A stretch of DNA of 64,000 nucleotides from an uncultured Acidobacteriota bacterium (lineage in GTDB: Bacteria; Acidobacteriota; Vicinamibacteria; Vicinamibacterales; 2-12-FULL-66-21): NCBI GenBank assembly GCA_963810305.1, contig CAWEMY010000005.1:525304-589303 (forward strand). The letters run 5' to 3'. A program made the position numbers and the translations under genes. Positions 1-64,000 of the stretch are shown here, piece after piece. Positions within the stretch are counted from its first letter, which is position 1, and each line of letters starts with the position of its first letter. The notes beneath the pieces are model-generated. The model was not told the origin of the DNA and ran no database searches. It saw nothing but the letters and a program-made list of their open reading frames with translations.

Positions 1-2057
1 CTGGTGGGCTGGAACGGATGCTGCTCGACGGGCCGTCAGCGCATCCGCGCTACCAGCTGCTGCTGCGCGAGATGTCGCGGCTTCAACGGTTCGAGGATGC
101 CGCCCCGGCGGAGATCCGCGCCATGCTCGATCGGGTATCGCTCCACTTTCTGACCCAGGACGGCAAGGCGCGGCGTGGGGGCGCAATCCCGCCGTACAAC
201 GCGGGCCATTGCCGCACCCCCGACATCGCGCGGCGCCATCGCGAGGCGGTCTTTGCCCTCGCGCCGCAGGTCGAACGGGTGATCCGCCAGTTCTCACGCG
301 ACTTCAACGTCGTCCTCGCGCGTGGGATCCGCCGGATGTTTGCCGTCGCGCTCGAGCAGTATCGCCGGACACTTGCCGCGCGCGCGGTCCTGGATTTCTC
401 CGACGTCCTCGAGCGGGCGCTCCAGCTGTTGCGTCGGATGGATGAATTCTCCCAGAGCCGCTTCCGTCTCGAATCGAGATACCACCACGTCCTGGTCGAC
501 GAGTTCCAGGACACGAGCCGCGCGCAGTGGGAACTGGTGTCACTGCTCATCGAATCGTGGGGTGAAGGGCTCGGACTCGTCTCGAATCCGTCGATCTTCA
601 TCGTCGGCGATCGCAAACAGTCGATCTATCGATTCCGCGACGCGGAAGTCGCGGTGCTGCAGGATGCCGGGAGATACATCGACGGCCTCAGACCGAATGG
701 ACGTGCGCGGCAATCGATCTCGCGCAGCTTCAGAGCCGCGCCCGAGCTGCTGGATTTCGTCAACGAGATCTGCGCGGAGATGACGTTGCCGGCCCGGCGT
801 CCCGACGCCTTCGTGTACCGCGATACGGATCGCTTCCCCGATACCGGGGCTGCGCGCGATCCCCGCGGCCCGGCGCTCGGCATCGCGGCGGCGGATGATC
901 CGGACGCATGCGCGGCAGCCGTCGCGACGGAAGTCGCTCGGATCCTTCGCGACGATGACGTGCGCGATCGCAAGACGGGTGTGCCGCGGCGGGCGAGACC
1001 CGGCGACATTGCGATCCTGTTCCGGTCGCGCACCAGCCACCGCGAGTTCGAGCAGGCCCTCGCGGAACAGAACATCCCGGCCTATGTCTACAAGGGACTC
1101 GGGTTTTTCGACTCGGACGAGATCAAGGACGCATCCGCGCTTCTCAGGTACCTCGCCCAACCGGAATCGGACCTCCGCGCCGCAGCGTTTCTCCGATCGC
1201 GCTTCGTCCGGCTGTCCGACAGGGGCCTGGCGGCGCTGGCGCCGGATCTCGCCGACGCCATTACCGGCGAGGGTGACCTGTCTGCTCTTGACGCGGAGGA
1301 CCGACGGGTCCTCGAACTCGTTCGCCAGACCGTGTCCGGCTGGCTGTCGGCCGCCGACCGCATACCGCCAGCCGAACTCTTCGAGCAGGTGCTCACCGAG
1401 GGAGCGTACCCGTATGAACTGCGGGGAAGGCGTTCGCAGCAGGCGTGGGAAAACCTCAAGAAGATGCGCGGCCTCGTCCGTCGGGTCCAGAACCGGGGCT
1501 ACGCGACGCTTGCGCGCATTGCGGATCACATCGACTCGCTCAGCGCCGGCGATGAATCGAACGCGGTGCTCGAAGCCATCGATGCGGTGAACCTGATGAC
1601 GATACACGCGTCGAAAGGGCTCGAATTCCCGATCGTCTTTGTCGTGAACATGGCGCGCGGAGCGGGCGGCCTGCCGCGGCCGGTGCGGGTCATCGCCGAT
1701 GGCGAGAACGGCCAGCCGTCGGTGTCGGTCAGCCCGTTCATCTCCGAATCGGACGATGTGGAGCGGGAGCGAGAGCAGCACGAAACGCGGCGCCTGATCT
1801 ATGTCGCCTTCACCCGTGCCCGCGACCGCCTCTACCTGTCATCGCCGCTCAAGGACGGATCCCTCCAGGCTGGCCGCGGCGGCCTGGCGGATGTGCTGCC
1901 GATCTCCTTGAGGGCGCTCTTCGGCGCTGCGGCGGCGTCCGCGGAAGACACGATCCGCTGGACGGCGGCGTCGGGCCGCGAGTTCACGTGGCGGCTTTGT
2001 CGCGCGCCGATCACTAGCGAGGCTCCGCCAGACCGTCGAGAGGCTCCGCCTCGCTAG
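1..2057 (+). CDS. UvrD/PcrA/AddA-type superfamily 1 DNA helicase, C-terminal ~680 aa (5' end lies upstream of the window)
   Basis: The frame of track ORF 18..2057 stays open back to base 3. SF1 motifs are present: VDEFQDTS, FIVGDRKQSIYRFR, TIHASKGLEFPIVFV, YVAFTRARDRLYLS. Confidence 0.9.
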   Translation, partial: GGLERMLLDGPSAHPRYQLLLREMSRLQRFEDAAPAEIRAMLDRVSLHFLTQDGKARRGGAIPPYNAGHCRTPDIARRHREAVFALAPQVERVIRQFSRDFNVVLARGIRRMFAVALEQYRRTLAARAVLDFSDVLERALQLLRRMDEFSQSRFRLESRYHHVLVDEFQDTSRAQWELVSLLIESWGEGLGLVSNPSIFIVGDRKQSIYRFRDAEVAVLQDAGRYIDGLRPNGRARQSISRSFRAAPELLDFVNEICAEMTLPARRPDAFVYRDTDRFPDTGAARDPRGPALGIAAADDPDACAAAVATEVARILRDDDVRDRKTGVPRRARPGDIAILFRSRTSHREFEQALAEQNIPAYVYKGLGFFDSDEIKDASALLRYLAQPESDLRAAAFLRSRFVRLSDRGLAALAPDLADAITGEGDLSALDAEDRRVLELVRQTVSGWLSAADRIPPAELFEQVLTEGAYPYELRGRRSQQAWENLKKMRGLVRRVQNRGYATLARIADHIDSLSAGDESNAVLEAIDAVNLMTIHASKGLEFPIVFVVNMARGAGGLPRPVRVIADGENGQPSVSVSPFISESDDVEREREQHETRRLIYVAFTRARDRLYLSSPLKDGSLQAGRGGLADVLPISLRALFGAAAASAEDTIRWTAASGREFTWRLCRAPITSEAPPDRREAPPR

Positions 2058-2519
2058 GTGGCATTTTTGATAAACGCCCCGCTGACGCGGGGACGGTCTT
2101 GCCCCGCAGAAAGCTTGACTCATTTGTACAAGTTCTGAGGGGTCAAGACCTCTAGCGACGGCTCGTGACGATTCCGTTGGACGGTGTTTCACAATGTGCG
2201 GCAGCTCGTAACCGCGGTTGTCGAACATCTGCACGGGAGGTGACTGCCTCCAAAAGGCCGGATTCGGTCGAGACTCGAAGCTAAGCCTCACCAGCTGAGC
2301 AAGTTCCATCGAAAGTGATTTTCATCAGTCCCCGGCGAACCGGAGGTTGTCTCCTGTGGATAACAGGTCGCGAGCATGGCGCGCACTGCTGTGCACGAGT
2401 CGCAAATCACTTTTCCGCAAGGATTTCCAACCGTGAAGGAACCAAAAGGGGCAAATGCCGGTCTAACGATTTAACTGGCGTTCAGATTGCATGGACGGCA
2501 TGCGACGGGAGGTGCGGTA

Positions 2520-2771
2520 ATGGCAGTTCCTGCTAGTGCCCTTAGTTACGTAAGACCCACGGCGACTGTGTTCGAGCTCGAAGCGCTCGAGGGGCTGCCG
2601 TGCGGCTGCGTAGCGGCCGCGTATCGCGCCCGTCCCTGGGATGTTGCCGTCGTTTCGCTCGAAGCGAAGGGTCCTCATTGCATTCTGGCCGGTCATGCGA
2701 GTGGCCAGGTGCTGCGGCTGGGGGATCCGGCGGAATTCGACGACGACGAAGAAGAGGAGTCGGACGAGTAG
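2520..2771 (+). CDS. Small hypothetical protein with poly-acidic C-terminus (DDDEEEESDE)
   Basis: Internal ATG of track ORF 2487..2771, preceded by GGGAGGTG about 6 nt upstream. The stop codon lies in the loop of a hairpin followed by a T-run. No family recognised. Confidence 0.5.
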   Translation: MAVPASALSYVRPTATVFELEALEGLPCGCVAAAYRARPWDVAVVSLEAKGPHCILAGHASGQVLRLGDPAEFDDDEEEESDE

Positions 2772-2790
2772 CCCTCGTCCGCCCTTTTTC
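2761..2790 (+). terminator. Candidate intrinsic terminator
   Basis: CGGACGAG (2761-2768) and CTCGTCCG (2774-2781) form an 8-bp stem around loop TAGCC, followed by CCCTTTTTCC. Confidence 0.5.
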
Positions 2791-2920
2791 CTGGCGCCCC
2801 CCCGAATCCCAGTCCCTCATCCCCCCTGCTGCCGCTAAGATCTTGATTGCGTACGTGAAAGCCGTCCGCGTACAATTTGGAGTTTCGAGCGGCTTTCTGT
2901 CGGTCGACGAGGAGTGTGGA

Positions 2921-3142
2921 ATGGCATTGACCTGTCCGAGCTGCGGGAACGACCAGAATTTTCTGGTCAAAACCCTGCAGATGCACGTCGTTCAGCTGCG
3001 TGAGTCGCGCGTGGAAGCCAGCGAGGAAGGGCGCCCCGCGGTGATCGAGCTGCTGTGCGACGAATGCGAAACGGCGTTGAATTTCAGCGATTTCGACGAA
3101 GACGTCCGGAACGAAGTCCTTCTGACCCTCGGCGCCCGCTAA
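2921..3142 (+). CDS. Small zinc-ribbon protein (73 aa)
   Basis: ATG at 2921 inside track ORF 2600..3142, with GGAG a few nt upstream. Two CxxC pairs (CPSC ... CDEC). The upstream part of the track ORF is Arg/Gly-rich and looks non-coding. Confidence 0.6.
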   Translation: MALTCPSCGNDQNFLVKTLQMHVVQLRESRVEASEEGRPAVIELLCDECETALNFSDFDEDVRNEVLLTLGAR

Positions 3143-3194
3143 GCCGGGCCGCCTCCTTCAGAGCGCCTGCGGCGCGATTCCTCGCTCACGTTTC

Positions 3195-3223
3195 TTGACT
3201 TCCCCGATCCCGGCTCCTATCGT
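3195..3223 (+). promoter_or_regulatory. Candidate sigma70-type promoter (TTGACT-N17-TATCGT)
   Basis: TTGACT at 3195-3200, a 17-nt spacer, then TATCGT at 3218-3223. It lies about 115 nt upstream of the J-domain gene. Sequence match only. Confidence 0.35.
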
Positions 3224-3323
3224 ACCGTCAACAGCGGCACCTGTTCTGCAGGGACGGTCAGAGGTGACCGGGACCGGCAGTCCGGGCGGCCCGGCGGGAG
3301 TGTACGGCGGTGGAACCGCCTGA

Positions 3324-3935
<612 letters not shown>

Positions 3936-3945
3936 CTCCCGGTTC

Positions 3946-4335
3946 ATGCGCCCTCACATCCGGCTGCTCGGCGTGCTGCAAGTGACGTGGGGCGGCATCG
4001 GTTTGCTGCTGGGGGTCGCAACCCTGTTGCTGGCGATCGGCGCCCTGGCCATTGGCCTGTTCAATTCTGGCGACCGGGTTGGCGCCGGCGTCACCGCGCT
4101 CACCTTCGGTGTCTTTGCCGCCGCGCTGCTCGCCGGCGGGGCCGCCAATGCGTGGGCAGGGCGGTCGCTGCGCCGCCAGGAACCGGCCGGAAGATCCGCC
4201 GTCATGTGGCTCGCGGTCCCGAATCTGTTTCTGCTGCCGTTTGGTACGGCGCTCGGGATCTATGCCTGGTGGGTGCTGCTCCACAACGAGTCGCGCACCA
4301 TGTTTGTCGGACCGGCCCGCTCGCCGTCGGGCTGA
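3946..4335 (+). CDS. Hypothetical integral membrane protein
   Basis: 129-aa ORF with several hydrophobic helices (GGIGLLLGVATLLLAIGALAIGLF...). Begins 10 nt after the previous stop. Confidence 0.6.
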   Translation: MRPHIRLLGVLQVTWGGIGLLLGVATLLLAIGALAIGLFNSGDRVGAGVTALTFGVFAAALLAGGAANAWAGRSLRRQEPAGRSAVMWLAVPNLFLLPFGTALGIYAWWVLLHNESRTMFVGPARSPSG

Positions 4336-4340
4336 TTACG

Positions 4341-4670
4341 ATGAACAAAACCGTCGGCGGGCTGGACGAAAACGTCGGAGGCGCGCTTACCTACGCGTTC
4401 GGCTGGATCACCGGCGCCGTCTTTCTGCTGCTCGAGCCCACCAACAAGTTCGTCCGCTTTCACGCGTGGCAGTCGGTCATCGTTTTCGGCGGTCTCTCGA
4501 TTGCGTGGTTCGTGGCGCTGTCGCTGCTGTTCCCCCTCGGCTGGTTCGTGGCCTTTCCGATCATCCTTCCGCTTTCGGCTGTGCTCTGGCTGCTGCTGAT
4601 GTTCAAGGCCTACCGCGGCGAGCGCTACAAATTGCCGTTCGCCGGCGAAATGGCGGAACAGCGCGAGTAG
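4341..4670 (+). CDS. DUF4870-like small membrane protein
   Basis: ATG at 4341 inside track ORF 3987..4670. The pattern NKFVRFHAWQS ... KAYRGERYKLP resembles the DUF4870 family as I remember it. Three predicted TM helices. Confidence 0.65.
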   Translation: MNKTVGGLDENVGGALTYAFGWITGAVFLLLEPTNKFVRFHAWQSVIVFGGLSIAWFVALSLLFPLGWFVAFPIILPLSAVLWLLLMFKAYRGERYKLPFAGEMAEQRE

Positions 4671-4688
4671 TCGATACACTGTAAAGAA

Positions 4689-5780
4689 ATGGCAACTGTT
4701 TCCGAAGCGGCGGTCCTCGACGCGCTCCGCGGCGTGCAGGATCCTGACCTCAAACGCGACATCGTTTCGCTCAAGTTCATCAAGAACCTGCGGATCGAAG
4801 GGGACCGCGTTCGGTTCTCGATCGAGCTCACAACGCCTGCCTGTCCGGTGAAGGACCAGATGCGAGAACAGGCGCGGCAGCTGGTTGCGGCGCTGCCCGG
4901 CGTTTCAGCCGTCGACATCGAGATGACCTTTCAGGTGCGCGCGACGGTTTCTTCCGACGTGAATCGTCAGCCGGTTCCAGGGGTGAAGAACATCATCGCG
5001 GTGGGCGCGGGGAAGGGTGGCGTCGGCAAGACCACGGTCTCTGTCAACCTGGCCATCGCGCTCAGCCAGCGCGGAGCGCGTGTCGCGATGATCGACGGCG
5101 ACGTCTACGGGCCCAACGTGCCGATCATGCTCGGGATCAACACCCAGCTCCAGACCGACGGGCAGAAGATCGTCCCGGCGGAGCAGTACGGCCTGCAACT
5201 CGTATCGATGGCGTTTCTGACCAGTGATGATTCGCCGGTGATCTGGCGAGGCCCGATGCTGCACGGCGTGATCAATCAGTTCTTCCGCGAAGTGAAGTGG
5301 GACGCGGTGGACTACCTGATCGTTGATATGCCTCCCGGTACCGGTGACATCGCCCTCAGCCTCAGCCAATCGGTCCCCGTCTCCGGCGCGGTGGTGGTCA
5401 CGACCCCGCAGACCGTGTCAGTGGCCGATACGCGGCGGGCCGTGCGGATGTACCAGAAACTGAACGTGCCGACGCTGGGGCTGATCGAGAACATGAGCCA
5501 CTTCGTCTGCCCGTCGTGCTCGCACGAGAGCGACATCTTTGGCAAGGGAGGAGGCGAGGCGCTGGCAACCGAGCTCGCCGTTCCCTTCCTCGGCCGCGTG
5601 CCGCTCTACGAGCCGATTCGAGTCGGCGGCGATACCGGGGTCCCGATCACCGTCGGTGAGCCGGATTCGCCCGCCGCCCGCGCCCTGCGCTCGGCGGCGG
5701 AACAGCTGGCGGCGCAGCTTTCGATCGCCAATTACAACTCGAGCGCGAAGCGGGCGATTCCGTTGGTGCAGGTGAGATAG
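4689..5780 (+). CDS. apbC: Mrp/NBP35/ApbC-type Fe-S cluster carrier ATPase with N-terminal DUF59-like domain
   Basis: Deviant Walker A GKGGVGKTT and a CPSC pair (FVCPSCSHESDIFG). Typical length, 363 aa. Confidence 0.92.
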   Translation: MATVSEAAVLDALRGVQDPDLKRDIVSLKFIKNLRIEGDRVRFSIELTTPACPVKDQMREQARQLVAALPGVSAVDIEMTFQVRATVSSDVNRQPVPGVKNIIAVGAGKGGVGKTTVSVNLAIALSQRGARVAMIDGDVYGPNVPIMLGINTQLQTDGQKIVPAEQYGLQLVSMAFLTSDDSPVIWRGPMLHGVINQFFREVKWDAVDYLIVDMPPGTGDIALSLSQSVPVSGAVVVTTPQTVSVADTRRAVRMYQKLNVPTLGLIENMSHFVCPSCSHESDIFGKGGGEALATELAVPFLGRVPLYEPIRVGGDTGVPITVGEPDSPAARALRSAAEQLAAQLSIANYNSSAKRAIPLVQVR

Positions 5781-5917
5781 ACGCGGGGCGCGGGGCGCGG
5801 GTCGCAGTGCGGGATGCGCGGTGCGGGATGCGGGATGCGCCTTACACACAACCCGATTCGCGCCACGCCCGCGCCCTGCGAACCGCGCCCTGCGAACCGC
5901 GCACCGCGCCCCGCGCA
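5781..5917. repeat. Intergenic heptamer-repeat block arranged as an imperfect inverted repeat
   Basis: 5782-5837 holds about 8 units of CGCGGGG/CGGGATG type. 5870-5918 holds units CCGCGCC/CTGCGAA, whose complement is the same unit type. It fills the whole gap between convergent apbC and the MFS gene. Confidence 0.8.
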
Positions 5918-7090
5918 CTACGCGCCGCGTGACGGGCGAAGGCGACTCATCGCCATGGCGCCGAGGATCGGGCCGGGCACGAGCAGCAGGAACGCCCACC
6001 GCCATCCATAGCTGGCCGCGACGAGCGGCAGCAGTCTCATGCTCACCATTGTCAACAAGAAGCCGGCGCAGGTTTGGAGTGTCAGCGCGGTGCCGACGTG
6101 CGTGCGCGCGCTGTATTCGCTGACCAGCGCGGAGAACTGCGCGGAGTCGGCAACGACGGAAAAGCCCCAGATCACCGCAAGAACCAGTAACGCCTCGAGC
6201 GGCATGGCGTAGAGCAGCCCGGCGGCGGCCGAACAGGCGCCGCTGGTGATGAGGGCGAGGCGTGCGATTCGCGCTTTTCCCCAGCGATCCGCCCACAGCC
6301 CGGCGACAACGCAACCAGCCGCGCCGCTGGCAATCGCCACAAACGCGACGAGCGATCCGCTGCGGCTGTCCTCTGCCCCGGCTGCCGCCAGCGAGGCTGC
6401 GGCAAACGCAGCGATCCACGCCCACATCGCGTAGAGCTCCCACATGTGCCCGAGGTACCCGTAGGTGGCGAGCCGGGCGCCGCGGTTACGCACGACGGCG
6501 CCAAGCGCGTGCCGATCGAACGGCGCCGATGCCGCAACGTGCGGGCCGTCCTTGACGAAGAGATGGACGATGGCACCGCCAATGACGGCGAGCATCGAGG
6601 AACTCAGCATCAGCGTCCGCCACGACAGGTCGGCGGCACTCCACGACAGAAGGTGCGGAAACGCCGAGCCGAGGGTCAAAGCACCGACCACGACGCCAAG
6701 CGCGCTGCCTCGCCGCTCGAGAAACCAGCCGGCGGCGATTTTCATTCCCGGCGGATACACGCACGCGAGCGCCGCCCCGGTCAGCAGGCGCAGGGCAATG
6801 ATGGTCGATCCATCGGACGACCAGGCGATCGCCGCATTCGCCGCGGCGCCGGCGACACAGCCTGCGGCGAACAGCCGACGGGCGTTGAAAACATCCGCAA
6901 GGTTGAGCACGGCGCTGATCAGCGTTCCGGCAACGAACCCTCCCTGCACGGCGATGGTCAGCCACGCCGTCGCCGATTCCCCCAGAGCCAGCTCCGACGC
7001 AATGCGCGGCGCCGCTGCCGTTGCCGAAAACCACAGCGTCATTCCGAAAAACTGTCCGAGCGCAACGAGCGCCAGCATTCGCTGCGGCAT
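5918..7090 (-). CDS. MFS transporter (390 aa)
   Basis: C-terminal 390 aa of track ORF 5918..9088, starting MPQRMLALVALGQFFG. About 12 hydrophobic helices. The rest of that 1056-aa ORF is antisense to ggt. Confidence 0.85.
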   Translation of the reverse strand: MPQRMLALVALGQFFGMTLWFSATAAAPRIASELALGESATAWLTIAVQGGFVAGTLISAVLNLADVFNARRLFAAGCVAGAAANAAIAWSSDGSTIIALRLLTGAALACVYPPGMKIAAGWFLERRGSALGVVVGALTLGSAFPHLLSWSAADLSWRTLMLSSSMLAVIGGAIVHLFVKDGPHVAASAPFDRHALGAVVRNRGARLATYGYLGHMWELYAMWAWIAAFAAASLAAAGAEDSRSGSLVAFVAIASGAAGCVVAGLWADRWGKARIARLALITSGACSAAAGLLYAMPLEALLVLAVIWGFSVVADSAQFSALVSEYSARTHVGTALTLQTCAGFLLTMVSMRLLPLVAASYGWRWAFLLLVPGPILGAMAMSRLRPSRGA

Positions 7091-7132
7091 TTGGCGTTTT
7101 ACGATGGGCGAGAATGCCGGTAGGATGCAACT

Positions 7133-8980
7133 GTGAAATGGGGGACGCGGTGCGCGGGTCGCGGGGCGCGGGGCGCGGGGCGGGTTGTGGCGATCGTCGC
7201 CGCGTTGGGCATTCACGTTTCGGCGCAGCAGACCTTCAAGCCGATTCGCAGTGAAGTCCGCGCGGACCACGGCGTCGTGGCCGCCGGGCGGACGTTTGTG
7301 GCCGATGCCGGCGCACAGATGCTCGTGTCGGGGGGAAATGCGATCGACGCCGGCGTCGCGTCGATGTTCGCGTCCGCGGTGACCGAGATCTCGCATTTCG
7401 GCCTCGGGGGTGAAGCGCCGATCATCATCTACTCCGCGCGCGACCGGCGGGTCGTCGTGATCAACGGTCAAGGATCCGCGCCCAAGGGAGCGTCCCCGGC
7501 ACTGTTCGAGGGAAAGACCGCGATTCCGGGTAACGGGCCGCTGGGCGCCACCATTCCGGCAGCGGTCGACGCCGCGGCGCTCGCCCTGGAGAAGTACGGC
7601 ACCAAGTCGCTCGCGGAAGTCATGGCGCCGGCGATCGCGCTTGCCGACGGCTTCCCGATGTACGAGTTCCTGCGCGGCTACCTGCAATCCGAACGCAAGG
7701 CCTCGGAACCTTACGAGTGGTCGATCCGTACCTACTATCCCGACGGCAAGATCACCCCCGTCGGGGAGATGTTCCGACAGCCGAACCTCGCGGCCACGTT
7801 GCGGGCGCTGGTCGCCGCGGAGGCGCAGGCCAGAAGCGGCGGCGCGACGCGGGAGCAGGCGATCGTGGCTGGACGCGACGCCTTCTACAAGGGATCCATC
7901 GCCACGCGCATGACCGCGGCGGTCCGTGCGGCCGGCGGTGTGATGACCGACGACGATCTGGCGACCTACCGCGGCAAGGTCGAGGAACCCGCAACCGTGC
8001 CGTACCGGGGATTCACGGTCCACAAGGCCGGCTTCTGGAATCAGGGGCCGGCGCTGCTGCAGACGTTGCGTATCCTCGAGGGCTTCGATCTCGCGAAGAT
8101 GGGGCAGGGATCCGCCGACGCGACCCACACGATCGTCGAAGCGGTGAAGCTTGCGTACGCGGACCGGGACCGTTATTACGCGGATCCGGACTTTGCGCGG
8201 GTTCCGGGGCCGGCATTGCTGTCCGCGGAATACGCGACCGTGCGCCGCGCCTTGATCGATCCCGCGCACGCCAGTATCGAGCAGCGGCCGGGTGATCCAG
8301 AGCGCGGCGCGGCACGTATCGGTACAGATATTCCGGTAGAGGCCGGCTTTAGCCGGCCTGACAGGCCGGGCTCCAGCGTCCACCCAGAACCAGGTGACAC
8401 CACCTCGATCCAGGTTGCCGATGCGGCGGGAAATCTGTTTTCGGCCACGCCGAGTTCCGGATGGCTGCTCGGCGGCGCCTTTGTCGCGGGCGACACCGGT
8501 GTGCCGATGAGCAACCGGATGCAGGCCTTCCGGCTCGAGCCCTCCAGCCCGAACGTGCTCGCCGGCGGTAAACGTCCGCGGACGACGCTCACTCCGACCG
8601 TCGTGTTGAAGGACGGCAAGCCGTTTCTCGCAATCGGCACACCCGGCGGCGACAGCCAGGACCAGCAGATCCTGCTCGTCCTGTTGAACATCATCGACTT
8701 CGGTCTCGACGTGCAGGCCGCGATCGAGGCGCCGCGGGTCAACTCGCTGCATCCGCAGAGCTCGTTCGACGATCATCGCGCGCAGCCTGGCGTCCTCGAA
8801 GTCGAACGGACGCTTGCGCCCGACGTTCTCGAAGTACTGCGGTCCCGCGGGCACGTGCTGCGGCTCCGCACGCCGTACGGCATCTCGACGGGAGTGGTCG
8901 CCGCGGGCATCGATCCTGTCACCGGACGCCTGCGTGGCGGCGCCGATCCACGCCGCGAGCGCGCGCTGGTTGCCTACTAG
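7133..8980 (+). CDS. ggt: Gamma-glutamyltransferase family protein
   Basis: 615 aa with a signal-like N-terminus. The autoprocessing/nucleophile region is PGDTTSIQVADAAGN, and GTPGGDSQ is also present. GTG start at 7133. Confidence 0.9.
   Translation: MKWGTRCAGRGARGAGRVVAIVAALGIHVSAQQTFKPIRSEVRADHGVVAAGRTFVADAGAQMLVSGGNAIDAGVASMFASAVTEISHFGLGGEAPIIIYSARDRRVVVINGQGSAPKGASPALFEGKTAIPGNGPLGATIPAAVDAAALALEKYGTKSLAEVMAPAIALADGFPMYEFLRGYLQSERKASEPYEWSIRTYYPDGKITPVGEMFRQPNLAATLRALVAAEAQARSGGATREQAIVAGRDAFYKGSIATRMTAAVRAAGGVMTDDDLATYRGKVEEPATVPYRGFTVHKAGFWNQGPALLQTLRILEGFDLAKMGQGSADATHTIVEAVKLAYADRDRYYADPDFARVPGPALLSAEYATVRRALIDPAHASIEQRPGDPERGAARIGTDIPVEAGFSRPDRPGSSVHPEPGDTTSIQVADAAGNLFSATPSSGWLLGGAFVAGDTGVPMSNRMQAFRLEPSSPNVLAGGKRPRTTLTPTVVLKDGKPFLAIGTPGGDSQDQQILLVLLNIIDFGLDVQAAIEAPRVNSLHPQSSFDDHRAQPGVLEVERTLAPDVLEVLRSRGHVLRLRTPYGISTGVVAAGIDPVTGRLRGGADPRRERALVAY
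7146..7187 (+). repeat. Six tandem heptamers (CGCGGGG type) inside the first 18 codons of ggt
   Basis: The units are CGCGGTG CGCGGGT CGCGGGG CGCGGGG CGCGGGG CGGGTTG. This is the same unit family as 5782-5837. It encodes the GRGARGAGR n-region of the putative signal peptide. Confidence 0.8.
8336..8368 (+). repeat. Hairpin repeat element (GTAGAGGCCGGCTTTAGCCGGCCT + GACAGGCCGG) in frame within ggt
   Basis: The 9-bp arms AGGCCGGCT/AGCCGGCCT are identical to the copies at 49146-49241 and 59823-59870. Here it is translated as VEAGFSRPDRP. Confidence 0.8.
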
Positions 8981-8999
8981 GACGCCGGCGCCTGCTGCG

Positions 9000-10310
9000 A
9001 TGGAGATCTCTTTCAGCCACCGGACCCTCGATAATGGATTGGACGTCCTCGTCCACCAGGACCGCAATTGCCCGATCGTCGCGGTCAACGTCTGGTACCA
9101 CGTCGGATCGAAGAACGAGAAGCCGGGCCGGACCGGTTTCGCCCATCTCTTCGAACACCTGATGTTCGAAGGCTCGCAGCACTACGACCACGGATTCTTT
9201 CAGCCCCTGCAGCAGGCGGGAGCGTCTTTGAACGGATCGACCAACGCGGATCGGACGAACTACTGGGAGGTCGTCCCGCGCAACGCCCTCGAGCTCGCGT
9301 TGTGGATGGAATCAGATCGGATGGGTTATCTCCTGCCGGCGCTGACCGAAGCCAAGTTCAACAACCAGCGCGAGGTTGTGCTGAACGAGCGCCGCCAGAA
9401 CTATGAAAACCGGCCGTACGGGCTTGCCGGGATGGCGCTCGTCGCCGAGCTGTACGCGCCCGATCATCCGTATCACTGGCTCACCATTGGCGCCGCCGAG
9501 GATCTTCGCGCCGCGACATTGGACGATGTGCGTGCCTTCTTTCAGCGCTACTACCATCCGGCGAACGCGTCGCTCGCCCTCGCCGGGGACGTCGACATCG
9601 ACGAGGCGTTCGACCTGGCGGAGAAGTATTTCGGCGACCTTCCGTCGCCCGGGCTGCCTGGCCCCGTCGTAGCCGAGAATCCGGCTCCCCGGACGGCCGA
9701 CGTACGGCTGGTGCTCGAAGATCGAATCGAGTTGCCGCGCCTTTACCTCGCCTGGCATTCCCCGGCGCTGTTCGGAGAAGAAGATGCCGCGCTCGATCTC
9801 GTCGCTGACGTGCTGGCCGGGGGGAAGACGTCGCGGCTGTACCGCTCACTCGTGTACGAGCAGCGCATCGCCACCGAAGTCGCGGCGTCGCAGAATTCCC
9901 GCGAGCTTTCCGGCTACTTTCACGTCGTGGCCACCGCCGCACCGGGACACTCGCTCGAGGAGCTGGAGAAGGCGATCGCGGCGGAGCTCGCAAAAGTGAA
10001 TGCCGACGGGCCCACGGCCGCTGAGATGGAGCGGGGGATTGCCCAGGCGGAGGCGCATTTCATTTCGCGGCTGCAGACGGTCGGCGGATTCGGTGGCAAG
10101 TCGGACCAGCTGAATGCCTACAACGTGTTTCTCGGCGATCCCGCCTTTTTCGACCGTGATCTCGCACGCTATCGCAACGCCACGGCCGCCGATCTGACGC
10201 GCGCCGCCGTCGCGTGGCTTGGGCCGAGCTCGCGTGTGGCTCTCAGTGTCGTGCCGCGCGGCCGCCCGGAGCTGGCCCTGCCAGGGTCGGCGCCGGTGTC
10301 GGTGCACTGA
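9000..10310 (+). CDS. M16 (pitrilysin) family zinc peptidase, catalytic-type subunit
   Basis: ATG at 9000 inside track ORF 8814..10310. The inverted zinc motif HxxEH is present (HLFEH, followed by LMFEGS). Confidence 0.9.
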   Translation: MEISFSHRTLDNGLDVLVHQDRNCPIVAVNVWYHVGSKNEKPGRTGFAHLFEHLMFEGSQHYDHGFFQPLQQAGASLNGSTNADRTNYWEVVPRNALELALWMESDRMGYLLPALTEAKFNNQREVVLNERRQNYENRPYGLAGMALVAELYAPDHPYHWLTIGAAEDLRAATLDDVRAFFQRYYHPANASLALAGDVDIDEAFDLAEKYFGDLPSPGLPGPVVAENPAPRTADVRLVLEDRIELPRLYLAWHSPALFGEEDAALDLVADVLAGGKTSRLYRSLVYEQRIATEVAASQNSRELSGYFHVVATAAPGHSLEELEKAIAAELAKVNADGPTAAEMERGIAQAEAHFISRLQTVGGFGGKSDQLNAYNVFLGDPAFFDRDLARYRNATAADLTRAAVAWLGPSSRVALSVVPRGRPELALPGSAPVSVH

Positions 10311-11671
10311 TGCGCGCCGATCGCAGTCGTCTCCCGCCGAGCGGCGCTCTCGCGCCGTTCCAGTTCCCGGCCATTCAGCGAACGCCACTCGGCAACGGCC
10401 TCCAGGTGTGGACGATCGAGCAGCGCGCCGTCCCGCTGATCACCGTACTCCTCCTCCTCCGTCGCGGGTCGGCGGCCGATCCTGCCGGCCACGAAGGTCT
10501 CGCGGCGATCACCGGTGATCTGCTGGACGAGGGTGCCGGGGCGCTCGACGCGCTGGAGTTCCACGAGGCGCTGGGGCGCATCGGCGGACAGATCGACACT
10601 GAGGTCAGCGCCGACGCCACGCTGCTCGGCCTGACGGTGCTGTCCCGGTTCGCCGATCGCGGTTTCTCGCTACTCGGCGACATGATCCAGCGCCCGCGAC
10701 TCGAGCGCGCTGACTTCGACCGCGTCCGCGATCTTCGTCTGAACCGACTAATACAGATGCGCGACCTGCCACCGGCACTTGCGGACCGCGCGTTCACGGA
10801 ACTGCTTTATCAGAGCCATCCCTACGGGCACCTGGCGATCGGCAGTGAGGGCTCGCTCCGCGCGCTGACGCTTGCGGACGTGCAGCAGTTTCACGCGCAC
10901 ACCTACAGCCCGCAGGGTGCGACGGTGATCGCTGCCGGCGACGCCAGCCACGACGAGCTGCGGGCGCTGATCGCGGACGCTCTCAGGGACTGGAGTGGCA
11001 CGACCGCCGACCGGCAGGGAGATCGTGTGACATCGACACCGCCGCCTCCTGCCGGGCGCCTTGCCCTTCTCCACAGGGCGGGGGCCGCGCAGTCCGAATT
11101 GCGTCTCGGGCATGTGTCGATCGCCCGCAGCGATCCGGATTACACGCGCCTGCTCGTGCTGAACATGGTGCTTGGCGGCCAGTTCGTCAGCCGCATCAAC
11201 ATGAACCTCCGCGAAAAGCGCGGCTACACCTATGGCGCGCGCACCAGCTTCGACACGCGACGTGGCCCGGGTCCTTTCGTTCTCCAGGCGAGTGTCCAGT
11301 CCGAATCGACCGCCGACGCGATACGAGAGGCGGTTCGTGAGGTGGAGGAAATCCGCGGGCCGCGGCCGATCACCGGCGAGGAGCTCGACACCGGAAGGGC
11401 CGCATTGACGCGTGGCTATGCGCGCAACTTCGAGACCGCCGAACAGGTCGCGCGCGCCGCCACGCAGATGGCGCTTCACGATCTGCCGGACGACTACTAC
11501 AGCACCTTCGTGCAGCGCGTGCTGGCGATCGACGAGGCGTCCGCCACCACCGCCGCTGAACAGCACCTGCACCCCGAACGGATGCTCACCGTCGTCGTTG
11601 GTGATCGCGACCGCATCGGGGAGTCTCTCGAAACTCTGGGCCTTGGCCAGCCGATGGAATTGGGGCCCTAG
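10310..11671 (+). CDS. M16 family peptidase-like protein lacking HxxEH (non-catalytic partner)
   Basis: ATG at 10310 overlaps the upstream TGA (TGATG). M16 fold-like sequence with no HxxEH motif. Confidence 0.85.
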   Translation: MRADRSRLPPSGALAPFQFPAIQRTPLGNGLQVWTIEQRAVPLITVLLLLRRGSAADPAGHEGLAAITGDLLDEGAGALDALEFHEALGRIGGQIDTEVSADATLLGLTVLSRFADRGFSLLGDMIQRPRLERADFDRVRDLRLNRLIQMRDLPPALADRAFTELLYQSHPYGHLAIGSEGSLRALTLADVQQFHAHTYSPQGATVIAAGDASHDELRALIADALRDWSGTTADRQGDRVTSTPPPPAGRLALLHRAGAAQSELRLGHVSIARSDPDYTRLLVLNMVLGGQFVSRINMNLREKRGYTYGARTSFDTRRGPGPFVLQASVQSESTADAIREAVREVEEIRGPRPITGEELDTGRAALTRGYARNFETAEQVARAATQMALHDLPDDYYSTFVQRVLAIDEASATTAAEQHLHPERMLTVVVGDRDRIGESLETLGLGQPMELGP

Positions 11672-11844
11672 TGGAGCGTACACTCGAGATGTAAAGCATG
11701 GACGCGGGTGGACGCGAACGGGGCCGCCCCGCGTGGCGCGGAGTGCACTCCCGTTACAAGCGCTCTTGCACGAGCACCACGTGGGGCTGTTCGCGGACAG
11801 GACCCGCCTGCGGTGCTTTACATCTGTCCGGCACGCTCCACTAG
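11668..11844. repeat. 177-bp element bounded by ~31-bp imperfect terminal inverted repeats (MITE-like or structured RNA)
   Basis: CTAGTGGAGCGT (11668-11679) pairs with ACGCTCCACTAG (11833-11844). GATGTAAAGCA (11688-11698) pairs with TGCTTTACATC (11814-11824). The left end overlaps the TAG stop of the M16 gene. Confidence 0.6.
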
Positions 11845-11868
11845 AACTCGTGGACCCGGGCACCGGAC

Positions 11869-12888
11869 ATGAAAGCCGTACGATTTCATCACCATGGCGG
11901 TCCTGAGGTTCTGTGCTATGAAGACGCGCCGGATCCGGTCCCGTCGACGGGCCGCGCCATCGTCCGAGTACGCGCGTGCGCCCTGAACCACCTGGATCTC
12001 TGGCAACGCCGCGGGATCGAACGCGTACGGATCCCGTTGCCGCACATCTCCGGCGCCGATGTGGCTGGCGAGGTCGTCGATACGGGCGGCGGCACGATTG
12101 CCGCCGGGACGCGCGTACTTCTTCAGCCCGGATTGAGCTGCGGCACGTGTCGGATGTGCGCGGCCGGCCTCGACAATCTCTGTCCGGACTACGATGTCCT
12201 CGGCTACATGTCCGACGGCGGCTACGCCGAGTTCGTGTCCGTGCCTGTCGGGAACCTGGTCCCGATCCCGGATGCGATCGATTTCACAATAGCCTCGGCA
12301 TTTCCGCTGACTTTTCTCACGGCGTGGCACATGCTGATCACCCGCGCCGCTTTGACGCCAGGCGACACCGTCCTCGTCCTTGCGGCCGGGAGCGGCGTGG
12401 GCCAGGCCGCCATTCAGATCGCGAAACACCACGGCGCGCGCGTCTTCGCGACGGCGTCACCGGCGAAATTGCAGCAGGCGTGTGAGCTCGGCGCGGAAGA
12501 GGCGTTCGACCACCATTCCGGTGATTTCGCCAGGGAGCTGCGGGCTCGCACCGGCGGCCGCGGCGCCGACATCGTCGTCGAGCACGTCGGTGAGGCGACC
12601 TGGGAGCGCAGTGTCCGCGCATTGGCCCGCGGCGGCAGGCTGGTGACATGTGGGGCAACGACGGGGCACCAGGCCGGCATCGATCTGCGGCATCTTTTTG
12701 CAAGGCAACTGTCATTGCTCGGCTGCTACATGGGCAGGAAAGCTGAGCTCGTGGCCGCCGCGGCGCTCTTTTTCGCAGGCAGGCTGACGCCCGTCGTCGA
12801 CGAGGTCATGCCTCTGGAGAACGCCCGGGCCGCCCACGAACGCCTGGAGGCCGCCAGGCAGTTTGGAAAGATCGTTCTGGTGCCATAG
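11869..12888 (+). CDS. MDR-family zinc-binding alcohol dehydrogenase / quinone oxidoreductase-like protein
   Basis: 339 aa. GroES-like N-terminus and a Rossmann motif AAGSGVGQAAIQIAKHHGA. Confidence 0.85.
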   Translation: MKAVRFHHHGGPEVLCYEDAPDPVPSTGRAIVRVRACALNHLDLWQRRGIERVRIPLPHISGADVAGEVVDTGGGTIAAGTRVLLQPGLSCGTCRMCAAGLDNLCPDYDVLGYMSDGGYAEFVSVPVGNLVPIPDAIDFTIASAFPLTFLTAWHMLITRAALTPGDTVLVLAAGSGVGQAAIQIAKHHGARVFATASPAKLQQACELGAEEAFDHHSGDFARELRARTGGRGADIVVEHVGEATWERSVRALARGGRLVTCGATTGHQAGIDLRHLFARQLSLLGCYMGRKAELVAAAALFFAGRLTPVVDEVMPLENARAAHERLEAARQFGKIVLVP

Positions 12889-12968
12889 GAACCGTCGCGG
12901 CGCACCTTCCGTCAAACTGACAGTTAACCTGCGGCCGTGTTCGGCGTTATAGACTGTACGAACCTGCC

Positions 12969-13172
12969 ATGAGCTTCGCCAGGCTGAGCCTCAGTCTCGC
13001 GGCCGTGATCGGCCTTATTGCGACCGCGCTTGCCGGCGCGACCATCTGGCTGCTAATCACCAATCCGGTTGACGTCGCCGAAGCCGTCGCGACGGGCGAA
13101 GTCTCTCCGCTCATGCGCGCGCTTGCCGGCGCCCTCTACAACGCCCTCGAAGGAATCGTCAAATATCTGTAG
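12969..13172 (+). CDS. Small hypothetical membrane protein (67 aa)
   Basis: One clear TM helix (LSLAAVIGLIATALAGATIWLLI). The stop codon lies inside the 28-nt palindrome. No Shine-Dalgarno sequence seen. Confidence 0.45.
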   Translation: MSFARLSLSLAAVIGLIATALAGATIWLLITNPVDVAEAVATGEVSPLMRALAGALYNALEGIVKYL

Positions 13173-13196
13173 GGGCGGTTCGCGAACCGCCCCTAC
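13169..13196. terminator. 28-nt perfect palindrome GTAGGGGCGGTTCGCGAACCGCCCCTAC between convergent genes
   Basis: 14+14 nt perfect arms. It contains the TAG stop of 12969..13172 and lies 4 nt from the stop of the minus-strand hydrolase gene. Confidence 0.7.
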
Positions 13197-13200
13197 AACG

Positions 13201-14262
13201 TCACTCCAGCGCTCGGCGCAAGAACCTGCAGAGGGCGAGCCCGTCCATCCATTTGAACGGCGAGACGCCGGTGCTGTAGTGGCCGCATGGCAGCACTTTG
13301 GTTTGATGCGGCACGCCTCGGGCCTTGAAGTCGGACACCAGCAGGCGCGACAGGGCGAGGGGGAACGTCAGGTCGTACAGCGCATAGACAAGCAGCGTCT
13401 GGCGGTCCATGACTCGATCCAGATACGGCCGCGGCGAGATCGGCATCCAGATCCGCCTCAGGGTTTCGAGGTTGACGTTGCCGTCGAGTGATTGACGCAC
13501 GTGCTCGGTGGAGAGTCCCTCCCAGATGACGTCTGCGAAGTACGGCGAAATGTGATTGAGCGCCGCCGCCTTCACAAGTGGTTCGTGTGCCGTCGTCAAC
13601 ATCGCCAGGCACGAGCCGAGGCTGGTGCCGAGCACGCCGATTGATTCGAATCCCTCTTGGTGCAGCCAGGCGATGGAGCGGCGCGCATCCAGAACGGCCT
13701 GCCGGTTGATGGCAATGGTTCGCCCGACGTTGGCGCTCACGATGTAGTCGGCACGCTTCAGTTCCGGCGGCATGCGCGCCTCGTGATAGGGGAGGGTGAG
13801 CCGCAGCGCCGACAGCCCGAATCGATTCAGCAAGCGGCATAGACCGACATGCCCCTCCGAATCCGCGTTCCACTGTGGCATCACAAGGACCGCGCGTTTT
13901 TTGCCGTTCTGCGAGGCAGGGAAGAAGCGGGCGATCACCGTGTTGTTTTCGGGATGCGGCGTGACGACGGCGCTCTGGAACGTCAGCCGGTCGCCATCGA
14001 CCGAGTACTCGCCCGGGGTTACCGCGAAAAAGTCCTGGCTGCGGCGCAACGCCTCATCGGCCCAGGCCATGAGACGCACCGCAGGGTCGCCGGGAACGTC
14101 CGGTAAGTCCGGCACCCATTCGAGGCCCCAGGCAAACGGACGGACTGTCCTGTTTTCAGCAGCTGCGGCAAGCCTCCGCTCCCAGTTATGAAAGGCTCGC
14201 GTCAGCACAGCTGTTCCTCTGGAAGGGATGTTGCAGCGGACTCTGCATGCATGAACAGCCAC
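13201..14262 (-). CDS. Alpha/beta-hydrolase fold protein
   Basis: 353-aa ORF with the nucleophile-elbow motif GTSLG (IGVLGTSLGSCLA). The exact start is uncertain. Confidence 0.75.
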   Translation of the reverse strand: MAVHACRVRCNIPSRGTAVLTRAFHNWERRLAAAAENRTVRPFAWGLEWVPDLPDVPGDPAVRLMAWADEALRRSQDFFAVTPGEYSVDGDRLTFQSAVVTPHPENNTVIARFFPASQNGKKRAVLVMPQWNADSEGHVGLCRLLNRFGLSALRLTLPYHEARMPPELKRADYIVSANVGRTIAINRQAVLDARRSIAWLHQEGFESIGVLGTSLGSCLAMLTTAHEPLVKAAALNHISPYFADVIWEGLSTEHVRQSLDGNVNLETLRRIWMPISPRPYLDRVMDRQTLLVYALYDLTFPLALSRLLVSDFKARGVPHQTKVLPCGHYSTGVSPFKWMDGLALCRFLRRALE

Positions 14263-14365
14263 CGCAGCCCGATGTTCCGCAGCCGCCGGACGTCATCAAG
14301 CGTCCGCAGCCCGTCAACAAGCCGATACCGTCCGGTGAACCGGTCCCTGAAGATCGTCCTGACGT

Positions 14366-15710
14366 TCACCCGGTGCCGCCCCCAACCGATCCCGGGCCCG
14401 CCGTGATCTGAGTCTCCATGGTCGCGGCGGCACCGAGCAGTTGATCGGTCTCTCCTGTGCGGCCGACAAGCTGCATGGCGATCGGCAGACCCGTCGACGT
14501 GACGCCGGCCGGCAACGAGATCGCCGGGTGTCCAGTGAGATTGAAAAGCTGTGTCAATCGCAGCATCGCCGCCCGGACAGGTTCCGGGCGGCCGTCGATG
14601 TCAACCGATCCGACGCCGAGCGGCGGCGCGGCGATTGGCAACGTCGGAAGCAGAAGCGCATCGCATCCAGCAAGCGCACTGTCAACTTCCCGGGTGAGCC
14701 GTTTCCGCAACCGCATCCCCCGCACGTAATCTTCCGCCAGCACGTACCGGCCGGTTTCAAGCCTGTTTCTCACCTGGGGTGAATAGAGCGCCGCGTGCTG
14801 TTCGAGCAGCGGCGCGTGGTACGCGGCGGCTTCGGGCAGGACGATGTGCAGGTACACGTCAGGCGTTGACCGCGCGTGGCCAATTGCGGCGTTGACGATG
14901 CGATGGCCCCGCGACTCGAGTGCGGCCTGCACCCGGTCGAGGGCGCTACGGATTTCGGGATCGAGCCGCTCGAGCAGGTAACCATCTGGAATACCGAGAA
15001 TCAGAGCGACCGGCGCGGATCCTTCGACAACCCTCCTGCCGCGCAAGACACCGAACATCAGCGCCGCGTCTTTGACCGATAACGTCATGGGCCCGACGTG
15101 ATCGCAGGTAGTACTCAGCGGGACCACGCCGTCGCACGGCACCTCGCCCAGTGTGGGTTTGAGGCCGACAATGCCGCATGCCGCGGCGGGGATCCGGATC
15201 GATCCGCCCGTATCGGTGCCGATCGATCCCATGCACATGCCTTCGACGAGCGCAACGGCGGCGCCGCCGCTGGACCCGCCTGCCGAGCGCGACGGATCGA
15301 AAGGGTTTCTGTACCGGGCCGAACGCGGACTCATCGCTGGTCGTGCCGAAAGCGAACTCATGGAGATTGGTCTTCCCTATGATGATCGCGCCCGCCTGCC
15401 GCAACCGCTGGACGATAGGCGCGTCGGCGGTCGGGCGCGTCGGCGGCAGCGCCGATCCCGATGTCGTCGGCACACCGGCGACGTGGACGAGATCCTTGAT
15501 CGAAACGGGGATCCCATGCAGCGGGCCGCGATAGTCACCGCGCCGGAGCTCCTTCATCGCCGCTTCAGCGTCGGCCAGAGCGCTGTCGGCCAGGACGGTG
15601 ATGAATGCGTTCAGCTCCGAGCGTGCTTCGATCCGCTTCAGGCAGGTCCGAACGAGATCCACGGGAGAGATTTCTCCACTCGCGATGCGCGGGGCAGTTT
15701 CGGCGATCAT
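14366..15710 (-). pseudogene. Amidase-signature family amidase, split by one frame change near 15311
   Basis: Track ORF 14946..15710 carries the N-terminus up to ...TSDESAFGPV. Track ORF 14366..15361 continues with RNPFDPSRSAGGSSGGAAV and the rest of the domain. Removing one base restores GPVRNPFD. Confidence 0.85.
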
Positions 15711-15856
15711 TCCTTTTGATCGGCGGGACCCGCCGCGTCGGCTTCGCGCAGGGCTTCAGTCGATTTCGCGATCGCTTCGAGCAGCGGTTTGAGCGCCGGC
15801 AGTCCGCGGCGTTCCGCGTCGGCGATGGCGCTCTTCAGCCAGTCCTGGACGGTCAT
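15707..15856 (-). CDS. Small hypothetical protein (49 aa) translationally coupled to the amidase
   Basis: ATG at 15856 overlaps the upstream stop (TGATG), and its own stop overlaps the amidase ATG (ATGA). Sequence MTVQDWLKSAIADAERRGLPALKPLLEAIAKS... No family recognised with confidence. Confidence 0.4.
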   Translation of the reverse strand: MTVQDWLKSAIADAERRGLPALKPLLEAIAKSTEALREADAAGPADQKE

Positions 15857-16536
15857 CAGAAGCTGACTGTACCGCGGAGCGTGATCGGGATTGTCAGAAC
15901 GCGGTGCTCGACCGGGTCGTCCAGCTTGTTCCACGCGAATTTGGCCGCGAGCTGCACGCCGAACGGACCGACCATGAGTCCGCCACCTCCTTCAGCGAAG
16001 GTCCGCGTACCGTCGTGGCCGCCATCAGCGGTGATACGGCCGATGCCGCCGACGATAAAGGCCATCGCACCGAGGCCCCAGCCCGGCGCTCTATCGGCGA
16101 CGTAGAGGCCGACACCCACGTCGTACGCCTTCGCGCCGGTCAGCGAATATGGTGCCGGAGCCTGTTCGCCGGCGAAGTTGATTCTCATCGTCGGCACTGT
16201 CTCGACGCTGGCGCGGATACCGAGGGTCGTGCCGATGCTCAGCCCGAACGGATAGATCGCCGCGCTGAATCCGCGGTTGCGTTTCTTGAACTCCACCACG
16301 TCGATCTGGATGCCGCCGTCGCGGGTCTCGTATTCGAATTCCCCGACCTGCGTCGCGCCGACCTCACGTCCGACGAGATCCTCCAGGGGATGGCTGGCAA
16401 AGTGCAGCGGCTCAGTGTGCATCCAGTCGATGCTCACAGTGACGAACTGGCGCCGCGGCTTCTGAACGGAATAATCCTGAGCGGCAGCAGGTGAGGCAAT
16501 GCCCAGCGCGATGACTGCTGTGATGAGTAGACGCAT
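15856..16536 (-). CDS. Putative outer-membrane beta-barrel protein with signal peptide
   Basis: Internal ATG at 16536 gives MRLLITAVIALGIASPAAAQD. The rest shows an alternating beta-strand pattern and ends in a C-terminal Phe. Confidence 0.6.
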   Translation of the reverse strand: MRLLITAVIALGIASPAAAQDYSVQKPRRQFVTVSIDWMHTEPLHFASHPLEDLVGREVGATQVGEFEYETRDGGIQIDVVEFKKRNRGFSAAIYPFGLSIGTTLGIRASVETVPTMRINFAGEQAPAPYSLTGAKAYDVGVGLYVADRAPGWGLGAMAFIVGGIGRITADGGHDGTRTFAEGGGGLMVGPFGVQLAAKFAWNKLDDPVEHRVLTIPITLRGTVSF

Positions 16537-16570
16537 GATGGGACCCGGTAATGTAGGGTAACGTACGACC

Positions 16571-17680
16571 GTGAACGATCGTATCCTCGCCGCCGTCATG
16601 ACTGCGCCGCGCGCACCGGTCGAGGTCCGAGAGTTCGCACGGCCTGACTTGCCACCCGGTTCCGCGCTGCTGCGCACCGAGCGATCCGAGGTGTGCGGCA
16701 CGGACGTTCATCTCTGGCACGGCCGGCTCTCCGGCGTCCCGTACCCGATCATTCCCGGGCACGTCTCCGCGGGGACGCTGGAGCGGATTCGCGGACCGCT
16801 GCACGCTCTTGACGGGTCGGTTCTGCACGAGGGAGACCGGGTCGCATTCTTCGACGTCCATCGCACCTGTGGCCGCTGTCGCGCGTGTACGGTGCACCGC
16901 ACGCCGACGCGATGTAGCGCGCGGCGGGTGTACGGCATCACCGATCCGGCAAGCGAGGGGCTGTACGGCGGCTGGTCGCAGGGGATCTATCTCGAACCTG
17001 GCGTCGGCATCGCGCGGCTTCCCGATTCGGTGACTTTCGACGACTACATCGGCGGCGGTTGCGGGTTGCTGACGGCGGTCCATATTCTCGAGCGGGCCGC
17101 TGTGCGTCCTGGCGATACGGTGCTCGTCCAGGGCACCGGAGCAGTCGGCCTGAGCGCGATCGCGCTGTCACGCACCGGCGGTGCCGCAACGGTGATCGCG
17201 GTCGGAGCGCCGGCAGACCGGCTCGATCTTGCGCGCCGCATGGGGGCGGATCACGTGTTCGATGTGACAGCGACCACCAGGGAGCAGCGGCTCGAAGGCA
17301 TCCACGCGCTGACCCACGGCGAGGGGGCGGACGTCGTTCTCGAGGCAGCGGGCGCTGCGGCGGCGGTCCCGGAAGGCATGGACCTGGCCCGGGACGGCGG
17401 CCGCTACGTAATCGCCGGCCACTATACCGATGCCGGCGACGTCCTGATCAACGCGCACCGCCAGATCAATCGCAAGCACCTGGAGATCCGGGGATGCTGG
17501 GGGAGCGAGCCAGGTCACTTCGTCCGCGCGCTGTCACTCCTCGAGCGTTACGCGTCGCGTTTTCCGTGGCGCGAAGTTGGCGGGCGCACCTACTCGCTCC
17601 GGCGCCTGAACGAAGCGCTCGCCGACGCGGAAGCCATGCGGATCACGAAGGCACTCGTGGACCCCTGGCTCGACTCATGA
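16571..17680 (+). CDS. Zinc-dependent MDR alcohol dehydrogenase family protein
   Basis: GTG start. Catalytic-site region EVCGTDVH, structural-zinc cluster CGRCRACTVHRTPTRC, Rossmann motif GTGAVGLSAIAL. Confidence 0.85.
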   Translation: MNDRILAAVMTAPRAPVEVREFARPDLPPGSALLRTERSEVCGTDVHLWHGRLSGVPYPIIPGHVSAGTLERIRGPLHALDGSVLHEGDRVAFFDVHRTCGRCRACTVHRTPTRCSARRVYGITDPASEGLYGGWSQGIYLEPGVGIARLPDSVTFDDYIGGGCGLLTAVHILERAAVRPGDTVLVQGTGAVGLSAIALSRTGGAATVIAVGAPADRLDLARRMGADHVFDVTATTREQRLEGIHALTHGEGADVVLEAAGAAAAVPEGMDLARDGGRYVIAGHYTDAGDVLINAHRQINRKHLEIRGCWGSEPGHFVRALSLLERYASRFPWREVGGRTYSLRRLNEALADAEAMRITKALVDPWLDS

Positions 17681-19075
17681 GACAGACCAAGATCATTGCC
17701 ACGCTGGGTCCGGCGAGCAGCCCGCCAGAAGTCATCGACGCGCTGCTTGGGGCTGGCGTGGATATCTTCCGGCTGAACTTCTCGCACGGTTCCCACGAGA
17801 GTCACGCCGAGGTCTACCAGCGGGTCCGCGACGCGGCTGCTCGACGCGGCTGTGTTGTCGCGATCATGCAGGACCTGAGCGGGCCGAAGATCCGCACCGG
17901 ACCGCTGGCAGCCGGCGCAACGCTCACGCTGCGCGAAGGCGAGGAGCTGCGGATTGCCGAAGGCGACGAACCAGGGCGACGAGGGACTCATCTTCACGCC
18001 GTACGGCGAGCTCGTTCGATCGGCGAAGCCTGGCGATCGACTGTTGCTCGACGATGGACGGATTGAACTGCGGGTCATCGATTCCGGTGAGCAGTTGACG
18101 ACGGTGGTGGTCAACGGCGGCGCGCTCGGCGGAAAGAAGGGCATCAACGCCCCGGGCGTGCTGCTGCCTTCATCCGCGCTGACCGCGAAGGACGAAGCGG
18201 ACCTGCGGTTCGGCCTGCAGCTCGGTGTCGACTATGTCGCCCTCAGTTTCGTTCAGACCGCAGCCGACGTGTTGCGGGCGCGCGAAGTCATGGAAGCGGC
18301 CGGCACGCGCGTGCCGATCATCGCCAAGATCGAGCGCCCGGCGGCGGTCCAGGAACTTGGCGCGATCCTGGAGGTCGCGCAGGCAGTCATGGTCGCGCGT
18401 GGTGATCTCGGTCTGGAGATGCCGCTCGAGCAGGTGCCGCGCGTCCAGAAGGAGATCGTCCGGCGCGCGCGTGCCGCAGGGCGCCCGGTCATCGTCGCGA
18501 CGCAGGTGCTCGAGTCCATGCGCGAGGAGCCCCGGCCGACCCGCGCCGAGGTGAGCGACGCCGCGAATGCCGTCGGAGAGGGCGTGGACGCCATCATGCT
18601 GGCCGGGGAGACGGCGGTCGGAGCGTTTCCGGTCAAGACCGTGCAGACGCTGGCCACGATCATCGCCGAAGCCGAGCAGACACCGTCCGGCGAGCGCATC
18701 GATCCGCTCGTCGACGCAACCGGAACTGCGCACGGCCGGGCGCTGTGTGAGGCGGGGGTGTTGCTGGCCGCCGTCGCTTGCGCCGACGCGATCATCGCGG
18801 TCACACGCGAGGGGAAGACCGCACGGATGCTGGCGGCGCTTCGCCCCCGCACGTCGATCATTGCGGCCACCGGTCAGGTTCGGGTCGCAGGCACCCTTGC
18901 ACTGCTTCGGGGAGTGACTCCGGTCATCACCCCCGAGCGCGACGTCGAAAGGCTGGAGCGGTTCCTCCTGGAACGGCGCCTGGTCGCCGCCGGTGCCATG
19001 ACCGTCTTCATCAGCGTCAGCCCGGATCTGACCCGAGTCGACGCGAACTTCCTGAACGTTCAGCGAGTGACATGA
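17677..19075 (+). pseudogene. pyk: Pyruvate kinase, split by one frame change near 17975
   Basis: MRQTKIIATLGPAS...FRLNFSHG...LRIAEGDEPG lies in the frame of track ORF 17059..18066. The sequence continues as DEGLIFTPYGEL...MVARGDLG... in track ORF 17954..19075. Confidence 0.9.
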
Positions 19076-20220
19076 AGGCGTGGGCCTTCATCATCGACAA
19101 CTCGCTGCTCCTGGTCGCGGGAGCCGTATCCGCCCTGGTGTGGGCCAATCTCGATCCGGCGTCGTACGAGCACTTCGCTCACGGGCCGATCCATTTCGCC
19201 ACCAACGACGTCGGTATGGCGTTCTTCTTCGCGCTTGCCGCGAAGCAGATCATCGAGGCCCGCCTTCCCGGGGGCGCGCTGGCCTCGCCGCGAGAAGCCG
19301 CAGTACCCCTGATCGCTGCGGTCGGCGGCATGGCGGGGCCCGCGCTTATCTACGTCGCGCTGGCTTCGGCGCTAGACCGTCCTGAGCTGTATCGGGGCTG
19401 GGCTGTCCCGTGCGCGACCGACATCGCGTTCTCGTACATGGCAGCGCGCCTGATCTTCCCTCCGAGGCACCCGGGCATTCCATTTCTCCTGCTGCTGGCG
19501 ATCGCCGACGATGCGCTCGGCTTGATCCTGCTGGCGGTCTTCTATCCGACCGGGCCGCTCTCGCTCGCTCACCTTCGTCGCCCTGATGGTTCCTGCGATC
19601 GCCGTGTCCTACGCGCTGAAGAAGTTCCGGACGATCAGCTTCTGGCCGTACCTCGCCGTCGGCGGGGGACTGTCCTGGTGCGCCATGTATTTTGGCGGCA
19701 TCCATCCGGCGCTCGCTCTTGTGCCGATCATGCCGCTGATGCCGCACGCCAAGCCGCGATCCTGGGTCTCTTCGACGCCGCGCGAAGGACAGCCTTCCCG
19801 ACACCATGAATCGCTTCGAGCATTTCTTCAAGATGCCGGTCCAATTCATCCTCTTCTTCTTCGGTCTGGTGAATGTCGGAGTGCCGCTCGGTGGCATCGG
19901 CACCGGCACCTGGATCGTGGCTGCTCGCGCTGCTGGTCGGAAAGCCGGTCGGCATCGTTCTGTCGACCGTTCTGTCGATCAACGCGGGCCTCCGCGCGCC
20001 CGGAGGCCTGACCACGGTGCACACCGTGGTGGTCGGCGTCGCCGCCGGCATCGGCTTCACGGTTGCCCTGTTCTTCGCGACCGCCGCCTTCCTGCCAGGT
20101 CCGGTCCTCGACGAAGTCAAGATGGGATCGCTTCTCAGCTTTCTCGCAGCCCCTGGCGCCATCCTGCTCGGCCGCGCCGTCGGGCTTCGCCCGAGCGGAT
20201 CCCGGATCGCTGATCGCTGA
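19072..20220 (+). pseudogene. nhaA: Na+/H+ antiporter NhaA, spread over three frames with about four frame changes
   Basis: NhaA-like segments appear successively in track ORFs 18778..19809, 19586..20011, 18778 frame again, 19806..20213 and 19873..20220. Junctions are near 19565, 19745, 19800 and 19915. Confidence 0.85.
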
Positions 20221-20267
20221 TCGCTTATCCCCAAGAACAGATCCCGCATCCCGGATCCCGGCTCCGC
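20198..20267. repeat. Heptamer tandem repeats (GATCGCT / GATCCCG type)
   Basis: The first array is GATCCCG GATCGCT GATCGCT GATCGCT TATCCCC (20198-20232). The second is GATCCCG CATCCCG GATCCCG GCTCCGC (20240-20267). Looser copies run on to about 20335. The block overlaps the nhaA 3' end. Confidence 0.65.
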
Positions 20268-20340
20268 CAGGCTCGCGCGATCCGCGGATCGTTCCGAAGA
20301 TCAGGGCATCACGCATCCGGATCCGGCATTCCGTTATGCT

Positions 20341-21465
20341 GTGCCGATGGAGGCAACCGACCGTCCGGTCGCGGATGCATCGTGGGACGAGCACTACCGC
20401 GACGAGCGTGACGCCGCGTTTCTCTATCGTGCGCTGGCGAGTGTCGAGCCGACGGTCGAACGCCGGGAGCTGTTCGAGAAGCTCGCGGCGGTCGAGGATC
20501 GTCACGCGCTTCGCTGGGAGGAACTGTTCAGGGACGCCGAACGACCGCTGCCCGCGCACGCTCCGGCGTTCAGAACCCGCGTCCTCGCGTGGATGGCGCG
20601 GACGTTCGGGTCCTCGCTGATCCTGCCGATGATGCTCGCTGAAGAAGGGCGCGAAGTGCAGGCGTATCTCGGGCTGGCGCGCGGGTCCTCGAATCGGCTC
20701 ACGCACAAGGCCGCCGTCGATATCGCAGCCGACTCCGCCGTCCACGCGCGCGAGCTGTCGGAGGCAATGGGCCGCGAAGGTGAACCGTGGCACACCGGCG
20801 GCGCCGGCGGCGTGCTGCGCAGCGTCGTTTACGGGTTCAATGACGGGCTGACGGCGAACTTCGGCCTCGTCGCCGGCGTGATCGGGGCGGACGTCGCCCC
20901 CCACATCGTGATCATCAGCGGCGTCGCCGGAGCGATTGCCGACGCACTGTCGATGGGATCGAGCGGCTACCTCGCGGCAAAAAGCGAGGCGGAGGTCCAC
21001 GCGCATCAGATCGAGATGGAGCGTCACGAGATGCGGCTGATGCCGGATCTCGAGGAGGAGGAGCTGGCGCTCATTTACGAAGCGAAGGGGCTGCCGGTCG
21101 ATCGTGCACGCGAAACGGCGCACGCGATGATGCAGGATCCCGCTCGCGCCCTGGACGCGATGGTCCGGGAGGAGCTGAACATCCATCCGGCGGAGCTCGC
21201 GCCACTGAAGGACGGCGTGATCACCGGCACCGCGACCGCCGTCGGCGCGTTCATCCCGATCCTGCCGTTCATGATGATGGCCCACGGCAGCGCGATCTGG
21301 GTGTCGCTGGCGATCAGCATGCTCGCGCATTTCGCCATCGGTGGCGCGCGCAGCCTGTTCACCGGCCGCGGCGTGTGGGCCAGCGGCCGCGACATGTTCC
21401 TGGTGGGATTCGGGGTCGCCGCAGTCGGCTACGCGATCGGCGAGCTGATCACGCGGATGCTGTAG
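20341..21465 (+). CDS. mbfA: Erythrin-VIT1/CCC1 fusion (membrane-bound ferritin-like iron transporter, MbfA type)
   Basis: The N-terminus is a ferritin/rubrerythrin-like domain (ERDAAFLYRALA...EDRHA). The C-terminus is a VIT1 domain (VYGFNDGLTANFGLVAGV). The ATG at 20347 is an alternative start. Confidence 0.85.
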   Translation: MPMEATDRPVADASWDEHYRDERDAAFLYRALASVEPTVERRELFEKLAAVEDRHALRWEELFRDAERPLPAHAPAFRTRVLAWMARTFGSSLILPMMLAEEGREVQAYLGLARGSSNRLTHKAAVDIAADSAVHARELSEAMGREGEPWHTGGAGGVLRSVVYGFNDGLTANFGLVAGVIGADVAPHIVIISGVAGAIADALSMGSSGYLAAKSEAEVHAHQIEMERHEMRLMPDLEEEELALIYEAKGLPVDRARETAHAMMQDPARALDAMVREELNIHPAELAPLKDGVITGTATAVGAFIPILPFMMMAHGSAIWVSLAISMLAHFAIGGARSLFTGRGVWASGRDMFLVGFGVAAVGYAIGELITRML

Positions 21466-21489
21466 GGGCCGTTCGCGAACGGCCCCTAC
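21462..21489. terminator. 28-nt perfect palindrome GTAGGGGCCGTTCGCGAACGGCCCCTAC carrying both convergent stop codons
   Basis: TAG of mbfA (21463-21465) and TAG of the minus-strand cytochrome c (complement of 21486-21488) sit symmetrically in the two arms. It differs from 13169-13196 only by a compensatory G:C to C:G swap. Confidence 0.7.
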
Positions 21490-21884
21490 GTCTTCTTCCT
21501 CAACGACTGGACGTAGGTCACGACCGTCCAGATCTGCTGCTCGTTCAACTCCTCCTTGAACGCCGGCATCTTCGGCTTCTTCCGGCCGTTCGACACTTTG
21601 TAGAAGACCGTTCCGTCATCATTGCGGTCGGCGCGCTTCGGGTTGGTGAGGTCGTTATCTGTCGCGTCGGGATCGGCGTCCGGTCCGTCGCCGAGTCCGC
21701 CGGGGCCGTGGCAGCGCTGGCATTTGTCCTTGAAGATGGCTTTGCCGGCGGCGAGGGTCTTTGCGTCCACCGTCAGCGGATTCTTTTTCGTCGGCGCATC
21801 CTCGCCGAGAGTCCACCCGCCACTTTGCGGTACCGATAGCGCAATCACGGTCACTGCCGCGACGCAGAGAAGATGAATGCTCAT
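21486..21884 (-). CDS. Small secreted c-type cytochrome
   Basis: Internal ATG at 21884 gives MSIHLLCVAAVTVIALS (signal peptide). One CxxCH motif (CQRCH) and a distal Met (KMPAF). Confidence 0.8.
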   Translation of the reverse strand: MSIHLLCVAAVTVIALSVPQSGGWTLGEDAPTKKNPLTVDAKTLAAGKAIFKDKCQRCHGPGGLGDGPDADPDATDNDLTNPKRADRNDDGTVFYKVSNGRKKPKMPAFKEELNEQQIWTVVTYVQSLRKKT

Positions 21885-21907
21885 GTTGAAATGATACAGT
21901 TTTTTCA

Positions 21908-22798
21908 ATGAGCGACCGCCGCCAGCCAACCGAGAAGCCTGTCGAACAACCTCTGGCGTATCACGACGTGGGCTTCCTCGAAAGCACGGACGCGAGGCCA
22001 CTTCGGATTCTTGCCGAATACCTCGAGCCGCTGCAGCGGTTTCGCCTGCACAACATCCAGGACACCGTGGTGTTCTTCGGCTCGGCGCGTACACTCAGCC
22101 GCGAGCTCGCGCAGGAAGCGCTCGACAAGCTCAATACCGACGACGCCAGGAAAGCCGCCGATTACGATGCGGCGCTCAAGCGCAGCAGGAAAGCACTCGA
22201 GTGGTCGAAGTACTACGAGGAGGCCCGCGAGCTGGCGCACATGTTGACCGAGTGGAGCCTCTCGCTCGAGGAGCCGCGGCGGCGTTTCGTCGTGTGTTCC
22301 GGCGGAGGGCCCGGCATCATGGAGGCGGCCAATCGCGGCGCGCACGAGGCGGGCGGCAAGACTGTGGGCTTGAACATCCGGCTGCCATTCGAGCAGGGGC
22401 CGAACCGCTATATCAGCGAAGGCCTGCATCTCGAGTTCCACTACTTCTTCATGAGGAAGTTCTGGTTCGCCTATCTGGCCAAGGCGCTGGTCATCTTCCC
22501 CGGCGGATTCGGCACGCTCGACGAGATGTTCGAGATTCTGACGCTGGCGCAGACGCGGAAGCTGTCGAAGAAGCTGTGCGTGATCCTGTACGGCAGCGAC
22601 TACTGGCGCGACGTCTTCGATCTCAAACCGCTGGTCGAATGGGGCGCGGTCAGCGAGATCGATCTCCAGTTGTTGTGTCACGTCGACACCCCGGCGGCCG
22701 CGTTCGAGCGGCTGCGGGACCATCTGATGACGCATCACATGGTGCCGGAGACCGCGCAGGAGAACAAGGCACCGGGGATTGCCAAGACACGCGGATAG
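21908..22798 (+). CDS. LOG / TIGR00730-type Rossmann-fold nucleotide phosphoribohydrolase family protein
   Basis: Motifs GGGPGIMEAANRGA and PGGFGTLDEMFE. Confidence 0.85.
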   Translation: MSDRRQPTEKPVEQPLAYHDVGFLESTDARPLRILAEYLEPLQRFRLHNIQDTVVFFGSARTLSRELAQEALDKLNTDDARKAADYDAALKRSRKALEWSKYYEEARELAHMLTEWSLSLEEPRRRFVVCSGGGPGIMEAANRGAHEAGGKTVGLNIRLPFEQGPNRYISEGLHLEFHYFFMRKFWFAYLAKALVIFPGGFGTLDEMFEILTLAQTRKLSKKLCVILYGSDYWRDVFDLKPLVEWGAVSEIDLQLLCHVDTPAAAFERLRDHLMTHHMVPETAQENKAPGIAKTRG

Positions 22799-22811
22799 AG
22801 GAGGGACCGAC

Positions 22812-23291
22812 ATGGAACGCAAGGAGCGGGATCGGATGGTCGCGCTGTATCGCGACGGCTACCGGGCGGTGGCCGAGGCGCTCCACAACGCGACCGAGGA
22901 GGAACTCGGTGCGAGCCCCGCGCCGGGCAAGTGGTGCGCGCGTGAAATCGTCCACCATCTCGCCGACAGCGAGATGACGGCGGCCATCAGGCTGCGGCGG
23001 CTGCTCACCGAGGATCGCCCGACCATCCACGGCTACGATCAGGAGGAGTTTGCGCGTCGTCTGCACTACGACCGGCCGCATCAAACGTCCCTCGAGGCAT
23101 TTCGCTACGCACGCGAGTGCACCGCCCAGATTCTCGAACGGTTGACCGAAGCGGACTGGCTGCGCGAAGGCACGCACAGCGAAGCGGGAAGCTACGGTGT
23201 CGAGAAGTGGCTGGAGATCTACTCGCAGCACGCACATCGCCACGCGAGGCAGATTGTTGCCGCCCGCGAGGCGGCGGTGTCGAAGACCTGA
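22812..23291 (+). CDS. DinB-family (four-helix bundle, metal-binding) protein
   Basis: ATG at 22812 with GGAGGA about 9 nt upstream. His-rich DinB-like pattern (EIVHHLADSE ... QHAHRHARQI). Confidence 0.8.
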   Translation: MERKERDRMVALYRDGYRAVAEALHNATEEELGASPAPGKWCAREIVHHLADSEMTAAIRLRRLLTEDRPTIHGYDQEEFARRLHYDRPHQTSLEAFRYARECTAQILERLTEADWLREGTHSEAGSYGVEKWLEIYSQHAHRHARQIVAAREAAVSKT

Positions 23292-23307
23292 CGCCCGACC
23301 GGCGCGA

Positions 23308-24499
23308 CTAATACATCAAAAACGCTTCCCGCAATTCGCGGAAGCGTTCTTCGTCACCCTTCATCGACTCGAGCAGAGACGTAATGTCCCCGGATTCGAT
23401 CGACTCACGCAGGCGGCTCGATCCATAGAGGATGTCGATCGGCATCTTGTCGTGCTCGTATTCGTACGGGGGATCGCGCCAGGCGAACTGCTTCGGGTCC
23501 TGCAGCCGGAACTCATGGATCATCTCGACCGCCGTGCGCACCGGTTGGAAGCTCTGGCGATCGAGGACGTGCACCTGGCAGCCGCCGCACGGACGCCTCG
23601 CGTGCTTCTGGAAGGTCGGCTCGAAGATAACCGGACGGAAGTAGACACCGGGCAAGCCGCGTCCGTTCATCGCTTCCGAAAATCGATCGCCATCGATCCA
23701 TGGCGCACCGATCAACTCGAACGGCCTGGTCGTGCCGCGTCCCTCTGACAACTGCGTCCCTTCGAAAAGGACCGCACCCGGATAGACCGTAGCGCTGTCG
23801 AGTGTCGGGATGTTGGGCGACGGCATGATCCAGGGCAGCCCGGTTTCGTCGTAGAACATCGTCCGGCGCCACCCCTCCATTGGCACCACTTCGAGGTCCG
23901 CGTTGATCCCGAACTCGGTGTTGAACAGCCGTGCGAGCTCGCCGATGGTCAGCCCGTGTCGAAGGGCAATCGGGAACTGTCCGACGAAAGAGGTAAAGGA
24001 CTCGATCGAGCAGGTGTCCCTCGACGTCCACGCCGTTCACAGGGTTCGGCCGGTCGCAGACAACGACCTTCAGGCGGTGCCGTGCCGCGGCCCGCATGCA
24101 GTTGGCCATCGTGTAGGCGTAGGTATAGACGCGCGTGCCCACGTCCTGCAGATCGATCACCAGCGCGTCGAGGCCAAGCAGCATGTCCTCGGTGGGCTCG
24201 CGGACTTCGCTGTACAGCGAGAACACCGGCACGGCGCGGCGCGAGTCCCTGCCGTGTGGCGTTTCGATCATGTTGTCCTGCAGGTCGGCGCGGAATCCGT
24301 GCTGCGGGCCGAAGATCGCTGCCAGCCGGATCTCAGGATCCTCGAAGATCGAGTCGGCGCTATGGCGGAGACTGCCGCTCACCGACGCCGGGTTGCAGAC
24401 GAGACCAACCCGTTGCCCGGCGAGAAGGGCACGGTGCGATCCGAGGAGTCGATCGATCCCGAGCGACACGGTTGCGGCGGTTGGTGCGGTTGCTGGCAT
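23308..24499 (-). pseudogene. DUF1343 / NamZ-like exo-beta-N-acetylmuramidase family protein, one frame change near 24000
   Basis: The N-terminal half lies in track ORF 23513..24499 and runs as far as ...NPVNGVDVEGHLLD. The sequence SFTSFVGQFPIALRHGLTIGELARLFN... continues in the frame of track ORF 23308..23889. Confidence 0.8.
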
Positions 24500-24508
24500 C
24501 AGCGGAGA

Positions 24509-25072
24509 TTATAGAACGGGCGTTATCCGCGCGGCCTTCAGCCGGCGTGCGAGAAACGCGGCGACCACCGCGTCGGCGTAGCTGTTGAATCGGAAATGTG
24601 CCCCGTCGGCGCCGCCCGCACGCGCAAGAAGCAGATCCCGGTCCTGACGGACGATGTGCTGCACCGCGTGCCAGGGCAGCGAGGCCGTTTTCCCGCCGCC
24701 GATGAAGAGCGACCGGGATGGGGTGAACAGGACGCGCCCCGACGGTTGGGCAGCATCGGTCGGCAGTGATGCCGGCGCGGTGAAGTGGCACGCCTCGGCG
24801 CCGATCACTCGATGGTGTGTCTCGATCGCCGGCATCCCGCCGTTCGCTGTCGAGTGATGGATTTTGGCGAGCTCCGCCAGCGCCTCGAGCATCTCGATCT
24901 CGATCTCGATATCCTCGCCATCCGCTTCCAATGCAGGGAGACCGGCGCGGAGCTCGTCGAGACGCCCCTCTGCCTCCGATTCGATCGAGGCTTCCCACGC
25001 AGTGCGCCACTCGCGCCGTCGCTTCCGAGTGTCAGGTTCCTTTCGTTTCAACCAGCCAATCAAACCCATCAA
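24509..25072 (-). CDS. Hypothetical protein (187 aa)
   Basis: ORF with an AGGGGG Shine-Dalgarno sequence upstream. Basic N-terminus, acidic coiled segment, then a globular C-terminus. No family recognised. Confidence 0.5.
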   Translation of the reverse strand: MMGLIGWLKRKEPDTRKRRREWRTAWEASIESEAEGRLDELRAGLPALEADGEDIEIEIEMLEALAELAKIHHSTANGGMPAIETHHRVIGAEACHFTAPASLPTDAAQPSGRVLFTPSRSLFIGGGKTASLPWHAVQHIVRQDRDLLLARAGGADGAHFRFNSYADAVVAAFLARRLKAARITPVL

Positions 25073-25135
25073 CCCCCTGTTTCCGACTTGACTTCAGGAA
25101 TTATCCTGCCACGAACATCCCAGGCGACACCGCAG

Positions 25136-26975
25136 TCAATTCGTACGCAAACCGAGAACGAGCAGGGCATGGGGGCTCGACGACAAAGTGAGCGATTGCG
25201 TGCGCGATCCGACTCCGCTGGCAGCAACAACGGGCAGGCTGACGCCCGTCTCGCCGTCGATGATCACTCCTTCCACTCGTCGCGCCGCGCGAACGTCGAG
25301 ACGCGCGTCAGGCTCGGCGCCGGAAAGAACCACTACGTATTGTCGATCACCGGCGAAGACGTAATCGACACGCACACCCTGAGCGCCAGCGATCAATCCG
25401 CCTGGCGCGTCAGGCGGCACCCGCCGAAGCGTCCACCAGTCGAACTGCTTCATCACAGTCGCGACAGCGGTCTCGCCGCCGCGCGGCCAGACCGAAGACG
25501 GATCGTACTGCAGCCCGTCGATCGGTTCCGGCGCCGGACGAAAGCTGTAGGTCCGACCCGAGCGATTGGCGTAACACCGGACTGCCGGTTCCCTGCATTG
25601 GTCGGGTACTGGCTCGGGCGGACAAGGACGCGGCCACATGCCTTGATTTTCGCCGCGACCGACCAGCAGGACCTTGTCGCATCCCGGGGTGAAGACGGGC
25701 AGCGTTCCTCCTCTCTGTTCGAGACTTCGGGCAAATACCTCCGGCAATGGATGGCTCAATGACGGCGCATGCCGCCAGACCCAGAGGGAAAGCGTGGTCG
25801 GACGATGACCGAACTCCGGCACCGATGGAGAGTAGTGGACGAGCGAGAATGCCGACGATACGAGGGCGATAACGACGATGGTGCGGTGCGCCGCCGCGTG
25901 TGTCGCGGCCGCAAGCACTGGAATGGCGAGAGGCGTCAGCCAGACCGCGTATCTGATGATGCCGGGTGTCGCACCGTGCATGAGATTTCCGACTTGCGGA
26001 AAAGACAGCATCAGCACGACCCCTCCGGCGACAGCCATCAGGATGTCTGGTTGCAGGAGTCGGCGTCGACCGGCGGCAATAGCGGACGCGACTGCGACGA
26101 TGACCGCGAGCGCCAGCAGCGGCCAATTGGGAACGAGCCCGAGGTTCAAGTCCCAGAGCACCGCTCCCAGCTCGGTGGCGGACGGCCAGTGCGGTTGTGC
26201 GACGTCCGCAAGCAGTGACGGCGTGCGGAAGCGAGCGAAGTAATAGAAGACCGGGAGGCATGCGAGCAACACACCGGCGCCGAGCCCCGCCAGGAAGGAT
26301 GGCGCCCGCCAGGCGTCCCGCTTGCGCATCAACGTCGCAATCGCGAGCATCGGCACGAACACGGCAAACGATGGCACCTGCGCCGCAACCAGACCCGAGC
26401 AGATCATCGCGAGGCCCGGGCGATCCCGCCACAGCGCGAACGCGATCATCATGAGTGAAACGATGAACGCCTCGATGTGCACCTTGTTGCTCCACCAGAC
26501 GATCGGCCCGCCGAGCAGAAGGATGGCCGCGCCCCACCCGACCCACCGGCACACGACGTAAGAAGCGGCCATCAGCAGAGCGATGTTGATGAGCGTGAAA
26601 CTCCAGCGCGGATCCGCACCGAGCGTGCGCAGAACGGCGACTCCCGGCGCGCTCAGCGCAGGAAAGAGCCAGAAGTGAACGAAGTCCTGCCGGCCATCAG
26701 GTGATCGCCGGCCGGTTTGCCTCGATCGGCCACCGTGACAGCTCGGGGTCGAAGGGAAAAATGTCGGCGCGGATTTTCGCGATGCTCGTGTCGGTCAGCG
26801 CTGGCGCGTGACCATGAGAGAGGTTCAGGGCGTAAGCCAGGTACTCGCCGCCGTCTCCCATCATGCGAATCGGGGCCCGGGCGGCCAGCACAGCGAGCAC
26901 GAGGCCGTAAAGCAGGGTAAACAGCCACGGCCGAGCGAGAAGCGCGGGCACACTCCGCGGAACGGGTCGGTTCAC
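25136..26975 (-). pseudogene. Large polytopic membrane protein of the glycan locus (GT-C/ArnT-like or polymerase-like; function not assignable), probable frame change near 26700
   Basis: Track ORF 26697..27146 gives a TM helix plus MMGDGGEYLAYALNL. Its stop is bypassed in the neighbouring frame, which reads on as DGRQDFVHFWLFPALSAPG... into track ORF 25136..26572 (about 9 TM helices plus a 180-aa soluble tail). The GTG start at 26975 lies 15 nt after a TATAGT box. Confidence 0.5.
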
Positions 26976-27240
26976 CGGAACACCGGCTCGACTATATCGA
27001 ACCACGTGCCGTGTGGCCCCGAACGTGCTGCATGGCAGGTGAACTCGTCTCCATCTGACCAGAAGGGCTACACGAAACGTGAAGGAAGACCGCTCGGAAC
27101 AGGCAATCAATACACGTCTGCGCGAGCTGGCGGAAGAAGCGCGCAACGTCCGGCGCGACCTCGAGCAGGGCAGGTCGCCACGCGTCCCGCATCCGCGCCC
27201 GTCGGCGGACGATCGGCCGCCGCGGGGCCAGAAGAAAAGA

Positions 27241-27246
27241 TAGAAT
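27241..27246 (+). promoter_or_regulatory. Candidate -10 box TAGAAT upstream of the GT4 gene
   Basis: AAAGATAGAAT in the only AT-rich patch of the divergent intergenic region, about 35 nt upstream of the TTG start at 27281. Confidence 0.3.
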
Positions 27247-27280
27247 CCGGCGTTACGGCACTCAAATCACACAGCGTCCG

Positions 27281-28609
27281 TTGAGCGTTCTGGCGGAGGT
27301 GGCGCCCTCCCGGCGCTCCCGGCGCCTCAAGATCGTACATGTCTCGACGACGGCGTCGGGCGCACCGTGGATGGTCGCGCTCATGCGTGAGCAGAAGCGA
27401 CTCGGGCATGACGTGTCCGCCATCGTAACCGGCCTGACCCCGGACGTCATTCCGGTGCTCGACGATCCGACGATCCAGTTCCATCGTTGTCAGGCAGCGC
27501 TCCTCTCCCTTAGCGGCATCGGCGCGCGGATGAGGGCGCTGCTGGCGCTGGCGCGGCTGCTGCGGCGGTTGCGTCCGGACGTGGTGCACAGCCACGTCCT
27601 CGAGGCCGTCGTCGCCAGCCGGCTCGCGTCCTGGATTGCCGACGTCCCTCGCCATTTCGGCGGGAACGTTGCCCCGATCTCCGTCGAGTCTCCTCTGTTG
27701 CGTCCCCTGGAACTGGGCACAGCTTTCTGCGACGCCGTCACCATCGCGTCGTGCTCGCACACGCGCGATCTTTTCCTTCAGCATGGCATCCCAGCGCAGA
27801 AGGTGGCGCTGATCCATTACGCGGTCGATCAAAGCCGGCACGACCCGGCCTCCGCTGACGGCGACCGCGTTCGACGCGAGCTGGGGATCCCACTCGACGC
27901 GCCCGTCGTCGGCAAGATGGCGTACTTCTATCCTCCCGCGACCGCTGCCATGTTTCCGCAGTGGGCGGGGAGGGGTTTGAAGGGGCACGACGTCCTGATT
28001 CGTGCGGTGCCGCATGTGCTCCGCTCGATCCCGCAGGCCAGGTTCGTGATCGTCGGTTCTGGCCGCGGCGCAAAGGGAGAAGGCTACTGGGAAGAGATGC
28101 GGCAGCTTGCCCGCAACACGGGAGTGGCGGATGCGGTGATTTTCACCGGTGAACGCGCCGACGTCCCCGACACGCTGGCGATGTTCGATGTATCCGTTCA
28201 GTGTTCGCTGACTGACAATCTCGGGGGAACCGTCGAGTCGCTGCTGATGGCGCGGCCGATGGTGGTGTCGGACATCCCGGGATTCGCCGATGCGGTGCGG
28301 CACGACGAGACCGGGCTGGTGGTCCCTGCGGACGACCCGGAGGCGCTCGCCGCATCGATCGTTCGATTGCTTCGCGATCGCGCGCTGGGCCGACGGCTGG
28401 GCGAGCGGGGCAGGCAACTGATGCTGCAACGGTTCTCACTGGCGCAGGCTGTCGCGCACACGGAACAGCTGTTCGAGCGTACGGATGTGCCGAGCGACGG
28501 TTTCTTCCGGCGCGGCCGTTTTGTCGCGCGAGCGCTCATCGCGCCCTTCCGGCTCATGCCGATTCTGTGGGCGGTCAAGCGCCAACAGCTTGCCGCGCTG
28601 CGCCGCTGA
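27281..28609 (+). CDS. GT4-family (GT-B fold) glycosyltransferase
   Basis: 442 aa. The C-terminal half shows the typical pattern GERADVPDTLAMFDVSVQCSL...ESLLMARPMVVSDIPGFADAVRHDETGLVV. The start codon (TTG 27281 or GTG 27299) is uncertain. Confidence 0.85.
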   Translation: MSVLAEVAPSRRSRRLKIVHVSTTASGAPWMVALMREQKRLGHDVSAIVTGLTPDVIPVLDDPTIQFHRCQAALLSLSGIGARMRALLALARLLRRLRPDVVHSHVLEAVVASRLASWIADVPRHFGGNVAPISVESPLLRPLELGTAFCDAVTIASCSHTRDLFLQHGIPAQKVALIHYAVDQSRHDPASADGDRVRRELGIPLDAPVVGKMAYFYPPATAAMFPQWAGRGLKGHDVLIRAVPHVLRSIPQARFVIVGSGRGAKGEGYWEEMRQLARNTGVADAVIFTGERADVPDTLAMFDVSVQCSLTDNLGGTVESLLMARPMVVSDIPGFADAVRHDETGLVVPADDPEALAASIVRLLRDRALGRRLGERGRQLMLQRFSLAQAVAHTEQLFERTDVPSDGFFRRGRFVARALIAPFRLMPILWAVKRQQLAALRR

Positions 28610-28650
28610 AAACCGCCGGCAATCCGTACGGTATCGTAGCTCCCTCATCG

Positions 28651-29838
28651 ATGCAGCAGACGCGAACGGTGGCACTCTCGTCACCGCACATTGACGACAG
28701 CGACGTTGAACTCGTGCGCCAGGCGATCGAGTCCCGCTGGCTTGCGTCCGGTCCGCTGGCCGAAGCGTTCGAGCGGGAGGTCGCCTCATGGATGGGCGCG
28801 CGGTTCGCGATCGCCACAGCCAGCGGTACCGCGTCGCTGCACATGGGCGTTATTGCCGCGGGCGTGACAGAGGGGGATCTGGTGATCACCTCCCCCTTCT
28901 CGTTCGTTGCATCAGCGAACGTGATCCTCTACGAACGCGCCATCCCCCTCTTCGTCGACATCGATCCCGAGACGCTCACCATCGACCCGGCGAAAGTCGT
29001 CGAGGCGGTCGACGCCGTGGTCCATCGCCGTAAGGGATGGCGGGGGAAATTGCCCCGGCGCGGGGTCGGGGCAGAGCCCGTGCTGCGCGCCGTGCTCCCG
29101 GTTCACGTCTTCGGGCGTCCGGCAGAGATGCTCGAGATCGCGGCGGCCTGCCGTGCGTCGGGTGTGGCGGTACTCGAGGATGCGTGCGAAGCGCTCGGTG
29201 CCAGCCTCGATGGCCGGCCGGTGGGGCGGTTCGGGGACGCGGCGGCGTTCGCTTTCTATCCGAACAAGCAGGTGACGGCCGGCGAAGGCGGAATGCTCGT
29301 CACCGACAACGAAAGCTGGGATGCGCTGTTCAGGAGCCTGCGCAATCAAGGACGCTCCGCGGACGCGCAGTGGCTGCGGCACGACCGCCTCGGTTTCAAT
29401 TACCGGATGGACGAGATGAGTGCCGCGCTTGGACTGTCACAATTCCGCCGGATCGACGATCTGCTCTGCCGCCGCGAGGCGCTCGCCGAACGTTACGCGG
29501 CGCGGCTGTCGGGGTGCGCGGATGTGGAGGCCCTGGCACCACCACGGGCCGGCATGACACGCAGCTGGTTCCTCTATGTCATCCGCCTCGCCGGGCACGT
29601 CGATCGCGACCGTCTGATGATTCGGCTGGCCGCGCGCGGGATCACGTCGCGCCCGTACTTCTGGCCGATCCACCTGCAGACCTTCTACATGGACCGCTTC
29701 GGGTTTGCGCCGGGAGACTTCCCCTGCGCCGAAGCGGCGGGCCAGTCGATGCTCGCACTCCCCATGCCGCTCGCCACTGGACTGGACGATGTCGACTACG
29801 TCTGCGATGTTCTGCTCGACGAGCTCGCAAGACCATGA
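28651..29838 (+). CDS. DegT/DnrJ/EryC1/StrS-family PLP-dependent sugar aminotransferase
   Basis: ATG at 28651 inside track ORF 28567..29838. Motifs ATASGTASLHMG and FYPNKQVTAGEGGMLVT (Schiff-base Lys retained). Confidence 0.9.
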   Translation: MQQTRTVALSSPHIDDSDVELVRQAIESRWLASGPLAEAFEREVASWMGARFAIATASGTASLHMGVIAAGVTEGDLVITSPFSFVASANVILYERAIPLFVDIDPETLTIDPAKVVEAVDAVVHRRKGWRGKLPRRGVGAEPVLRAVLPVHVFGRPAEMLEIAAACRASGVAVLEDACEALGASLDGRPVGRFGDAAAFAFYPNKQVTAGEGGMLVTDNESWDALFRSLRNQGRSADAQWLRHDRLGFNYRMDEMSAALGLSQFRRIDDLLCRREALAERYAARLSGCADVEALAPPRAGMTRSWFLYVIRLAGHVDRDRLMIRLAARGITSRPYFWPIHLQTFYMDRFGFAPGDFPCAEAAGQSMLALPMPLATGLDDVDYVCDVLLDELARP

Positions 29839-31139
29839 GCGCGACCGGTGTTTCACTCGCGGTCGTGATCCCAACGCGCAATCGCGCGACGCTGGCCATC
29901 GCCGCCTGTGAATCGCTGCTGGCGCAGGCGGACGGCACATTTCACCTGTTCGTCTCCGACAATTCAACCGAGCCAGCCGAAGTTCGTCAGCTCGCCGACT
30001 ACTGCGCGGCCGCCGATCCGACCCATCTCTCGTATCTACGCGTGGCTGAGCCGATGCCCCTGCCGACACACTGGGACTGGGCGCTGCGATCGGCACTGGA
30101 GAGAACCAACGCTTCGCACGTCACAGTCCATTACGACCGGCGGATTACGAAGCCTGGTCACATGCGCCTGCTCGGTGACGCGCTGGCGGCCTTCCCGGCG
30201 GACCTCGTGACATGGACGCTCGACATGGTTCTGAATGAAGCGCCGCGCTTCTGGGTGGGCCAGCTGCCGTGGACGAACCGTTTCTACGCAATTCGTACCG
30301 CGCGTGTGGTCGAGATGACGTCCAGAGGGCTGGTCCTGGAGATGGGGCAGGCCATGCCCCTTCTGTCGAACTGCGCAGTGCCGCGGCCAGTGGTCGACCG
30401 CGTTCGCCGGCGCTTCGGTGACATCTGTAATTCGACGGGGCCAGACACCTGTTTCGCATTCCGCTTTTGTGCGACCCACGAGCGCTTCATTCATTACGAC
30501 CGGGCCCTCGGAGTGGTGTATGCGTCCGACCGAAGCACCGGCCTGGGTTATCTGCGCGGCGGCGGCGGCGACTTCGACGACTTCATGACGACGTGGCAAT
30601 CCCGCCCGTGGCTCGAGTCAGCGCCCATCCCTGGACTGAATCTCGGGCTCAATCTCCTGTTCCATGAATACGAGTTGGTACGCAAGGCGACAGCGGATGC
30701 CGGGTTCCCCCCGATCGACAAGGCCGGGTACCTGCGCGATCTGGCGAGGGGACTGCAGTTCATCGACGATCCACAACGCGCAGCAGAGCTGCGGGACCTT
30801 CTGAGGCAGCACGGATGGACGCGCGCTGTCGAAGTCGAGGCCGCGGCGCTCGGCTGGAAACGCCGCGTTCGAAAGACGGTGTTCTTCCGCGGCGTGCGGA
30901 AAGCGCGGCAATCCGCGCTGCAGTTCGCCGCCAGACGCCTGAATCGCGCCCCGGCGGATCTGAGCGGGTTCGCGTTTCGAAGCGAGCGCGAGGCGCTCGA
31001 CCACGCGCTCGCATGCACGCGGCGACGCGCTGACACGAACCCGACCCTGAGCCCGATGCAACCGGTCGAGATCGTCCCGAGCGGCGGCTCTATTCAGACT
31101 GCGGCACTCGCCCGGCTGGATGGCGGGGTGATCCTGTGA
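29835..31139 (+). CDS. GT-A-like protein, paralogue A of a four-member tandem family
   Basis: ATG overlaps the DegT stop (ATGA). The N-terminus VVIPTRNRATLAIAACESLL...FVSDNST resembles GT2. Family motifs HWDWALR, VHYDRRITKPGH, SNCAVPR and FHEYELVR are shared with 33826, 35142 and 36501. Confidence 0.75.
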   Translation: MSATGVSLAVVIPTRNRATLAIAACESLLAQADGTFHLFVSDNSTEPAEVRQLADYCAAADPTHLSYLRVAEPMPLPTHWDWALRSALERTNASHVTVHYDRRITKPGHMRLLGDALAAFPADLVTWTLDMVLNEAPRFWVGQLPWTNRFYAIRTARVVEMTSRGLVLEMGQAMPLLSNCAVPRPVVDRVRRRFGDICNSTGPDTCFAFRFCATHERFIHYDRALGVVYASDRSTGLGYLRGGGGDFDDFMTTWQSRPWLESAPIPGLNLGLNLLFHEYELVRKATADAGFPPIDKAGYLRDLARGLQFIDDPQRAAELRDLLRQHGWTRAVEVEAAALGWKRRVRKTVFFRGVRKARQSALQFAARRLNRAPADLSGFAFRSEREALDHALACTRRRADTNPTLSPMQPVEIVPSGGSIQTAALARLDGGVIL

Positions 31140-32053
31140 CTGACGGACGAGGCGCGCACGGCGCGCCTGCGAGGGGGCGCGGGGATGGGGCCCGGGAGCG
31201 ACGAGCCGGGTCCGGGGAGCTCCAGTCAGCGATGATCACGGCCGAGGAATACGATTCCGCCGCGCGGAAGCCGCGGCCGCTTGAAGAACTGCACGACATT
31301 CTCCACAGCGGTCCCCTGATCCGCGCGCTCGTCTCGCGCGATCTCAAGATCCGCTACAAACGATCGGTGTTCGGCGTCCTGTGGACGCTGGTCAACCCGC
31401 TGGCGATGCTGGTCGTGCTCTCGCTGGCGTTCACGCGCGTGCTCCGTGCCGACGCACCCGACTATCCGTTTTTCGTGATTCCCGGTCTTCTGCTGTGGAA
31501 CTTCGTGTCACAGGTGACGATGACCGTCGCCCGCGAAATTTCGATGGGCGTCGACATGTGGCGTCGCCTTCGGGTGCCCAAGAGCGCGCTGATCGTGGCG
31601 ACCACGCTCACCGGACTGTTGAACATCCTGTTCGCGCTGGTCCCGGTCCTCGCAGTGATCGTGCTGACCGGGCGTCCCGTCGGCCTCGGGATCCTGTCCC
31701 TGCCGGTGACGTTGTTCCTGACGGCGGTCTTCGTGCTCGGCATCTCGCTCGTGCTCGCGGCCATCGCGGTGTACTTCCCCGACATCGCCGACATCTACAG
31801 CATTCTGCTCCCGGCCCTCATGTTCACCGCGCCCATCGCCTACCCGATCAGCGTGGCGATGCCGCCACTCTCGGATCTGGTGCGCTTCAACCCGCTGACT
31901 CTGTACGTCGAGGCGTTCCGGGCGCCGCTGTACGGCGCCAGGACGCCATCGATCGAGGCCTTCGCCGCGATGGCGGTGACTGCGCTCGGCACGCTGCTGG
32001 TTGGCTGGCTGATGTTCACACGTTCGGCGGATGACGTCCCCTATCAGATCTGA
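31136..32053 (+). CDS. wzm: ABC-2 type polysaccharide export permease (Wzm-like)
   Basis: Motif SRDLKIRYKRSVFGVLWTLVNP and six TM helices. The GTG at 31136 overlaps the upstream stop. The ATG at 31232 (MITAEEY) is an equally plausible start. Confidence 0.85.
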   Translation: MTDGRGAHGAPARGRGDGARERRAGSGELQSAMITAEEYDSAARKPRPLEELHDILHSGPLIRALVSRDLKIRYKRSVFGVLWTLVNPLAMLVVLSLAFTRVLRADAPDYPFFVIPGLLLWNFVSQVTMTVAREISMGVDMWRRLRVPKSALIVATTLTGLLNILFALVPVLAVIVLTGRPVGLGILSLPVTLFLTAVFVLGISLVLAAIAVYFPDIADIYSILLPALMFTAPIAYPISVAMPPLSDLVRFNPLTLYVEAFRAPLYGARTPSIEAFAAMAVTALGTLLVGWLMFTRSADDVPYQI

Positions 32054-32795
32054 GGTTCCGGCCGGCGACGACGACGCCGTCATCCGGCTGGATGGAGTGT
32101 CGGTCAAATACCGCGTTGCTCTCGATCCGCGTCTGACGCTCAAGGAATCGTTCATCTGGCGCCGCCGCCGGCGCGTCGTCGACCATCTCGCGATCGATGG
32201 CCTGACCCTCGCGGTACGGCGCGCGGAGACCTTCGGGATCATCGGCGGCAACGGCGCCGGGAAGACGACGCTGCTCAGCGTGATCGCACGCATCCTCCCC
32301 CCCTCTTCGGGGCGTCTCCGCATCCGCGGATCGGTTGTGCCTTTGATCGACTTGATCAGCGGGTTTCATTTCGAGCTGACCGGCCGGGAGAACGCTTACC
32401 TTCGCGGCGCTTTTCTTGGTATCAGCCGCAGCCGCATGCGCGCCAGGATGGATGCGGTCCAGGAGTTTGCGGATCTGGGTCAGTTCTTCGACGCGTCGAT
32501 GAGGACCTACTCCGCCGGCATGATCGTCAGGCTGGCGTTCGCGGCGGTCACGAGCATCGACGCCGACATCTTCGTCATCGACGAAGCGCTCGGCGTCGGC
32601 GATGCCGAGTTTCAGCTGAAATGCGCGGCGCGAATCGGGGAGATGCGCGCGCGCGGCGCCACGTTCGTCGTGGTGTCGCACGATCTGCAGCGGCTGGCAG
32701 CGATCAGCGACCGGATTCTGTGGCTGGACCACGGACACCCGCGGATGGTCGATGCGCCGCAGGCGGTGATTCAGGAGTATCTGACCAACCGCTGA
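32031..32795 (+). CDS. wzt: ABC transporter ATP-binding protein (Wzt-like, short form without C-terminal glycan-binding domain)
   Basis: Walker A GGNGAGKTT, signature YSAGM, Walker B IFVIDEAL. Confidence 0.9.
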   Translation: MTSPIRSEVPAGDDDAVIRLDGVSVKYRVALDPRLTLKESFIWRRRRRVVDHLAIDGLTLAVRRAETFGIIGGNGAGKTTLLSVIARILPPSSGRLRIRGSVVPLIDLISGFHFELTGRENAYLRGAFLGISRSRMRARMDAVQEFADLGQFFDASMRTYSAGMIVRLAFAAVTSIDADIFVIDEALGVGDAEFQLKCAARIGEMRARGATFVVVSHDLQRLAAISDRILWLDHGHPRMVDAPQAVIQEYLTNR

Positions 32796-32937
32796 CAGCC
32801 CCGGACTAGGCGCGCCGCAGGCGCGCCCGCCGGAAGCGGAGCGGGGCACGGGGTCCCCGCGCCCGCCTACGCCAAGGCTCCGGCGAGGTCTCGCCGAAGC
32901 TCGCGTGAAGTTCTGGCGAGCGGAGGCGGAAGCGACG

Positions 32938-32966
32938 GCGACCGGGGTCCCCGGCGCGCGTTTTTT
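32938..32966 (+). terminator. Candidate intrinsic terminator of the wzm-wzt unit
   Basis: GC-rich hairpin GCG(A)CCGGG GTC CCCGGCGC, followed 3 nt later by TTTTTT (32961-32966). Confidence 0.4.
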
Positions 32967-32973
32967 GCGCGCT

Positions 32974-33000
32974 GGGGTGGGGGTGGGGGGTCCGGCGGGG
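32974..33000 (+). other. G-quadruplex-forming motif GGGGTGGGGGTGGGGGGTCCGGCGGGG
   Basis: Four G-tracts of 4 to 6 nt with loops T, T and TCCGGC, in the gap between convergent wzt and the acetyltransferase gene. Confidence 0.6.
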
Positions 33001-33013
33001 CGAAGCCCCCGGG

Positions 33014-33658
33014 TTAGGAGGACCGTGCGGTCTGAATGCGTGCCGGGTTGCCGAAGACGACGACATCGTCAGGGATGTCACGTACTACGACGGCACCGGC
33101 CCCGATCACTGACCGTGCGCCGACCCGGCGCCCGGCAACGATCGAGGCGCCGAGTGCGATCAGCGCCTCGTCGCCGATCGCCACATAGGCGCCGACCGTG
33201 GCGCCAGGCGAGAGATGCGCGAAGTCGCCAATAGTGCTGTCGTGGTCTGCTGATGCCCGCGTGTTGATGATCACACCGCGGCCGAGCCTGGCACCTGGCT
33301 GAACGACGGCGCCGGCGCAGATCACAGTCCCGTCGGTTACCTGCACGGAGGCGGCGACTGTGGCGCGCGGGTGGATGGCGCAGCGGAGCTGCTCGCCGTT
33401 CGAGACCAGTCGGTCGGTGAGGCCGCGGCGGAGATGGTTGTCGCCAAGGGCGATCACGATCGCGTCATGCACCAGCGAGCCCAACGCCGAAACGGATCCC
33501 AGCACCGGCAGGCCCGATACGGTTGCGCTGATCAGCGAGGGGGTGTCGTCGACGAAACCGATCGGCAGTGCGTCAGCACCGGCCAGCCGCGCCGCGGCGA
33601 GAATATCGGCCACGACGCGGCCGTGGCCACCCGCGCACACCACTATGATTCGCTGCAT
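33014..33658 (-). CDS. NeuD/PglD-type hexapeptide-repeat sugar N-acetyltransferase
   Basis: Internal ATG at 33658 gives MQRIIVVCAGGHGRVVADIL, a Rossmann-like N-domain. The C-terminus is a left-handed beta-helix repeat region (IGDFAHLSPGATVGAYVAIGDEALIALGASI). Confidence 0.85.
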   Translation of the reverse strand: MQRIIVVCAGGHGRVVADILAAARLAGADALPIGFVDDTPSLISATVSGLPVLGSVSALGSLVHDAIVIALGDNHLRRGLTDRLVSNGEQLRCAIHPRATVAASVQVTDGTVICAGAVVQPGARLGRGVIINTRASADHDSTIGDFAHLSPGATVGAYVAIGDEALIALGASIVAGRRVGARSVIGAGAVVVRDIPDDVVVFGNPARIQTARSS

Positions 33659-33686
33659 CGCTGGGTCCGCTGAGTGTGGTTTCGTA

Positions 33687-33770
<84 letters not shown>

Positions 33771-33825
33771 GTACGGTATCGTAGCGGACATCGTTGAAGC
33801 ACAACAACATAGCCGTCAGCACTCG

Positions 33826-35137
33826 ATGAGCGAACGAGAACTGTTGCTGGCTGTCGTGATACCGACGCGGAACCGCGCCGCCCTCGCGATCACCGCGTGC
33901 GAGTCGCTGGTCAATCAGAACGGATGCCGCTACCGGGTGTTCCTCTCGGACAACTCGACGAGCGAGGATGACAGCGCACGCCTGGCGGAGGACCTGTGCG
34001 GGCGCGGCCGGCCAGGTGACGTATCTCAAGCCGGAGGCGCCGCTCCCGATGGCGACACACTGGGACTGGGCGCTCCGCACGGTAATGGCGACGAGCGACG
34101 CCACGCACTTCAATGTGCATTACGACCGGCGTATGACGAAGCCCGGTCATCTCACATTCGTGCAGGACGTGATGACCGCGTTTCCCGATGAACTGATCAC
34201 CTGGCCGTACGATGTCGTGGACGTTCGGCGAGAGCGCTCGGTTGTCTGGCAGACTCCGTGGGACGGTCGACTGTATCGGGTGCCTACCGCGCGGGTTGTG
34301 GCAATGACGGTCACCGGCAAGATCACTGAAATGGCCCAGGCCTTCCCGATCCTGTCAAACTGCGCCGTGCCGCGCGCGGTGCTGTCTGCGCTGGCCGACC
34401 GGTTCGGCAGCATCTGCGATTCGACCGCACCGGATTCGTCGTTCACGTATCGATTCTGCGCGACCTTCGAGAGCTACCTCCACCTCGATCGGGCGATCGG
34501 CGTCATTCATGCGTTCGACCGCAGCACGGGCAGCGGGTTCATGCGGGGCGCCGGCGGAGATTTTCCTGATTTCATGCAGTGGTGGGGCACGCGCCCCTGG
34601 CTCGACGCTGCGCCGATCCCGGGACTGAATCTCGGCCAGAACGTCCTGTTCCACGAGTACGAAGTCGTCCGCCGCGCCACCAACCATCCCGCGTTTCAGC
34701 CGGTCGAACGTTCCGGGTACCTCCGCGAACTGGCATCCTCGCTCTGGTACGTCGAGGATCCAGTGCGGAGGGAGGAGCTGCGGAAGACACTCGAGCAGCA
34801 TGGGTGGCGGAGCTCCGGCGAACACGAAGAGCGCAAGACCATCGGGCAACGGCCAACGTGGCTGCGACAGGCCGCGCTGAAGACGCTCGACAACACGTCC
34901 GCATGGATCTTTGGAGATCGGATGAAGGCGCGGAAGGCCCGGACGTCATTGCGGAAGTGTCTGGTGAATCGTCTCCACCTGGCGCCCGCTGACATTTCCG
35001 GGTTCGACTATGCGACCGACGCCGAGGCGGTGTCGCAGGCATTGAGACTTCCGCGCCGGCGTTCGCTGACGAATCCGTTCTTGACGTGGCTGAAAGGGGT
35101 TGAGGTCCTCTCGACCGCCACCCCCGATCCGATCTGA
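33826..35137 (+). pseudogene. GT-A-like protein, paralogue B, one frame change near 34000
   Basis: Track ORF 33826..34191 gives MSERELLLAVVIPTRNRAALAITACESL...SDNSTSEDDSARLAEDLCG. Track ORF 33968..35137 continues AAGQVTYLKPEAPLPMATHWDWALR... Confidence 0.75.
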
Positions 35138-35141
35138 CACG

Positions 35142-36488
35142 ATGACTGCACCGAAGGTGTCGCTGGCGATCATCGTCCCCACTGCCAACCGCGCCGGATT
35201 GGCCATCAAGGCCTGCGAATCGATCCTGGGGCAGCCAGATTGGGCGCAACACATCCTCGTGTCGAACAATTCGACCGATCCGGCGGAGGTCGAACACCTC
35301 GCCGACTACTGCGACGGCGTGGCTCCACGCGTCACACATCTCCGGCCACAGGAACCGCTGCGCATGGCGACCCACTGGGACTGGGCGCTGCGTCAGGCAA
35401 TGGAACGGACTGACGCGACCCACTTCTGCATCCATTACGACCGCAAGATCACCAAGCCTAATGAGCTCAGCCTGCTGCGCGACCTCGCCGCCGAGTTTCC
35501 CGACGACCTGATCACGACGATGATCGATGCGGTCGTCAACTTGAGCGGTCGATCGCGCCTCGGGCACACGGCATGGGACGGCCGGGTCTACGCCGTTCCG
35601 ACGTCGCACGTTGTCACGATGACTTCCGAAGGGAAGATTACCGAGCTTGGCCAGGCGCTTCCGCTGCTGTCCAACTGCACGGTTCCCCGGTCGGTGTTGC
35701 TGCGAATCATCGATCGGTTTGGCAGCATCTGCGATTCGACGACCCCTGATTCCTGTTTCGCCTACCGGTTCTGCGCGACCCACGACCGCTATCTCCATTT
35801 CGATCGTGCGATCGGCGTGCTCTACGGCTATCACCGGAGCGTTGGGGTCGGGTACCTGAGGGGGCAGGGAGGAGACTTCCAGCAATTCATGCATCTGTGG
35901 GGAGACCGTCCGTGGCTCGACGCGGCCCCCATCCCTGGACTGACGCTTGGGCAGAACATCCTGTTCCACGAATACGAGCTCGTCCGGCGCGCCATCGGCG
36001 GCGCCCCGTTCAAACCGATTCAGATGGACGGCTACCTGCGTGAGCTGGGGCAGGCGTTGATGTGGGTGAATGATCCGGTGCGCGCAGCCGAGATCGTCAA
36101 CCTGCTGACCAAGCATGGCTGGAACGCTCCGGTTGCCGCGCTCTCGTCCGGCGCCCCTCGAGCGCTGCGAGTGCGTGACGGCCTGCCGTGGGCCCGCACG
36201 CTGGTCCATGACCTGTGGAACAGGGGCAACGGCGTTATCAATGAAGCCAGGCGTCGCGGCGGGGTCTCGTTTCGGAGAATGCGAGCCAGGGTCCAGCGGC
36301 TCCTCGCCGATCATCTGCAGGTCCGTCCCCGCAACATCACTGATTTCGAGTTCACGACCGACGAGGAAGCGCTCCGCTATGCACTCGCCTGGCCCCGTCC
36401 ACGATCCGAGACGAACTTCCTCGACTGGATGCGGCACGTGGGCGTGGACGTGACGCCCTCCTCGATCGGCGACCGGGCGTCGGTCTAG
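35142..36488 (+). CDS. GT-A-like protein, paralogue C
   Basis: ATG at 35142 inside track ORF 35100..36488. Carries the same family motifs (IIVPTANRAGLAIKACESIL, SNNST, THWDWALR, IHYDRKITKP, SNCTVPR, FHEYELVRRA). Confidence 0.75.
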   Translation: MTAPKVSLAIIVPTANRAGLAIKACESILGQPDWAQHILVSNNSTDPAEVEHLADYCDGVAPRVTHLRPQEPLRMATHWDWALRQAMERTDATHFCIHYDRKITKPNELSLLRDLAAEFPDDLITTMIDAVVNLSGRSRLGHTAWDGRVYAVPTSHVVTMTSEGKITELGQALPLLSNCTVPRSVLLRIIDRFGSICDSTTPDSCFAYRFCATHDRYLHFDRAIGVLYGYHRSVGVGYLRGQGGDFQQFMHLWGDRPWLDAAPIPGLTLGQNILFHEYELVRRAIGGAPFKPIQMDGYLRELGQALMWVNDPVRAAEIVNLLTKHGWNAPVAALSSGAPRALRVRDGLPWARTLVHDLWNRGNGVINEARRRGGVSFRRMRARVQRLLADHLQVRPRNITDFEFTTDEEALRYALAWPRPRSETNFLDWMRHVGVDVTPSSIGDRASV

Positions 36489-36500
36489 CGTTTCCACGCG

Positions 36501-37976
36501 ATGGATCAACGAGGGTCATCCGCAGTCGAACCGGGCACTCCCGTGGACCTGGCCGCGCGCGCCACCGCAGACCGCGTGTCACTCGGTGTCGTCATCCCGA
36601 CACGCAACCGCGCGAGCCTTGCGATCGCGGCGTGCGATTCGCTCTTGCAGCAGACAGGATGCCGTTATCAGGTGTTCGTCTCCGACAATTCCACGAAAGT
36701 GGAAGAGCGGCAGCGGCTGTCGGACTACTGCTCCGCCGCGAACAGCCCGCGGTTGACCTACTTGAAGCCGAACGAGCCGCTGGCGATGTCGGCGCACTGG
36801 GATTGGGCGCTGCGGACGGCGATGGACCGCAGCGACGCAACGCACTTCACCGTCCACTACGATCGCCGAATCACCAAGCCCGGGCATCTGGCCCCGATCT
36901 GCCGCGCCGTCGGGCTGTTCCCTGACGACGTGATGACGTTCATATTCGACCTGGTCATCAGCGGCGGGGGGAAATCGGTGGTGTGGCAGCCGCCATGGGA
37001 CGGCCGGTTGCACACGGTGCCGACTTCACGCGTAGTCGAGATGACCGTCAAGGGGCGGATTACCGAGATGGGACAGGCGTTTCCGGTCCTGTCGAATTGC
37101 GCGGTCCCGCGCGCGGTCTTCCAGCGCATCCTGGAGCGTTTCGGGACGATCTGCGAGTCGACCGCACCCGATTCCTCGTTCGCGTATCGCTTCTGTGCCA
37201 CCCACGATCGCTACGTTCACTATGATCGCTGCGTCGGCGTCGCCTACGGTTTCGATCGCAGCACCGGGCTTGGCTTCGTCCGAGGCTCCGGCGGCGACTT
37301 CGGCGATTTCATGCAGTGGTGGGGGGATCGGCCCTGGCTCGACGCGGCGCCGATCGCCGGGCTGAACATGGGCCAGAATGTGTTGTTCCACGAGTACGAG
37401 CTCGTTCGGCGAGTCACCGACGACCCGGGATTCAAATCGATCGAAATGCGCGGATACCTGCGCGAGCTGGGGCATTCCCTGCCCTGGGTTACCGATCGCG
37501 CCCGGTACGCTGAGTTGGCGGCGCTCCTTTCCAAACATGGCTGGCACCCCTCGCACGCGTTTGACGGCCTGCCGCAGCGTCATCGGGCGACGCGCGTCAG
37601 GGAAGGGCTGCCATGGGTCCGGACGCTGCTGCAGGATCTATGGGAAACGACCGCGCTCGGAGTTCCCCCGGACTTGGATGGGGACAGCAGCGGCGCGCCC
37701 AGGCTGGTTCGCGTGGCGTTGTGGAGACTCAGACAGGCAATCAAGAGAGGGCGGGCGCGGACGAAACTCCTACTCGCCGATCATCTGAATATCTCGCCCA
37801 GGAACCTGTCCGGCTTCGAATTCGACACTGATCTCCAGGCGATCCGGCGCGTGGTCGACTGGCCGCGCGAACGCACTGTCAGCAACGACCGCCTCGACTG
37901 GTTGGGGCCTGTGGAGGTGACCTCTCTCGCCGGCGATGACGAGGTGCGGGAGCCGTCCGGTCGGGAGACGAGATGA
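36501..37976 (+). CDS. GT-A-like protein, paralogue D
   Basis: 491 aa. Motifs VVIPTRNRASLAIAACDSLL, SDNST, AHWDWALR, VHYDRRITKPGH, SNCAVPR, FHEYELVRRV. Confidence 0.75.
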   Translation: MDQRGSSAVEPGTPVDLAARATADRVSLGVVIPTRNRASLAIAACDSLLQQTGCRYQVFVSDNSTKVEERQRLSDYCSAANSPRLTYLKPNEPLAMSAHWDWALRTAMDRSDATHFTVHYDRRITKPGHLAPICRAVGLFPDDVMTFIFDLVISGGGKSVVWQPPWDGRLHTVPTSRVVEMTVKGRITEMGQAFPVLSNCAVPRAVFQRILERFGTICESTAPDSSFAYRFCATHDRYVHYDRCVGVAYGFDRSTGLGFVRGSGGDFGDFMQWWGDRPWLDAAPIAGLNMGQNVLFHEYELVRRVTDDPGFKSIEMRGYLRELGHSLPWVTDRARYAELAALLSKHGWHPSHAFDGLPQRHRATRVREGLPWVRTLLQDLWETTALGVPPDLDGDSSGAPRLVRVALWRLRQAIKRGRARTKLLLADHLNISPRNLSGFEFDTDLQAIRRVVDWPRERTVSNDRLDWLGPVEVTSLAGDDEVREPSGRETR

Positions 37977-39121
37977 ACTGCCCGCTGTGCGCCTCGGTCC
38001 GCGTCGAAGCGTTTCTGGTGCGCGACGACGTTCCGGTGCATCAGAACCTGTTGTTCGACAGCGCCGAGGAGGCAACAGGCAGCGCGCGCGGGCAGCTGTG
38101 CATGTCGGTCTGCATCGTCTGTGGGTTCGTGTTCAACGCCGCGTTCGACGCCGGCCGGATCACCTACGGACGCGGGTACGACAACGACCAGACCTTCTCG
38201 GCCTATTTCGACCGATACGTCGAATCTCTCGTCGCCGAACTGGCGGCGCACGTCGGCATCGACGGAAAGATGATCGCGGAGATCGGCTGCGGGACCGGCT
38301 ACTTCCTGCGCAGGGTCGTCGGGTCGGCGAAAGGCAGCCGCGGCATCGGATACGATCCGAGCTACACCGGCGCGGCGGCGAGCGAGGACGGGACGATCGA
38401 ATTCGTGCCGACGACTTTTACCGGGGAGTCGGGCGGGCGCGCCGCCGACGTCGTGATCTGCCGGCACGTGATCGAGCATCTGCCCGATCCGTCGGCGCTG
38501 ATGTCGGATCTCCGCGGCCGCCTCAGCCCCCACGCGGTCGTCGTGTTCGAAACGCCATCCGTCGAGTGGATCCTGCGCCACGGCGTGGTGTGGGACTTTT
38601 TCTATGAGCACTGCTCTCTGTTTTCCGCGTCGTCGCTCGCGATGCTGTTCGAGCGGTGCGGCTTCGAGGTGCAGCGTGTGAGCCACGTCTTCAACGAACA
38701 GTATTTGTGGCTCGCCGCGCGACCGGGTGTCGCTCCGGCTCGACCAGCCCTCGCCGATCAACGGGTCCTCGGCGAATGCCGGCGGTTCGGAGATCTCGAA
38801 CGTCGGACCGTCTCGCAGTGGCGCGAATCGGTCGAGACGGCCGCCGCACGGGGAGGGGTGGCTGTCTGGGGCGCCGGTGCGAAGGGCACAACCTTTGTGA
38901 ACCTCGTCGATCCGGGCGGCGGGCTGGTGACATGCCTCGTGGACGTCAATCCGCGCAAGCAGGGACGCTTCGTCGCGGGCACCGGGCATGCGGTCGTCGC
39001 CCCCGATCAGCTGGCGGCCCTGGGGGTCGCGACGGTCATCATCATGAACCCGAACTACGAGACGGAGATCCGATCGATTGCACGCCGGACCGCTCCGCGC
39101 CTGGAGTTCGTCGCGCCATGA
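37973..39121 (+). CDS. Class I SAM-dependent methyltransferase of the NDP-hexose C-methyltransferase type (N-terminal Cys4 zinc module)
   Basis: CPLC...CIVCGFVFN zinc-ribbon-like N-terminus, SAM motif IAEIGCGTGYFL, and a long C-terminal domain as in TylCIII-like enzymes (assignment from memory of the family). Confidence 0.75.
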   Translation: MNCPLCASVRVEAFLVRDDVPVHQNLLFDSAEEATGSARGQLCMSVCIVCGFVFNAAFDAGRITYGRGYDNDQTFSAYFDRYVESLVAELAAHVGIDGKMIAEIGCGTGYFLRRVVGSAKGSRGIGYDPSYTGAAASEDGTIEFVPTTFTGESGGRAADVVICRHVIEHLPDPSALMSDLRGRLSPHAVVVFETPSVEWILRHGVVWDFFYEHCSLFSASSLAMLFERCGFEVQRVSHVFNEQYLWLAARPGVAPARPALADQRVLGECRRFGDLERRTVSQWRESVETAAARGGVAVWGAGAKGTTFVNLVDPGGGLVTCLVDVNPRKQGRFVAGTGHAVVAPDQLAALGVATVIIMNPNYETEIRSIARRTAPRLEFVAP

Positions 39122-39897
39122 CCGACCGGAGCGTCAAGGCGGTCATCCTGGCAGGCGGTGTCGGGTCGCGGCTCAGCGAGGAGACGGGCGTCCGTCCGAA
39201 GCCGATGCTCGAGGTCGGGGGGAAACCCCTCCTCTGGCACATCATGAAGATCTATTCCCACTACGGCGTCAACGATTTCATCGTGTGCCTGGGTTACAAG
39301 GGCTACGTCATCAAGGAATACTTCGCGAATTACTTCCTCCACATGTCCGACGTGACCATCAACCTGCGGAACAACGCCGTCACCGTGCACCAGAACCTGT
39401 CCGAACCGTGGACGGTGACACTGGTCGATACCGGCGATGACACGCAGACTGGAGGCCGGCTCAGGCGCGTCCGTCAGCACATCGACGGCACTTTCTGCTT
39501 TACCTACGGTGACGGGCTCGGCGACGTGAACATCGGCGAGCTCCTGACGTTCCATCGGCAGCAGGGGCGCCATGCCACCGTCACCGCGGTGCAGCCCGGC
39601 GGACGCTTCGGCGTCCTCGACTTCGATGAAGAGAAGATCACAGGCTTTCAGGAGAAACCGTCCGGTGACGGGAGCTGGATCAACGGCGGGTTCTTCGTGC
39701 TCGAGCCTGCGGTCTTCGATCTGATCCAGGCGGATTCGACCGTCTGGGAGCGCGAGCCGCTGGAACAGCTCGCGCGCTCGGCGCAGCTCTCCGCTTTCAA
39801 GCACACCGGCTTCTGGCACCCGATGGACACGCTGCGCGACAAGCTCCATCTCGAGGCGCTCTGGGCCTCAGGCCGCGCCCCCTGGTGCGTGTGGTAG
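39118..39897 (+). CDS. rfbF: Glucose-1-phosphate cytidylyltransferase
   Basis: ATG overlaps the upstream stop (ATGA). Sequence KAVILAGGVGSRLSEETGVRPKPMLEVGGKPLLWHIMKIYSHYGVNDFIVCLGYKGY is the characteristic RfbF N-terminus. Confidence 0.9.
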   Translation: MTDRSVKAVILAGGVGSRLSEETGVRPKPMLEVGGKPLLWHIMKIYSHYGVNDFIVCLGYKGYVIKEYFANYFLHMSDVTINLRNNAVTVHQNLSEPWTVTLVDTGDDTQTGGRLRRVRQHIDGTFCFTYGDGLGDVNIGELLTFHRQQGRHATVTAVQPGGRFGVLDFDEEKITGFQEKPSGDGSWINGGFFVLEPAVFDLIQADSTVWEREPLEQLARSAQLSAFKHTGFWHPMDTLRDKLHLEALWASGRAPWCVW

Positions 39898-39901
39898 TGC
39901 G

Positions 39902-40972
39902 ATGACGATCCAGGCGGACTTCTGGCGCGGACGTCGCGTCTTTCTCACCGGTCACACCGGATTCAAAGGCGCATGGCTGGCGCTCTGGCTGAGCGAGCTC
40001 GGCGCCGACGTGACCGGATTCGCTCTGGCTCCACCCACGACCCCGAATCTCTATACGGCGGCTCGCATCGATCGCGATCTCCGATCCATCATTGCCGACG
40101 TCCGCGACGCCGGCGCGGTGCGAACCGCACTCCACGAAAGCCGCGCCGAGATCGTATTCCACTGCGCCGCGCAGTCGCTGGTGCGTGCGTCTTACGAGAC
40201 GCCGGTCGAAACGTTCGCGACCAACGTCATGGGCACCGTCCATCTGCTCGACGCGATCCGTGCGTGCCCCGACGTCCAGGCAGCGGTGATCGTCACGAGC
40301 GACAAATGCTACGACCCGGTGGCTCTCAATCGCGCGTACGTCGAAGGAGATCCGATGGGGGGGCGCGACCCTTATTCGAGCAGCAAGGGATGCGCCGAGC
40401 TGGTGACGACCGCCTTTCGTGCATCGTTCTTCGCCGGCTCGCCCGGCACGGCGAGAATAGCGACGAGCCGGGCCGGCAACGTGATCGGCGGGGGAGACTG
40501 GGCCGCGGACCGTCTCGTGCCCGACGTCATCCGCGCGTGCGCGGCGGGTCGGCCGGCCCTGATCCGCCATCCCCACGCGGTCCGCCCGTGGCAGCACGTT
40601 CTGGAGCCGCTTCACGGCTACCTGTGTCTGGCCGAGGCCCTCCACCAGGGCCGTGCGGACCACGACAGCTGGAATTTCGGCCCAGCCGACGACGACATGA
40701 AGCCGGTCGCGGACGTCGTGGAGATCCTCACCCGCAAGTGGGGCACGGGCGCGGGCTGGACCGTGGACGCGGCACCACATCCGGTCGAGACGGAGGCGCT
40801 GCGGCTCGACAGCGCCCGAGCCCGGGCCGCGCTGGGGTGGCGTCCGCGCCTATCGCTCGATACAGCCCTGGACTGGACGGTCGAGTGGTATAAGGCGTTC
40901 GTCGACGCGCCGGAAAGCGCGCGGAGGATGACGACGGGACAGATCGGTCGGTATACTTCGCTTCCTGAATGA
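39902..40972 (+). CDS. rfbG: CDP-glucose 4,6-dehydratase
   Basis: 356 aa extended SDR. Motifs GHTGFKGAWLALWL and YSSSKGCAELV, with a typical RfbG-like C-terminus. Confidence 0.9.
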   Translation: MTIQADFWRGRRVFLTGHTGFKGAWLALWLSELGADVTGFALAPPTTPNLYTAARIDRDLRSIIADVRDAGAVRTALHESRAEIVFHCAAQSLVRASYETPVETFATNVMGTVHLLDAIRACPDVQAAVIVTSDKCYDPVALNRAYVEGDPMGGRDPYSSSKGCAELVTTAFRASFFAGSPGTARIATSRAGNVIGGGDWAADRLVPDVIRACAAGRPALIRHPHAVRPWQHVLEPLHGYLCLAEALHQGRADHDSWNFGPADDDMKPVADVVEILTRKWGTGAGWTVDAAPHPVETEALRLDSARARAALGWRPRLSLDTALDWTVEWYKAFVDAPESARRMTTGQIGRYTSLPE

Positions 40973-41003
40973 CAATTCAATCCGGCCCGTCCCGGAGCGC
41001 GTC

Positions 41004-41531
41004 GTGATCCTCACACCGACTGCGCTCGATGGCGCATTTGTGCTCGACGTCGAGCGTCGCATCGACGAGCGCGGATTTTTTGCCCGGACGTTTTGCGTGG
41101 AGGAGCTGGCCGCCCATGGACTCGAGACATCCGTAGCGCAGGCGAACCTCGCGTGGAACGAGCGAAGGGGGACCCTCCGCGGGCTGCATTATCAGGCGGC
41201 GCCTCACCAGGAGACCAAGATCGTGCGGTGCACGCGCGGCGCGATCTGGGACGTCATGCTCGACATCCGTGCCGGATCTGCAAGTTTCGGACGGTGGCAC
41301 GGCGAGACACTGACGGCAGACAACTATCGGATGCTCTATGTCCCGCGCGGTTTCGCGCACGGCTACGTCACACTGGAGGACGACACCGAAGTCGCCTATC
41401 TGGTCGGTCACACCTGGGTGCCGGAAGCCGGCCGCGGTGTCCGTTGGGACGACCCCGCGTTCAGCATTGCGTGGCCCGTGGCCCCCACAGTGATTTCCCC
41501 AGCGGACCGCTCGCATGCACCCTGGGCATGA
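41004..41531 (+). CDS. RmlC-like cupin, NDP-4-keto-6-deoxyhexose 3,5-epimerase family
   Basis: 175 aa. Motifs RGLHYQ, KIVRCTRGAIWDVMLDIR and YVPRGFAHGY. Confidence 0.85.
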   Translation: MILTPTALDGAFVLDVERRIDERGFFARTFCVEELAAHGLETSVAQANLAWNERRGTLRGLHYQAAPHQETKIVRCTRGAIWDVMLDIRAGSASFGRWHGETLTADNYRMLYVPRGFAHGYVTLEDDTEVAYLVGHTWVPEAGRGVRWDDPAFSIAWPVAPTVISPADRSHAPWA

Positions 41532-42714
41532 TGTGACGCCTTCCGCGTCTCCACCCGAGGCCTTTACCCTCGGGTACCGCCCGTCGTTCGACGGCATTCG
41601 TGGCGTCGGCGTCCTGATCATCATGGGGGCGCACTCCTTCATCGCCGGCCTGACAGGCGTCGGGATCCTCGCGCTGCAATCGTTCTTCGTCCTCAGTGGT
41701 TTTCTGATCACCGTTCTTCTCGTGCGCGAGTGGGAACGGTATGGGCGCATCGATCTGAAGAAGTTCTACATGCGGCGCGCGTTGCGGCTGCTGCCGGCAC
41801 TTCTGCTCTTTCTCGGGATCTCCACCGTGATCGTGACGTTGACATTCCCCGAGATCCTCCGGGCACAGCACAATCGCGCGGCGCTGGCGGCGCTCTTCTA
41901 CTTTCATAACTGGGCGTTCATTTACGGGTGGATCAACCAGGCGACCGTGATCGGCCATTGCTGGTCGCTCTCGGTCGAAGAGCAGTTCTATCTGATCTGG
42001 CCGGTCGCGCTGATTCTTCTCCTCCGCCTGCCGGTGAGTCGCGTCACGATGATCGGCATCGTTGGTCTGGGAAGCGCCGCCTCGATGGTCGAGCGGATGG
42101 TCCTGCTGAGACTGCCGCGTCCGCTCTGGCGGGTGGCGCTCGGTTCAGATATGCACGCCGACGCGCTTCTGCTCGGCTGTGCTCTCGGCCTCGCCGCCTG
42201 CTGGGGCCTCCTGCCGCAGCGACGTGGATCTCTGCGGCTCATCAAGTCCTGTGCATTCGTGTCCCTGGTTTTTCTGACGTGGCAGAGCGCCCGCATGCTG
42301 GGTTGGGACCCGGCGTGGTTCGGCTCTTTCGAGCTGTCCGGCGGGCAGGGGCTGCGGGTCATGGCACTCGGCATCATGTTCCTGACGCTGCTGATCTCAC
42401 CGCCGACACTCGCGTTGCGGATCCTGGAAGCGCCCCTGATCGTCTGGTTCGGACGCCGGAGCTACAGCATCTATCTCTGGCACCTTGGTATCAACGCCTA
42501 CTTGATGATCAAGTTTCCGCAACTCGGCCAGCTGGGGATCGCAGTGGTCGGCGCGATCCTCAGCGTGAGTGTCGCGGCAGCTTCTTTTCGGTGGGTCGAG
42601 TCGCCGTTCCTGCGCATGAAGACCCGGTTCGCCGCCGAGCCGTCCTCGGTGGTCACCGTCCAAGCTCAGACAGCCACAGACGACGCGCCTGTGCCGGTGA
42701 AAACGAGTGCCTGA
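41515..42714 (+). CDS. Acyltransferase-3 family membrane O-acyltransferase, paralogue 1
   Basis: 399 aa with about 10 TM helices. Motifs YRPSFDGIRGVG, CWSLSVEEQFY and RRSYSIYLWH. Confidence 0.85.
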   Translation: MHPGHDVTPSASPPEAFTLGYRPSFDGIRGVGVLIIMGAHSFIAGLTGVGILALQSFFVLSGFLITVLLVREWERYGRIDLKKFYMRRALRLLPALLLFLGISTVIVTLTFPEILRAQHNRAALAALFYFHNWAFIYGWINQATVIGHCWSLSVEEQFYLIWPVALILLLRLPVSRVTMIGIVGLGSAASMVERMVLLRLPRPLWRVALGSDMHADALLLGCALGLAACWGLLPQRRGSLRLIKSCAFVSLVFLTWQSARMLGWDPAWFGSFELSGGQGLRVMALGIMFLTLLISPPTLALRILEAPLIVWFGRRSYSIYLWHLGINAYLMIKFPQLGQLGIAVVGAILSVSVAAASFRWVESPFLRMKTRFAAEPSSVVTVQAQTATDDAPVPVKTSA

Positions 42715-43889
42715 CGGCGAGGGTGCGGCGCGGTTCACGCTCGGATACCGTCCGTCGTTCGACGGCATCCGCGGGGTCGGCCTGCTCATGGTCATGGCCG
42801 CGCACTCCTTCATCGCGAGCATGGTGGCTGCCGGCACACTTGCCCTTCAGAGTTTTTTCCTCCTCAGCGGCTTTCTCATCACGGTTCTGCTCGTTCAGGA
42901 ATGGGAGAGAGGCGGCCGCATCGACCTGAAGCGGTTTTACGTGCGGCGCGCCCTGCGCCTGCTGCCAGCGCTGGTCGTGTTCCTGGGCGTTTCCACGGTG
43001 ATCGTCGCTGTGACCTTACCGGAGGTCCTCCGGACAGCGCACAATCGCGCCGCGTTCTCGACCTTGTTCTATTTCTTCAATTGGGCATTCATTTACCAGT
43101 GGGTGAATCAGGTGACCGTCCTGGCCCACTGCTGGTCGCTCTCAGTTGAAGAACAGTTCTACGCCGTCTGGCCGATCCTCCTCATCCTCCTTCTGCGACT
43201 TCGTGTGAGCCACGTGACGAAGGTCGGCCTGGTCGCGTTCGGCAGCGTCGCCTTCATGGCGGAGCGTGCCATCCTCCTGAGGATCCCGCAGCCGAGCCCG
43301 TACCGGGTTCTCATTGGTTCCGACATGCACGCCGACTCAGTGTTGCTCGGCTGCGCGCTCGGCCTGGCGGCCTGCTGGGGGTTTCTCCCGGAACGACGTC
43401 TGATGATCCGGGCCACAAAGGTGCTGGCATTCGCGTCGCTGGTGTTTCTCATCTGCCATAGCGTGCCGCGGCTACGATCGGAGGCCGCCTGGTTAGGCCC
43501 ACTCGAGCTCGCCGGCGGTCAGGGCGTCAGGGTCATCGCGCTCGGACTCATGTTTCTGACGCTGCTGGTGTCGCCGCCGAGGGTGGCGCTCCGTGGTGCT
43601 CGAGGCGCCGCTGATTGTCTGGTTAGGGCGCCGCAGTTACGCGATCTATCTGTGGCACCTGGGCATCAATGCGTATCTGGTGATCAGACTGGCCTGGCTG
43701 GGTGAGGCAACCATTGCGGTCATTGGCGCGATCCTCAGCCTGAGCATCGCAGCAGCGTCCTTTCGGTGGCTCGAGTCGCCGTTTCTGCGGATGAAGACGA
43801 GGTTCAGCGCCGAGCCGTCGTCGAAAGCGACAGTCCGCGCGCAAACGGGAACCGACGATGTCGCGGTGCCGGCGAAGACCAGTGCGTGA
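42707..43889 (+). pseudogene. Acyltransferase-3 family O-acyltransferase, paralogue 2, one frame change near 43595
   Basis: Track ORF 42707..43705 is colinear with paralogue 1 up to ...SPPRVALR. Track ORF 43593..43889 continues VLEAPLIVWLGRRSYAIYLWH... The GTG start overlaps the upstream stop. Confidence 0.8.
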
Positions 43890-45061
43890 GACCGCCGCGC
43901 CCGCAGTGGGATTCACCCTGGGCTATCGGCCATCCTTCGATGGCATTCGCGGGATTGCTGTTCTGATCGTCGTCTTCTCACACTCTTTCATCTCGAGCCT
44001 TCATCCAGCGGCGACGCTCGCCATACAGACGTTCTTCGTCCTCAGTGGGTTTCTCATCACGGTGCTGCTGGTGCAGGAGCGCGAGTGGTACGGTGCGGTC
44101 CGTTTAGGACGGTTCTATGCGCGCCGCGCTTTGCGGCTGCTCCCGGCGCTGGTCGTATTCCTGGCGATCTCCACGCTGTTCGTGATCGTCGGTTTTCCCG
44201 ATCACCTTCGGCGGCCGCACTACGAAGCCTCACTGGCCACGTTGCTCTATGTGTACAACTGGGCCCTGATTTACGGGTGGATCGACCGGGGCAACATCCT
44301 GGGTCACTGCTGGAGTCTGGCGGTCGAGGAGCAGTTCTACGTCGTTTGGCCGCTGCTGCTGGTCGGCCTGCTCCGATTGCCCGTCCGTCGGTTCTGGAAG
44401 CTTGCGCTCGTCGCCGCCGGTATCGTCGCGTCACTCTTCCAACGTGCCGGCGCCGCCAATGATCTCGACGACCTGGCGCGTGTTCATTGGCACCGACGTC
44501 CACGCCGATGTGTTGCTGCTCGGTTGCCTGCTTGGACTCGCGGCCTGCTGGGGCATGCTGCCCCGGCGTCACACCGCGATCCGTGTTGCGAAGGGTGTTG
44601 GTTTTGGAGCACTCGTTCTGCTTCTCTGGCACCTGTTTTATTGGGGGGACAGCTGGGCCTCGATGATGGTGTCCGCCAGATGGCAGGTCTTTAGAGTTGG
44701 CGCACTCGGTGGGATTTTTCTGGCCCTCGTGGCAACCTGGCCGAAATCGGCGACCCGAATCCTCGAGACTCCACTGCTCCTCTGGGTCGGACGTCGGAGC
44801 TACGGACTCTACATCTGGCATTCGGCGATTGTTGCGTACCTCGCCACGGTGAACACCGCATCCGGCGGCCGATGGGGCCCCCAATCGATCGCGATCGCCG
44901 CCGCCATCCTCAGCGTTGTCATCGCGGCTGCTTCGTTTCGGTGGGTCGAGTCGCCGTTTCTCCGGATGAAGACGCGGTTCAGCGCCGAGCCGTCGTCGAA
45001 AGCGACCGTCCGCGCGCAAACGGGAGCGGACCCACTACCCGCCGCCCGGGTCGATGCGTAG
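43882..45061 (+). pseudogene. Acyltransferase-3 family O-acyltransferase, paralogue 3, one frame change near 44440-44475
   Basis: The frame of track ORF 43858..44694 gives the N-terminal half. Track ORF 44402..45061 gives WRVFIGTDVHADVLLLGC... to the end. The C-terminal 30 aa are nearly identical to paralogue 2. Confidence 0.8.
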
Positions 45062-46037
45062 AGGCGAGCGCCGTCTGCTGCTCACTGGCGCCACCGGCTT
45101 CATCGGCTGCGCCGCGGTCGAGGCGGCGCTCGCGCGGGGGTTCGAGGTTCATGCGGTAGGCAGTCGGACAACTGCGAACCCGAGCCCTCAGGTCACCTAT
45201 CACGCGCTGGATCTCCTCGAGCCGGTGGGACTGGCGCGTCGGGTTGGCGAGATCGGCGCGACGCACTTGCTGCACCTCGCCTGGTCTGTCACGCCGGGAC
45301 AGTTCTGGACCTCTCGCGACAACTTCCGCTGGGTCGGTGCGACGCTGGATCTCGCCTCGGCATTCGCCGATGCGGGGGGCACAAGGATCGTCGGCGTCGG
45401 CACCGGATTCGAATACGCGGCAACCGACGACTTGTGCAGGGAAGGTGTTACTCCGATTGAACCCGCTTCCCCGTACGCGGTTGCGAAGGATGCCACCCGG
45501 CGCCTCTTGAGCAGCTTCGCCGGCACCGCCGGCATCAGCTTCGCCTGGGGACGTGTGTTTCTTCTCTATGGACCAGGCGAGAATCCCGGCCGGCTCGTCG
45601 CCTCGGTCGCGCGGTCGCTGCTGCGCGAGCAACGCGCGCTCTGTTCGGAGGGAACCTACGTGAGGGACTTTCTCCACGTCCGTGACACCGCCGACGCGCT
45701 CGTCGCCCTGACCGCCAGTGACGTCCAGGGCGCGGTGAACATCGCGTCCGGCGAGCCACTTCAGGTGCGTCAAGTCGTCGCGCGGCTTGCCGGTGAGATC
45801 GGCCGCGCGGATCTGGTGACATTCGGCGCGCTGCCAACGCGTCCCGAACCGCCGCGCCAGGTTGCCGATGTCATGCGTTTGCGCAACGACGTGGGCTGGT
45901 CTCCGTCGTTCGACCTGTCAACAGGTCTCCGCGACACAATCGCGTGGCATCGGCGTCAGATCAAGAGACGGATAACAGGAGATAAGGAGGTCAGGAGTAA
46001 TCAAGGCCAAGACAGAGATCAGACAGAGTCAGGTTGA
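45054..46037 (+). CDS. NAD-dependent epimerase/dehydratase (extended SDR)
   Basis: LLLTGATGFIGCAAVEAAL Rossmann motif and YAVAK catalytic motif. Overlaps the 3' end of the preceding gene by 8 nt. Confidence 0.85.
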   Translation: MRRGERRLLLTGATGFIGCAAVEAALARGFEVHAVGSRTTANPSPQVTYHALDLLEPVGLARRVGEIGATHLLHLAWSVTPGQFWTSRDNFRWVGATLDLASAFADAGGTRIVGVGTGFEYAATDDLCREGVTPIEPASPYAVAKDATRRLLSSFAGTAGISFAWGRVFLLYGPGENPGRLVASVARSLLREQRALCSEGTYVRDFLHVRDTADALVALTASDVQGAVNIASGEPLQVRQVVARLAGEIGRADLVTFGALPTRPEPPRQVADVMRLRNDVGWSPSFDLSTGLRDTIAWHRRQIKRRITGDKEVRSNQGQDRDQTESG

Positions 46038-46403
46038 TTGCCGCGGGCCTTCGTCGGAATCCGTCTCGGTGCGTCGTTGCCTGGACTCCGCGAGCCGCTT
46101 CTGCATCTTGTCAACGGTGTCCATCATCGCGTGACAGCATCCCTCTTGCGCCGATAGCTGTTCTTCGAGGACCCCGACCTCGTCGGCTAAGCCGGTGAGC
46201 ACCGTCCCGCGTTCGCCATTGGACAGCTCCGGTCCGACATGATGTTCCCCACCCCTGAGTTTCTCGATCGCGCGCATCGTGCGATGCACGCTACGGAGCT
46301 GCGCTTCCACTTGCGCCAGGAGATCCAGTTGCTCGAGCGCCAGCCACTCCGCCATGAGTTCCAGATCGCGCTTGCGCGAAACGTGGGATGACCTTTCAGC
46401 CAT
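46029..46403 (-). CDS. Hypothetical coiled-coil protein (124 aa)
   Basis: Internal ATG at 46403 of track ORF 46029..46487, with a TACGAT -10-like box about 8 nt upstream. Heptad-like sequence. No family recognised. Confidence 0.45.
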   Translation of the reverse strand: MAERSSHVSRKRDLELMAEWLALEQLDLLAQVEAQLRSVHRTMRAIEKLRGGEHHVGPELSNGERGTVLTGLADEVGVLEEQLSAQEGCCHAMMDTVDKMQKRLAESRQRRTETDSDEGPRQST

Positions 46404-46474
46404 ACAGAAATATCGTAGCAAAAGATTTCTGCTGTCCGGAAGAGGTCGGCCGGTTGAGGATGGGCTGGACGCTT

Positions 46475-46996
46475 TTACCATCGCCAAAAGCCGTGTGGGA
46501 TCTGCAAACCGACACTCCAGGTCAGCGTTGTGTCACGTCGCTCCGACGGCCCGTCGACTTGCCGCGCGAAACCAATGCTCACTCGTCCCATCAATTGGTA
46601 GCCAGCCTCCAGACCAACGTACGTGGACTGTCCGATGGCACGCCGTGGTGATGAAAAGGTGCGAGTCACCGTCAGCATGGCCTCGGGTCCGAACGGGCCG
46701 TAGAGCAACCAACGCGGGCCGATGCCGACACCGTAGCCTTCAAGGCCGACGCGCGCGCGGATCTCCAGAGCCATTACGGTTCCGGGCCCCCGCTTCGGCG
46801 CTCCCCAGGGAAAGACGCCGGAAATGCTGCCAGACAGTCGCTCGGGCGCGCCATAGTGCACCCCGAACAACAGCAGATTGGGTAATGAGTCACTGGAGGT
46901 CTGAGCCTGTGCGGACGCGGCGTGGCAGGTGACGATCCCGAGCGCCATCGCGGCGGCGATCAGCACCCGTTTCGAAAAGATGATTGGCGGTGCCAT
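46475..46996 (-). CDS. Putative small outer-membrane beta-barrel protein
   Basis: Signal peptide (KRVLIAAAMALGIVTCHAASAQA). The rest is Gly/aromatic-rich with alternating strands and ends in a C-terminal aromatic (FWRW). Confidence 0.55.
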   Translation of the reverse strand: MAPPIIFSKRVLIAAAMALGIVTCHAASAQAQTSSDSLPNLLLFGVHYGAPERLSGSISGVFPWGAPKRGPGTVMALEIRARVGLEGYGVGIGPRWLLYGPFGPEAMLTVTRTFSSPRRAIGQSTYVGLEAGYQLMGRVSIGFARQVDGPSERRDTTLTWSVGLQIPHGFWRW

Positions 46997-47163
46997 GAGC
47001 GCGAGAATAGGCACTCATCGGCGCACAAGTCGTGAGCAAACCGTGAAGAAGGGTGACATTCGCGTGTCGTCGGTTCGCTCTCCTGGTCCTGCCACGAGCG
47101 AGCCCAGTTAAGCCTCAAAGGCTCAGACGGCATCACCCACACCGTCGAAGCCGAAGGCACTGG

Positions 47164-48414
47164 TCACCGCACGAGTATGGTGGTCCGCAGAAAGCTGGCC
47201 GGGCCGGCGTTGCCCGCGAGCGACGAGCGCTGAGCGGGGTAATTCATGAGGCGCCCGACAACGACCTCTTTGGGATGCGAACCGCACCACGTGGGGGTGT
47301 TCCCCCCGAACACGTCATCGCACATGCCTTCGATAAAGAAGCCGAGCAGGTTGACCACCTTCGCCATGCAATTGTTGCCGCTGCAACCTGACGCGGCGAA
47401 CGCCGCGGTATCGAAGACGGCAATCGGCGCGATCCGGGGGCTGACATTCGTTCCAGTCGGATTGCTGCAGGTGTGAGTCGCCATGCAGCCGCCCTGCACC
47501 TCGTTGGTCACCCAGGTGGCACTTGGATCGAGCGCAATTAGCGCACGCACGCCTTGCTCAGTCGGACCCTGCCGAACGCCCTGGCGCACGTTGAGGCACC
47601 CTCCGGGCAGGTTCATGTCGTCACGTGAATCACAGGGATTAGCCGGGTTGTATATGCCGACCGTCGGCACCCACGTTGGACAGCCCGCGATCTCGTGGCG
47701 ATAGGTATTGGATCCGTTCCCTCCGCCAAGTTCGATTTCGAGCGACCAGCCGCCGCTCCACTGGTTCCGATCCCCTTTGAGTCCGAGCTGGAGGCCGTAG
47801 TCGTTCCCGGGCCCGGTCGCGCTGAATCCTGGTGCGGCGTAGGTGTCGACGCCCGGAGTGAAGATGTCGTCCCGATCCCACCCGGTGGGATCCGAGCCGC
47901 CTGGATTCGAGTTATCGGTCCACTTGTCGGCGACGATCCACGGCTTGATGCACTGAATCGAGTTGCCTGCGCCGGCCATCGCGGTCGCGGTTGCTCTCAC
48001 CCCTTGAGTGTTGATGTTCACCAGCTTTGCAAAGAAGGTCGGAAGATCCTGCTTCGTAATGTCCACCTTGACGCAGCCCGACGGCGTGTTCCACGGCGGT
48101 GGGCAGGCTAACGGGACGGTCACGGTGATATTCCCTGGCGCGACGTAGTCCGCAAGAACCAGGTGCCCCTGGGTCACTTTGGACGCGACTTCCCGTGCGT
48201 GGTTGTCCCCCTGCAATAAGACAAGAGACTGGGCGCCAGCCAGGGCACCGGCGTCGGCGCCGTTCTGCGCCTGTGCCCGCGCCGTCATCATGACGCCGTG
48301 ATCGATGACGAAAGACGATAGGGCCAGGAGTGCGAGGAGGCTGACCGCGACCTGCACCACTACGGCGCCGCGATCAGATTTCAAAGCCATTTGTACATCC
48401 AAACGTCCGATCAT
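47164..48414 (-). CDS. TadG-like protein (N-terminal TadE/G-like pseudopilin-type segment)
   Basis: N-terminus RGAVVVQVAVSLLALLALSSFVIDHGVMMTARAQAQNGADAGALAGA is typical of TadE/TadG-like proteins. No other tad genes are in the window. Confidence 0.7.
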   Translation of the reverse strand: MIGRLDVQMALKSDRGAVVVQVAVSLLALLALSSFVIDHGVMMTARAQAQNGADAGALAGAQSLVLLQGDNHAREVASKVTQGHLVLADYVAPGNITVTVPLACPPPWNTPSGCVKVDITKQDLPTFFAKLVNINTQGVRATATAMAGAGNSIQCIKPWIVADKWTDNSNPGGSDPTGWDRDDIFTPGVDTYAAPGFSATGPGNDYGLQLGLKGDRNQWSGGWSLEIELGGGNGSNTYRHEIAGCPTWVPTVGIYNPANPCDSRDDMNLPGGCLNVRQGVRQGPTEQGVRALIALDPSATWVTNEVQGGCMATHTCSNPTGTNVSPRIAPIAVFDTAAFAASGCSGNNCMAKVVNLLGFFIEGMCDDVFGGNTPTWCGSHPKEVVVGRLMNYPAQRSSLAGNAGPASFLRTTILVR

Positions 48415-48445
48415 TTACGCGAACAGGGGAAACAAGAGGTGACTG

Positions 48446-48608
48446 TCAGGTTGTCCGGCGTCTCCGCGCGGCAACCACACCGGCGAGGCCGCTGGCGAGC
48501 AACAGCATTGAAGCAGGCTCAGGCATCGGTTGAAGATTGGGGTCCTGTTGAACCGCGGTCAGGTCCAAGCGTTGCGGCTAAGACCCCGATCGCTGACACG
48601 TATCTCAT
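48446..48608 (-). pseudogene. Very small PEP-CTERM-tailed protein (~54 aa) with an apparent frame change near 48570
   Basis: The ATG at 48608 gives the signal-like sequence MRYVSAIGVLAATLG. The adjacent frame reads ...DLTAVQQDPNLQPMPEPASMLLLASGLAGVVAARRRRTT*, which is a PEP motif plus TM helix plus Arg cluster. Too short to appear in the ORF track. Confidence 0.45.
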
Positions 48609-49050
48609 TTCTATATCTTTCTTAAAATAACGATGACTGCTGAAGCGCAATCGGAAGGCCAAGCGATCGCGGAGGGCTTTTGCTCGGCAAACGCGAACTG
48701 TCTGTTGAGCAGCGCGAGAAATTCCGCTGCAGGCGCGACTAAACTCGGCGCCGAGTGCGATGGGCCGCTGAGTGCGTCAGGGGAAGAGGACTAGACTGTT
48801 TTTCTGAAAGGAATATACCGTTCTGCGGGAAAAGGCATAGATCCCATTCGAGCCGCTAGCGATGGAAAACGGAAGACGCGAAACGGCGCGGGTGGTTCCG
48901 CTCTGCATGCGGTTACTCGCTACCTTGGAGATGCGGCAGATCGAAAAGGAGGGGATTGGCCCTTCGACTCGCGCCTTCGGCGCTCGCTCAGGGCACTCTC
49001 CGTGTAAGGGACACGGCTGCCACGAGCGAGCCGCGCAGCGGCGAGTCGAG

Positions 49051-49137
49051 TGGTGCGAAAGGGGGGATTCGAACCCCCACGTTCTTGCGAACGCCAGCCC
49101 CTCAAGCTGGTGCGTCTGCCAGTTCCGCCACTTTCGC
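49051..49137 (-). tRNA. tRNA-Leu (anticodon GAG), CCA encoded
   Basis: Reverse complement: GCGAAAG acceptor stem pairing with CTTTCGC, anticodon stem CCAGC/GCTGG with loop TTGAGGG, a long variable arm, T-arm GGGGGTTCGAATCCCCC, and 3' ACCA. Confidence 0.95.
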
Positions 49138-49145
49138 GATGAGGG

Positions 49146-49241
49146 CAGGCCGGCTAAAGCCGGCCTCTACCTGTCGAAGACCAGGCCGGCTAACCCGGCC
49201 TCTACCTGTCGAAGACCAGGCCGGCTAAAGCCGGCCTCTAC
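49146..49241. repeat. 2.7 tandem copies of a 35-nt unit containing the AGGCCGGCTAAAGCCGGCCT hairpin
   Basis: The unit CAGGCCGGCTAAAGCCGGCCTCTACCTGTCGAAGAC starts at 49146, 49181 and 49216. The last copy supplies the secG stop codon. The hairpin is the same as at 8336 and 59823. Confidence 0.85.
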
Positions 49242-49537
49242 TTTGGCTGCTGCTGTTGCTGCGGCGCCGCCGGACTGCCGACTCCCTGGATCAACGAACC
49301 CGGGCCGCGCTGGCCGAGGATCCCGAGCACGATCGCGCCGATCATGAACAGCGCCCCGAGGATCGAGCTGGCACGAGTAAGGACGGTTGCTCCGGCGCGC
49401 GCGCCGAACGCCGTCTGGCTCCCGCCGCCGCCGAACGCGCTTGCCATGTCCCCCCCTTTGCCCTGCTGCAGCAACACCACGAGCAGGAGCAGGAAGCACG
49501 AGAGGACGTACAAGGTCGCGATCAAGTAGTAAAGCAT
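49238..49537 (-). CDS. secG: Preprotein translocase subunit SecG
   Basis: Internal ATG at 49537 gives MLYYLIATLYVLSCFLLLLVVLLQQGKGGDMASAFGGGGSQTAFGARAG..., the hallmark SecG pattern. Confidence 0.85.
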   Translation of the reverse strand: MLYYLIATLYVLSCFLLLLVVLLQQGKGGDMASAFGGGGSQTAFGARAGATVLTRASSILGALFMIGAIVLGILGQRGPGSLIQGVGSPAAPQQQQQPK

Positions 49538-49586
49538 AAGTGCCGATTTTACAGGATCAGCCTCGTTCTTGCACGTTTCCTCACGT

Positions 49587-50192
49587 TCACCCCTGCCAAT
49601 ACGCGTCGGGATCATCCATCGGCAGGACCGCGGCTTCGACCTGAATATGGCCGTTCTTCTTCACGTCGATGGTTCTTTCAGGCACCTCGTACCCAGGTTT
49701 CGAAACGAACAGTCTGTGCTCGGCCCCTGCTACGGCAAACCTGGCCAGGCCGGTTGCGTCGGTCGATCCTCGATAAACACCCAGGCGCACGTGTGCATCA
49801 TGGATCGGGGCTTCCGTGTCCCTTTCCACGACTTTGACGGCCACGAGGTGTTCTGGCGGCGGGACGACCACGAACGTAAACGAGCAGGACGACGCGTGGT
49901 GCGGCAACGGCCGATCGGCTGCGGCAAAGTGAAGGGACCAGGAAAAGACCCCCGGCTCGACCGGCGCGACCACTCCGATGTCAGTCCAATACAATGCCGT
50001 CGTGCCCGGCAGAGGTGCGTCTCCCAGCACCGAGCCGGCTACTATCTCGCCGGCTTCATCGCGGATCTCGATCGGTTGCCCCGCGAGTACACAGCCTGCC
50101 GTGCATCTCGCGGCCACCTTGAGTCCATACCTTTCGCCAATCACGACCGGCGACGGATTGTCCCAGACGGCCAAACTCGTCTCGTGAGGCAT
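49587..50192 (-). CDS. Hypothetical protein with C-terminal carboxypeptidase-regulatory-like (beta-sandwich) domain
   Basis: Internal ATG at 50192, 10 nt after the upstream stop. The C-terminal VRLGVYRGSTDATGLARFAVAGAEHRLFVSKPGYE resembles CarboxypepD_reg-type domains. Confidence 0.55.
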   Translation of the reverse strand: MPHETSLAVWDNPSPVVIGERYGLKVAARCTAGCVLAGQPIEIRDEAGEIVAGSVLGDAPLPGTTALYWTDIGVVAPVEPGVFSWSLHFAAADRPLPHHASSCSFTFVVVPPPEHLVAVKVVERDTEAPIHDAHVRLGVYRGSTDATGLARFAVAGAEHRLFVSKPGYEVPERTIDVKKNGHIQVEAAVLPMDDPDAYWQG

Positions 50193-50202
50193 CGGACCGC
50201 TC

Positions 50203-51936
50203 TTATCCAAGGGGCTTGGCCGCTGCCATTCCCGCCAGCCGTCCGAAGACGGCGCACCTTCCGAGGCCGTGTAGCGCGAATCCGCCCTGGACCTCACCGG
50301 CAGCATACAGTCCCGGGATCACCTCGCCACGAGTATCCATGACCTGGCAGCTGGTGTTCGTTCTGAGACCGGTGACTGAATCGTGGAGACACGGGGTCGC
50401 CCAGGCTGCGTAAAAGGGCGGCCTCGCGATCTTATGTGGCGGGCTGGGCCTCTTGAAGTCCACGTCTACGCCGGTATCCACGAAGGAGTTGAAGCGTTCG
50501 ACCGTTTCCCGAAGGACTGTGGGGGGCATCGGCCTCCGCTGGAATGGGTTTCGGATCTGCCTCGCCAGTTCCTCCAATGTCTCACCGCTGAAGAAATAGC
50601 CGCCCTCCCGATCGACCACCGGCGGCTCGGTCGACCAGCGCTCTCTCTCTACAGCGGCTCGATCGAAGATCGCCCAGATTGGCCCGCCGCCGTTCAGCTT
50701 GTCGGGATCGTCCGTGCCAGCCAGCGCATGGGCAAAGTATCCATCGTGGCTGCCGTCCAGCTCATTGTAGAATCGCCGGCCATTTTCCTTCACGAGGATC
50801 AGATTCTGCCAGTTCGTTACCGACATGCCGCTGGCGCGGGCCCTGAAAAAGACGGGACTCTCAGGAGTGATCAGCGCGCGTGCGTAGTTGTCCTGCGTGG
50901 CGAGGCGTCCCTTGTTCAACACCCGGTGCTGGTGCGCCTGGTTGACGGTGCCCCAGAGGGAGGCGCCGACGGCCATGGCGGCAAGCTCTCCATCACCGTT
51001 GTGGGGCGCCAGCGTATGGCCATGCCACTGATACTCCGACGTCAGGCGCGGGTCGAACAGGCGGCGGAACTGAACATTGTTCCCGTGGCCGCCGGTGCAC
51101 AGGACTACGCCCCTGCGGGCCCGGATATTGATGGTCCGCTCCATGGGCCGGAAATGACGGTCCACCTGCCCGACGGTGACACCTGTCACCCTGCCGGCGG
51201 TGCGCCCTTCCCTGAAGACGCTCAGCATTCTGTGCGACAGGAGAATCTCTACCCCTTTGCGCCGCGCGCTTCGCTCGAGCGCCCTGACGATACCCGACCC
51301 GTTTCTTCGCTGATCGTGGGCCACGAGCTGGCTGCGGATCGGCCATTCACGCGGCCGGATCTCTCTCGGTACCGTCGAAGCGTCCTCGGGCCCGCCGAGG
51401 TAGTCTTCCTCCCAATCGAGTCCGTTCTCGGTCAGAAACTCGAACGTCGCTACAGTCTCGTCGGCAAACATGCGAACGAGCTCTCGATCGTTGAATCTGG
51501 CTGCCACGTGGTCGGGCCGGGTCCAGTCTCTGAAGACCATGTCGGGCGAATCCTCGATGCCCTTCTGCTTCTGGAGCCTGTTGCCGCCACCAAGGTGCAT
51601 GCTGCCGCCGCTCATGATCGCGATTCCGCCGATGTCAAAATGCTGCTCGACCAGCAGCACAGAGGCGCCTCCGTCGCGCGCCGCAATGGCCGCCGGGAGG
51701 CCGGCTGCGCCTGCTCCGAGGACCACGACATCGACTTCGCGGTGCCACTGAATCTCGCCGGCTTGGGCGGCTGGCGCCGCCTGGGTGGCTGACGCAGCTG
51801 TCGGGCCAAGTCCTGCAAGAGTCGCGGCCCCGCCGACGCCGGCGATCGCACCCGACCTGAGGAACTTCCTTCGACTGCCACTACGTGGGTTCCCGCTGTC
51901 ACCGTGCTTTCGACGATCTCGATCTTCGTTGGCCAC
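50203..51936 (-). CDS. Tat-exported FAD-dependent oxidoreductase (fumarate reductase / KstD-like flavoprotein family)
   Basis: Twin-arginine signal SRRKFLRSGAIAGVGGAATLA and dinucleotide motif VDVVVLGAGAAGLPAAIAARDGG. The proposed GTG start near 51936 is approximate. Confidence 0.8.
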   Translation of the reverse strand: MANEDRDRRKHGDSGNPRSGSRRKFLRSGAIAGVGGAATLAGLGPTAASATQAAPAAQAGEIQWHREVDVVVLGAGAAGLPAAIAARDGGASVLLVEQHFDIGGIAIMSGGSMHLGGGNRLQKQKGIEDSPDMVFRDWTRPDHVAARFNDRELVRMFADETVATFEFLTENGLDWEEDYLGGPEDASTVPREIRPREWPIRSQLVAHDQRRNGSGIVRALERSARRKGVEILLSHRMLSVFREGRTAGRVTGVTVGQVDRHFRPMERTINIRARRGVVLCTGGHGNNVQFRRLFDPRLTSEYQWHGHTLAPHNGDGELAAMAVGASLWGTVNQAHQHRVLNKGRLATQDNYARALITPESPVFFRARASGMSVTNWQNLILVKENGRRFYNELDGSHDGYFAHALAGTDDPDKLNGGGPIWAIFDRAAVERERWSTEPPVVDREGGYFFSGETLEELARQIRNPFQRRPMPPTVLRETVERFNSFVDTGVDVDFKRPSPPHKIARPPFYAAWATPCLHDSVTGLRTNTSCQVMDTRGEVIPGLYAAGEVQGGFALHGLGRCAVFGRLAGMAAAKPLG

Positions 51937-52009
51937 TCTGGCGCCTCCGCGTCCGGCGATCTGCCGATGGGTCAAAAGGGAGTACTCGTGGTTGGACCCG
52001 AGTGGTACG

Positions 52010-53589
52010 TCAAAAGCGGTCGATGCCGCTGGTCGTCCCGGCAGGAAGTTTCGCGCCCAACTTGAGGAGCAGGGCCATGGTACTCTCGTACCTGCTGGCC
52101 CCCGCACGCTGACCCACGCCAGCTGCAATCTGGTACGGCGTCAACCCCCGGCGGTCCGCCGCGTTCAGATTCGCGCCCTTGTCGGCCAGGAATTGAACGA
52201 TGCTGTCCCCCTGGATGCTGGCGGCGTGGTGCAGTGCGGTTTGGCCACCCGGACCCGGCGCATCGAGGTCGGCACCAAGGGACGCGATCAGTTGCACGGC
52301 CTCCAGAGCTTTCGCCGCCTCCTCCTTGCTGCGTTCCTGACCCGCCCCGTCAATAATCCGCTTTGCTCCTGCAGCGAGCATCAACGCCGTCGTCCCATCC
52401 TCCAACGCCAGATCCGGATCGGCGCCTGCAGCCAGCATCATGCGCATGATGCGAACGTCACCGGCGGCAGCGGCCAGAGCAAACGGTGTCCCTCCTTCGG
52501 GGTTATTCTCCCGAAACGTAAACATCGCCAGCCGCGAGAAGCGCCGCGTGACCCGAGCGTTCGGATTCGCGCCCCGCGAGAGAAGCGCCTCGACCAGCTG
52601 CGGCATGTTGGGGCGCCGTACGGGATCATGAAAAGGTCTGAAGAGGAAGCCGCTGATTGCGGCCCATCCTTCGGGCACCGCATGATGCAACGCCGTCCAG
52701 CCATAGGCATCCGCCGCATTTGGGTCTGCTCCATGCTCCAGCAGGAACCGGGAGAGCGCCTCATGGCCGCTGGCGGTCGCCATCACCAATGGGCTGGGGT
52801 TCTGTGCCGGCACAAAACAGAGGGGGTCGTCCGGGCCGGTGCGGTCTCGGTCGGTTGTGCCAATGCAGGCCCCACCGGTCAGGTCACGACGGGCTCCGGG
52901 CGCCCGGGAGGTGACCTCGTTCACGTTCGCGCCCGCCGCGACCAGAATCCGGGCTGACTCGAGGTCTCCCTCCTGTGCGGCAAAGAGCAACGCCGTGAAT
53001 CCACCCGTGGAGCGTGCACGCCAATCCGCTCCTGCCTCGATCAGCGCCCGTACGACTTCCGGGTGTTTCGCCGCAACGGCCCGCATCAAGGCCGTATGCC
53101 CCCCTTGCCGTGTCTCCTTCGCATTCACGTCCGCTTGGCGAGACAGCAGGGACTTGACCGCTTCCACGTGGCCCGTGCGGGCGCATGTCATGAGCGCCGT
53201 CTCTCCGGTCCACTGGGTCAGGTTCGGATCAGCGCCAGCCCTCAAGAGGGTCTCGACCATGGCGCGCTCCGATTGACGCAGGCGAGTGTCAGAGGCGTAA
53301 CGCCGTAGGTGTTGGCCAAATTTGGATCGGCGCCAGCGCGAACCAGAAGATCTGCCGTCTCCAGGTTGTCCCGGTGGGCTGCCCACGCCAACGCGGTCGC
53401 TCCATCAGGTTCGGTCGCATCGACCTTTGCGCCCTGTTTTATGAGAGCACGCACGACCGCAGGCGAGCTGCCGTTCTTGACCGCCGCCAGCAGCCGCAGA
53501 TCGTCGGCGGCGACGGGAATACTGGCGGCTGAGAGCATCCACGCCAACGCCCAGCCGGCGCGAACGCTGGTTCCATCCATCGTGAACAC
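52010..53589 (-). pseudogene. Secreted ankyrin-repeat protein (~12 repeats), one frame change near 53265
   Basis: Track ORF 53242..53589 gives a signal peptide and the first repeats, ending at ...GVTPLTLACVNRS. Track ORF 52010..53386 continues ERAMVETLLRAGADPN..., with repeated G.TALH.A motifs. Confidence 0.8.
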
Positions 53590-53592
53590 GCG

Positions 53593-54939
53593 CTACACGG
53601 ACAGCAGGTCGAGCTTCCCGGTGCTGTCGCCAAACTGCTCCACCGGAAGCCCGAGCCTGTCCAGCAAAGCGAGATACATATTCGTCATCGGCGTATCTTT
53701 TGGGTACTGGAGGTGCCGACCGCCTTTGATCCGGCCGTCGCCGTCGCCGAATATCAAGAGCGGCAGATTCCGGAAGTCGTGCGAATTGCCATCGGAGATG
53801 GCGCTGCCGAAGGTGACGATCGAGTGGTCCAGCAGGGAGCCATCGCCGTCGGCAGTCGACCGCAGCTTCTCCACGTAATAGGCGAACAATTCGGATTGCA
53901 GGGTTTCGATCCGGATCACCTTCTCGATCTTCGCGCGATCGCCGCCGTGATGCGTCAAGGGATGATGCGCGTCGGCAATCCCGATTTCGGGGAATGGTCG
54001 ATTCGTCTTCTCACGGCCCATCATGAAAGTGATGACGCGGGTGATATCAGCCTGGAAGGCGAGAACCTGCAAGTCAAACATCAACCTGGCATGTTCCTGG
54101 TAGGTGGCGGGGATCCCGACCGGCCGCTCCACCACAGGCAGCTCCCTGGGACTCTGCTTCTCGGCCACTTCGATGCGACGTTCAATGTCGCGAATGGAAT
54201 GGGCGTACTCGGACAGCTTCGCCTGGTCGCCGGGACCGAGCTCCCGCACAAGATCAGCCATGGCGTGGCTCATCGAGTCGAGGATGCTGCGATTGCGTCG
54301 GAAGCTGGCACGCTGCTCTCGCGCGTCCGTGCTCTGGAGGTCGCCGAACAGCCGCTCGAATACTCGACGCGGATTGTGCTCCATGGGGAGCGGCGTCGTG
54401 GGACCTTGCCAGCAGAGCGTGTTGATATAGGCGCAGTTCCAGCCTCGTTCACATGCGCCGGAGATCCCGGCGGAATCGAGACTGACTTCGAGTGACGTCA
54501 ATTGGGTGTGCTTGCCGATTTCTCTCGCGATGATTTGATCGAACGAAATTCCGTTGCGGAAGTCGCTGCCATCGGTCCACTTCGGCTGAACTCCTGTCAG
54601 ATACGCACCGGCGGGGCGCTCGTGCACGCCGATCTGCTGCCCGGGCAACGCTCGCGCCTGTTCCTGGGAGAGTCCGGTCAGAACGGCGAATCGATCGCGA
54701 TGCGGGGCGAGCGGTTTGAGAAGGCGAGGCAGCTCGAAGTCGTTGCCCGCCGTCGCGGGTGTCCAGTCGTCCATGATCCGGCCATTCGGAACATACACAA
54801 CGCACAATCGCTTCACCGGTTCAAGCGAGCTCGCGCTGGCGAACGCCGGGATCATGGCGTCCAGCGCGGGAAGGGCCACCGCTGCACCGATGCCCCGCAG
54901 AAACGTGCGCCGAGGGATTGCCTTCTTGAAGATCATCAT
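53593..54939 (-). CDS. DUF1501 family protein (sulfatase/alkaline-phosphatase-like fold) with Tat signal
   Basis: N-terminus MMIFKKAIPRRTFLRGIGAAVALPAL, 448 aa. The start overlaps the stop of the upstream DUF1592-type gene (ATGA). Confidence 0.85.
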   Translation of the reverse strand: MMIFKKAIPRRTFLRGIGAAVALPALDAMIPAFASASSLEPVKRLCVVYVPNGRIMDDWTPATAGNDFELPRLLKPLAPHRDRFAVLTGLSQEQARALPGQQIGVHERPAGAYLTGVQPKWTDGSDFRNGISFDQIIAREIGKHTQLTSLEVSLDSAGISGACERGWNCAYINTLCWQGPTTPLPMEHNPRRVFERLFGDLQSTDAREQRASFRRNRSILDSMSHAMADLVRELGPGDQAKLSEYAHSIRDIERRIEVAEKQSPRELPVVERPVGIPATYQEHARLMFDLQVLAFQADITRVITFMMGREKTNRPFPEIGIADAHHPLTHHGGDRAKIEKVIRIETLQSELFAYYVEKLRSTADGDGSLLDHSIVTFGSAISDGNSHDFRNLPLLIFGDGDGRIKGGRHLQYPKDTPMTNMYLALLDRLGLPVEQFGDSTGKLDLLSV

Positions 54940-57486
54940 CGTCTTCTCTCCCTCGCGGTATTTTCCGCAGTCCTCACCTGATCCACCTGATCCGCCGTTC
55001 TCATCTGAAAAGGCACGCTCTTGACGGTAGCCAGGACCAGGGACGACCAGCGATAGTCTGCTCGTGCGGCCTGCCGCACAATGTGCCGAACGGCCGGACC
55101 GTCGTAGTACTCCAGTCCACGCCCAAGAGCGTAGGTCAGTAGCCTCTCTGCGACGGCAGAGGCCAGCCGTTCCGGTGAGCGCAGCAACACTTCTCGAAGT
55201 CCTGCGGGACCCTCAAAGGCGGTCCCATCGGGAAGTACCGCAGAGGCGTCGATGGTGGCGCCCGCGTCTCTGCTTCGCCACCGCCCGATGGCATCGAAAT
55301 TCTCGAGCGCAAAACCCAGCGGGTCCATTGGTGCGTGACACACACTGCAGGCGCGATTCGTACGATGCTTCTCGAGCAGTTGGCGCAACGGCATTTCGCC
55401 GATTGCGCCGGCACTCTCCAGGGCTGGAACGTCAGGGGGAGGTGGCGGAGGGGGCGCGTTCAGGAAGTTCTGCAGGACCCAGTGGCCGCGCAAGACCACG
55501 GACGTCCGATTGGCATACGACGTCACGGTCAGAAGGCTGCCCTGACCAAGGAGGCCGCGGCGCGCATCGAATTCCGGGCCGAGTTTCACCCGCCGAAAGT
55601 GACTCCCGTAAATGTGCGGAATGCCATAATGCCGGGCCAGCCGTTCATTGAGAAACGTATAATCCGCATCCACCAGTCTCAGGACGCTCCGGTCCTCGCG
55701 CACCATGCTCTCGAGGAACAGCTCCGTCTCCTGCCTGAATGCCTCCCGCACCTTCTCATCGAACTCCGGAAACAGCTCTCGATCCGGCTCGGATGCGCCG
55801 AGATTGCGGAGCTGCAACCATTGCGCGGCGAAATTGCGGGCAAACGCGGTTGCAAAGCGCGGATCGGCGAGCATACGCCGCACCTGCCGGTCCATTGTCA
55901 CTGGATCCTTGAGGTTGCCGCTCTCGGCCACCTTCAACAGTTCGTCATCCGGGATACTGCTCCACAGGAAAAACGACAGACGAGAGGCTAGTTGCAGGTC
56001 ACTGATCCGGTAGGGCGGCCCGGCCTTTACGGTCGCCGGCCCAGGTTCGATCCGGAACAGAAACTCGGGTCCGACCAGGATTCGGATCAGCGCCGCCCGA
56101 ATCCCTGCTTCGAAGCCCCCTTCGCTTCGAGCGGACTTGTAGACACCGAGCAGCGCTCGAACGTCCCCGTCCGTGACCGGTCGACGATACGCGCGACGAG
56201 CAAGCGTGGAAAGGATCCTCGTGGCGCAGGGTTCTTCGTCGGCGATGCCCTTGGGGCGGCAGACGAAGACCTTCGCGCGGCTCGGTGTGTCGCCCACGGC
56301 TTCGACGCGGTGAGGTCCCGTGATTTCCACGGTATTGATGGCAGGGCTGCCCCCCTTCCACTGCACCCTGTCGGGCTCGGTCTCGATGCGCGGTCGGACC
56401 ACCGGGTATTCAGGCGTGAGGTTCTCGTGCAGGAACGTGACGCCGACGATCCGCGGGCCCGCCTTGGCGAAAAAGCGTGCCTCCAGGTTGCGATCCACGT
56501 CGACGAGCTGATACGCCTCGCTCGCCTGATCGCCGATGGCGCTCGCCCGCGAAAACGGTGGTCCCGGCGTCTCCATCCTGTCGCCGCCCCCGACCGTGAA
56601 CAACTCGATTCGGCGGCCGTCCAGGCGGATATCCAGGTGATGCGGCTCGAAGAGGCCGATTACATACCCACGCGAATTCCTTTGGAGGGTGATCTTGACC
56701 GTATATTCACCGTCGGCCGGAAAGTACTGGCGAATCGCCACGCCGCCGCGGGAGCCGAACGGGAGATCCTCGCTCATCCGCTCCTCTTGCAGCAGGAGTG
56801 GGTTGACCTTTATCGAAAACGAAGACGGCTGGACGTCACGCTCTCCGACTGCAAGCCCACTGATCCGACGGGCCACGGACAGATACTGCTCGAGCAGTCC
56901 AGACGTGACCGAAAGGGCGGATCCGATATTGTCGAAGCCGTGCTGCGTCTCGTCGATCGGCAGGAGCCCGTCGCCATCGATCTCGATTGCCAGCAGGTCG
57001 CGGATGGCGTTGGTGTACCAGGTACGATTGAGACGGCGGAGAACAACCTTGCCAGGACGCGGATCCGCGAGGGCCGCGCGATCCAGTTCAGTCTCGAGAT
57101 AGGCGACGAATGCGTCCAATGCGGGTTTGTCCGGTCGCCGCATCCCCACCGGTGGCATCTGGCCTGCCCTCAGCTTTGCGACGACTTTCTCCCACGTCTC
57201 CGGAGTGTTCACCGACCTGCTCGATGGAAAGCTGATCGAGTACCAGTCCTCCCGTGGCGAGGCGGGCGTTGTGGCAGGTGACGCAGTAGTCTTTGACGAG
57301 CGCGCCGTAATCCGAAGCGGTAAGTGGGGGCAGCGATGGGACAGATGCGGCCCGGCTCGTCATCGGCCGAAATGCTTCGGCCCTGAAGGGCGCGGTGTCT
57401 GGGCTGGCGGGCCGAAGGTACCCGGCTGCACCAAGCGCGATTGTGCCGGCTAGAACGCCGACGCAACCCCAGAACACTCTTCTCAC
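54936..57486 (-). pseudogene. DUF1592/DUF1588/DUF1595-type protein with N-terminal heme-binding CxxCH module, one frame change near 57215
   Basis: Track ORF 57088..57486 gives a signal anchor and CVTCHN...GGLVLDQLSIEQ. Track ORF 54936..57212 continues NTPETWEKVVAKLRAGQMPP... and contains a second CSVCH. This architecture is typical of the partner of DUF1501. Confidence 0.8.
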
Positions 57487-57641
57487 TGACTCCCCCTTGC
57501 AGAGCCGATGGCGCGTGCGACACTTCGGGTCGGGGCGATTATAGCAACTACCTTCGTGGCTCCAACCTCAGAGCGGCAGGGACGTTCGTCGGCAGCGCCT
57601 GCCGACGTAGAATGTGTCGCGTGAGGCCAACTCGCCCGGAG

Positions 57642-58262
57642 ATGCCCCCAGGACGCGGCAAGATACATACATCGATTGCGGCCGTTGCCTGCCTCTTGCT
57701 GACGTTGGGATATGGGGCCTCCGCCACAATCAGCCAGGTCGCGCCTCGTTCGCCATCGATCTGGGATGGGGTCTTCTCTGAAGCGCAAGTCCGACGGGGG
57801 AAACAGGCTTATCAGGCTAGCTGCGCCGCGTGCCATGGCGACGACCTGGTTGCTGTGGATCCCGAATCGCCTTCCCTGACGGGCCCGCGGTTCAAAGTGG
57901 CGTGGATTGGCAAGACGATCGCCGAGCCGTTTGAGTTGACGCGAAAGACGATGCCGCCCACCAGCCCCGGCAGCCTTGACAACCAGACGAATGTCGACAT
58001 TCTGGCGTTTGTTCTCGAGTTCAACGGTTACCCCACTGGAGCGAAGGAGCTGGGAGTCGATCTCGCTGTTCTGAAGAGCATCCTGATCGAGCGGGCGGAG
58101 AACCGGCCGCGGCGCTTCGATCCGTTCAGGTCCTCTATACCGCGCTTTGGCGGCTTCGCGACAGGATCTCCGAGAACGCGCGGATCTCGAGGCTGGCGCC
58201 GCCGACAAGCGCGCCATCGACCTCCGGCAACACCATCAGCTCGTGAATGTTGTCGGGTTTGA
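57642..58262 (+). CDS. Secreted c-type cytochrome
   Basis: MPPGRGKIHTSIAAVACLLLTLGYGASA signal peptide and one CxxCH motif (CAACH). The last ~40 codons overlap the tpiA 3' end on the other strand and look non-native, so the true 3' end is uncertain. Confidence 0.6.
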   Translation: MPPGRGKIHTSIAAVACLLLTLGYGASATISQVAPRSPSIWDGVFSEAQVRRGKQAYQASCAACHGDDLVAVDPESPSLTGPRFKVAWIGKTIAEPFELTRKTMPPTSPGSLDNQTNVDILAFVLEFNGYPTGAKELGVDLAVLKSILIERAENRPRRFDPFRSSIPRFGGFATGSPRTRGSRGWRRRQARHRPPATPSARECCRV

Positions 58263-58902
58263 CGCTGCCGCCGTAGATCACGTGACAATGATCCGCGGCC
58301 GCGCCGCCGAACCCCTGGCGGATGCGGTTGCGGATGTGACGATGCGCCTCGTCCACCTGCTGCGCAGTCGCGTTGCGGCCGGTGCCAATGGCCCACACCG
58401 GCTCGTACGCCAGGACGAGGGATCCGATCTGCTCGCCGGTCAGCCCGTCGAGCCCCTGTTTGATCTGCCGGTCGAGCACGACCAGCGTGACACCACGGTC
58501 GCGCTCTTCCAGCGTCTCTCCGATGCACACGATCGGTGTCAGTTGCGCCCCGAGTGCGGCAAGCAACTTTCTGTTCACCGTCTCGTCAGTCTCCTGAAAC
58601 AGCCGGCGGCGCTCGCTGTGGCCGATGATCACGAACTCCGCTCCGGCCCCCTTGATCATTGGCGCGCTGACTTCCCCGGTGAACGCCCCCTCGCGTTCCC
58701 AGTACAGGTCCTGCGCGGCAATGCCGATCGCACTGCCGCGCGCTGCTTCCGCCGCCGCATGCAGCGCCGTGAACGGCGGGGCGACGACGACCTCGATATC
58801 AGAGATGTCCTTGATGATCCGCCGGAACTCCTTGATGAAGACGACCGCCTCGTGGACGGTCTTGTGCATCTTCCAGTTCGCCGCGATGAAAGGAGTTCGC
58901 AT
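58135..58902 (-). CDS. tpiA: Triose-phosphate isomerase
   Basis: Internal ATG at 58902 gives MRTPFIAANWKMHKT. Motifs IIGHSERR and AYEPVWAIGTG. Confidence 0.9.
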   Translation of the reverse strand: MRTPFIAANWKMHKTVHEAVVFIKEFRRIIKDISDIEVVVAPPFTALHAAAEAARGSAIGIAAQDLYWEREGAFTGEVSAPMIKGAGAEFVIIGHSERRRLFQETDETVNRKLLAALGAQLTPIVCIGETLEERDRGVTLVVLDRQIKQGLDGLTGEQIGSLVLAYEPVWAIGTGRNATAQQVDEAHRHIRNRIRQGFGGAAADHCHVIYGGSVKPDNIHELMVLPEVDGALVGGASLEIRAFSEILSRSRQSAV

Positions 58903-58920
58903 AAGAGGGTGCCATGCCAA

Positions 58921-58976
58921 GTGCGACGTGCGACGTGCGACGTGCGACGTGCGACGTGCTACGTGCTAGGTGCCAA
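58921..58976. repeat. Eight tandem heptamers GTGCGAC (5 perfect, 3 degenerate) between pgk and tpiA
   Basis: GTGCGAC x5, then GTGCTAC, GTGCTAG, GTGCCAA. The last units encode the final pgk codons and its TAG stop. Confidence 0.85.
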
Positions 58977-60149
58977 TGCCTCCACGCCCGGTAGTTTACG
59001 TCCGCCGAGGAATTCGAGCGAGGCCCCACCGCCGGTCGAGATGTGGGTGATCCGGTCGGTCACTCCCGCCTTTGCCACGGCGGCGATCGAGTCGCCGCCG
59101 CCGATGACGGTCGTGCCCTTCACTTCGGCCACCGCCTTGGCGATCTCGATGGTGCCGGTCGCGAAGGCGTCGATTTCGAACACGCCCATCGGCCCGTTCC
59201 ACGTCACAGTCTGTGCTGTCCTCAGGACCCGATGATAGCGCTCGATGGTCTTTGGTCCGATATCGAGACCCTTGCGGTCACCGATGCGTGGATCGCCGAT
59301 ATCGAGCATCTCGGTCGGCGCGCCGGCCTCGATTTTCGATGCGACGACGTGATCGACCGGAAGCTCCAGGCGCAGATTTCGCGCGCGCGCTTTCTCTTCG
59401 ACGTCACGGGCAGCATCGAGCAGGTCCTCCTCGACAAGGGAGGTGCCTACCGGAACACCGCGCGCCTTGAGAAACGTGTATGCCATCGCGCCGCCGACCA
59501 ACAGGGCATCCAGCCGCGGGACCAGATTCTGAATCACCTCGAGCTTGTCCGAAACCTTGGCCCCTCCGAGGATCGCGACGAACGGCCGGGAAGGGTTTTC
59601 GAGCACACGCCCGAGGTACTCGACTTCCGCCGCCATCAACAGTCCCGCCGCCGACTCTTTGACGTGCCGGACGATCCCTTCGGTTGACGCATGCGCGCGA
59701 TGCGCGGATCCGAAGGCATCGTTGATATAGACGTCCGCCATGGAACCAAGTTGGGCGGCGTAGGCGGGATCGTTCTTTTCCTCGCCGGCGTTGAAGCGCA
59801 GGTTTTCGAGGAGGACGATTCCAGGCCGGCTGTCAGGCCGGCTGTCAGGCCGGCTAAAGCCGGCCTCTACAGCGGAATCGAACTTCACCGGCTGGCCGAG
59901 GAGCTCGCTCAGCCTGGTCGCCACCGGCTGGAGCGAGTATTGAGGGTCGGGCTTCCCTTTGGGACGTCCGAGGTGCGAGGCGAGGATGATGACCTTCGCG
60001 CCGTTCTCGAGCGCGTACTTGATGGTCGGCAGCGACGCCCGGATGCGCGTATCGTCGGTGATCCTGCCGTCCTTCAGCGGAACGTTGAAATCGACCCGGA
60101 TGAAGACACGCTTGCCGCGGAGATCCAGGTCCTTGACGGTCCTCAGCAC
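58959..60149 (-). CDS. pgk: Phosphoglycerate kinase (intact ORF carrying an in-frame repeat element)
   Basis: Motifs FIRVDFNVP, ASHLGRPKG, LLENLRFNAGEEKND and ISTGGGASLEFL. The start abuts the gap stop with no spacer. Confidence 0.92.
   Translation of the reverse strand: MLRTVKDLDLRGKRVFIRVDFNVPLKDGRITDDTRIRASLPTIKYALENGAKVIILASHLGRPKGKPDPQYSLQPVATRLSELLGQPVKFDSAVEAGFSRPDSRPDSRPGIVLLENLRFNAGEEKNDPAYAAQLGSMADVYINDAFGSAHRAHASTEGIVRHVKESAAGLLMAAEVEYLGRVLENPSRPFVAILGGAKVSDKLEVIQNLVPRLDALLVGGAMAYTFLKARGVPVGTSLVEEDLLDAARDVEEKARARNLRLELPVDHVVASKIEAGAPTEMLDIGDPRIGDRKGLDIGPKTIERYHRVLRTAQTVTWNGPMGVFEIDAFATGTIEIAKAVAEVKGTTVIGGGDSIAAVAKAGVTDRITHISTGGGASLEFLGGRKLPGVEALAPST
59823..59870 (-). repeat. Hairpin repeat element in frame within pgk (codons 94-109: VEAGFSRPDSRPDSRP)
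   Basis: On the coding strand it reads GTAGAGGCCGGCTTTAGCCGGCCT followed by 2 x GACAGCCGGCCT. The core is identical to 8336-8359 and the 49146-49241 units. Confidence 0.8.
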
Positions 60150-61187
<1,038 letters not shown>

Positions 61188-61241
61188 CTAATACGGCTTG
61201 CGCCGCGGTCAAACAGGCGGCTACAGTTAGCCAAACCTCTC

Positions 61242-62579
61242 ATGTACGCGGTTTACAGCGTTCTCATCGTCCTGTTCTTTGCGGTGACATCGCCGTATCT
61301 GCTGTACCAGGCGATCCGGTATCGCAAGTACGTGCGGAGCCTGAGACAACGTCTCGGCTATCTGCCGCTTTCGTTCAATCTGGACGGCGACGACTCGATC
61401 TGGATCCACGCCGTCTCGGTCGGCGAGGTATTGACCGCGCGCGCGCTGCTGCCGGAGTTGCGGGAGCGCTATCCGCGTCTCCGGATCTTTCTTTCGACGA
61501 CGACGATGACCGGGCAGCAGGTGGCGCGAAACAACCTGCAATACGTCGACGAAGTCTTCTACTTTCCGTTCGATCTTCGCCTCGTCGTTCGCCGCACGCT
61601 GCGGCTGGTCCGGCCAAAGCTGTTCATCGTCATGGAGACGGAGATCTGGCCGAACCTTCTTCGCGCGTGTCGCGAGGCGGGGGTGAAAACCGTCCTGGTC
61701 AACGGACGGATTTCGTCGCGCTCCTATCCAAGGTACCGGATGGCGCGCGGCTTCTTCCGCGTCGTGCTCTCGGATATCGACCGGTTCTGCATGCAGAGCG
61801 CCGAGTCGGCGCGCCGGATCGTCGAGATCGGCGCCGATCCGGCGCGCGTGCTGGTGACCGGGTCGCTGAAGTTCGATTCGCTGGACATCCCCGGCGCCGC
61901 GGGAGCGGCCGCGGACCGCGGCCGCAACCGCGTCCTGCGCTACTTCCGGATCGCGCCTGAGCGGCCGGTCGTGATGGCGGCGAGCACGCTCAAAGGTGAA
62001 GAAGAGCCGGTGTTCGAAGCCTTTCAGCGCATTCGAGCGAATCGCAGCAACGCGCTGCTCATCATCGCGCCGCGCAAGCCGGAACGATTCGACGAAGTCG
62101 AGCGGATCGCCCGGCGCGGCGGTTGGAACGTCGCCAGGCGAAGCGAGCTGCGAGTGGACGCTGAGCCGCGCAACGACGTCATCGTTCTCGACACGATCGG
62201 AGAGCTGGCGCAGCTGTATCAAATCGGCACCGTGGTGTTCGTTGGCGGCAGCCTGGTGGATGCCGGCGGCCACAATATCCTCGAACCCGCCGTCTTCGGA
62301 AAGCCAATCGTCTTTGGTCCGCACATGGAGAACTTCGCCGAGATCGCCCAGGCGTTTCTCGAGCAGGGGGCCGCGGTCCAGGTGAAGAGCGGCCGTGAAC
62401 TCGAGACCGCGCTGCTCGAGCTGCTCGGCGACCCGGTCCGGCGGGCCAGCCTCGGCGCCGCCGCACGCGCGCTGGTCGAAGCCAACCGCGGCGCGCGCGC
62501 GAAGAGCCTCGGCGCAATCGCGCAGCTGATGCCGTCTGAGAACCAGGGGAACGTCCGGCCATTCCGGCTGGTGCAGTAG
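61242..62579 (+). CDS. waaA: 3-deoxy-D-manno-octulosonic acid (Kdo) transferase
   Basis: ATG at 61242 inside track ORF 61029..62579. Motifs IWIHAVSVGEV and FVGGSLVDAGGHNILEPA. Confidence 0.88.
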   Translation: MYAVYSVLIVLFFAVTSPYLLYQAIRYRKYVRSLRQRLGYLPLSFNLDGDDSIWIHAVSVGEVLTARALLPELRERYPRLRIFLSTTTMTGQQVARNNLQYVDEVFYFPFDLRLVVRRTLRLVRPKLFIVMETEIWPNLLRACREAGVKTVLVNGRISSRSYPRYRMARGFFRVVLSDIDRFCMQSAESARRIVEIGADPARVLVTGSLKFDSLDIPGAAGAAADRGRNRVLRYFRIAPERPVVMAASTLKGEEEPVFEAFQRIRANRSNALLIIAPRKPERFDEVERIARRGGWNVARRSELRVDAEPRNDVIVLDTIGELAQLYQIGTVVFVGGSLVDAGGHNILEPAVFGKPIVFGPHMENFAEIAQAFLEQGAAVQVKSGRELETALLELLGDPVRRASLGAAARALVEANRGARAKSLGAIAQLMPSENQGNVRPFRLVQ

Positions 62580-62584
62580 GAAGC

Positions 62585-62664
62585 GTGCGACGTGCGACGT
62601 GCGACGTGCGACGTGCGACGTGCGACGTGCGATGTGCGACGTGCTGACGTGCTGACGTGCGCAC
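62585..62664. repeat. Tandem GTGCGAC heptamers (8 copies) followed by 3 octamer variants, between waaA and lpxK
   Basis: GTGCGAC x6, GTGCGAT, GTGCGAC, then GTGCTGAC x2 and GTGCGCAC. This is the same unit as at 58921-58976. Confidence 0.85.
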
Positions 62665-62694
62665 GTGCCGGGTTGCAACGTGCTCATGTAATTA

Positions 62695-63687
62695 ATGCTG
62701 TCCACTCTTTACGCGGCGATCGCGCGACGGCGGCGCGAGTGGTACGCGGCGCGGCCGGAGGCGCGGCGGCGGCTTCGGCATCCGGTGATCAGCATCGGCA
62801 ACATCGCTGCCGGCGGGCGGGGCAAGACGCCGTTCACGGCGACTATCGCGCGGCTGCTTCTCGACATGGGGGAGAGGCCGGCGATTCTGAGCCGCGGCTA
62901 CGGCAGGACGGATCCGGTGGAGGGCGCGGTAGTGGTCCGCGACGCTCAGGGGATTCGCGCGGACCTCGCTCGATCGGGTGACGAACCATTGATGCTCGCG
63001 CGGCAGCTCGAGGGAGCGATCGTGATGTCGGGCGCGGACCGGTATCTAAGCGGCCGCCTCGCCGAACATCACCTCGGCGCGACGGTGCACCTGCTCGACG
63101 ATGGGTTCCAGCACTTCGCACTCGATCGCGACCTCGACATCGTCCTCGTATCGGCCGCGGATCTCAATGGCGCGAAGACGCTGCCGGCCGGGCGGCTCCG
63201 CGAACCGTCGGACGTCTTGATTGCCGCCGACGCGATTGTCTGCACCGACGTCGACACGACGATCAGCGTTCCCGACATCCCGGTCTTTCGAGCCGTCCGG
63301 ACGATCGGCGATGTGGTATTCGACGAGACCGGACCGCCGCCGCCTCCTGCCGGCGCCACCGTGCTCGCCATCGCCGGTATCGCGAACCCCGCGCCCTTCT
63401 TCGCGGCGCTGGCCCAGGCCGGATGGCAGGCAGGCGCGACGATGACGTTCCGGGATCACCACCCGTACACGGCTGAAGACGTTGCGCGATTCGCGAGTGC
63501 CACCGCGGCGGCGGGTGGAGCAGCGGTTATCACCACGGAAAAGGATTACGTCCGCCTGCTGCCGTACCGGCCGTTCCCGCTCGCGATCGGGTGGCTGCCG
63601 CTTACAATCACTGCCGAGCCCGACGGCGACTTCCGCCGATGGCTCGCGGTCGAAGTCGGGGCCGCACGCGATACCGTCATTGGCTGA
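62695..63687 (+). CDS. lpxK: Tetraacyldisaccharide 4'-kinase
   Basis: 330 aa. P-loop ISIGNIAAGGRGKTPF and motif TTEKD. Confidence 0.9.
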   Translation: MLSTLYAAIARRRREWYAARPEARRRLRHPVISIGNIAAGGRGKTPFTATIARLLLDMGERPAILSRGYGRTDPVEGAVVVRDAQGIRADLARSGDEPLMLARQLEGAIVMSGADRYLSGRLAEHHLGATVHLLDDGFQHFALDRDLDIVLVSAADLNGAKTLPAGRLREPSDVLIAADAIVCTDVDTTISVPDIPVFRAVRTIGDVVFDETGPPPPPAGATVLAIAGIANPAPFFAALAQAGWQAGATMTFRDHHPYTAEDVARFASATAAAGGAAVITTEKDYVRLLPYRPFPLAIGWLPLTITAEPDGDFRRWLAVEVGAARDTVIG

Positions 63688-64000
63688 ACAGCACGTTTCC
63701 CTGCGTCATCGTTTTGAACACCTCGCCGTCGCCGCCGTGATCGGCGTCGTTCGGCGGCTGCCGATGCGCGGCGTTCTGGCCGCGGGGACGGTGCTCGGCC
63801 GCGCATTCCACGCGCTCGACGGCGGCCATCGTCGCCTGGCGATCGACAACCTGCAGGCGGCCTTCCCGTTGCAATCGAGGCGGCAGAGCGGCGTCATCGC
63901 GCGGCGGATGTTCGAGCACTTCGGCCAGCTGCTGATGGTGCTGTTGAAGTTCAGCACGCTGGCGCCGCGCGAGATGCTCGCGCACGTTGAATTCGAGGGG
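63680..64000 (+). CDS. Lipid A biosynthesis (LpxL/HtrB-type) lysophospholipid acyltransferase, N-terminal fragment (runs off the window)
   Basis: An open frame runs from the TTG at 63680 (which overlaps the lpxK stop) to the window end. It reads RFEHLAVAAVIGVVRRLPMRGVLAAGTVLGRAFHALDGGHRRLAIDNLQAAFP, as in LpxL-family N-termini. It is absent from the ORF track because no stop falls in the window. The start is uncertain. Confidence 0.55.
   Translation, partial: MAEQHVSLRHRFEHLAVAAVIGVVRRLPMRGVLAAGTVLGRAFHALDGGHRRLAIDNLQAAFPLQSRRQSGVIARRMFEHFGQLLMVLLKFSTLAPREMLAHVEFEG

Follow-up and report, generated by a model that had tools for sequence, protein, structure and literature searches.

The 137-nt spacer between the convergent apbC and MFS genes consists of two arrays of heptanucleotides that belong to a single unit family, CGCRGKK, and that lie in opposite orientation. 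Period-7 arrays of this type are abundant in the window, by which we mean the whole 64-kb stretch of DNA that was analysed, and in related genomes, and the spacer is best explained as one instance of a period-7 intergenic repeat class that extends across the order Vicinamibacterales. On balance, we regard it as probably a hypermutable pair of heptanucleotide microsatellites that arose by slippage and inverted copying, with any role of the resulting hairpin at the ends of the two transcripts being a by-product.

The first-pass annotation had placed a 137-nt gap between the two genes, and this length is exact when counted from both stop codons (Table 1). A 363-aa ApbC protein identical to that of the window is encoded on two metagenome contigs of sister strains, L001 and L002, where it yields FeS_assembly_P, ParA and CbiA Pfam hits, and the orthologous gene calls for its convergent neighbour on the same contigs yield an MFS_1 hit. 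Tandem Repeats Finder resolved the left arm of the spacer into two period-7 arrays, CGCGGGG at positions 5782–5805 (3.4 copies, 94% matches) and TGCGGGA at 5808–5839 (4.6 copies), and the right arm into a period-14 array of CCGCGCCCTGCGAA at 5869–5902 (2.4 copies, 100% matches) within a period-7 array at 5869–5929 (8.7 copies). Read in register, the units of the left arm are CGCGGGG, CGCGGGG, CGCGGGT, CGCAGTG, CGGGATG, CGCGGTG, CGGGATG and CGGGATG, and those of the right arm, given as the reverse complement, are CGCGGCG, CGTAGTG, CGCGGGG, CGCGGTG, CGCGGTT, CGCAGGG, CGCGGTT and CGCAGGG. CGCRGKK covers both arms as one unit family. The spacer carries at least three head-to-tail 7-nt copies in non-coding DNA between two stop codons, as is required of a heptanucleotide simple sequence repeat (SSR). 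The observation of heptamers in inverted orientation is hence confirmed, including the estimate of about 8 tandem 7-mers in the left half (8.4 units by Tandem Repeats Finder and the parse) and the description of the right half as 7-mers and 14-mers whose reverse complement is of the left type (about 9 units parsed). It was accurate save for the overrun of the array into the MFS gene and for the middle, where about 18 nt of unique sequence had been claimed and the non-repeat centre measures 28 nt. The right array is not confined to the spacer, 12 nt of it reaching into the coding end of the MFS gene. A concerted evolution of the two arms towards a perfect mirror image was also considered and is unsupported, in that the order of the variants differs between the arms and strains alter one arm by one unit alone.

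Table 1. Positions of the genes, heptamer arrays and hairpins described in the window.
Feature	Position	Strand	Remarks
apbC/mrp-type Fe-S cluster carrier ATPase gene	4689..5780	+	ORF; stop codon TAG at 5778-5780
Whole spacer, 137 nt	5781..5917	.	Imperfect palindrome made of two heptamer arrays
Left arm, ~8.4 G-rich heptamers	5782..5840	+	From Tandem Repeats Finder and in-register parse
Non-repeat centre, 28 nt, CCTTACACACAACCCGATTCGCGCCACG	5841..5868	.	Hairpin loop and weakly paired tip; gap between the Tandem Repeats Finder arrays
Right arm, ~9 heptamers of the left arm's family	5869..5929	-	Extends over the final 12 nt of the MFS gene
MFS transporter gene	5918..7078	-	Stop codon TAG at 5918-5920; start ATG at 7076-7078, or in frame at 7088-7090
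Array GGGGCGC (= CGCGGGG), 5.9 copies	7142..7182	+	Divergent spacer between MFS gene and gamma-glutamyltranspeptidase gene; length and sequence vary by strain
Plain perfect GC hairpin, 22-nt palindrome	13173..13194	.	Another convergent spacer; GGGGCGGTTCGCGAACCGCCCC if the stop-codon G at 13172 is counted; z = -3.1
Arrays GATCGCT x3.6 and GATCCCG x3.7	20205..20265	+	Between two plus-strand genes
Arrays GTTCGCG x6.9, then GCGCCCC x4.4 (reverse complement of the CGCGGGG family)	33687..33768	+	Partial hairpin, z = -2.4
Direct-only array GTGCGAC, ~7 copies	58921..58973	+	Between minus-strand pgk and tpiA; unstructured, z = 0.4
Direct-only array CGTGCGA x11.7 (GTGCGAC-type unit)	62584..62668	+	Begins 4 nt past a stop codon; unstructured, z = 0.5

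The spacer is not the only site of heptamers in the window. CGCGGGGCGCGGGG, with at most one mismatch, occurs eight times against 0.58 expected, units of the CGCGGGG type being present at three spacers, and GTGCGAC gives 12 matches against 0.18 expected, at two spacers. A simple period scan of the window returned only periods 7, 14 and 21, of which the period-21 versions were also reported by Tandem Repeats Finder, and 10 arrays had period 7, one to three each had period 5, 6 or 8, and none had period 9 or 10. The stop codon of pgk falls within the degenerate end of the GTGCGAC array that separates this gene from tpiA.

The ApbC sequence places the window in an uncultured member of the Vicinamibacterales, the nearest species-level genome having 94% amino-acid identity, and the survey was extended to 1.9 Mb from about 160 related contigs, consisting of 1.52 Mb of loci and a JGI set of 377 kb. 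An array was defined by at least 3 copies and at least 86% self-identity. The 83 loci (the window, two ENA metagenome contigs and 80 genome contigs) were all drawn from the apbC neighbourhood and, because of this, are syntenic and not independent of one another; the JGI metagenome contigs are an independent set. Whether 7-nt arrays are more frequent than those of other periods had been set beforehand as a refutation test. The loci contained 115 arrays of period 7, compared with 39 of period 6 and 25 of period 8, and the excess was replicated in the JGI contigs (Table 2), the overall density amounting to about 75–130 arrays per Mb of sampled sequence. The prominence of period 7 thus withstood this test. 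No period-7 array was found in the three high-GC or enteric controls; the trait is hence lineage-enriched and not universal. The worry that the arrays could stem from assembly was dismissed, since they are present in many independent assemblies, in short-read contigs, in megabase contigs and in a complete chromosome record.

Table 2. Number of tandem arrays by repeat period.
Sequence set	Amount	Period 6	Period 7	Period 8	Period 9
83 loci	1.52 Mb	39	115	25	30
Same 83 loci, composition-preserving shuffles (mean)	1.52 Mb	13.2	0.8	1.4	0.2
Independent JGI metagenome contigs	377 kb	15	50	6	4
Controls: Ralstonia megaplasmid, S. meliloti pSymB, E. coli K-12	250 kb	12	0	0	2

No ORF runs through 107 of the 115 arrays (93% intergenic), though about 85% of the DNA is coding. 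Gene context was assigned with a home-made codon log-likelihood gene caller, which missed the MFS gene itself, and the following figures are therefore approximate: the edge of an array lies at a median of 10 nt from a stop codon (at most 10 nt in 39 of 73 cases, several arrays overlapping the stop) and at a median of 44 nt from a predicted start, convergent spacers hold more of the arrays than expected (16 of 62, as opposed to 76 of 696 in the background), and divergent spacers hold fewer (5 of 62, as opposed to 94 of 696). Two GC3-based gene callers mis-joined or mis-oriented genes. The units themselves are extremely diverse, with dozens of unrelated ones across and also within genomes, in copy numbers of 3 to 30. 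A strand preference, either for a C-rich transcript of the kind that would load Rho or for a G-rich one, was rejected, as 19 arrays showed a positive and 19 a negative GC skew relative to the mRNA, and a purine bias was also absent. The diversity of the units together with the lack of strand bias is more readily reconciled with a mutational process than with a single binding motif.

The inverted pairing seen at the apbC/MFS spacer recurs throughout the sample. When a partner was defined as two copies of the reverse-complement unit, with at least 12 of 14 matches, within 200 nt, 36 of 94 merged arrays possessed one, as compared with 3 of 94 placed in foreign flanks; the corresponding values for the independent JGI set were 13 of 42 and 0. 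The paired arrays, about a third of the total, fold into hairpins of 20–50 bp. In other genomes the orthologous spacers downstream of apbC likewise contain heptamer hairpins (z from -3.6 to -7.6) built of unrelated units, namely GATCNCT/AGGGATC in L003 and L083, CAGCTTC/GCTGGAA in L020, CTCAGAA/AGTTCTT in L025, AATGATG/CATTCAT in L030 and GGCTCAC/GTGAGCC in L041. Units differ between genomes and recur within a genome, thereby forming genome-specific families: 13 similar pairs among 50 were shared between spacers of the same genome against 3.3 expected, a result matched in 1 of 5000 permutations, and the sharing holds when the window is left out.

Closely related strains revealed how rapidly the arrays are remodelled. 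The window, L001 and L002 are 97.4%, 96.5% and 98.6% identical in pairwise comparison over 16 kb (window positions 1–15856), and the larger indels among them are mostly intergenic. One of the larger indels coincides with a variable hairpin insertion within the gamma-glutamyltranspeptidase gene. Only the two edges of the apbC/MFS spacer are conserved among the three; its interior is unalignable, having been rebuilt from other GC-rich heptamers. Among these heptamers is GTGCGAC, the unit of two arrays elsewhere in the window. The array at 7142–7182 differs in each of the three, and the convergent spacer at 13173–13200, where the window has a plain GC hairpin, is occupied in L001 and L002 by an AT-rich heptamer hairpin, (TAACTTC)n/(AGTAGTT)n, whose length differs between these two strains by exactly one 7-nt unit (fold z-scores of this slot: -3.1 in the window, -8.6 in L001 and -6.9 in L002). 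Between L003 and L083 the left arm differs by 8 nt and the right arm by 14 nt. The comparison of array lengths between strains, which the first-pass annotation had proposed as a check, hence uncovered a scrambled spacer and, elsewhere, indels of 7, 8 and 14 nt: the arrays gain and lose units stepwise, at a pace far above that of the flanking DNA. An exact search with the window TpiA protein for sister-strain alleles of the other arrays gave no match, nor did an exact 22-nt scan of the JGI metagenomes with the conserved 3' flank of apbC; a protein-based metagenome scan found no relative closer than 94% amino-acid identity.

These data are consistent with a mechanism in which slipped-strand mispairing in 7-nt steps would lengthen and shorten the arrays, and an inverted duplication or a template switch would set the same units on the other strand. 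Expansion, contraction and scrambling would then continue, much faster than point substitution, with the instability of long palindromes possibly adding to the turnover, and arrays would accumulate at sites where they are harmless, against stop codons and far from start codons. In the apbC/MFS spacer each of the convergent transcripts would read a G-rich arm followed by its C-rich complement and would adopt a hairpin of about 50 bp that starts 2 nt past the stop codon. Such a hairpin would most likely obstruct both read-through and 3' exonucleases, where a plain terminator hairpin would otherwise stand. As a roadblock of this kind it seems to be tolerated or opportunistic, a by-product and not a conserved structure under selection. 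Several points count against the explanation. The 7-nt length of the step is left unaccounted for, and the roadblock part is weakened by the loss of the hairpin in the nearest strains (z near 0), by the missing U-tract and by a share of convergent spacers that is not clearly higher for hairpin-forming arrays (7 of 21) than for direct-only arrays (9 of 41). Moreover, slippage confined to single sites and starting from random seeds would not lead one to expect the sharing of units within a genome, so that some dispersal or a genome-specific bias is needed in addition.

The proposal that the spacer can fold into a long imperfect hairpin was supported. The prediction is of one hairpin with 50 pairs (41 GC, 5 AU and 4 GU), the outermost of which joins positions 5782 and 5915, with an energy of -96 kcal/mol compared with a mean of -74.8 for dinucleotide shuffles (z = -5.2); none of 200 shuffles folded as well. 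A role of this predicted structure at the transcript ends of both convergent genes is plausible, though not a conserved one. It is possible, but on the whole unlikely, that the hairpin is under selection as a bidirectional terminator or as a stabiliser of mRNA 3' ends, in the manner of a REP element or of an 'I-shaped' GC-rich terminator, the repeats being the means by which the lineage builds and renews its hairpins. The base of the predicted stem is only 2 nt from each stop codon, as would be expected of such an element, and the enrichment of arrays beside stop codons and in convergent spacers, the exchange of a plain hairpin for a heptamer hairpin in the slot at 13173 among sister strains and the occurrence of unrelated heptamer hairpins in the apbC-MFS spacer of several lineages all point in the same direction. 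So does the finding that canonical T-tract terminators are not enriched, a terminator scan having returned 7 where 11.2 were expected.

Several results argue against selection for termination. The spacer of L001 and L002 folds no better as a single hairpin than its shuffles do (z = -0.15 and +1.17), and some orthologous spacers are nearly absent or free of a hairpin. U-tract flanks (A- or T-tracts in the DNA) were not found beside the stem, the flanks being GAGATAGA and CTACGCGCC, and the terminator scan gave no match at the apbC/MFS spacer. About two-thirds of the arrays are direct-only and unstructured, including the one in the pgk-tpiA spacer, which lies inside a likely operon. Finally, proximity to stop codons is equally expected if arrays merely survive at harmless sites.

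A stronger version of the mutational explanation would invoke an active, sequence-agnostic process in the Vicinamibacterales that makes 7-nt arrays, duplicates them on the complementary strand and spreads them to other spacers of the genome, the self-renewing hairpins thus obtained serving as the main factor-independent signals of transcript ends. Dispersal of this kind would account for the genome-specific unit families; as a whole, we judge the proposal to be rather improbable.

The G-rich arm had also been described as fitting a G-quadruplex pattern. It contains six tracts of three to four G within 5785–5834, and a regex scan showed that the motif is matched when loops of up to 12 nt are allowed and is not matched under the usual G3+N1-7 rule, which calls for four or more G3 tracts with loops of 1–7 nt; the statement hence stands in its relaxed form and falls in the strict one. 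We consider it very unlikely that a DNA or RNA quadruplex in this arm regulates the expression of apbC or MFS, as has been proposed for the GGGNATC repeats of Xanthomonas and Nostoc, even with the related array at 7156–7184 passing the strict rule and with heptamer G-tract repeats of other bacteria forming quadruplexes in vitro (PMC4692102). The arm would have to compete with a complementary C-rich arm 28 nt away, with which it is predicted to form the hairpin of -96 kcal/mol, and neither the G-rich nor the C-rich strand is preferred relative to transcription. Across the order only 26 of 94 array units hold a G3 or C3 run, many others being AT-rich (e.g., AATGATG and TAACTTC), and a quadruplex can therefore not be a general property of the class. 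The units of the spacer (CGCGGGG, CGGGATG) are not of the GGGNATC/GGGGAYT type; GGGAT-type units are present elsewhere in the order.

We attach equally little probability to the arrays being phased binding sites at which a regulator, nucleoid protein or RNA-binding factor would recognise the 7-nt register. Three units (21 bp) span two helical turns, period-21 versions are also reported by Tandem Repeats Finder, unit families are genome-specific, and a function as regulator sites has been suggested for heptamers of Geobacter (PMC2700814) and of Beggiatoaceae (PMC4679880). Against this reading stand the dozens of unrelated units across and within genomes, the variation of the copy number from 3 to 30, the absence of a strand bias and the lack of a shared function among the neighbouring genes; starts and promoters, moreover, are avoided by the arrays and not occupied.

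A miniature mobile element of the MITE or REP type with repetitive terminal inverted repeats, or an artefact of assembly, is largely refuted and in our estimate extremely unlikely: the inverted-repeat architecture, the recurrence of the spacer's heptamers at other sites of the window and the inserted palindromic elements that do occupy other spacers in the lineage would suit an element, but among the four CGCGGGG-type and two GTGCGAC sites only the heptamer tracts align and the flanks do not, conserved ends and target duplications were not found, units at the same spacer differ genome by genome, and arrays are present in three independent assemblies of the species as well as in about 80 further contigs, drawn from many projects and from both types of sequencing. 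No Rfam family matched the spacer at gathering thresholds, the sole match being one tRNA elsewhere.

The Vicinamibacterales add to the known heptamer repeats an abundant case with highly diverse units, a diversity which implies that the constraint must lie on the 7-nt step itself and not on a motif. Through the frequent inverted pairs the repeats become long hairpins at the ends of genes, and natural strain pairs display both changes by unit steps and the wholesale replacement of a spacer. In practical terms, the spacers are hypervariable markers for strains of these very common and mostly uncultured soil Acidobacteria, and the arrays are likely trouble spots for assembly, for the calling of gene starts and for terminator prediction in genomes of the order. 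Should the sequence-agnostic generating process be real, the order would offer a tractable system for studying the preference of long bacterial repeats for seven bases.

In cyanobacteria, heptamer repeats have been on record since 1990. The likeness to the STRR sequences of heterocystous cyanobacteria (Calothrix, Nostoc) that the first-pass annotation had drawn is apt, given the strong over-representation of period 7 in the window and its relatives: both are intergenic tandem heptanucleotides in which a few unit families recur per genome, and STRR sequences are variable enough for strain fingerprinting, as our arrays likewise vary by strain. In contrast to STRR, the present arrays belong to a different phylum, and canonical STRR units are absent, the units here being CGCGGGG, CGGGATG, GTGCGAC and others. 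To our knowledge, an inverted-pair hairpin architecture is not a defining trait of STRR sequences.

REP/BIME elements and bidirectional intrinsic terminators may be likened to the spacer in that a transcribed palindrome following convergent genes would be able to stop or protect transcripts both ways. Unlike these, the spacer has no palindrome consensus and no U- or A-tracts, it is not conserved even between strains, and its stem is about ten times the length of a typical terminator stem.

Of the systems described so far, the nearest is that of the heptameric SSRs GGGAATC of Xanthomonas and GGGGA(C/T)T of Nostoc (Rehm et al., 2015; PMC4692102). These repeats, like the present arrays, are tandem 7-nt units that occur genome-wide and are strongly non-coding; they lie within about 50 bp of stop codons and sometimes overlap them, a proximity also seen here, and in both systems they are scarce between divergent genes, vary widely in length and sequence among close relatives and are tied to no one gene class (PMC4692102). 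Inverted copies able to form stem-loops are mentioned for Xanthomonas and Nostoc as well (PMC4692102), and inverted pairs are found here. Each of those genomes, however, has one dominant G-tract unit with a preference for four copies, in line with a quadruplex logic (PMC4692102), whereas in the Acidobacteriota host there are dozens of unrelated units, many of them free of G-tracts, and about one-third are paired into hairpins of 20–50 bp. Heptamers are over-represented among the SSRs of many bacterial genomes according to Mrazek, Guo and Shah (2007), as relayed in PMC4692102, where an explanation by slippage tied to the polymerase footprint is also credited to these authors; the genome of the window, that of a non-pathogen with high G+C, matches the profile for longer repeat runs that is attributed to Mrazek et al. 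(2007) in the same source (PMC4692102).

Another case of abundant intergenic heptamers is provided by the TAACTGA direct repeats of Beggiatoaceae, Cyanobacteria and Bacteroidetes (MacGregor, 2015; PMC4679880). There the unit is single and fixed, most copies lie just upstream of starts, a translational role has been suggested, and one inverted set was noted among 170 (PMC4679880); the present arrays, in contrast, are often inverted, diverse and located beside stops. The four-heptamer elements of Geobacter (PMC2700814) are a further relative. No report that links heptamer repeats to Acidobacteria was found in the searchable literature, and within that scope the earlier remark that such arrays are not described for this kind of genome holds. 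The spacer and its class thus appear to represent a known kind of heptameric repeat in a lineage for which it has apparently gone unreported, with the sequence-agnostic units, the frequent pairing into hairpins and the genome-specific families as its additional features.

Several of the arrays, in the window as well as in L003 and L083 (contigs of other genomes with heptamer hairpins downstream of apbC), were found to consist of heptamer units containing GATC, namely GATCGCT, GATCCCG and AGGGATC, and such arrays are therefore dense clusters of this tetranucleotide. Across the whole set of 83 loci, intergenic locations accounted for 23 of the 25 tandem arrays of period 8 and 28 of the 30 of period 9 (at least three copies, at least 86% self-identity). 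Since arrays of these two periods are also nearly all intergenic, the phenomenon is not confined to period 7; rather, the intergenic repeats follow a 7–9 nt distribution with a sharp mode at 7.

Repeat-bearing features of the window and of related contigs
Feature	Window	Other contigs	Position or status
Arrays of GATC-containing heptamers	20205-20265	L003 5642-5760; L083 3913-4040	
138-nt segment	2016-2153		Spacer after gene ending at 2057; present in window and L001, missing from L002
Approximately 68 extra nt	7140 (equivalent position)	L001 12411-12478	MFS to gamma-glutamyltranspeptidase spacer
Segment of approximately 165 nt bounded by inverted repeats CTAGTGGAGCGT ... ACGCTCCACTAG	11672-11835		Spacer
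Convergent spacer in three strains	13173-13200	L001 18353-18440; L002 18508-18602	
35-nt unit CAGGCCGGCTAAAGCCGGCCTCTACCTGTCGAAGAC, 2.7 copies	49146-49241		Adjoins tRNA at 49054-49137
REP-like GC hairpin GAGGCCGGCTTTAGCCGGCCTGAC	8335-8375		Inside gamma-glutamyltranspeptidase gene 7187-8980
REP-like GC hairpin GAGGCCGGCTTTAGCCGGCCTGAC	59822-59855		Inside pgk 58959-60149

The window was compared with L001 and L002, metagenome contigs of its nearest strains. The convergent spacer carries a plain GC palindrome of 22 nt in the window; its counterparts in both L001 and L002 are AT-rich heptamer hairpins of 70–90 nt, which differ from each other by one 7-nt unit. The 138 nt missing from L002 take in the final ~40 nt of the upstream gene, stop codon included, together with two inverted repeats able to form hairpins (CTAGCGAGGCTCCGCC ... 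GGCTCCGCCTCGCTAG and CCCCGCTGACGCGGGG), and this difference is one more case of fast turnover in spacers and gene ends. The segment of approximately 165 nt, which looks like a MITE-like insertion, is missing in L001, and in L002 unrelated sequence containing heptamer-like repeats stands in its place. Within the extra nucleotides of L001 between the MFS and gamma-glutamyltranspeptidase genes lies a palindromic element, CCGCGCAAAGCGC...CGCCGTAGCCTTGGCGAAGGCGG, and L002 has a third, different sequence in this spacer; because the sequence there differs among strains, the start codon of the gamma-glutamyltranspeptidase gene differs between gene calls.

The repeats beside the tRNA probably represent a REP/BIME-like cluster. 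Every copy of the 35-nt unit contains the hairpin core GGCCGGC...GCCGGCC, which is common to the insertions within the gamma-glutamyltranspeptidase gene and pgk. The REP-like hairpin is in frame in both genes, where it encodes EAGFSRPD; a 12-nt tandem repeat comes after it in pgk, giving SRPDSRPDSRPG. The gamma-glutamyltranspeptidase site is located immediately ahead of the autoprocessing threonine and is different in each of the three strains, and in L001 and L002 the gene is split at this site into two called ORFs. In-frame palindromic insertions are known from Rickettsia, and the hairpins inside these two enzyme genes resemble them.

Follow-up and report, generated by a model that had tools for sequence, protein, structure and literature searches.

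The gamma-glutamyltransferase (GGT) gene of an uncultured Vicinamibacterales (Acidobacteriota) bacterium contains a 33-nt hairpin repeat that is translated as part of the protein, shortly before its predicted self-cleavage site. We consider it very probable that this repeat is a GTAG-tagged REP which entered the gene in frame and persists as a tolerated passenger in a disordered linker. REPs are small non-autonomous hairpin repeats whose families owe their maintenance to a REP-associated tyrosine (HUH/Y1) transposase (RAYT). In the window, that is, the whole 64-kb stretch of DNA analysed, the GGT locus comprises the following features:

7187..8980, plus strand: GGT gene; the open reading frame opens at 7133, with a probable GTG start codon at 7187
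8336..8360, plus strand: REP core in GGT; GTAG head, 8-bp stem AGGCCGGC/GCCGGCCT, loop TTTA, trailing G
8361..8369, plus strand: tail of the element, ACAGGCCGG, repeating part of the right arm in degenerate form
8399..8401, plus strand: ACC codon of Thr423, the predicted nucleophile and first small-subunit residue

The gene product matches PF01019 with 411 bits in a profile search; judged by sequence, it belongs to the GGT fold (Ntn hydrolase, MEROPS T03, PF01019) with a threonine at the junction of the large and small subunits. The GTG at 7187 is the probable start, as suggested by the gene call of a more than 90% identical orthologue (P0241). The open reading frame (7133..8980, plus strand) reads ...IGTDIP-VEAGFSRPDRP-GSSVHPEPGDTTS, and the residues spanning the insert are DIPVEAGFSRPDRPGSS. 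Residue 423, the leading T of GDTTS (nt 8399-8401), is where the N-termini of the solved GGT small subunits from E. coli, B. subtilis and H. pylori align, indicating that Thr423 is the autoprocessing nucleophile, as a sequence-only reading of this DNA had expected of the threonine in PGDTTS. Residues G421-D422-T423-T424 are invariant in 56 GGT homologues.

The 25-nt core, GTAGAGGCCGGCTTTAGCCGGCCTG (8336-8360, plus strand), encodes V402-P409 (VEAGFSRP); together with 8-9 nt of the tail it forms a 33-nt, 11-codon insert, VEAGFSRPDRP, at residues 402-412. The tail ACAGGCCGG matches a 12-nt unit, GCCGGCCTGACA, which forms tandem repeats in pgk and in the GGT orthologue P0003. The sequence-only reading had placed the element at 8336-8368, 12 codons before PGDTTS. 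Its sequence and translation agree with ours, but the string is 34 nt long and ends at 8369, and the distance from P412 is 7 codons to P420 and 11 residues to T423; measured from the end of the 25-nt core, P420 is 10 codons away. That reading had recognised neither the GTAG-headed REP nor its association with RAYT.

The same element recurs elsewhere in the window. Its 18-nt hairpin core is present at 4 places, against 0.15 expected from shuffled sequences, and a 31-mer of it occurs twice, against 0.00 expected. A repeat search found the 25-mer three times, without mismatch, on the minus strand; the copy in GGT, on the plus strand, is the fourth. In total, the window holds five copies at three places, on both strands, genic as well as intergenic, all five with the GTAG head. 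The unit of 25 nt, with its 8-bp stem and 4-nt loop, is the short GC-rich palindrome characteristic of GTAG-tagged REPs. The hairpin is present in the MFE and centroid structures (ViennaRNA) in all three contexts, and the 60-nt context of the element folds with -26.5 kcal/mol (z -2.2). An Rfam scan of the window at the gathering threshold reported tRNA-Leu alone, with no family matching the element. Outside genes, the element occurs as a triplet whose middle copy has a loop shorter by 1 nt:

49146..49241, minus strand: three tandem intergenic copies between secG and tRNA-Leu(gag), period 35-36 nt
49238..49240, minus strand: TAG stop codon of secG, supplied by the GTAG head of the first intergenic copy

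We compared GGT with its 120 best homologues (76-96% identical), which share a conserved MFS-GGT-M16-M16 synteny. About 100 of them have a short linker with the consensus RGAARL...PQLTGEP.REPGDTT and lack VEAGFSRP, a segment confined to the three nearest relatives and one other homologue. Assemblies made independently from other samples (P0001, P0002, P0003 and P0241) have the insertion at the identical site. Removal of the 33-nt block in the DNA alignment leaves a linker of 11 residues, compared with 13 in the insert-free orthologue P0014. On the strength of these alignments, the GGT element is a genuine insertion, consistent with the proposal of the sequence-only reading that the gene was colonised in frame rather than resembling the repeat by chance. 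The pattern named there as contrary to insertion, VEAGFSRP conserved in repeat-free homologues, was not seen among the 120. No target-site duplication was found at the GGT junction ATTCCG|GTAG...CCGG|GCTCC.

The linker preceding the cleavage site tolerates extra residues, as also proposed earlier from the general variability and flexibility of this tail. Its length ranges from 11 to about 35 residues across orthologues and reaches about 50 residues in the closest solved structure, in which the query linker is unaligned. In the AlphaFold model residues 398-422 are coil with pLDDT below 50, while the remaining fold is confident (pTM 0.80). At least four independent REP configurations occupy this linker among orthologues: two forward ones, of the GGCCGGC type and the GGCCGCC variant respectively, a head-to-head dimer, and a pair of inverted copies from a family with a CAGCCC stem. 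Orthologues P0016, P0017, P0114 and P0119 carry EGGSH/EAGSH inserts; back-translation suggests as their probable origin a further inverted REP, one with CCAC as its tail.

A second in-frame copy lies in the gene for phosphoglycerate kinase (PGK), in the same orientation and frame as in GGT:

58959..60149, minus strand: PGK gene; PF00162 is present in every homologue listed
59846..59870, minus strand: identical 25-nt REP core, read as VEAGFSRP
59822..59855, minus strand: 12-nt tandem repeat extending the REP, 2.8 copies of GCCGGCCTGACA (gene strand), encoding SRPDSRPDSRPG

The copy number of the 12-nt repeat varies between near-identical PGK orthologues. In PGK, about 35 of 120 homologues have REP variants in one and the same loop. 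PGK of P0130 retains only GTAGAGGCCGGC, a partial scar. No target-site duplication was found at the PGK junction TCCGCT|GTAG...CCTGG|AATCG. Judging from the homologous sequences, the GGT linker and the PGK loop have both been struck repeatedly by differing REP variants. Coding copies include compensatory stem variants, GGCCGCC...GGCGGCC in GGT of P0006 and GTCCGGC...GCCGGAC in PGK of P0156, showing that the hairpin is conserved rather than the peptide.

Three of the six frames of the element contain stops (+1 TAG, +2 TAG and -0 TAA) and three are open: +0 (VEAGFSRP), antisense -1 (RPAKAGLY) and antisense -2 (GRLKPAS). The earlier statement that all frames other than +0 contain TAG or TAA thus applies to +1, +2 and -0 and fails for antisense -1 and -2. 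Frame +0 is used at about 14 surveyed loci and frame -2 at 3-5, the latter (as GRLKPAST) in ClpB, PriA and a DnaE-type polymerase, whereas no recognisable protein across the surveyed loci uses frame -1. Open reading frames in frame -1 look like Arg-rich antisense artefacts, or have the element upstream of the true start (L064). The earlier frame argument is only half right: two genes in one frame are by themselves weak evidence, with a chance of about 1 in 3 among the surviving frames. The frame bias in this wider survey is nevertheless real.

An exact 21-mer of the element was found at 15 genome loci, mostly in Vicinamibacterales or Acidobacteriota MAGs, and at no fewer than 120 metagenome loci, giving at least 135 loci together. 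Species-representative genomes contain only 1-4 occurrences each, hinting that the copy number is modest or that the family is diverse. Among 127 unique copies, GTAG (83) or GTGG (29) stands directly 5' of the stem in 88%, and partners within 70 nt occur in head-to-head (31), tail-to-tail (15) or direct (30) arrangement; the family thus forms the inverted dimers and clusters typical of GTAG-tagged REPs. Most copies lie outside any through-reading coding frame, and across public loci the element is a dispersed, predominantly intergenic multicopy repeat. Calling genic copies by third-position GC proved too strict, missing the window's own GGT copy, and they were instead defined by open-frame spans and recognisable proteins checked with Pfam. 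On other contigs, the element is in frame in ClpB, UvrC, PriA, a DnaE-type polymerase, PurD, KdsB, GrpE and a protein kinase, as well as in a sulfatase, an epimerase and a biotin carrier; an Mfd-like protein is also among the hosts. Approximately 15% of the unique copies are translated in recognisable genes, a rough estimate based on metagenome fragments.

The element is linked to a transposase gene in a related metagenome locus (L036). There, a 169-aa ORF has the exact element on its 5' side and, on its 3' side, inverted GGGCCGGCTAAAGCCGGCCCCTAC followed by three copies of GTAGCCGGCCCCTAC. The ORF matches the REP-associated tyrosine transposase profile NF047646 with 93.1 bits (cutoff 80) and PF01797 with 27.4 bits (cutoff 23), the arrangement being that of a RAYT flanked by its own REPs in inverted orientation. 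This linkage comes from one related metagenome contig. A tblastn search of the 64-kb window with an E. coli RayT query gave no match to a RAYT gene. Another transposase-like ORF (L115) scores 78 bits against NF047646, just below the cutoff of 80, and is flanked by a different hairpin, AAAAGGGGCCTGGCCCCTTTT; it is therefore no evidence for the GGT/PGK element. RAYT-driven dissemination of REPs is still a hypothesis in the literature.

In our reading, one copy, comprising the core and a partial tail repeat (33 nt), entered the GGT gene, probably by RAYT-mediated single-strand mobilisation. Its codon phase is GTA-GAG-GCC-GGC-TTT-AGC-CGG-CCT, the sole stop-free phase on that strand. Persistence would be explained by a length divisible by three and by the location, 11 residues upstream of Thr423 at the disordered C-terminal end of the large subunit, within a linker that tolerates large length changes. 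The 11 added residues are most likely neutral, a passenger of both the precursor and the mature large-subunit tail, and the protein with the insert presumably still autoprocesses.

Several other explanations have to be set against such passive tolerance. The REP segment or its mRNA hairpin could have been recruited for a function and kept by positive selection, for instance in tuning autoprocessing or precursor stability, in pausing translation between the subunit parts, or as an RNase site. The several kinds of REP-derived insert in the GGT linker of different orthologues, the PGK loop with inserts in about 35 of 120 homologues and the hairpin-preserving compensatory variants would fit such exaptation, which we nevertheless regard as improbable: most GGT orthologues have no insert at all, the GGT segment is predicted to be disordered, partial scars such as that in PGK P0130 exist, and the unstable numbers of 12-nt and 33-nt repeats resemble neutral turnover. 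Moreover, family, orientation, copy number and peptide all vary, which argues against a specific function. It is very improbable that no transposase acted at the GGT site and that the copy arose through templated repair, gene conversion from another REP, slippage or hairpin-primed synthesis. Parts of REPs are often expanded in tandem, in units of 12 nt and 33-36 nt, half-copies are found, and the lineage-specific stem variants tracked by coding copies could result from conversion. However, slippage expands an existing copy and does not account for its first arrival, the linker DNA of P0014 contains no similar sequence, head, hairpin and tail arrive as a unit in unrelated genes, and L036 contains a RAYT with this element on its flanks.

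The peptide VEAGFSRPD recurs in many proteins, as a native motif would, and the DNA identity of GGT and PGK might in principle reflect chance or a shared protein module. This is scarcely credible given that the identity covers 25 of 25 nt including synonymous positions, in unrelated genes and intergenic DNA (shuffles expect 0), and that both strands are read, as the unrelated peptides VEAGFSRP and GRLKPAST; the lack of the segment in most orthologues and the intergenic copies refute it. The source is apparently a metagenome assembly, in which mis-joins may occur at repeats, yet a repeat-induced chimera that placed the element in the gene is extremely improbable, as the reading frame and the GGT flanks are intact on either side, synteny is conserved, and the independent assemblies mentioned above share the insertion site. 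Returning to insertion followed by tolerance, we also considered that REP entry into genes is directed to certain sites or phases, or that REP-coded linkers are positively selected, instead of random insertion passing a tolerance filter. Such a proposal draws on the at least four GGT-linker configurations, the PGK variants in about one third of homologues and the use of only two of the three open frames; we find it rather unlikely. Were it correct, RAYT would seem to follow a target or phase rule, or else REP peptides would have been exapted as disordered linkers.

Intragenic GTAG-tagged REPs have been described before (Di Nocera, De Gregorio and Rocco 2013, BMC Genomics 14:522; PMC3733652), and the GGT insert is a new example, not a new phenomenon. 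Like the GGT/PGK element, those repeats are short GC-rich palindromes with a terminal GTAG, replaced by GTGG in some families; they form head-to-head and tail-to-tail dimers and lie mostly in intergenic DNA near gene ends, where the TAG of the head provides flanking ORFs with stop codons, and RAYT genes are flanked by them. A minority lies wholly within ORFs and in frame, often in replication and repair genes (uvrABC, dnaE2), as is the case here for UvrC, PriA, the Mfd-like protein and the DnaE-type polymerase. The richest case in that survey was Opitutus terrae; it included neither Vicinamibacterales nor the present REP sequence nor GGT or PGK hosts, and repeated hits on one loop by different REP variants were described there only for Xanthomonas recB. 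Our literature search for reports of such repeats specific to Vicinamibacteria found nothing relevant. The REPIN-RAYT system of Pseudomonas (Bertels and Rainey 2011, PMC3116915) and the E. coli REP/BIME with TnpA-REP (Ton-Hoang 2012, PMC3333891; Messing 2012, PMC3479197) share with our element the GTAG-head hairpins, the inverted doublets and an HUH/Y1 transposase flanked by REPs. Their populations, however, are described as essentially extragenic, in contrast to the roughly 15% of surveyed copies found here in genes.

Rickettsia palindromic elements (RPEs) are likewise palindromic, in frame and tolerated in linkers, a resemblance that is behavioural only. Ogata and colleagues, cited in PMC3733652, reportedly described them in 2000 as in-frame palindromic repeats in many protein-coding genes. 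They are tolerated owing to their surface or linker location, and the host proteins apparently stay functional. Classical RPE-1 is roughly 100-150 bp long and encodes about 30-50 residues, a size that the GGT insert (33 nt, 11 residues) does not reach. RPE-4 and RPE-6 are not known to have a dedicated transposase. RPEs reside in an obligate intracellular alphaproteobacterium whose genome is reduced, whereas the present host is a free-living soil acidobacterium. RPE-4 and RPE-6 are short and of the CGTC type (PMC3733652). Bacterial MITEs also resemble the element as small non-autonomous repeats, capable of forming hairpins and occasionally fused in frame to genes. They include Correia/NEMIS, ERIC, Nezha and Coxiella MITEs, measure 70-300 bp and possess terminal inverted repeats and target-site duplications produced by DDE transposases. 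A unit of 25-33 nt that has a GTAG head and whose GGT and PGK junctions show no duplicated target does not fit this class.

The GGT finding leaves REP biology unchanged in kind. Orthologue and DNA evidence indicates that, in a lineage of soil Acidobacteriota, core housekeeping proteins routinely include translated REPs, and in GGT, an Ntn hydrolase, the insert adjoins the site of catalytic self-cleavage. Annotators should take segments resembling VEAGFSRPD or GRLKPAST in Vicinamibacterales proteins as repeat-derived inserts, not conserved motifs. From an evolutionary perspective, REP inserts provide a natural map of insertion-tolerant loops, and the GGT linker and the PGK loop offer a tractable case for deciding between targeting of REP insertions and mere filtering.

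The open reading frame holding the element encodes a protein that matches PF01019 in a profile search (411 bits), identifying it as a gamma-glutamyltransferase (GGT). It reads ...RIGTDIP-VEAGFSRPDRP-GSSVHPEPGDTTSIQ..., residues 402–412 being coded by the element, and the in-frame placement described in the sequence-only reading is thereby confirmed. The repeat is a four-part REP (repetitive extragenic palindrome) unit, comprising a GTAG head, an 8-bp stem (AGGCCGGC/GCCGGCCT), a TTTA loop and a trailing G, and is predicted to fold as a hairpin in all contexts. Four sites in the window hold its 18-nt hairpin core against 0.15 expected, a repetition far beyond chance. No Rfam family was found for the element.

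GGT, the REP element and its copies in the window
7133..8980, + strand: ORF holding GGT
8336-8369, + strand: REP-bearing segment GTAGAGGCCGGCTTTAGCCGGCCTGACAGGCCGG, by sequence inspection
8336, + strand: identical 25-mer, within GGT
8399-8401, + strand: residue 423, first Thr of GDTTS, by alignment to solved small subunits
49146, - strand: identical 25-mer, secG/tRNA-Leu(gag) interval
49182: 24-nt variant of the 25-mer
49217, - strand: identical 25-mer, secG/tRNA-Leu(gag) interval
58959..60149, - strand: pgk (phosphoglycerate kinase, PGK), REP unit in the same orientation and phase as in GGT
59846, - strand: identical 25-mer, within pgk

In structures of GGT from E. coli, B. subtilis and H. 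pylori, the small subunit is deposited as a chain of its own, which starts at query residue 423. The closest solved structure is available for the wild type (gdT) and also for a precursor mutant with T changed to A, and G421-D422-T423-T424 is invariant among 56 homologues; the assignment of this Thr as the self-cleavage nucleophile, expected from the PGDTTS motif, is therefore sound. Between element and motif lie 7 codons, or 10 if the 25-nt core is taken as the starting point, instead of the 12 first counted. An antisense frame of 1056 codons (5918..9088, -) spans the whole GGT and an upstream MFS-like gene and gives RPAKAGLY for the element; open frames of this kind are a typical artefact of high GC content, but this one could mislead automated annotation.

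Comparison with the 120 best GGT homologues (76–96% identical, from Vicinamibacterales or Acidobacteria metagenomes) shows that the element is an insertion. About 100 of them carry a short linker, RGAARL-xxx-xPQL-TG-EP-xREPGDTT, and VEAGFSRPD-like text appears only in the nearest relatives P0001, P0002 and P0003 (89–96%) and in P0010. MFS-GGT-M16-M16 synteny is common to the orthologues compared at the DNA level; among these, the insert-free P0014 (...ACG TCG ACG CAA CCG CTG ATC GGG GAG CCG CTG CGG GAG CCC GGC GAT ACG ACC) reveals a 33-nt block in the window GGT linker, which is otherwise 11 residues long. No target-site duplication was seen at this block in the DNA comparison. Conservation of the segment in organisms lacking the repeat was not found in the orthologue alignment, and genuine in-frame colonisation, as originally proposed, is supported over chance similarity.

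The proposal that extra residues are tolerated at this site also holds. Linker length ranges from ~11 to ~35 residues among GGT orthologues, residues 399–418 remain unaligned by HMMER to the closest solved GGT, which has ~50 residues there, and an AlphaFold2 model (56 homologues, pTM 0.80) gives residues 398–422 pLDDT below 50 and no secondary structure. The element lies, with the frame preserved, in a length-variable linker that is predicted to be disordered.

The same loops of GGT and PGK have been hit and remodelled recurrently. In pgk, a 12-nt unit derived from the right arm and tail is repeated 2.8 times after the REP unit (VEAGFSRPDSRPDSRPG); the tail of the GGT copy is a degenerate remnant of this repeat, which is cleaner in the aligned DNA of orthologue P0003 (AGCCGGCCTGAC ATCCGGCCTGAA). 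Other GGT linkers hold a compensatory stem variant reading VEAALRRPA (P0006, GTAGAGGCCGCCTTGAGGCGGCCTG), a head-to-head dimer (P0010, TTAAGCCGGCTGAAGCCGGCCCCTAC ... GTAGAGGCCGGCTTTAGCCGGCCTGAA) or another GTAG REP, CAGCCCTGAAGGGCTGGACTAC, in two inverted copies that read ALKGWTT (P0007); at the peptide level, ALKGWTT recurs in P0004, P0005 and P0009, and the related AAQQGWP in P0008. In the 96% identical GGTs P0001 (L142) and P0241, a 21-nt insertion (CCTGGCCCGAGCACGGTCGAGGGC region) within the REP hairpin loop yields VEAGFPGPSTVEGSRPD, an insertion within an insertion. Linker states are patchily distributed on a rough neighbour-joining tree with the linker masked, insert-free P0014 being nested among carriers. 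The PGK site exists as a canonical helix (AEDCIGPAAAAAIERASRGGK), a short form (DDPKADG) or REP-derived inserts (about 35/120 homologues), the latter including stem-compensated examples such as P0156 with 3.5 copies of GTAGCGTCCGGCTTTAGCCGGAC; in P0130 a scar, GTAGAGGCCGGC, alone remains. The number of SRPD units differs even among 92–100% identical PGK proteins. Retention of the hairpin while the peptide varies fits DNA-level repeat dynamics and not a selected peptide. The PGK homologue P0128 (87% identical) loses the reading frame directly behind the part coded by the REP (…VEADFSRPEGLTAGLKSSSSKTCAST…); a frameshift linked to the REP, a pseudogene or faulty assembly could be the cause.

Reading of the element in frame is general in this lineage, as seen in a hand-curated sample of proteins of recognisable identity from other contigs.

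Six-frame translation of the core and in-frame copies on other contigs
Frame +0: VEAGFSRP, stop-free
L025: PGK of another organism, 3.5 copies, 33-nt period
L013: Ser/Thr kinase, between DFG and APE motifs
L017: KdsB
L029: UvrC, whole doublet LVSQPVEAGFSRPLVRLPAKKRGPGKADPTSVVKP
L048: GH-like protein
L103: sulfatase, GRLKPAPT plus VEAGFSRP
L093: biotin carrier
L056: PurD, two copies
L027: Mfd-like protein
L038: GrpE
L065: epimerase
Frame -2: GRLKPAS, stop-free (GRLKPAST in the proteins)
L021: ClpB, three copies
L010: PriA
L094: DnaE-type polymerase
Frame -1: RPAKAGLY, stop-free
Frames +1 (TAG), +2 (TAG) and -0 (TAA): stops

GGT and pgk do use the identical frame, but the accompanying statement that all other frames are stopped needs correction, since -1 and -2 are also open. 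A rough tally gives about 14 loci in +0, 3–5 in -2 and none in -1, no convincing case of the last being present in the hand-curated sample. Three frames are excluded because of stop codons; the absence of -1 from this sample is not accounted for in that way.

The element is a GTAG-type REP of a family associated with a REP-associated tyrosine transposase (RAYT). The exact 21-mer occurs at 15 loci of species-representative genomes, most of them MAGs of Vicinamibacterales or Acidobacteriota, and at a minimum of 120 metagenome loci. Among 127 unique copies, the head is GTAG in 65% and GTGG in 23%; an inverted partner stands head-to-head with 31 of them (typically ...CCCTAC GTAC GTAGAGG...) and tail-to-tail with 15, and 30 have a direct neighbour. 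The majority lie outside any through-reading coding frame. At the related locus L036, the element closely precedes an ORF of 169 aa that contains an HUH motif (PDHLHLVV), and inverted copies ending in CTAC lie downstream; the ORF passes Pfam Y1_Tnp and the NCBI RAYT equivalog NF047646 (93.1 bits, cutoff 80). This layout matches the REP/RAYT arrangement known for GTAG REPs (PMC3733652, PMC3116915, PMC3333891). Three copies of another hairpin, AAAAGGGGCCTGGCCCCTTTT, which lacks a GTAG head, flank a second RAYT-like ORF (L115, 2727-3701, -; NF047646 78 bits, just short of the cutoff of 80; PF01797 52 bits); hairpin and ORF may be a separate repeat-transposase pair. A composite element, gtttcacaacct-GTGGAGGCCGGCTTTAGCCGGCCT-T(T)-GGTCCGCCTGAAGGCGGACCCCAC-atcggttgtgaaac, found in L011, L024, L035, L082, L104, L122 and others, is a tail-to-tail REP doublet inside an 11-nt outer inverted repeat; the coding frames of UvrC (L029) and the GH-like protein (L048) run straight through this doublet.

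Between secG and tRNA-Leu(gag) the REP stands in three tandem copies, the first supplying the secG stop codon from the TAG of its head. A second GTAG family forms double-headed perfect palindromes, GTAGGGGC[GC]GTTCGCGAAC[GC]GCCCCTAC, at 13169-13196 and 21462-21489, each between convergent ORFs. The + strand ORFs 12969..13172 and 20341..21465 stop at the TAG of its heads, and the - strand ORF 21486..22094 takes its TAG stop from the CTA of CTAC (21486-21488). Beside the first palindrome, the likely real - strand gene (13201..14262) ends 5 nt beyond it. Intergenic tandem arrays of 7-nt units (5–12 copies each) lie at 5795-5929, 7142-7182, 33687-33734, 58921-58973 and 62584-62668, the unit differing by place (TGCGGGA/CCGCGCA, GGGGCGC, GTTCGCG, GTGCGAC, CGTGCGA); one is just upstream of the probable GTG start of GGT (7187) and another between tpiA and pgk. 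In relatives (L143-L145), gap-pgk-tpiA-secG are contiguous; in the window, about 8.5 kb separate tpiA (58135..58920, -) from secG (49238..49615, -). The intervening 49616-58134 encodes a PSD/DUF1592-1588-1585-1587-1595 protein, a DUF1552 protein, proteins with ankyrin repeats and with FAD binding, and a cytochrome c. It resembles inserted or rearranged DNA whose border towards secG is the REP triplet region.

We hypothesize that the element reached GGT through single-strand mobilisation dependent on a RAYT, or as a copy of another REP, and that an insertion would survive only if its length is 3n, its phase free of stops and the loop tolerant. The 11 residues are most probably a neutral passenger on the large-subunit tail, and later slippage between GCCGGCC repeats would lengthen or shorten the insert by 12 or 33 nt at a time.

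In-frame palindromic repeats have their classical precedent in the Rickettsia RPEs. GTAG REPs that lie entirely within ORFs and are translated in frame, with Opitutus terrae as the richest case and replication and repair genes as the hosts of many, were reported by Di Nocera et al. 2013 (PMC3733652), as were GTGG-degenerate heads, head-to-head and tail-to-tail dimers, heads supplying TAG stops and RAYT genes flanked by REPs. The initial interpretation is supported, with its frames corrected. New here are the lineage, the REP sequence and the host genes, including GGT beside its processing site. Only two features extend a little past what has been published: different REP variants recurrently occupy the same two loops, and one open frame is apparently avoided.

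Follow-up and report, generated by a model that had tools for sequence, protein, structure and literature searches.

The 100-nt spacer between secG and the gene for tRNA-Leu(GAG) in an uncultured Vicinamibacterales-type acidobacterium is almost filled by a head-to-tail cluster of three GTAG-tagged REPs, which belong to a family dispersed in this genome; this identification is well supported. The initial annotation described the triplet as a hairpin element and overlooked that its class is the GTAG-tagged REP, a selfish kind of repeat that is already known and is found here in uncultured Vicinamibacterales. The explanation as a whole is given a probability of about 0.7; REP cluster identity and local origin of the triplet are its well-supported parts, and protection of the 3' end of secG mRNA is its tentative part. 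In the following, the window denotes the whole stretch of 64,000 nucleotides that was analysed.

Layout of the locus and identity of the repeats

The array lies between the 3' end of secG and tRNA-Leu(GAG), with all three on the minus strand as originally described; the coordinates derive from the ORF list, ARAGORN and Rfam.

49238..49537, minus strand: secG coding sequence, 99 aa, ATG at 49537, stop codon TAG at 49240..49238 (ORF list)
49218..49241, minus strand: REP1, GTAG AGGCCGGC TTTA GCCGGCCT, -17.3 kcal/mol
49206..49217, minus strand: linker 1, GGTCTTCGACAG, 12 nt
49183..49205, minus strand: REP2, degenerate, GTAG AGGCCGG GTTAG CCGGCCT, 7-bp stem, -15.0 kcal/mol
49171..49182, minus strand: linker 2, identical in sequence to linker 1
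49147..49170, minus strand: REP3, same sequence as REP1
49138..49146, minus strand: pyrimidine-rich 5' leader of the tRNA, GCCCTCATC, 9 nt
49051..49137, minus strand: tRNA-Leu(GAG), equivalent of leuU (ARAGORN; Rfam RF00005, 52.9 bits)

The three REPs share one orientation on the sense strand of the secG-tRNA unit and form an array of 95 nt (49147..49241), of which 91 nt belong to the spacer and the rest is made up of the TAG of secG and the G that closes its final Lys codon. Nine nucleotides separate the last hairpin from position +1 of the tRNA. Tandem Repeats Finder reports 49146..49241 with a period of 35, 2.7 copies, 93% matches and a score of 178, which is far above that of every other tandem repeat in the window. 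This agrees with the 2.7 copies of a 35-nt unit counted in the initial annotation, although the unit quoted there is 36 nt long and the true periods are 36 and 35. The degenerate loop noted for the middle copy is borne out: compared to REP1, REP2 lacks one stem pair and one T of the loop. The secG reading frame ends with ...QQQQQPK, its last codons being CAG CCA AAG TAG. The G of AAG is located at 49241 and, together with the TAG at 49240..49238, constitutes the GTAG head of REP1, so that the stop codon of secG is indeed the TAG of the element. The exact SecG protein is annotated as PF03840 SecG on a JGI contig and has 4863 homologues. Further downstream on the minus strand, a 40-codon ORF (48446..48568) carries a PEP-CTERM-like sorting signal at its end (PEPASMLLLASGLAGVVAARRRRTT). 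This ORF adjoins a Tad/Flp-pilus-like gene (47164..48414) and could represent the tail of a gene that is longer or frameshifted.

The repeat unit comprises 23-24 nt with a perfect stem of 7-8 bp and a loop of 4-5 nt, and a typical copy consists of GTAG and an 8-bp GC stem closed by TTTA. GTAG plus hairpin is found in five out of five window copies, which are distributed over three loci within 64 kb, the 24-mer GTAGAGGCCGGCTTTAGCCGGCCT being present also at 8336 (plus strand) and 59870 (minus strand). The 20-nt core has four matches in the window, none of which is to the degenerate REP2, versus 0.00 expected from 100 dinucleotide-preserving shuffles. The exact 24-mer is rare among species-representative genomes: with one genome scanned per species, it turned up in six stretches, four of which stem from Vicinamibacterales MAGs, and the exact matches in other genomes (Vicinamibacterales and Acidobacteria MAGs) all carry GTAG. 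In some of the MAGs, the copy is joined head-to-head to a hairpin whose stem differs (...CTAC GTAC GTAG...); head-to-head pairs are present in the related loci L002, L003 and L048, and L003 features a five-unit array. Throughout 372 kb of related loci, six of which were retrieved via this 24-mer, perfect hairpins are directly preceded by GTAG more often than by any other tetranucleotide, and TTTA and TTCA dominate among the loops. A census of all perfect hairpins in the window revealed no other GTAG-tagged family. Two REP loci reside in 21 kb of the 95%-identical genome L095. The distance of the REP from the ORF end is 0 nt at secG. The remaining two loci in the window lie inside genes, an unusual setting for a repeat that is called 'extragenic'.

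This build is known from the GTAG-tagged REP superfamily (Di Nocera et al. 2013, PMC3733652), in which GTAG likewise stands beside a short perfect GC-rich palindrome. Its members are dispersed, occur as head-to-head dimers and as tandem, head-to-tail groups reiterated with their flank, are positioned near the 3' end of an upstream ORF, to which the TAG of GTAG is often supplied as stop codon, and are occasionally found in-frame inside genes (PMC3733652). Units of this class are palindromic stem-loops of 20-40 bp with GTAG 0-2 nt away from the stem; they are mostly extragenic, number many dispersed copies in a genome, occur as singletons and as head-to-tail and tail-to-tail dimers too, and typically flank the gene for a cognate RAYT (REPtron). 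Marinomonas REPMb and Stenotrophomonas REPSm, both substrates of RAYT enzymes, are GTAG-flanked palindromes of the same type, and in the characterized substrate REPMb a small, perfect palindrome closed by a TTTA loop adjoins GTAG (PMC8266576). A RAYT-type HUH tyrosine transposase would be the mobilising enzyme. The present case differs from the known GTAG REPs in its host, an uncultured Vicinamibacterales-type acidobacterium, and in that a cognate RAYT gene was seen neither in the window nor in ~390 kb of fetched loci when these were searched with a regular expression for the motif HUH...Y..NP, which makes for a weak test. In the literature consulted, Acidobacteria feature other repeats linked to tyrosine transposases, the latter being TIR-flanked or of class 3, and not REP families.

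The REP/BIME elements of E. coli share the GTAG head, the palindrome and the occurrence in extragenic clusters, and they have known effects on the stability of upstream mRNA. Their palindromes are, however, longer and imperfect with a required bulge, whereas the stems are perfect and comprise 8 bp here. BIMEs of E. coli alternate in orientation; with its three copies in the same orientation and its identical 12-nt linkers, the triplet was ruled out as a BIME of this type. When positions 48400..49700 were searched with Rfam 15, only the tRNA passed, and this covariance search returned no match to the array. A match to SorX with 16.9 bits (gathering score 46.6, E = 0.5) and a weak plastid match are considered chance.

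In L003, a MAG labelled Acidimicrobiia, positions 1060..1560 between an ArsR-methyltransferase gene and ahcY hold five head-to-head REP dimers with a period of ~110 bp, each of which pairs the REP described here with a partner of GGGCCGAC stem. Positions 5012..5100 of L095, just beyond the point corresponding to the window end, hold a REP cluster within or beside a Glyco_transf_9 gene call. A truncated REP and a full REP of this family are joined there by two inverted hairpins whose stem is a different one (AGGCCGAC...). The window also contains GC-rich heptamer tandem arrays that are mostly intergenic (58921..58973, 62584..62668, 5782..5929, 7142..7182, 20205..20265 and 33687..33768). The heptamer GTGCGAC is arrayed at two separate sites, and at several loci two different arrays are placed side by side around a short centre. 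These arrays of 7-8-nt units are a second repeat class, apart from the REP.

Copies within pgk and a gamma-glutamyltranspeptidase gene

The two intragenic REP loci are found in genes for phosphoglycerate kinase (PGK) and gamma-glutamyltranspeptidase (GGT):

59822..59870, minus strand: REP in pgk (58959..60149), in-frame, VEAGFSRPD
8336..8364, plus strand: REP in the gamma-glutamyltranspeptidase gene (ORF 7133..8980), in-frame, IPVEAGFSRPDRPG

Both copies are read in the same frame and contribute VEAGFSRPD. In GGT, the element falls into the variable stretch that links the large subunit to the catalytic Thr423, 14 residues before the latter. In pgk, the REP runs into an array of 2.8 tandem copies of its own 12-nt 3' half (SRPD-SRPD-SRPG). 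More distant PGKs carry a helix of ~20 residues at the position of the REP, and gap-free alignments had suggested a replacement of this helix by an insert of equal length. This was ruled out, as closer homologues are already short-looped: the next-closest PGKs, with 76-78% identity, feature the short loop FNDPKADGVVLLENLRFN (FNDPKADGVV) at this place. The 97%-identical homologue P0121 from L095, encoded on a 1.2-Mb contig, contains the REP with a TTCA loop (L095 position 10280) and two half-REP units (SRPD/E) as opposed to three in the window. Judged from these alignments, the pgk copy represents a true in-frame insertion, 16 residues long and common to close relatives, with polymorphic 12-nt slippage.

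In-frame palindromes in functional genes are also known from the Rickettsia palindromic elements (RPE) and from the intragenic GTAG REPs of Opitutus terrae. The likeness to RPE concerns the dispersed copies in pgk and GGT and not the triplet after secG. RPE-1 is much longer than the window REP, and RPE-4 and RPE-6 are classified as tagged by CGTC and not by GTAG.

History of the spacer and hairpins after secG in relatives

The order secG followed by tRNA-Leu(GAG) is kept in ~45 of 80 related metagenome loci, with spacers of 9-126 nt and one outlier of 448 nt. L088, L089 and L090, whose DNA is 82-88% identical to that of the window, lack the element and show AAG TAG CTCTCTCCCTCATT directly followed by the tRNA, i.e. 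a spacer of 14 nt with no hairpin. L007 is 95% identical at the DNA level, encodes an identical SecG protein and contains a single REP with a TGCA loop at the same place. Its unique flank after the REP (...TCTTCGACAC; ...GGTCTGATCTTCGACAC) is homologous to the 12-nt linker of the window. In L091, an 8-nt tandem array takes the place of the REP, and L092 has yet another insert. The C/T-rich tRNA leader of ~9 nt is retained in all of these states and reads ...CCCTCATT in the element-free relatives. Presence, absence and copy number of the REP (0, 1 or 3) thus differ between genomes that are 82-95% identical.

Comparison of the relatives shows the course of events. The ancestral locus consisted of secG ending with AAG-TAG, a C/T-rich spacer of ~14 nt and tRNA-Leu(GAG). 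A REP came to abut G-TAG before the lineages of the window and L007 split, and the window lineage then reiterated the REP together with ~12 nt of its flank to three copies, one of which has started to decay. The linkers are flanking DNA that was co-amplified with the REP, and the 9-nt tRNA leader stayed untouched. Since the ~95%-identical L007 has only one copy, the triplet is a recent local expansion.

The initial annotation had proposed that insertion of the element redefined the C-terminus of SecG. An inserted element that created a new stop and shortened or altered the protein would place the stop TAG inside the GTAG head, as is observed, and yet nearly all of 120 homologues end with ...PK or ...KK, and the element-free relatives (L088-L090, L029, L044 and L049) terminate with AAG-TAG or AAG-TAA at the same position. 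The AAG-TAG end in element-free relatives and the conserved tails therefore refute the redefinition, which retains hardly any probability. Relatives with an unchanged SecG end but no element are what the initial annotation itself had named as a refutation. The same comparison indicates that the AAG-TAG end is ancestral and that the stop codon predates the element, whose GTAG head coincides with it. As the native stop doubles as the GTAG head of REP1, the SecG protein is unchanged. By analogy with IS608, we considered that the native GTAG formed by AAG and TAG might have served as a pre-existing insertion target; however, biochemical work regards GTAG as a guide or recognition motif belonging to the REP itself, with cleavage at CT or CA (PMC8266576).

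Hairpins after secG are not confined to the window and L007. Other GTAG hairpins in the relatives' spacers have the stems GCAGCCC, CCGGGCC, GCCCGACC, AGGCGGGC, CGCGCACGC, GTCCGGC, CGTCCGGC and GCGACCCT, and a further one is inverted, amounting to about 10 different stems in all. In L011 and L012, and by eye also in L038, the hairpin directly adjoins the stop codon too, with aaG-TAG serving as its head. Eleven of the 17 GTAG hairpins in 85 non-redundant related loci are situated no more than 150 nt after the secG stop, an enrichment with p ~1e-12 per base, or 8e-5 versus an assumed non-coding background of 15%, in a calculation that disregards both the shared ancestry of the loci and the general preference of REPs for gene 3' ends. 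In addition, tandem arrays of 7-8-nt units, some of them inverted pairs, fill the secG-tRNA spacer in L091, L030, L056, L059, L062, L077 and L081.

It is conceivable, albeit on the unlikely side, that the short secG-tRNA-Leu(GAG) spacer of Vicinamibacteria is a selected docking site to which hairpin repeats, seen as ~10 GTAG-REP stems and elsewhere as inverted 7-8-nt tandem arrays, are repeatedly recruited and where they shield secG mRNA from the kind of exonucleolytic decay that the RNase P cut sets off in E. coli. If this were true, selfish REPs would repeatedly have been put to use as 3' stabilisers of a tRNA-fused mRNA, and their copy number, one in L007 versus three here, would tune the ratio of SecG to tRNA-Leu. 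GTAG-headed hairpins with TTCA or TTTA loops at the same place in many relatives could also be taken for a vertically inherited, conserved cis-regulatory RNA hairpin that is not mobile and whose stem differences reflect compensatory evolution. We regard this as very improbable: the nearest element-free relatives L088-L090 are devoid of any hairpin, L091 and L092 contain other inserts, the identical 24-mer is dispersed to pgk, GGT and other genomes, and there is no Rfam match.

One side observation concerns the other flank of secG. A block of 8.5 kb (49583..58131) separates tpiA from secG in the window, in which respect the locus also differs from E. coli secG-leuU, and the tpiA-secG gap measures 9 nt in L007, L088 and most relatives. 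The block encodes a cytochrome-like ORF, a DUF1592/DUF1552 pair, an ankyrin-repeat protein, an FAD oxidoreductase and a CarboxypepD_reg-like protein. It is inverted in the 95%-identical L095, with no obvious inverted repeats at the junctions.

Transcription, folding and possible function of the array

In E. coli, secG is likewise followed by a tRNA-Leu(GAG) gene, leuU, on the same strand (Mohanty and Kushner 2008, PMC2241853), and the analogy drawn in the initial annotation holds in that the two are co-transcribed there and separated by RNase P. The cut at the 5' end of the tRNA leaves a 14-nt spacer on the mRNA, and this unstructured tail is open to 3' exonucleolytic decay, resulting in a half-life of less than 30 s (PMC2241853). 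The spacer of the element-free relatives has exactly the same length of 14 nt, and a terminator-like hairpin after the tRNA is common to E. coli and the window. The E. coli spacer is unstructured, in contrast to the window, in which 91 of 100 nt are occupied by the hairpin array.

Several observations bear on transcription of the locus. A scan detected neither promoter-like nor terminator-like sites in the secG-tRNA spacer, and a 2.7-kb region was also found to be free of promoter-like sites, so it is probable that the tRNA relies on read-through. In the relatives, the spacer shrinks to as little as 9-17 nt, too short to accommodate a separate tRNA promoter. The arrangement supports co-transcription of secG and tRNA-Leu(GAG), as far as can be judged from the DNA. 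Nothing in 49146..49241 matches an intrinsic terminator; the hairpins are followed by GGUCUUCGACAG or GCCCUCAUC and not by a U-run. A different structure is present on the other side of the tRNA:

48964..49049, minus strand: long imperfect hairpin of 86 nt, 2 nt after the tRNA 3' end, with CCUCCUUUUCGAU 13 nt later

The 156-nt stretch folded around this hairpin yields -67 kcal/mol (z = -2.8). The hairpin was missed by the simple terminator scan; with its U-run, it is the candidate for the operon terminator, probably the actual one, and fits better than the REP array. In L044, the sequence downstream of the tRNA matches 39 nt of it with 95% identity, and the post-tRNA hairpin of L007 is different and shorter.

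The whole spacer folds better than each of 200 shuffles (200/200, z = -3.9). The optimum is a nested fold in which REP1 pairs with REP3 (-64.4 kcal/mol versus -49.6 kcal/mol for three local hairpins), and because the nested fold is favoured, the real shape of the RNA is uncertain.

Elements of this class may plausibly influence the stability or processing of RNA, as the initial annotation suggested. In the scheme that we propose, secG and the tRNA would be transcribed as one RNA, and RNA polymerase would read through the hairpins because they lack a U-tract. RNase P would then cut at the 5' end of the tRNA, 9 nt after the last hairpin, so that secG mRNA would end with three hairpins of -15 to -17 kcal/mol each. 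There, they may block exonucleases and lengthen the life of the message, which would be the classical REP effect, and the life of secG mRNA would thus be uncoupled from tRNA processing. That the hairpins protect the mRNA 3' end after RNase P has released the tRNA is put forward tentatively as the most likely effect of the array, although it is in itself less probable than not.

Possibly, the triplet is simply a neutral passenger in a spacer that tolerates insertion and slippage, with no measurable effect on the expression of secG or tRNA-Leu, an interpretation that we consider doubtful yet worth serious attention. It would agree with the shifts in presence and copy number among the 82-95% identical genomes, with the unrelated 7-8-nt arrays in the same spacer of L091, L030, L056, L059, L062 and L077, and with the fact that REPs are tolerated even inside pgk and GGT. 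It does not sit well with the strong enrichment of GTAG hairpins with ~10 stems directly after secG, and the E. coli data make it unlikely that exonucleases would fail to notice hairpins of -15 to -17 kcal/mol located at a 3' end made by RNase P (PMC2241853).

Alternatively, the stem that starts 0 nt after the TAG could act as a brake on translation termination, such that the terminating ribosome must melt REP1 and stalls, SecG output is lowered and tmRNA comes to the rescue. Liang, Rudd and Deutscher reportedly found in 2015 that REPs within ~15 nt of the stop codon lower expression in E. coli via ribosome stalling, which speaks for such a brake. On the other hand, SecG is a core subunit of the translocon, for which a brake would need a rationale, and the ribosome can reach no hairpin beyond the first, leaving the expansion to three copies unexplained. 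On balance, we deem the brake improbable.

It is even less likely that the array is a transcription attenuator or pause site that diminishes read-through into tRNA-Leu and thereby sets the ratio of secG mRNA to tRNA. Three consecutive stable hairpins on the transcribed strand are what such a site might look like, and a report of transcription attenuation at E. coli BIMEs is listed among the references of PMC8266576. However, none of the hairpins is followed by a U-run, the tRNA itself probably needs the read-through that would be curtailed, and the long hairpin with its U-run after the tRNA fits a terminator better.

The assignment to the GTAG-tagged REPs places the triple hairpin in a known repeat class and does away with the notion of an essential translocon protein being reshaped by a mobile element. 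These REPs are thereby extended to uncultured Vicinamibacterales and thus to an under-studied phylum, the Acidobacteria, in which the same REP is tolerated in-frame in pgk and in the gamma-glutamyltranspeptidase gene. At secG, genomes of 82-95% identity with none, one or three hairpins at an mRNA 3' end generated by RNase P make up a natural experiment, and the work on E. coli predicts that such hairpins would have a large effect on mRNA life.

Follow-up and report, generated by a model that had tools for sequence, protein, structure and literature searches.

The PSCyt and PSD systems of bacteria have been called functionally unknown (PMC5615132, PMC3542564). Pairs consisting of a PSCyt3/PSD-domain protein and a DUF1552 protein are described from Planctomycetes and Verrucomicrobia (domains of Studholme 2004; He et al. 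2017, PMC5615132), and the partners of DUF1501 proteins are PSCyt1/PSCyt2/PSD1 proteins (Kamneva et al. 2012, PMC3542564). The locus analysed here shares with the former pairs the Pfam domain set of its large putative haem protein (gene 1) and the presence of a DUF1552 gene (gene 2) directly downstream. It differs from them in that a secreted ankyrin-repeat protein of ~520 amino acids is a third conserved gene product, both here and in most sampled relatives, and in that its hosts are apparently Acidobacteria-like bacteria and not members of the PVC group. In the literature searched, an ankyrin partner was not mentioned for PSCyt3/PSD and DUF1552 pairs. The locus and the DUF1501 modules have a common logic, wherein a Tat-signal enzyme accompanies a large putative c-type haem protein and some variants likewise carry extra genes. 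However, gene 2 is not a DUF1501 gene, and gene 1 lacks PSCyt2 and PSD1. Because both families differ from those of the DUF1501 modules, the label of a DUF1592/DUF1501 pair, which was used in the initial annotation of this DNA, is wrong, and the pair is one of a PSCyt3-type protein with DUF1552.

The window, meaning the whole 64,000-nucleotide stretch of DNA that was analysed, carries five co-directional genes on the minus strand. They are flanked on one side by tpiA (58135-58920, minus strand; Pfam TIM) and on the other by secG (49238-49537, minus strand; PF03840, 63.7 bits) and a tRNA-Leu(gag) gene (49051-49137, minus strand; ARAGORN; Rfam RF00005). Both of the latter follow the row directly, as was originally stated. 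The genes pgk and gap (Pfam PGK and Gp_dh) lie upstream of tpiA, so that the block is embedded in a gap-pgk-tpiA...secG row of housekeeping genes. The tight spacing is also as first described, with an ATGA overlap (-4 nt) between genes 1 and 2 followed by gaps of 3, 73 and 10 nt. Terminator-like sites within the five-gene row do not rise above shuffled expectation. All five genes originally listed are present, but that list omitted a divergently oriented cytochrome c gene, and genes 1 and 3 are interrupted.

Gene 1 (54936-57486, minus strand) encodes a predicted secreted protein of 849 amino acids once its reading frame is repaired. Its PSD3/DUF1587, PSD5/DUF1595, PSD4/DUF1592, PSCyt3/DUF1588 and PSD2/DUF1585 domains all score above the Pfam cut-offs, and a PSCyt1-like region reaches 26.1 against a cut-off of 22. 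There are two CxxCH motifs, at residues 68 and 713, and both are invariant in 34 homologues. Thus, the description of this product as a DUF1592-type protein with two such motifs stands, and its domain set is that of a PSCyt3/PSD-type 'planctomycete-specific' cytochrome protein, with the haems predicted from CxxCH. The AF2 models of genes 1 and 2 are both of moderate confidence (mean pLDDT 64), and that of gene 1 matched no PDB structure at E <= 1e-3.

Genes 1 and 3 had been given as encoding ~850 and ~525 amino acids. These sizes are recovered after repair (849 and ~526), but neither gene is an intact ORF here. Comparison with a contig that is 95-97% identical (L008), wherein both genes are intact and encode 863 and 523 amino acids, places an extra T in gene 1 at ~57204 and a missing C in gene 3 at ~53264. 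One explanation is that the frameshifts are real and the gene 1-3 trio is a decaying remnant being lost from this strain, as the interruption of two of the five genes might suggest. We regard this as very improbable. Each lesion is a single-base indel relative to an otherwise closely similar intact relative, there are no further stops or deletions, and coding signal runs through both pieces of each gene. In addition, at least three unrelated genes of the window are split too (encoding an amidase, NhaA and Acyl_transf_3), and two near-identical long-read sister assemblies of one locus (L009 and L010) have different genes split in each. The frameshifts are therefore most likely assembly artefacts.

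Gene 2 (53593-54939, minus strand) encodes a 448 amino acid protein that matches PF07586 (DUF1552, HXXSHH) over profile positions 1-307 of 307 with an E-value of 4e-98 (329.2 bits, cut-off 30). This was the only family returned by hmmscan, with no match to DUF1501 (PF07394) at E <= 0.01, and assignment to DUF1501 is therefore ruled out. The twin-arginine signal reported alongside that assignment is nevertheless present as PRRTFLRG, wherein P9, R10, R11 and F13 are invariant and a hydrophobic stretch follows. The HXXSHH-type motif takes the form HPLTHH at residue 326. Its residues H326, H330 and H331 are invariant, and six histidines are invariant in the protein overall. A Foldseek search with the predicted model matched sulfatases and LtaS (E 1.6e-5 to 1e-3, probability ~1.0), and the best 50 matches all belong to the alkaline-phosphatase superfamily, but with TM-scores of 0.21-0.42 (~0.4 for sulfatases) from a model of mean pLDDT 64. 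The core is tentatively predicted to adopt an alkaline-phosphatase/sulfatase-like fold, resembling that of type I sulfatases, LtaS and phosphonate monoester hydrolases. There is no sequence-level match to PDB chains. Unlike the enzymes of that superfamily, gene 2 has a conserved site that is rich in histidine, and a regular-expression search for the sulfatase nucleophile motif (CxPxR/SxPxR; C/S-x-P/A-x-R) found none. Hydrolase chemistry is only putative because this motif is absent.

Gene 3 (52010-53589, minus strand; ~526 amino acids after repair) carries multiple ankyrin repeats, with matches to Ank_2 in five stretches (E 1.8e-64) and to Ank in seven (E 1.6e-61). Its N-terminus is signal-like, in agreement with its first description as a signal-peptide ankyrin-repeat protein. 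Elsewhere, small ankyrin-like proteins are encoded beside haem catalases, as in the AnkB-KatB and Cj1386-KatA pairs (Howell 2000, Flint 2015 and Pan 2018, as cited in PMC10294975, refs 85-87). In that source's account, proteins of the AnkB/Cj1386 type are required for full activity or haem loading of the catalase, and AnkB is periplasmic (PMC10294975). Our locus similarly places a bacterial ankyrin-repeat gene beside a putative haem-protein gene. However, gene 3 is approximately three times their size, it is paired with a protein other than a catalase, and any role in haem handling would be by analogy only.

Gene 4 (50203-51936, minus strand) begins with a GTG codon at 51936 that is preceded by GGAGG. 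The initial annotation had proposed a Tat-signal FAD protein, and this is borne out by a match to FAD_binding_2 (PF00890, E 2.9e-48) and by the twin-arginine motif SRRKFLRSGAIAG (SRRKFLRSG), which has the counterparts RRTFLKSG and RRRFLKSG in homologues. The twin-arginine motifs are invariant among homologues of both gene 2 and gene 4, so that export of both products is predicted. Sequence matches in the PDB include 1qjd, 6t85 and 4at0 (best E 1e-36 to 1e-27), and on this basis gene 4 is assigned to the superfamily of flavocytochrome-c fumarate reductase, urocanate reductase and KstD. The Shewanella representatives Fcc3 and UrdA are periplasmic. Gene 4 has the FAD_binding_2 fold in common with flavocytochrome c3 fumarate reductase, UrdA and the 3-ketosteroid dehydrogenases, but it scores 203.8 against a cut-off of 285.45 for TIGR01813, which leaves membership of the broad FAD_binding_2 family only. 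It also differs from them in lacking a fused haem or FMN domain (there is no CxxCH, and hence no fused c-type haem domain), in a substrate-binding region that fails to align, and in having a beta-sandwich partner of its own.

This partner is gene 5 (49587-50192, minus strand), which encodes a 201 amino acid protein with a putative C-terminal CarboxypepD_reg-like domain. The size given earlier is right. The product's own match to CarboxypepD_reg (PF13620) is 24.9-25.5 bits, below the cut-off of 32.3. Of 40 family members, however, 31 have a match to the domain at E <= 0.01, and the homologue in locus L011 reaches 39.6 bits. The family comprises both short and long forms, with 616 representatives at E <= 1e-10. 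No N-terminal signal-like sequence is present in the window copy or in five of the six homologues examined; the sixth, a gene call from locus L012, has an extra arginine-rich N-terminal extension. Gene 5 lies directly downstream of the flavoprotein gene in all 11 other loci with a gene 4 orthologue, and it is thus a constant partner of gene 4. In Tat 'hitch-hiker' pairs, such as hydrogenase small and large subunits or DmsAB, one subunit carries a twin-arginine signal and the adjacently encoded partner does not. Genes 4 and 5 show the same pattern, always co-encoded with the signal on gene 4, although gene 5, a beta-sandwich protein without a cofactor, is neither an Fe-S nor a catalytic subunit, and co-export is putative.

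The divergent cytochrome c gene missing from the original list is located on the plus strand at approximately 57642-58262 and is part of the block. It encodes a monohaem, class-I-like protein with a CAACH motif (Pfam Cytochrome_CBB3, 33.8 bits) and is 90% identical to a 155 amino acid cytochrome c at the same position in L008. Its start is uncertain, and its 3' tail, which is unlike that of the close relative, overlaps the end of tpiA. Homologues adjoin the flavoprotein genes in loci L001 and L011, and a different small cytochrome c takes the position beside them in L012.

Gene neighbourhoods were compared in 79 loci anchored on the DUF1552 gene and in further loci anchored on the flavoprotein gene, a sample of metagenome fragments that is biased to relatives at 51-98% identity. 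In 63 of 64 loci, gene 2 is immediately preceded by gene 1. Of 62 informative loci, 55 contain a full-length orthologue of gene 3, which lies directly downstream in 40 and elsewhere in the locus in 15. Such an orthologue is also present in every related locus that was retrieved through the flavoprotein and extends far enough. These observations establish a conserved trio (module A) composed of the two-haem DUF1592-type protein, the Tat-signal DUF1552 protein and the secreted ankyrin protein, and they uphold the earlier proposal of more than a two-gene unit insofar as it concerned the ankyrin gene. The proposed link to the flavoprotein fares differently. The Tat flavoprotein and its signal-less beta-sandwich partner, often with a small cytochrome c nearby, form a pair of their own (module B). 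Neither gene 4 nor gene 5 is found in any of the 79 DUF1552-anchored loci, and the pair occurs without an adjacent trio in L001, L013, L095 and, in effect, L014.

Where both modules are present, their arrangement varies. The window, L008 and L009/L010 have them colinear, whereas in L011, L012, the P0023 contig and L096 they diverge, with one module on each strand. In L094 the trio is convergent with a 48% flavoprotein paralogue, and a dihaem cytochrome is also encoded. A single obligate five-gene operon, with its products in one complex or pathway, would fit the same-strand, tightly packed organization of the window and its colinear relatives and the lack of any excess of terminator-like sites between the genes, as well as the recurrence of the adjacency in other arrangements. 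However, this unit is not conserved throughout the relatives, because the four divergent loci indicate separate transcription units there. Together with the trio loci that lack genes 4 and 5 and the solitary flavoprotein pairs, this largely refutes an obligate operon, which we consider improbable.

It is also rather unlikely, though less so, that the two modules are functionally unconnected and adjacent only through inherited gene order. In a tree of gene 2, all flavoprotein-linked loci except L096 group together in one clade, and no flavoprotein is present in its sister clade (63-70% identity), as simple inheritance would predict. Nevertheless, adjacency of the modules has persisted despite inversion and in no fewer than three distinct genomic surroundings. 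It reappears in L096, where a distant trio, whose gene 2 is the most distant branch of the tree, lies beside a 55% flavoprotein, and again with the paralogue of L094. In the gene 4 tree, trio-linked flavoproteins fall on either side of the deepest split within the family. This recurrence in varied arrangements, once with a distant trio, makes a real but non-obligate functional link likely, and since most trios have no flavoprotein nearby, any coupling would be optional. We therefore lean, by a small margin over even chances, towards a locus of two extracytoplasmic modules side by side and not one indivisible five-gene unit.

Our best guess for the function of these two modules is that the block forms an extracytoplasmic redox assembly, wherein all of the products would finally reside in the periplasm. 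As a Tat 'hitch-hiker', gene 5 might be exported in a complex with the flavoprotein once the latter has folded. The flavoprotein's reaction may be the oxidation or reduction of a C-C/C=C bond adjacent to a carbonyl or carboxylate group, with the cytochrome c as its partner in electron exchange. Perhaps, on the model of AnkB/KatB-type pairing between an ankyrin protein and a haem enzyme, the ankyrin protein tethers the DUF1552 metalloenzyme to the two-haem protein, either as a scaffold or as an accessory factor for the haem protein. The trio and the flavoprotein module might then share a single redox or catabolic route in some Acidobacteria-like lineages, and other periplasmic redox proteins could just as well serve as partners of the trio.

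The ankyrin link provides a new clue to the function of a widely conserved three-gene set. A bolder possibility, which we consider quite improbable, is a modular hub for periplasmic electron transfer in Acidobacteria-like bacteria, with the ankyrin protein as its obligate third subunit. The ankyrin protein would then be the docking point through which exchangeable redox enzymes attach to the DUF1552 metalloenzyme and the two-haem DUF1592 protein. Such enzymes could include the flavoprotein together with gene 5, Vgb-lyase-like beta-propellers that bear haem, and PQQ dehydrogenases, possibly docked via CarboxypepD_reg-type beta-sandwich domains common to them, and substrates might be delivered by TonB-dependent-receptor-like outer-membrane proteins. 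If this were true, one of the largest uncharacterized gene-pair families of soil and aquatic bacteria would gain a functional role.

Between tpiA (58135-58920) and secG (49238-49537), the latter followed by tRNA-Leu(gag) (49051-49137), the minus strand carries five co-directional genes. Gene 1 (57486 to 54936) encodes a haem protein with two CxxCH motifs, gene 3 (53589 to 52010) an ankyrin-repeat protein with a signal peptide, gene 4 (51936 to 50203) a FAD_binding_2 flavoprotein with a Tat motif, and gene 5 (50192 to 49587) a 201 amino acid protein that lacks a signal peptide and matches CarboxypepD_reg below the cut-off. Gene 2 (54939 to 53593) was labelled DUF1501 in the initial annotation, and is instead a member of PF07586 (DUF1552, or HXXSHH; E 4e-98). 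The gene order is as that annotation described, as are the ATGA shared by genes 1 and 2 and the 73 nucleotides that separate genes 3 and 4, but the ORFs of genes 1 and 3 are interrupted, and the reading of the row as one module holds only in part. A sixth gene, located on the plus strand (approximately 57642-58262) and divergent from gene 1, had been overlooked; it encodes a monohaem cytochrome c.

The cytochrome c gene and genes 1-5 are embedded in a housekeeping row consisting of gap-pgk-tpiA on one side and secG-tRNA-Leu on the other (49051-61172). The same six-gene block has quite different surroundings at three related loci on other contigs (L009, L011 and L012), and therefore it has moved either as one unit or as two. 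Promoter and terminator scans at the locus gave no informative signal, and no rRNA was found in the 64-kb window.

Comparison of homologous loci resolves the row into two modules, each with its own composition, predicted export signals and pattern of co-occurrence. There are 79 loci in a metagenome scan with gene 2 (51-71% identity), and their neighbours were scored by tblastn with the window proteins. Gene 1 is located directly upstream of gene 2 in 63 of the 64 loci with sufficient upstream DNA. An orthologue of the ankyrin gene is directly downstream on the same strand in 40 of the 79 loci, elsewhere in the locus in 15 and absent from 7, and the downstream DNA is too short to judge in the other 17. 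The ankyrin matches are full-length (400-570 aligned residues in complete copies), with 40-63% identity overall. These counts identify the trio of genes 1-2-3 (module A) as the conserved unit, and thus the proposed link of the ankyrin protein to the pair formed by genes 1 and 2 is strongly supported across DUF1552-anchored metagenome loci. The nearest named homologues (e.g. the proteins P0243 and P0218) carry mixed labels, namely Acidobacteria, Terriglobia, Gemmatimonadales and, in one case, a 'Gammaproteobacteria' MAG, and many relatives of the PSCyt/PSD and partner genes are found on Acidobacteria-like metagenome contigs.

Genes 4 and 5, often accompanied by a cytochrome c gene, form module B. 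When homologues of gene 4 are followed to their contigs, the five genes are colinear at L008 (95% identity to gene 4), where the context is that of the window, and at L009/L010 (80%), where the genomic context is another. Genes 1-2-3 are on the opposite strand and divergent from genes 4-5 at L012 (77%) and L011 (74%). On the contig encoding the homologue P0023 (69%), genes 1-2 are divergent from genes 4-5 and the contig stops short of where gene 3 would be expected. The flavoprotein and gene 5 are found without the trio at L013 (67%), at L095 (64%) and, colinear with cytochrome c, at L001 (61%; a Beijerinckiaceae MAG), whereas genes 4-5 at L014 (59%) have a DUF1552 gene 9 kb away. On the 6.2-Mb contig of L096 (55%), the flavoprotein gene and gene 5, here in a short form, are divergent from a PSD protein, a TonB-dependent receptor, DUF1552 and ankyrin, all on one strand. 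At a further locus, L094, the trio is followed by a convergent flavoprotein paralogue (48%) and a dihaem cytochrome. A scan of genome contigs with the flavoprotein gave only L001 as a close locus; the other six hits are uninformative paralogues of approximately 25-29% identity. Thus, gene 5 always accompanies orthologous gene 4, and the trio is not always with them.

The flavoprotein had been proposed to belong to the same unit as the trio. Its recurrent adjacency to the trio agrees with this proposal, but neither gene 4 nor gene 5 was detected by tblastn in any of the 79 DUF1552-anchored loci, 29 of which span 9 kb or more. A neighbour-joining tree of gene 2 places the flavoprotein-linked copies in a single clade, next to a sister group that is without the flavoprotein; the exception is the L096 copy, which is the most distant branch. 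In the gene 4 tree, trio-linked flavoproteins occur in both branches of the deepest split within the family, and an alphaproteobacterial clade (L001, L095 and Bauldia) has no adjoining trio in L001 and L095, the two loci read. Together, these trees indicate that the adjacency of modules A and B either is ancient and was later lost in places, or had two or more separate origins. It has persisted through inversion and relocation, and the evidence argues for a functional link between the two modules that is real but optional.

The interruptions in genes 1 and 3 bear on how this locus should be annotated. In gene 1, the frame changes between the first 95 codons, which include the first haem motif, and the other 754; gene 3 is split after approximately 108 codons. 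The reference for these sites is L008, a metagenome contig from ENA with 95-97% identity to the window and an identical gene order; its copies are whole (863 amino acids for gene 1 and 523 for gene 3). Alignment with L008 reveals exactly one extra T in the window at approximately 57204 in gene 1, and one C absent from the window at approximately 53264 in gene 3. Tracking of the reading frame by codon usage, together with a Pfam scan, uncovers other split genes in the window, namely an amidase at approximately 15270 (profile positions 1-122 and 114-445 fall in two ORFs), NhaA at approximately 19567-19900 (at least three pieces) and an Acyl_transf_3 gene at approximately 44479 (two pieces). Assembly-specific frameshifts are directly evident in data of this kind, because L009 and L010, near-identical sequences of a single locus in two long-read ENA assemblies, have different genes split: the nucleoside transporter gene is split and gene 1 whole in L009, and the reverse is true in L010. 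Programmed frameshifting was rejected for genes 1 and 3, since L008 is plainly in-frame at both sites and splits also affect unrelated genes of the window. Given the single-base differences from an intact relative, the other split genes and the discordance between L009 and L010, the frameshifts are probably assembly indels rather than signs of pseudogenisation, and the contig resembles a long-read assembly prone to indels. The frame may also switch in a DUF4870-like ORF at approximately 4310. The cytochrome c ORF extends some 49 codons beyond the end of its 90%-identical L008 homologue (58115-58262) and shares approximately 128 nucleotides with the 3' end of tpiA, with a tail that resembles non-coding translation; this extension may be another indel. 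The probably artefactual frameshifts and the corrected family name, DUF1552 rather than DUF1501, matter to annotators of this contig.

Gene 1 scores above the Pfam cut-offs for PSD3/DUF1587, PSD5/DUF1595, PSD4/DUF1592, PSCyt3/DUF1588 and PSD2/DUF1585, with a weaker PSCyt1 match at its N-terminus. Among its homologues, the two CxxCH motifs are invariant, as is the Met of a GxMPP segment. An AF2 model (mean pLDDT 64) built on P0241, an intact 97% homologue, contains a beta-jelly-roll flanked by helical regions, and Foldseek returned nothing from the PDB at E <= 1e-3; the middle jelly-roll domain has only weak CBM/C1q-like matches, which we do not rely upon. No NCBIfam model matches genes 1, 2 or 5.

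The N-terminus of gene 2 carries a twin-arginine motif, PRRTFLRG, that is invariant among 43 homologues. Sequence and profile searches of the PDB found nothing below E 0.27, but the AF2 model (mean pLDDT 64, pTM 0.69) matches solely structures of the alkaline phosphatase superfamily (best E 1.6e-5, TM about 0.4), including steroid and carbohydrate sulfatases, LtaS and phosphonate monoester hydrolases. The C/S-x-P/A-x-R nucleophile motif is absent from gene 2. Six histidines are invariant, including H326, H330 and H331 of an HPLTHH motif, and this pattern together with Tat export suggests a putative metal site that would be loaded in the cytoplasm.

Gene 4 begins with a GTG start codon preceded by GGAGG, and its Tat motif is SRRKFLRSG. 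It is a member of the Fcc3/UrdA/KstD superfamily, with a score below the flavocytochrome c cut-off and no haem motif. The gene 5 family has 616 representatives at E <= 1e-10, in long (about 310 amino acids) and short (about 200-220 amino acids) forms. Among the loci compared, the short form is that of the window, L008 and L096 (about 200-222 amino acids), and the long form has 280-341 amino acids. The C-terminal domain is CarboxypepD_reg-like. Comparison of gene 5 forms (window 49587-50306; L009:11805-12647; L011:11755-12669) reveals that at the N-terminus of the long form there is an additional beta-rich domain that resembles a repeat of the first domain; a C-x3-C pair is conserved in that first domain. 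A signal-like N-terminal sequence is absent from five of the six gene 5 homologues read, and the sixth, a gene call in L012, begins with an extra Arg-rich extension. Perhaps the gene 5 product is exported by riding with the folded flavoprotein. A role as a Tat chaperone (REMP) was set aside because the known REMPs are not beta-sandwich proteins.

Other genes recur near these modules. TonB-dependent-receptor-like outer-membrane proteins (CarboxypepD_reg with OMP_b-brl_4, or Plug with a TonB barrel) are encoded near the trio in 18 loci (e.g. L090:9913-13623; L012:536-3694; L096:4299-6917); such a gene is inserted between the haem-protein and DUF1552 genes in L096 and between the DUF1552 and ankyrin genes in L083. 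A family of approximately 570-620 amino acids, combining CarboxypepD_reg, CxxCH and a Vgb-lyase/SGL-like beta-propeller, is found near the trio in 16 loci (e.g. L039:11533-13392; L042:3151-4863; L038:1892-3532; L092:2175-3944). The propeller gene directly follows gene 2 in two of the seven ankyrin-less loci and occurs close by in another two. Further recurrent neighbours of the trio are NHL propellers and proteins with a metallo-beta-lactamase fold. Thiamine-pyrophosphate enzymes of 626-650 amino acids follow module B, adjoining the flavoprotein and cytochrome c genes, in L009 (17018-18898), L011 (13612-15528) and L012 (13144-15096), with twin-arginine-type N-termini (DRRKFLQG, DRRKFLHG and SRRGFVTG). 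A Tat-exported enzyme of this type is unusual.

Some Planctomycetes and Verrucomicrobia are rich in PSCyt/PSD haem proteins and their DUF1501/DUF1552 partners, with, for instance, 41 copies each of the PSD1 and PSCyt2 domains in Rhodopirellula baltica (PMC2754498). These proteins have been without an assigned function since 2004. DUF1501 has been tied to PSCyt1/PSCyt2/PSD1 proteins (Kamneva et al. 2012, PMC3542564), and PSCyt2 and PSCyt3 genes each adjoin a different unknown family, with nothing known on the function of such proteins (He et al. 2017, PMC5615132). A DUF1592 protein bearing CBM2 is reported from a lignocellulose-degrading community (PMC6004670). We found no mention of an ankyrin partner of PSCyt/PSD-DUF1552 pairs in the literature searched. 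The system is a variant of this known, uncharacterised kind, and its ankyrin partner offers a fresh clue to function.

All of the products would reach the periplasm, where the flavoprotein might have the cytochrome c encoded beside it as electron partner. The ankyrin protein could act as a scaffold for genes 1 and 2 or as an accessory of the haem protein. A precedent is provided by small ankyrin-like proteins encoded beside catalases, which, according to a passage of PMC10294975 (refs 85-87), are needed for catalase activity or haem loading. The trio and module B may serve a single redox or catabolic route in some lineages. The near-constant presence of a secreted ankyrin partner in one large subfamily provides concrete, testable hypotheses, and the optional but recurrent neighbours, namely periplasmic redox enzymes (the flavoprotein with cytochrome c, and haem beta-propellers) and TonB-dependent-receptor-like proteins, suggest where the substrates might be sought.
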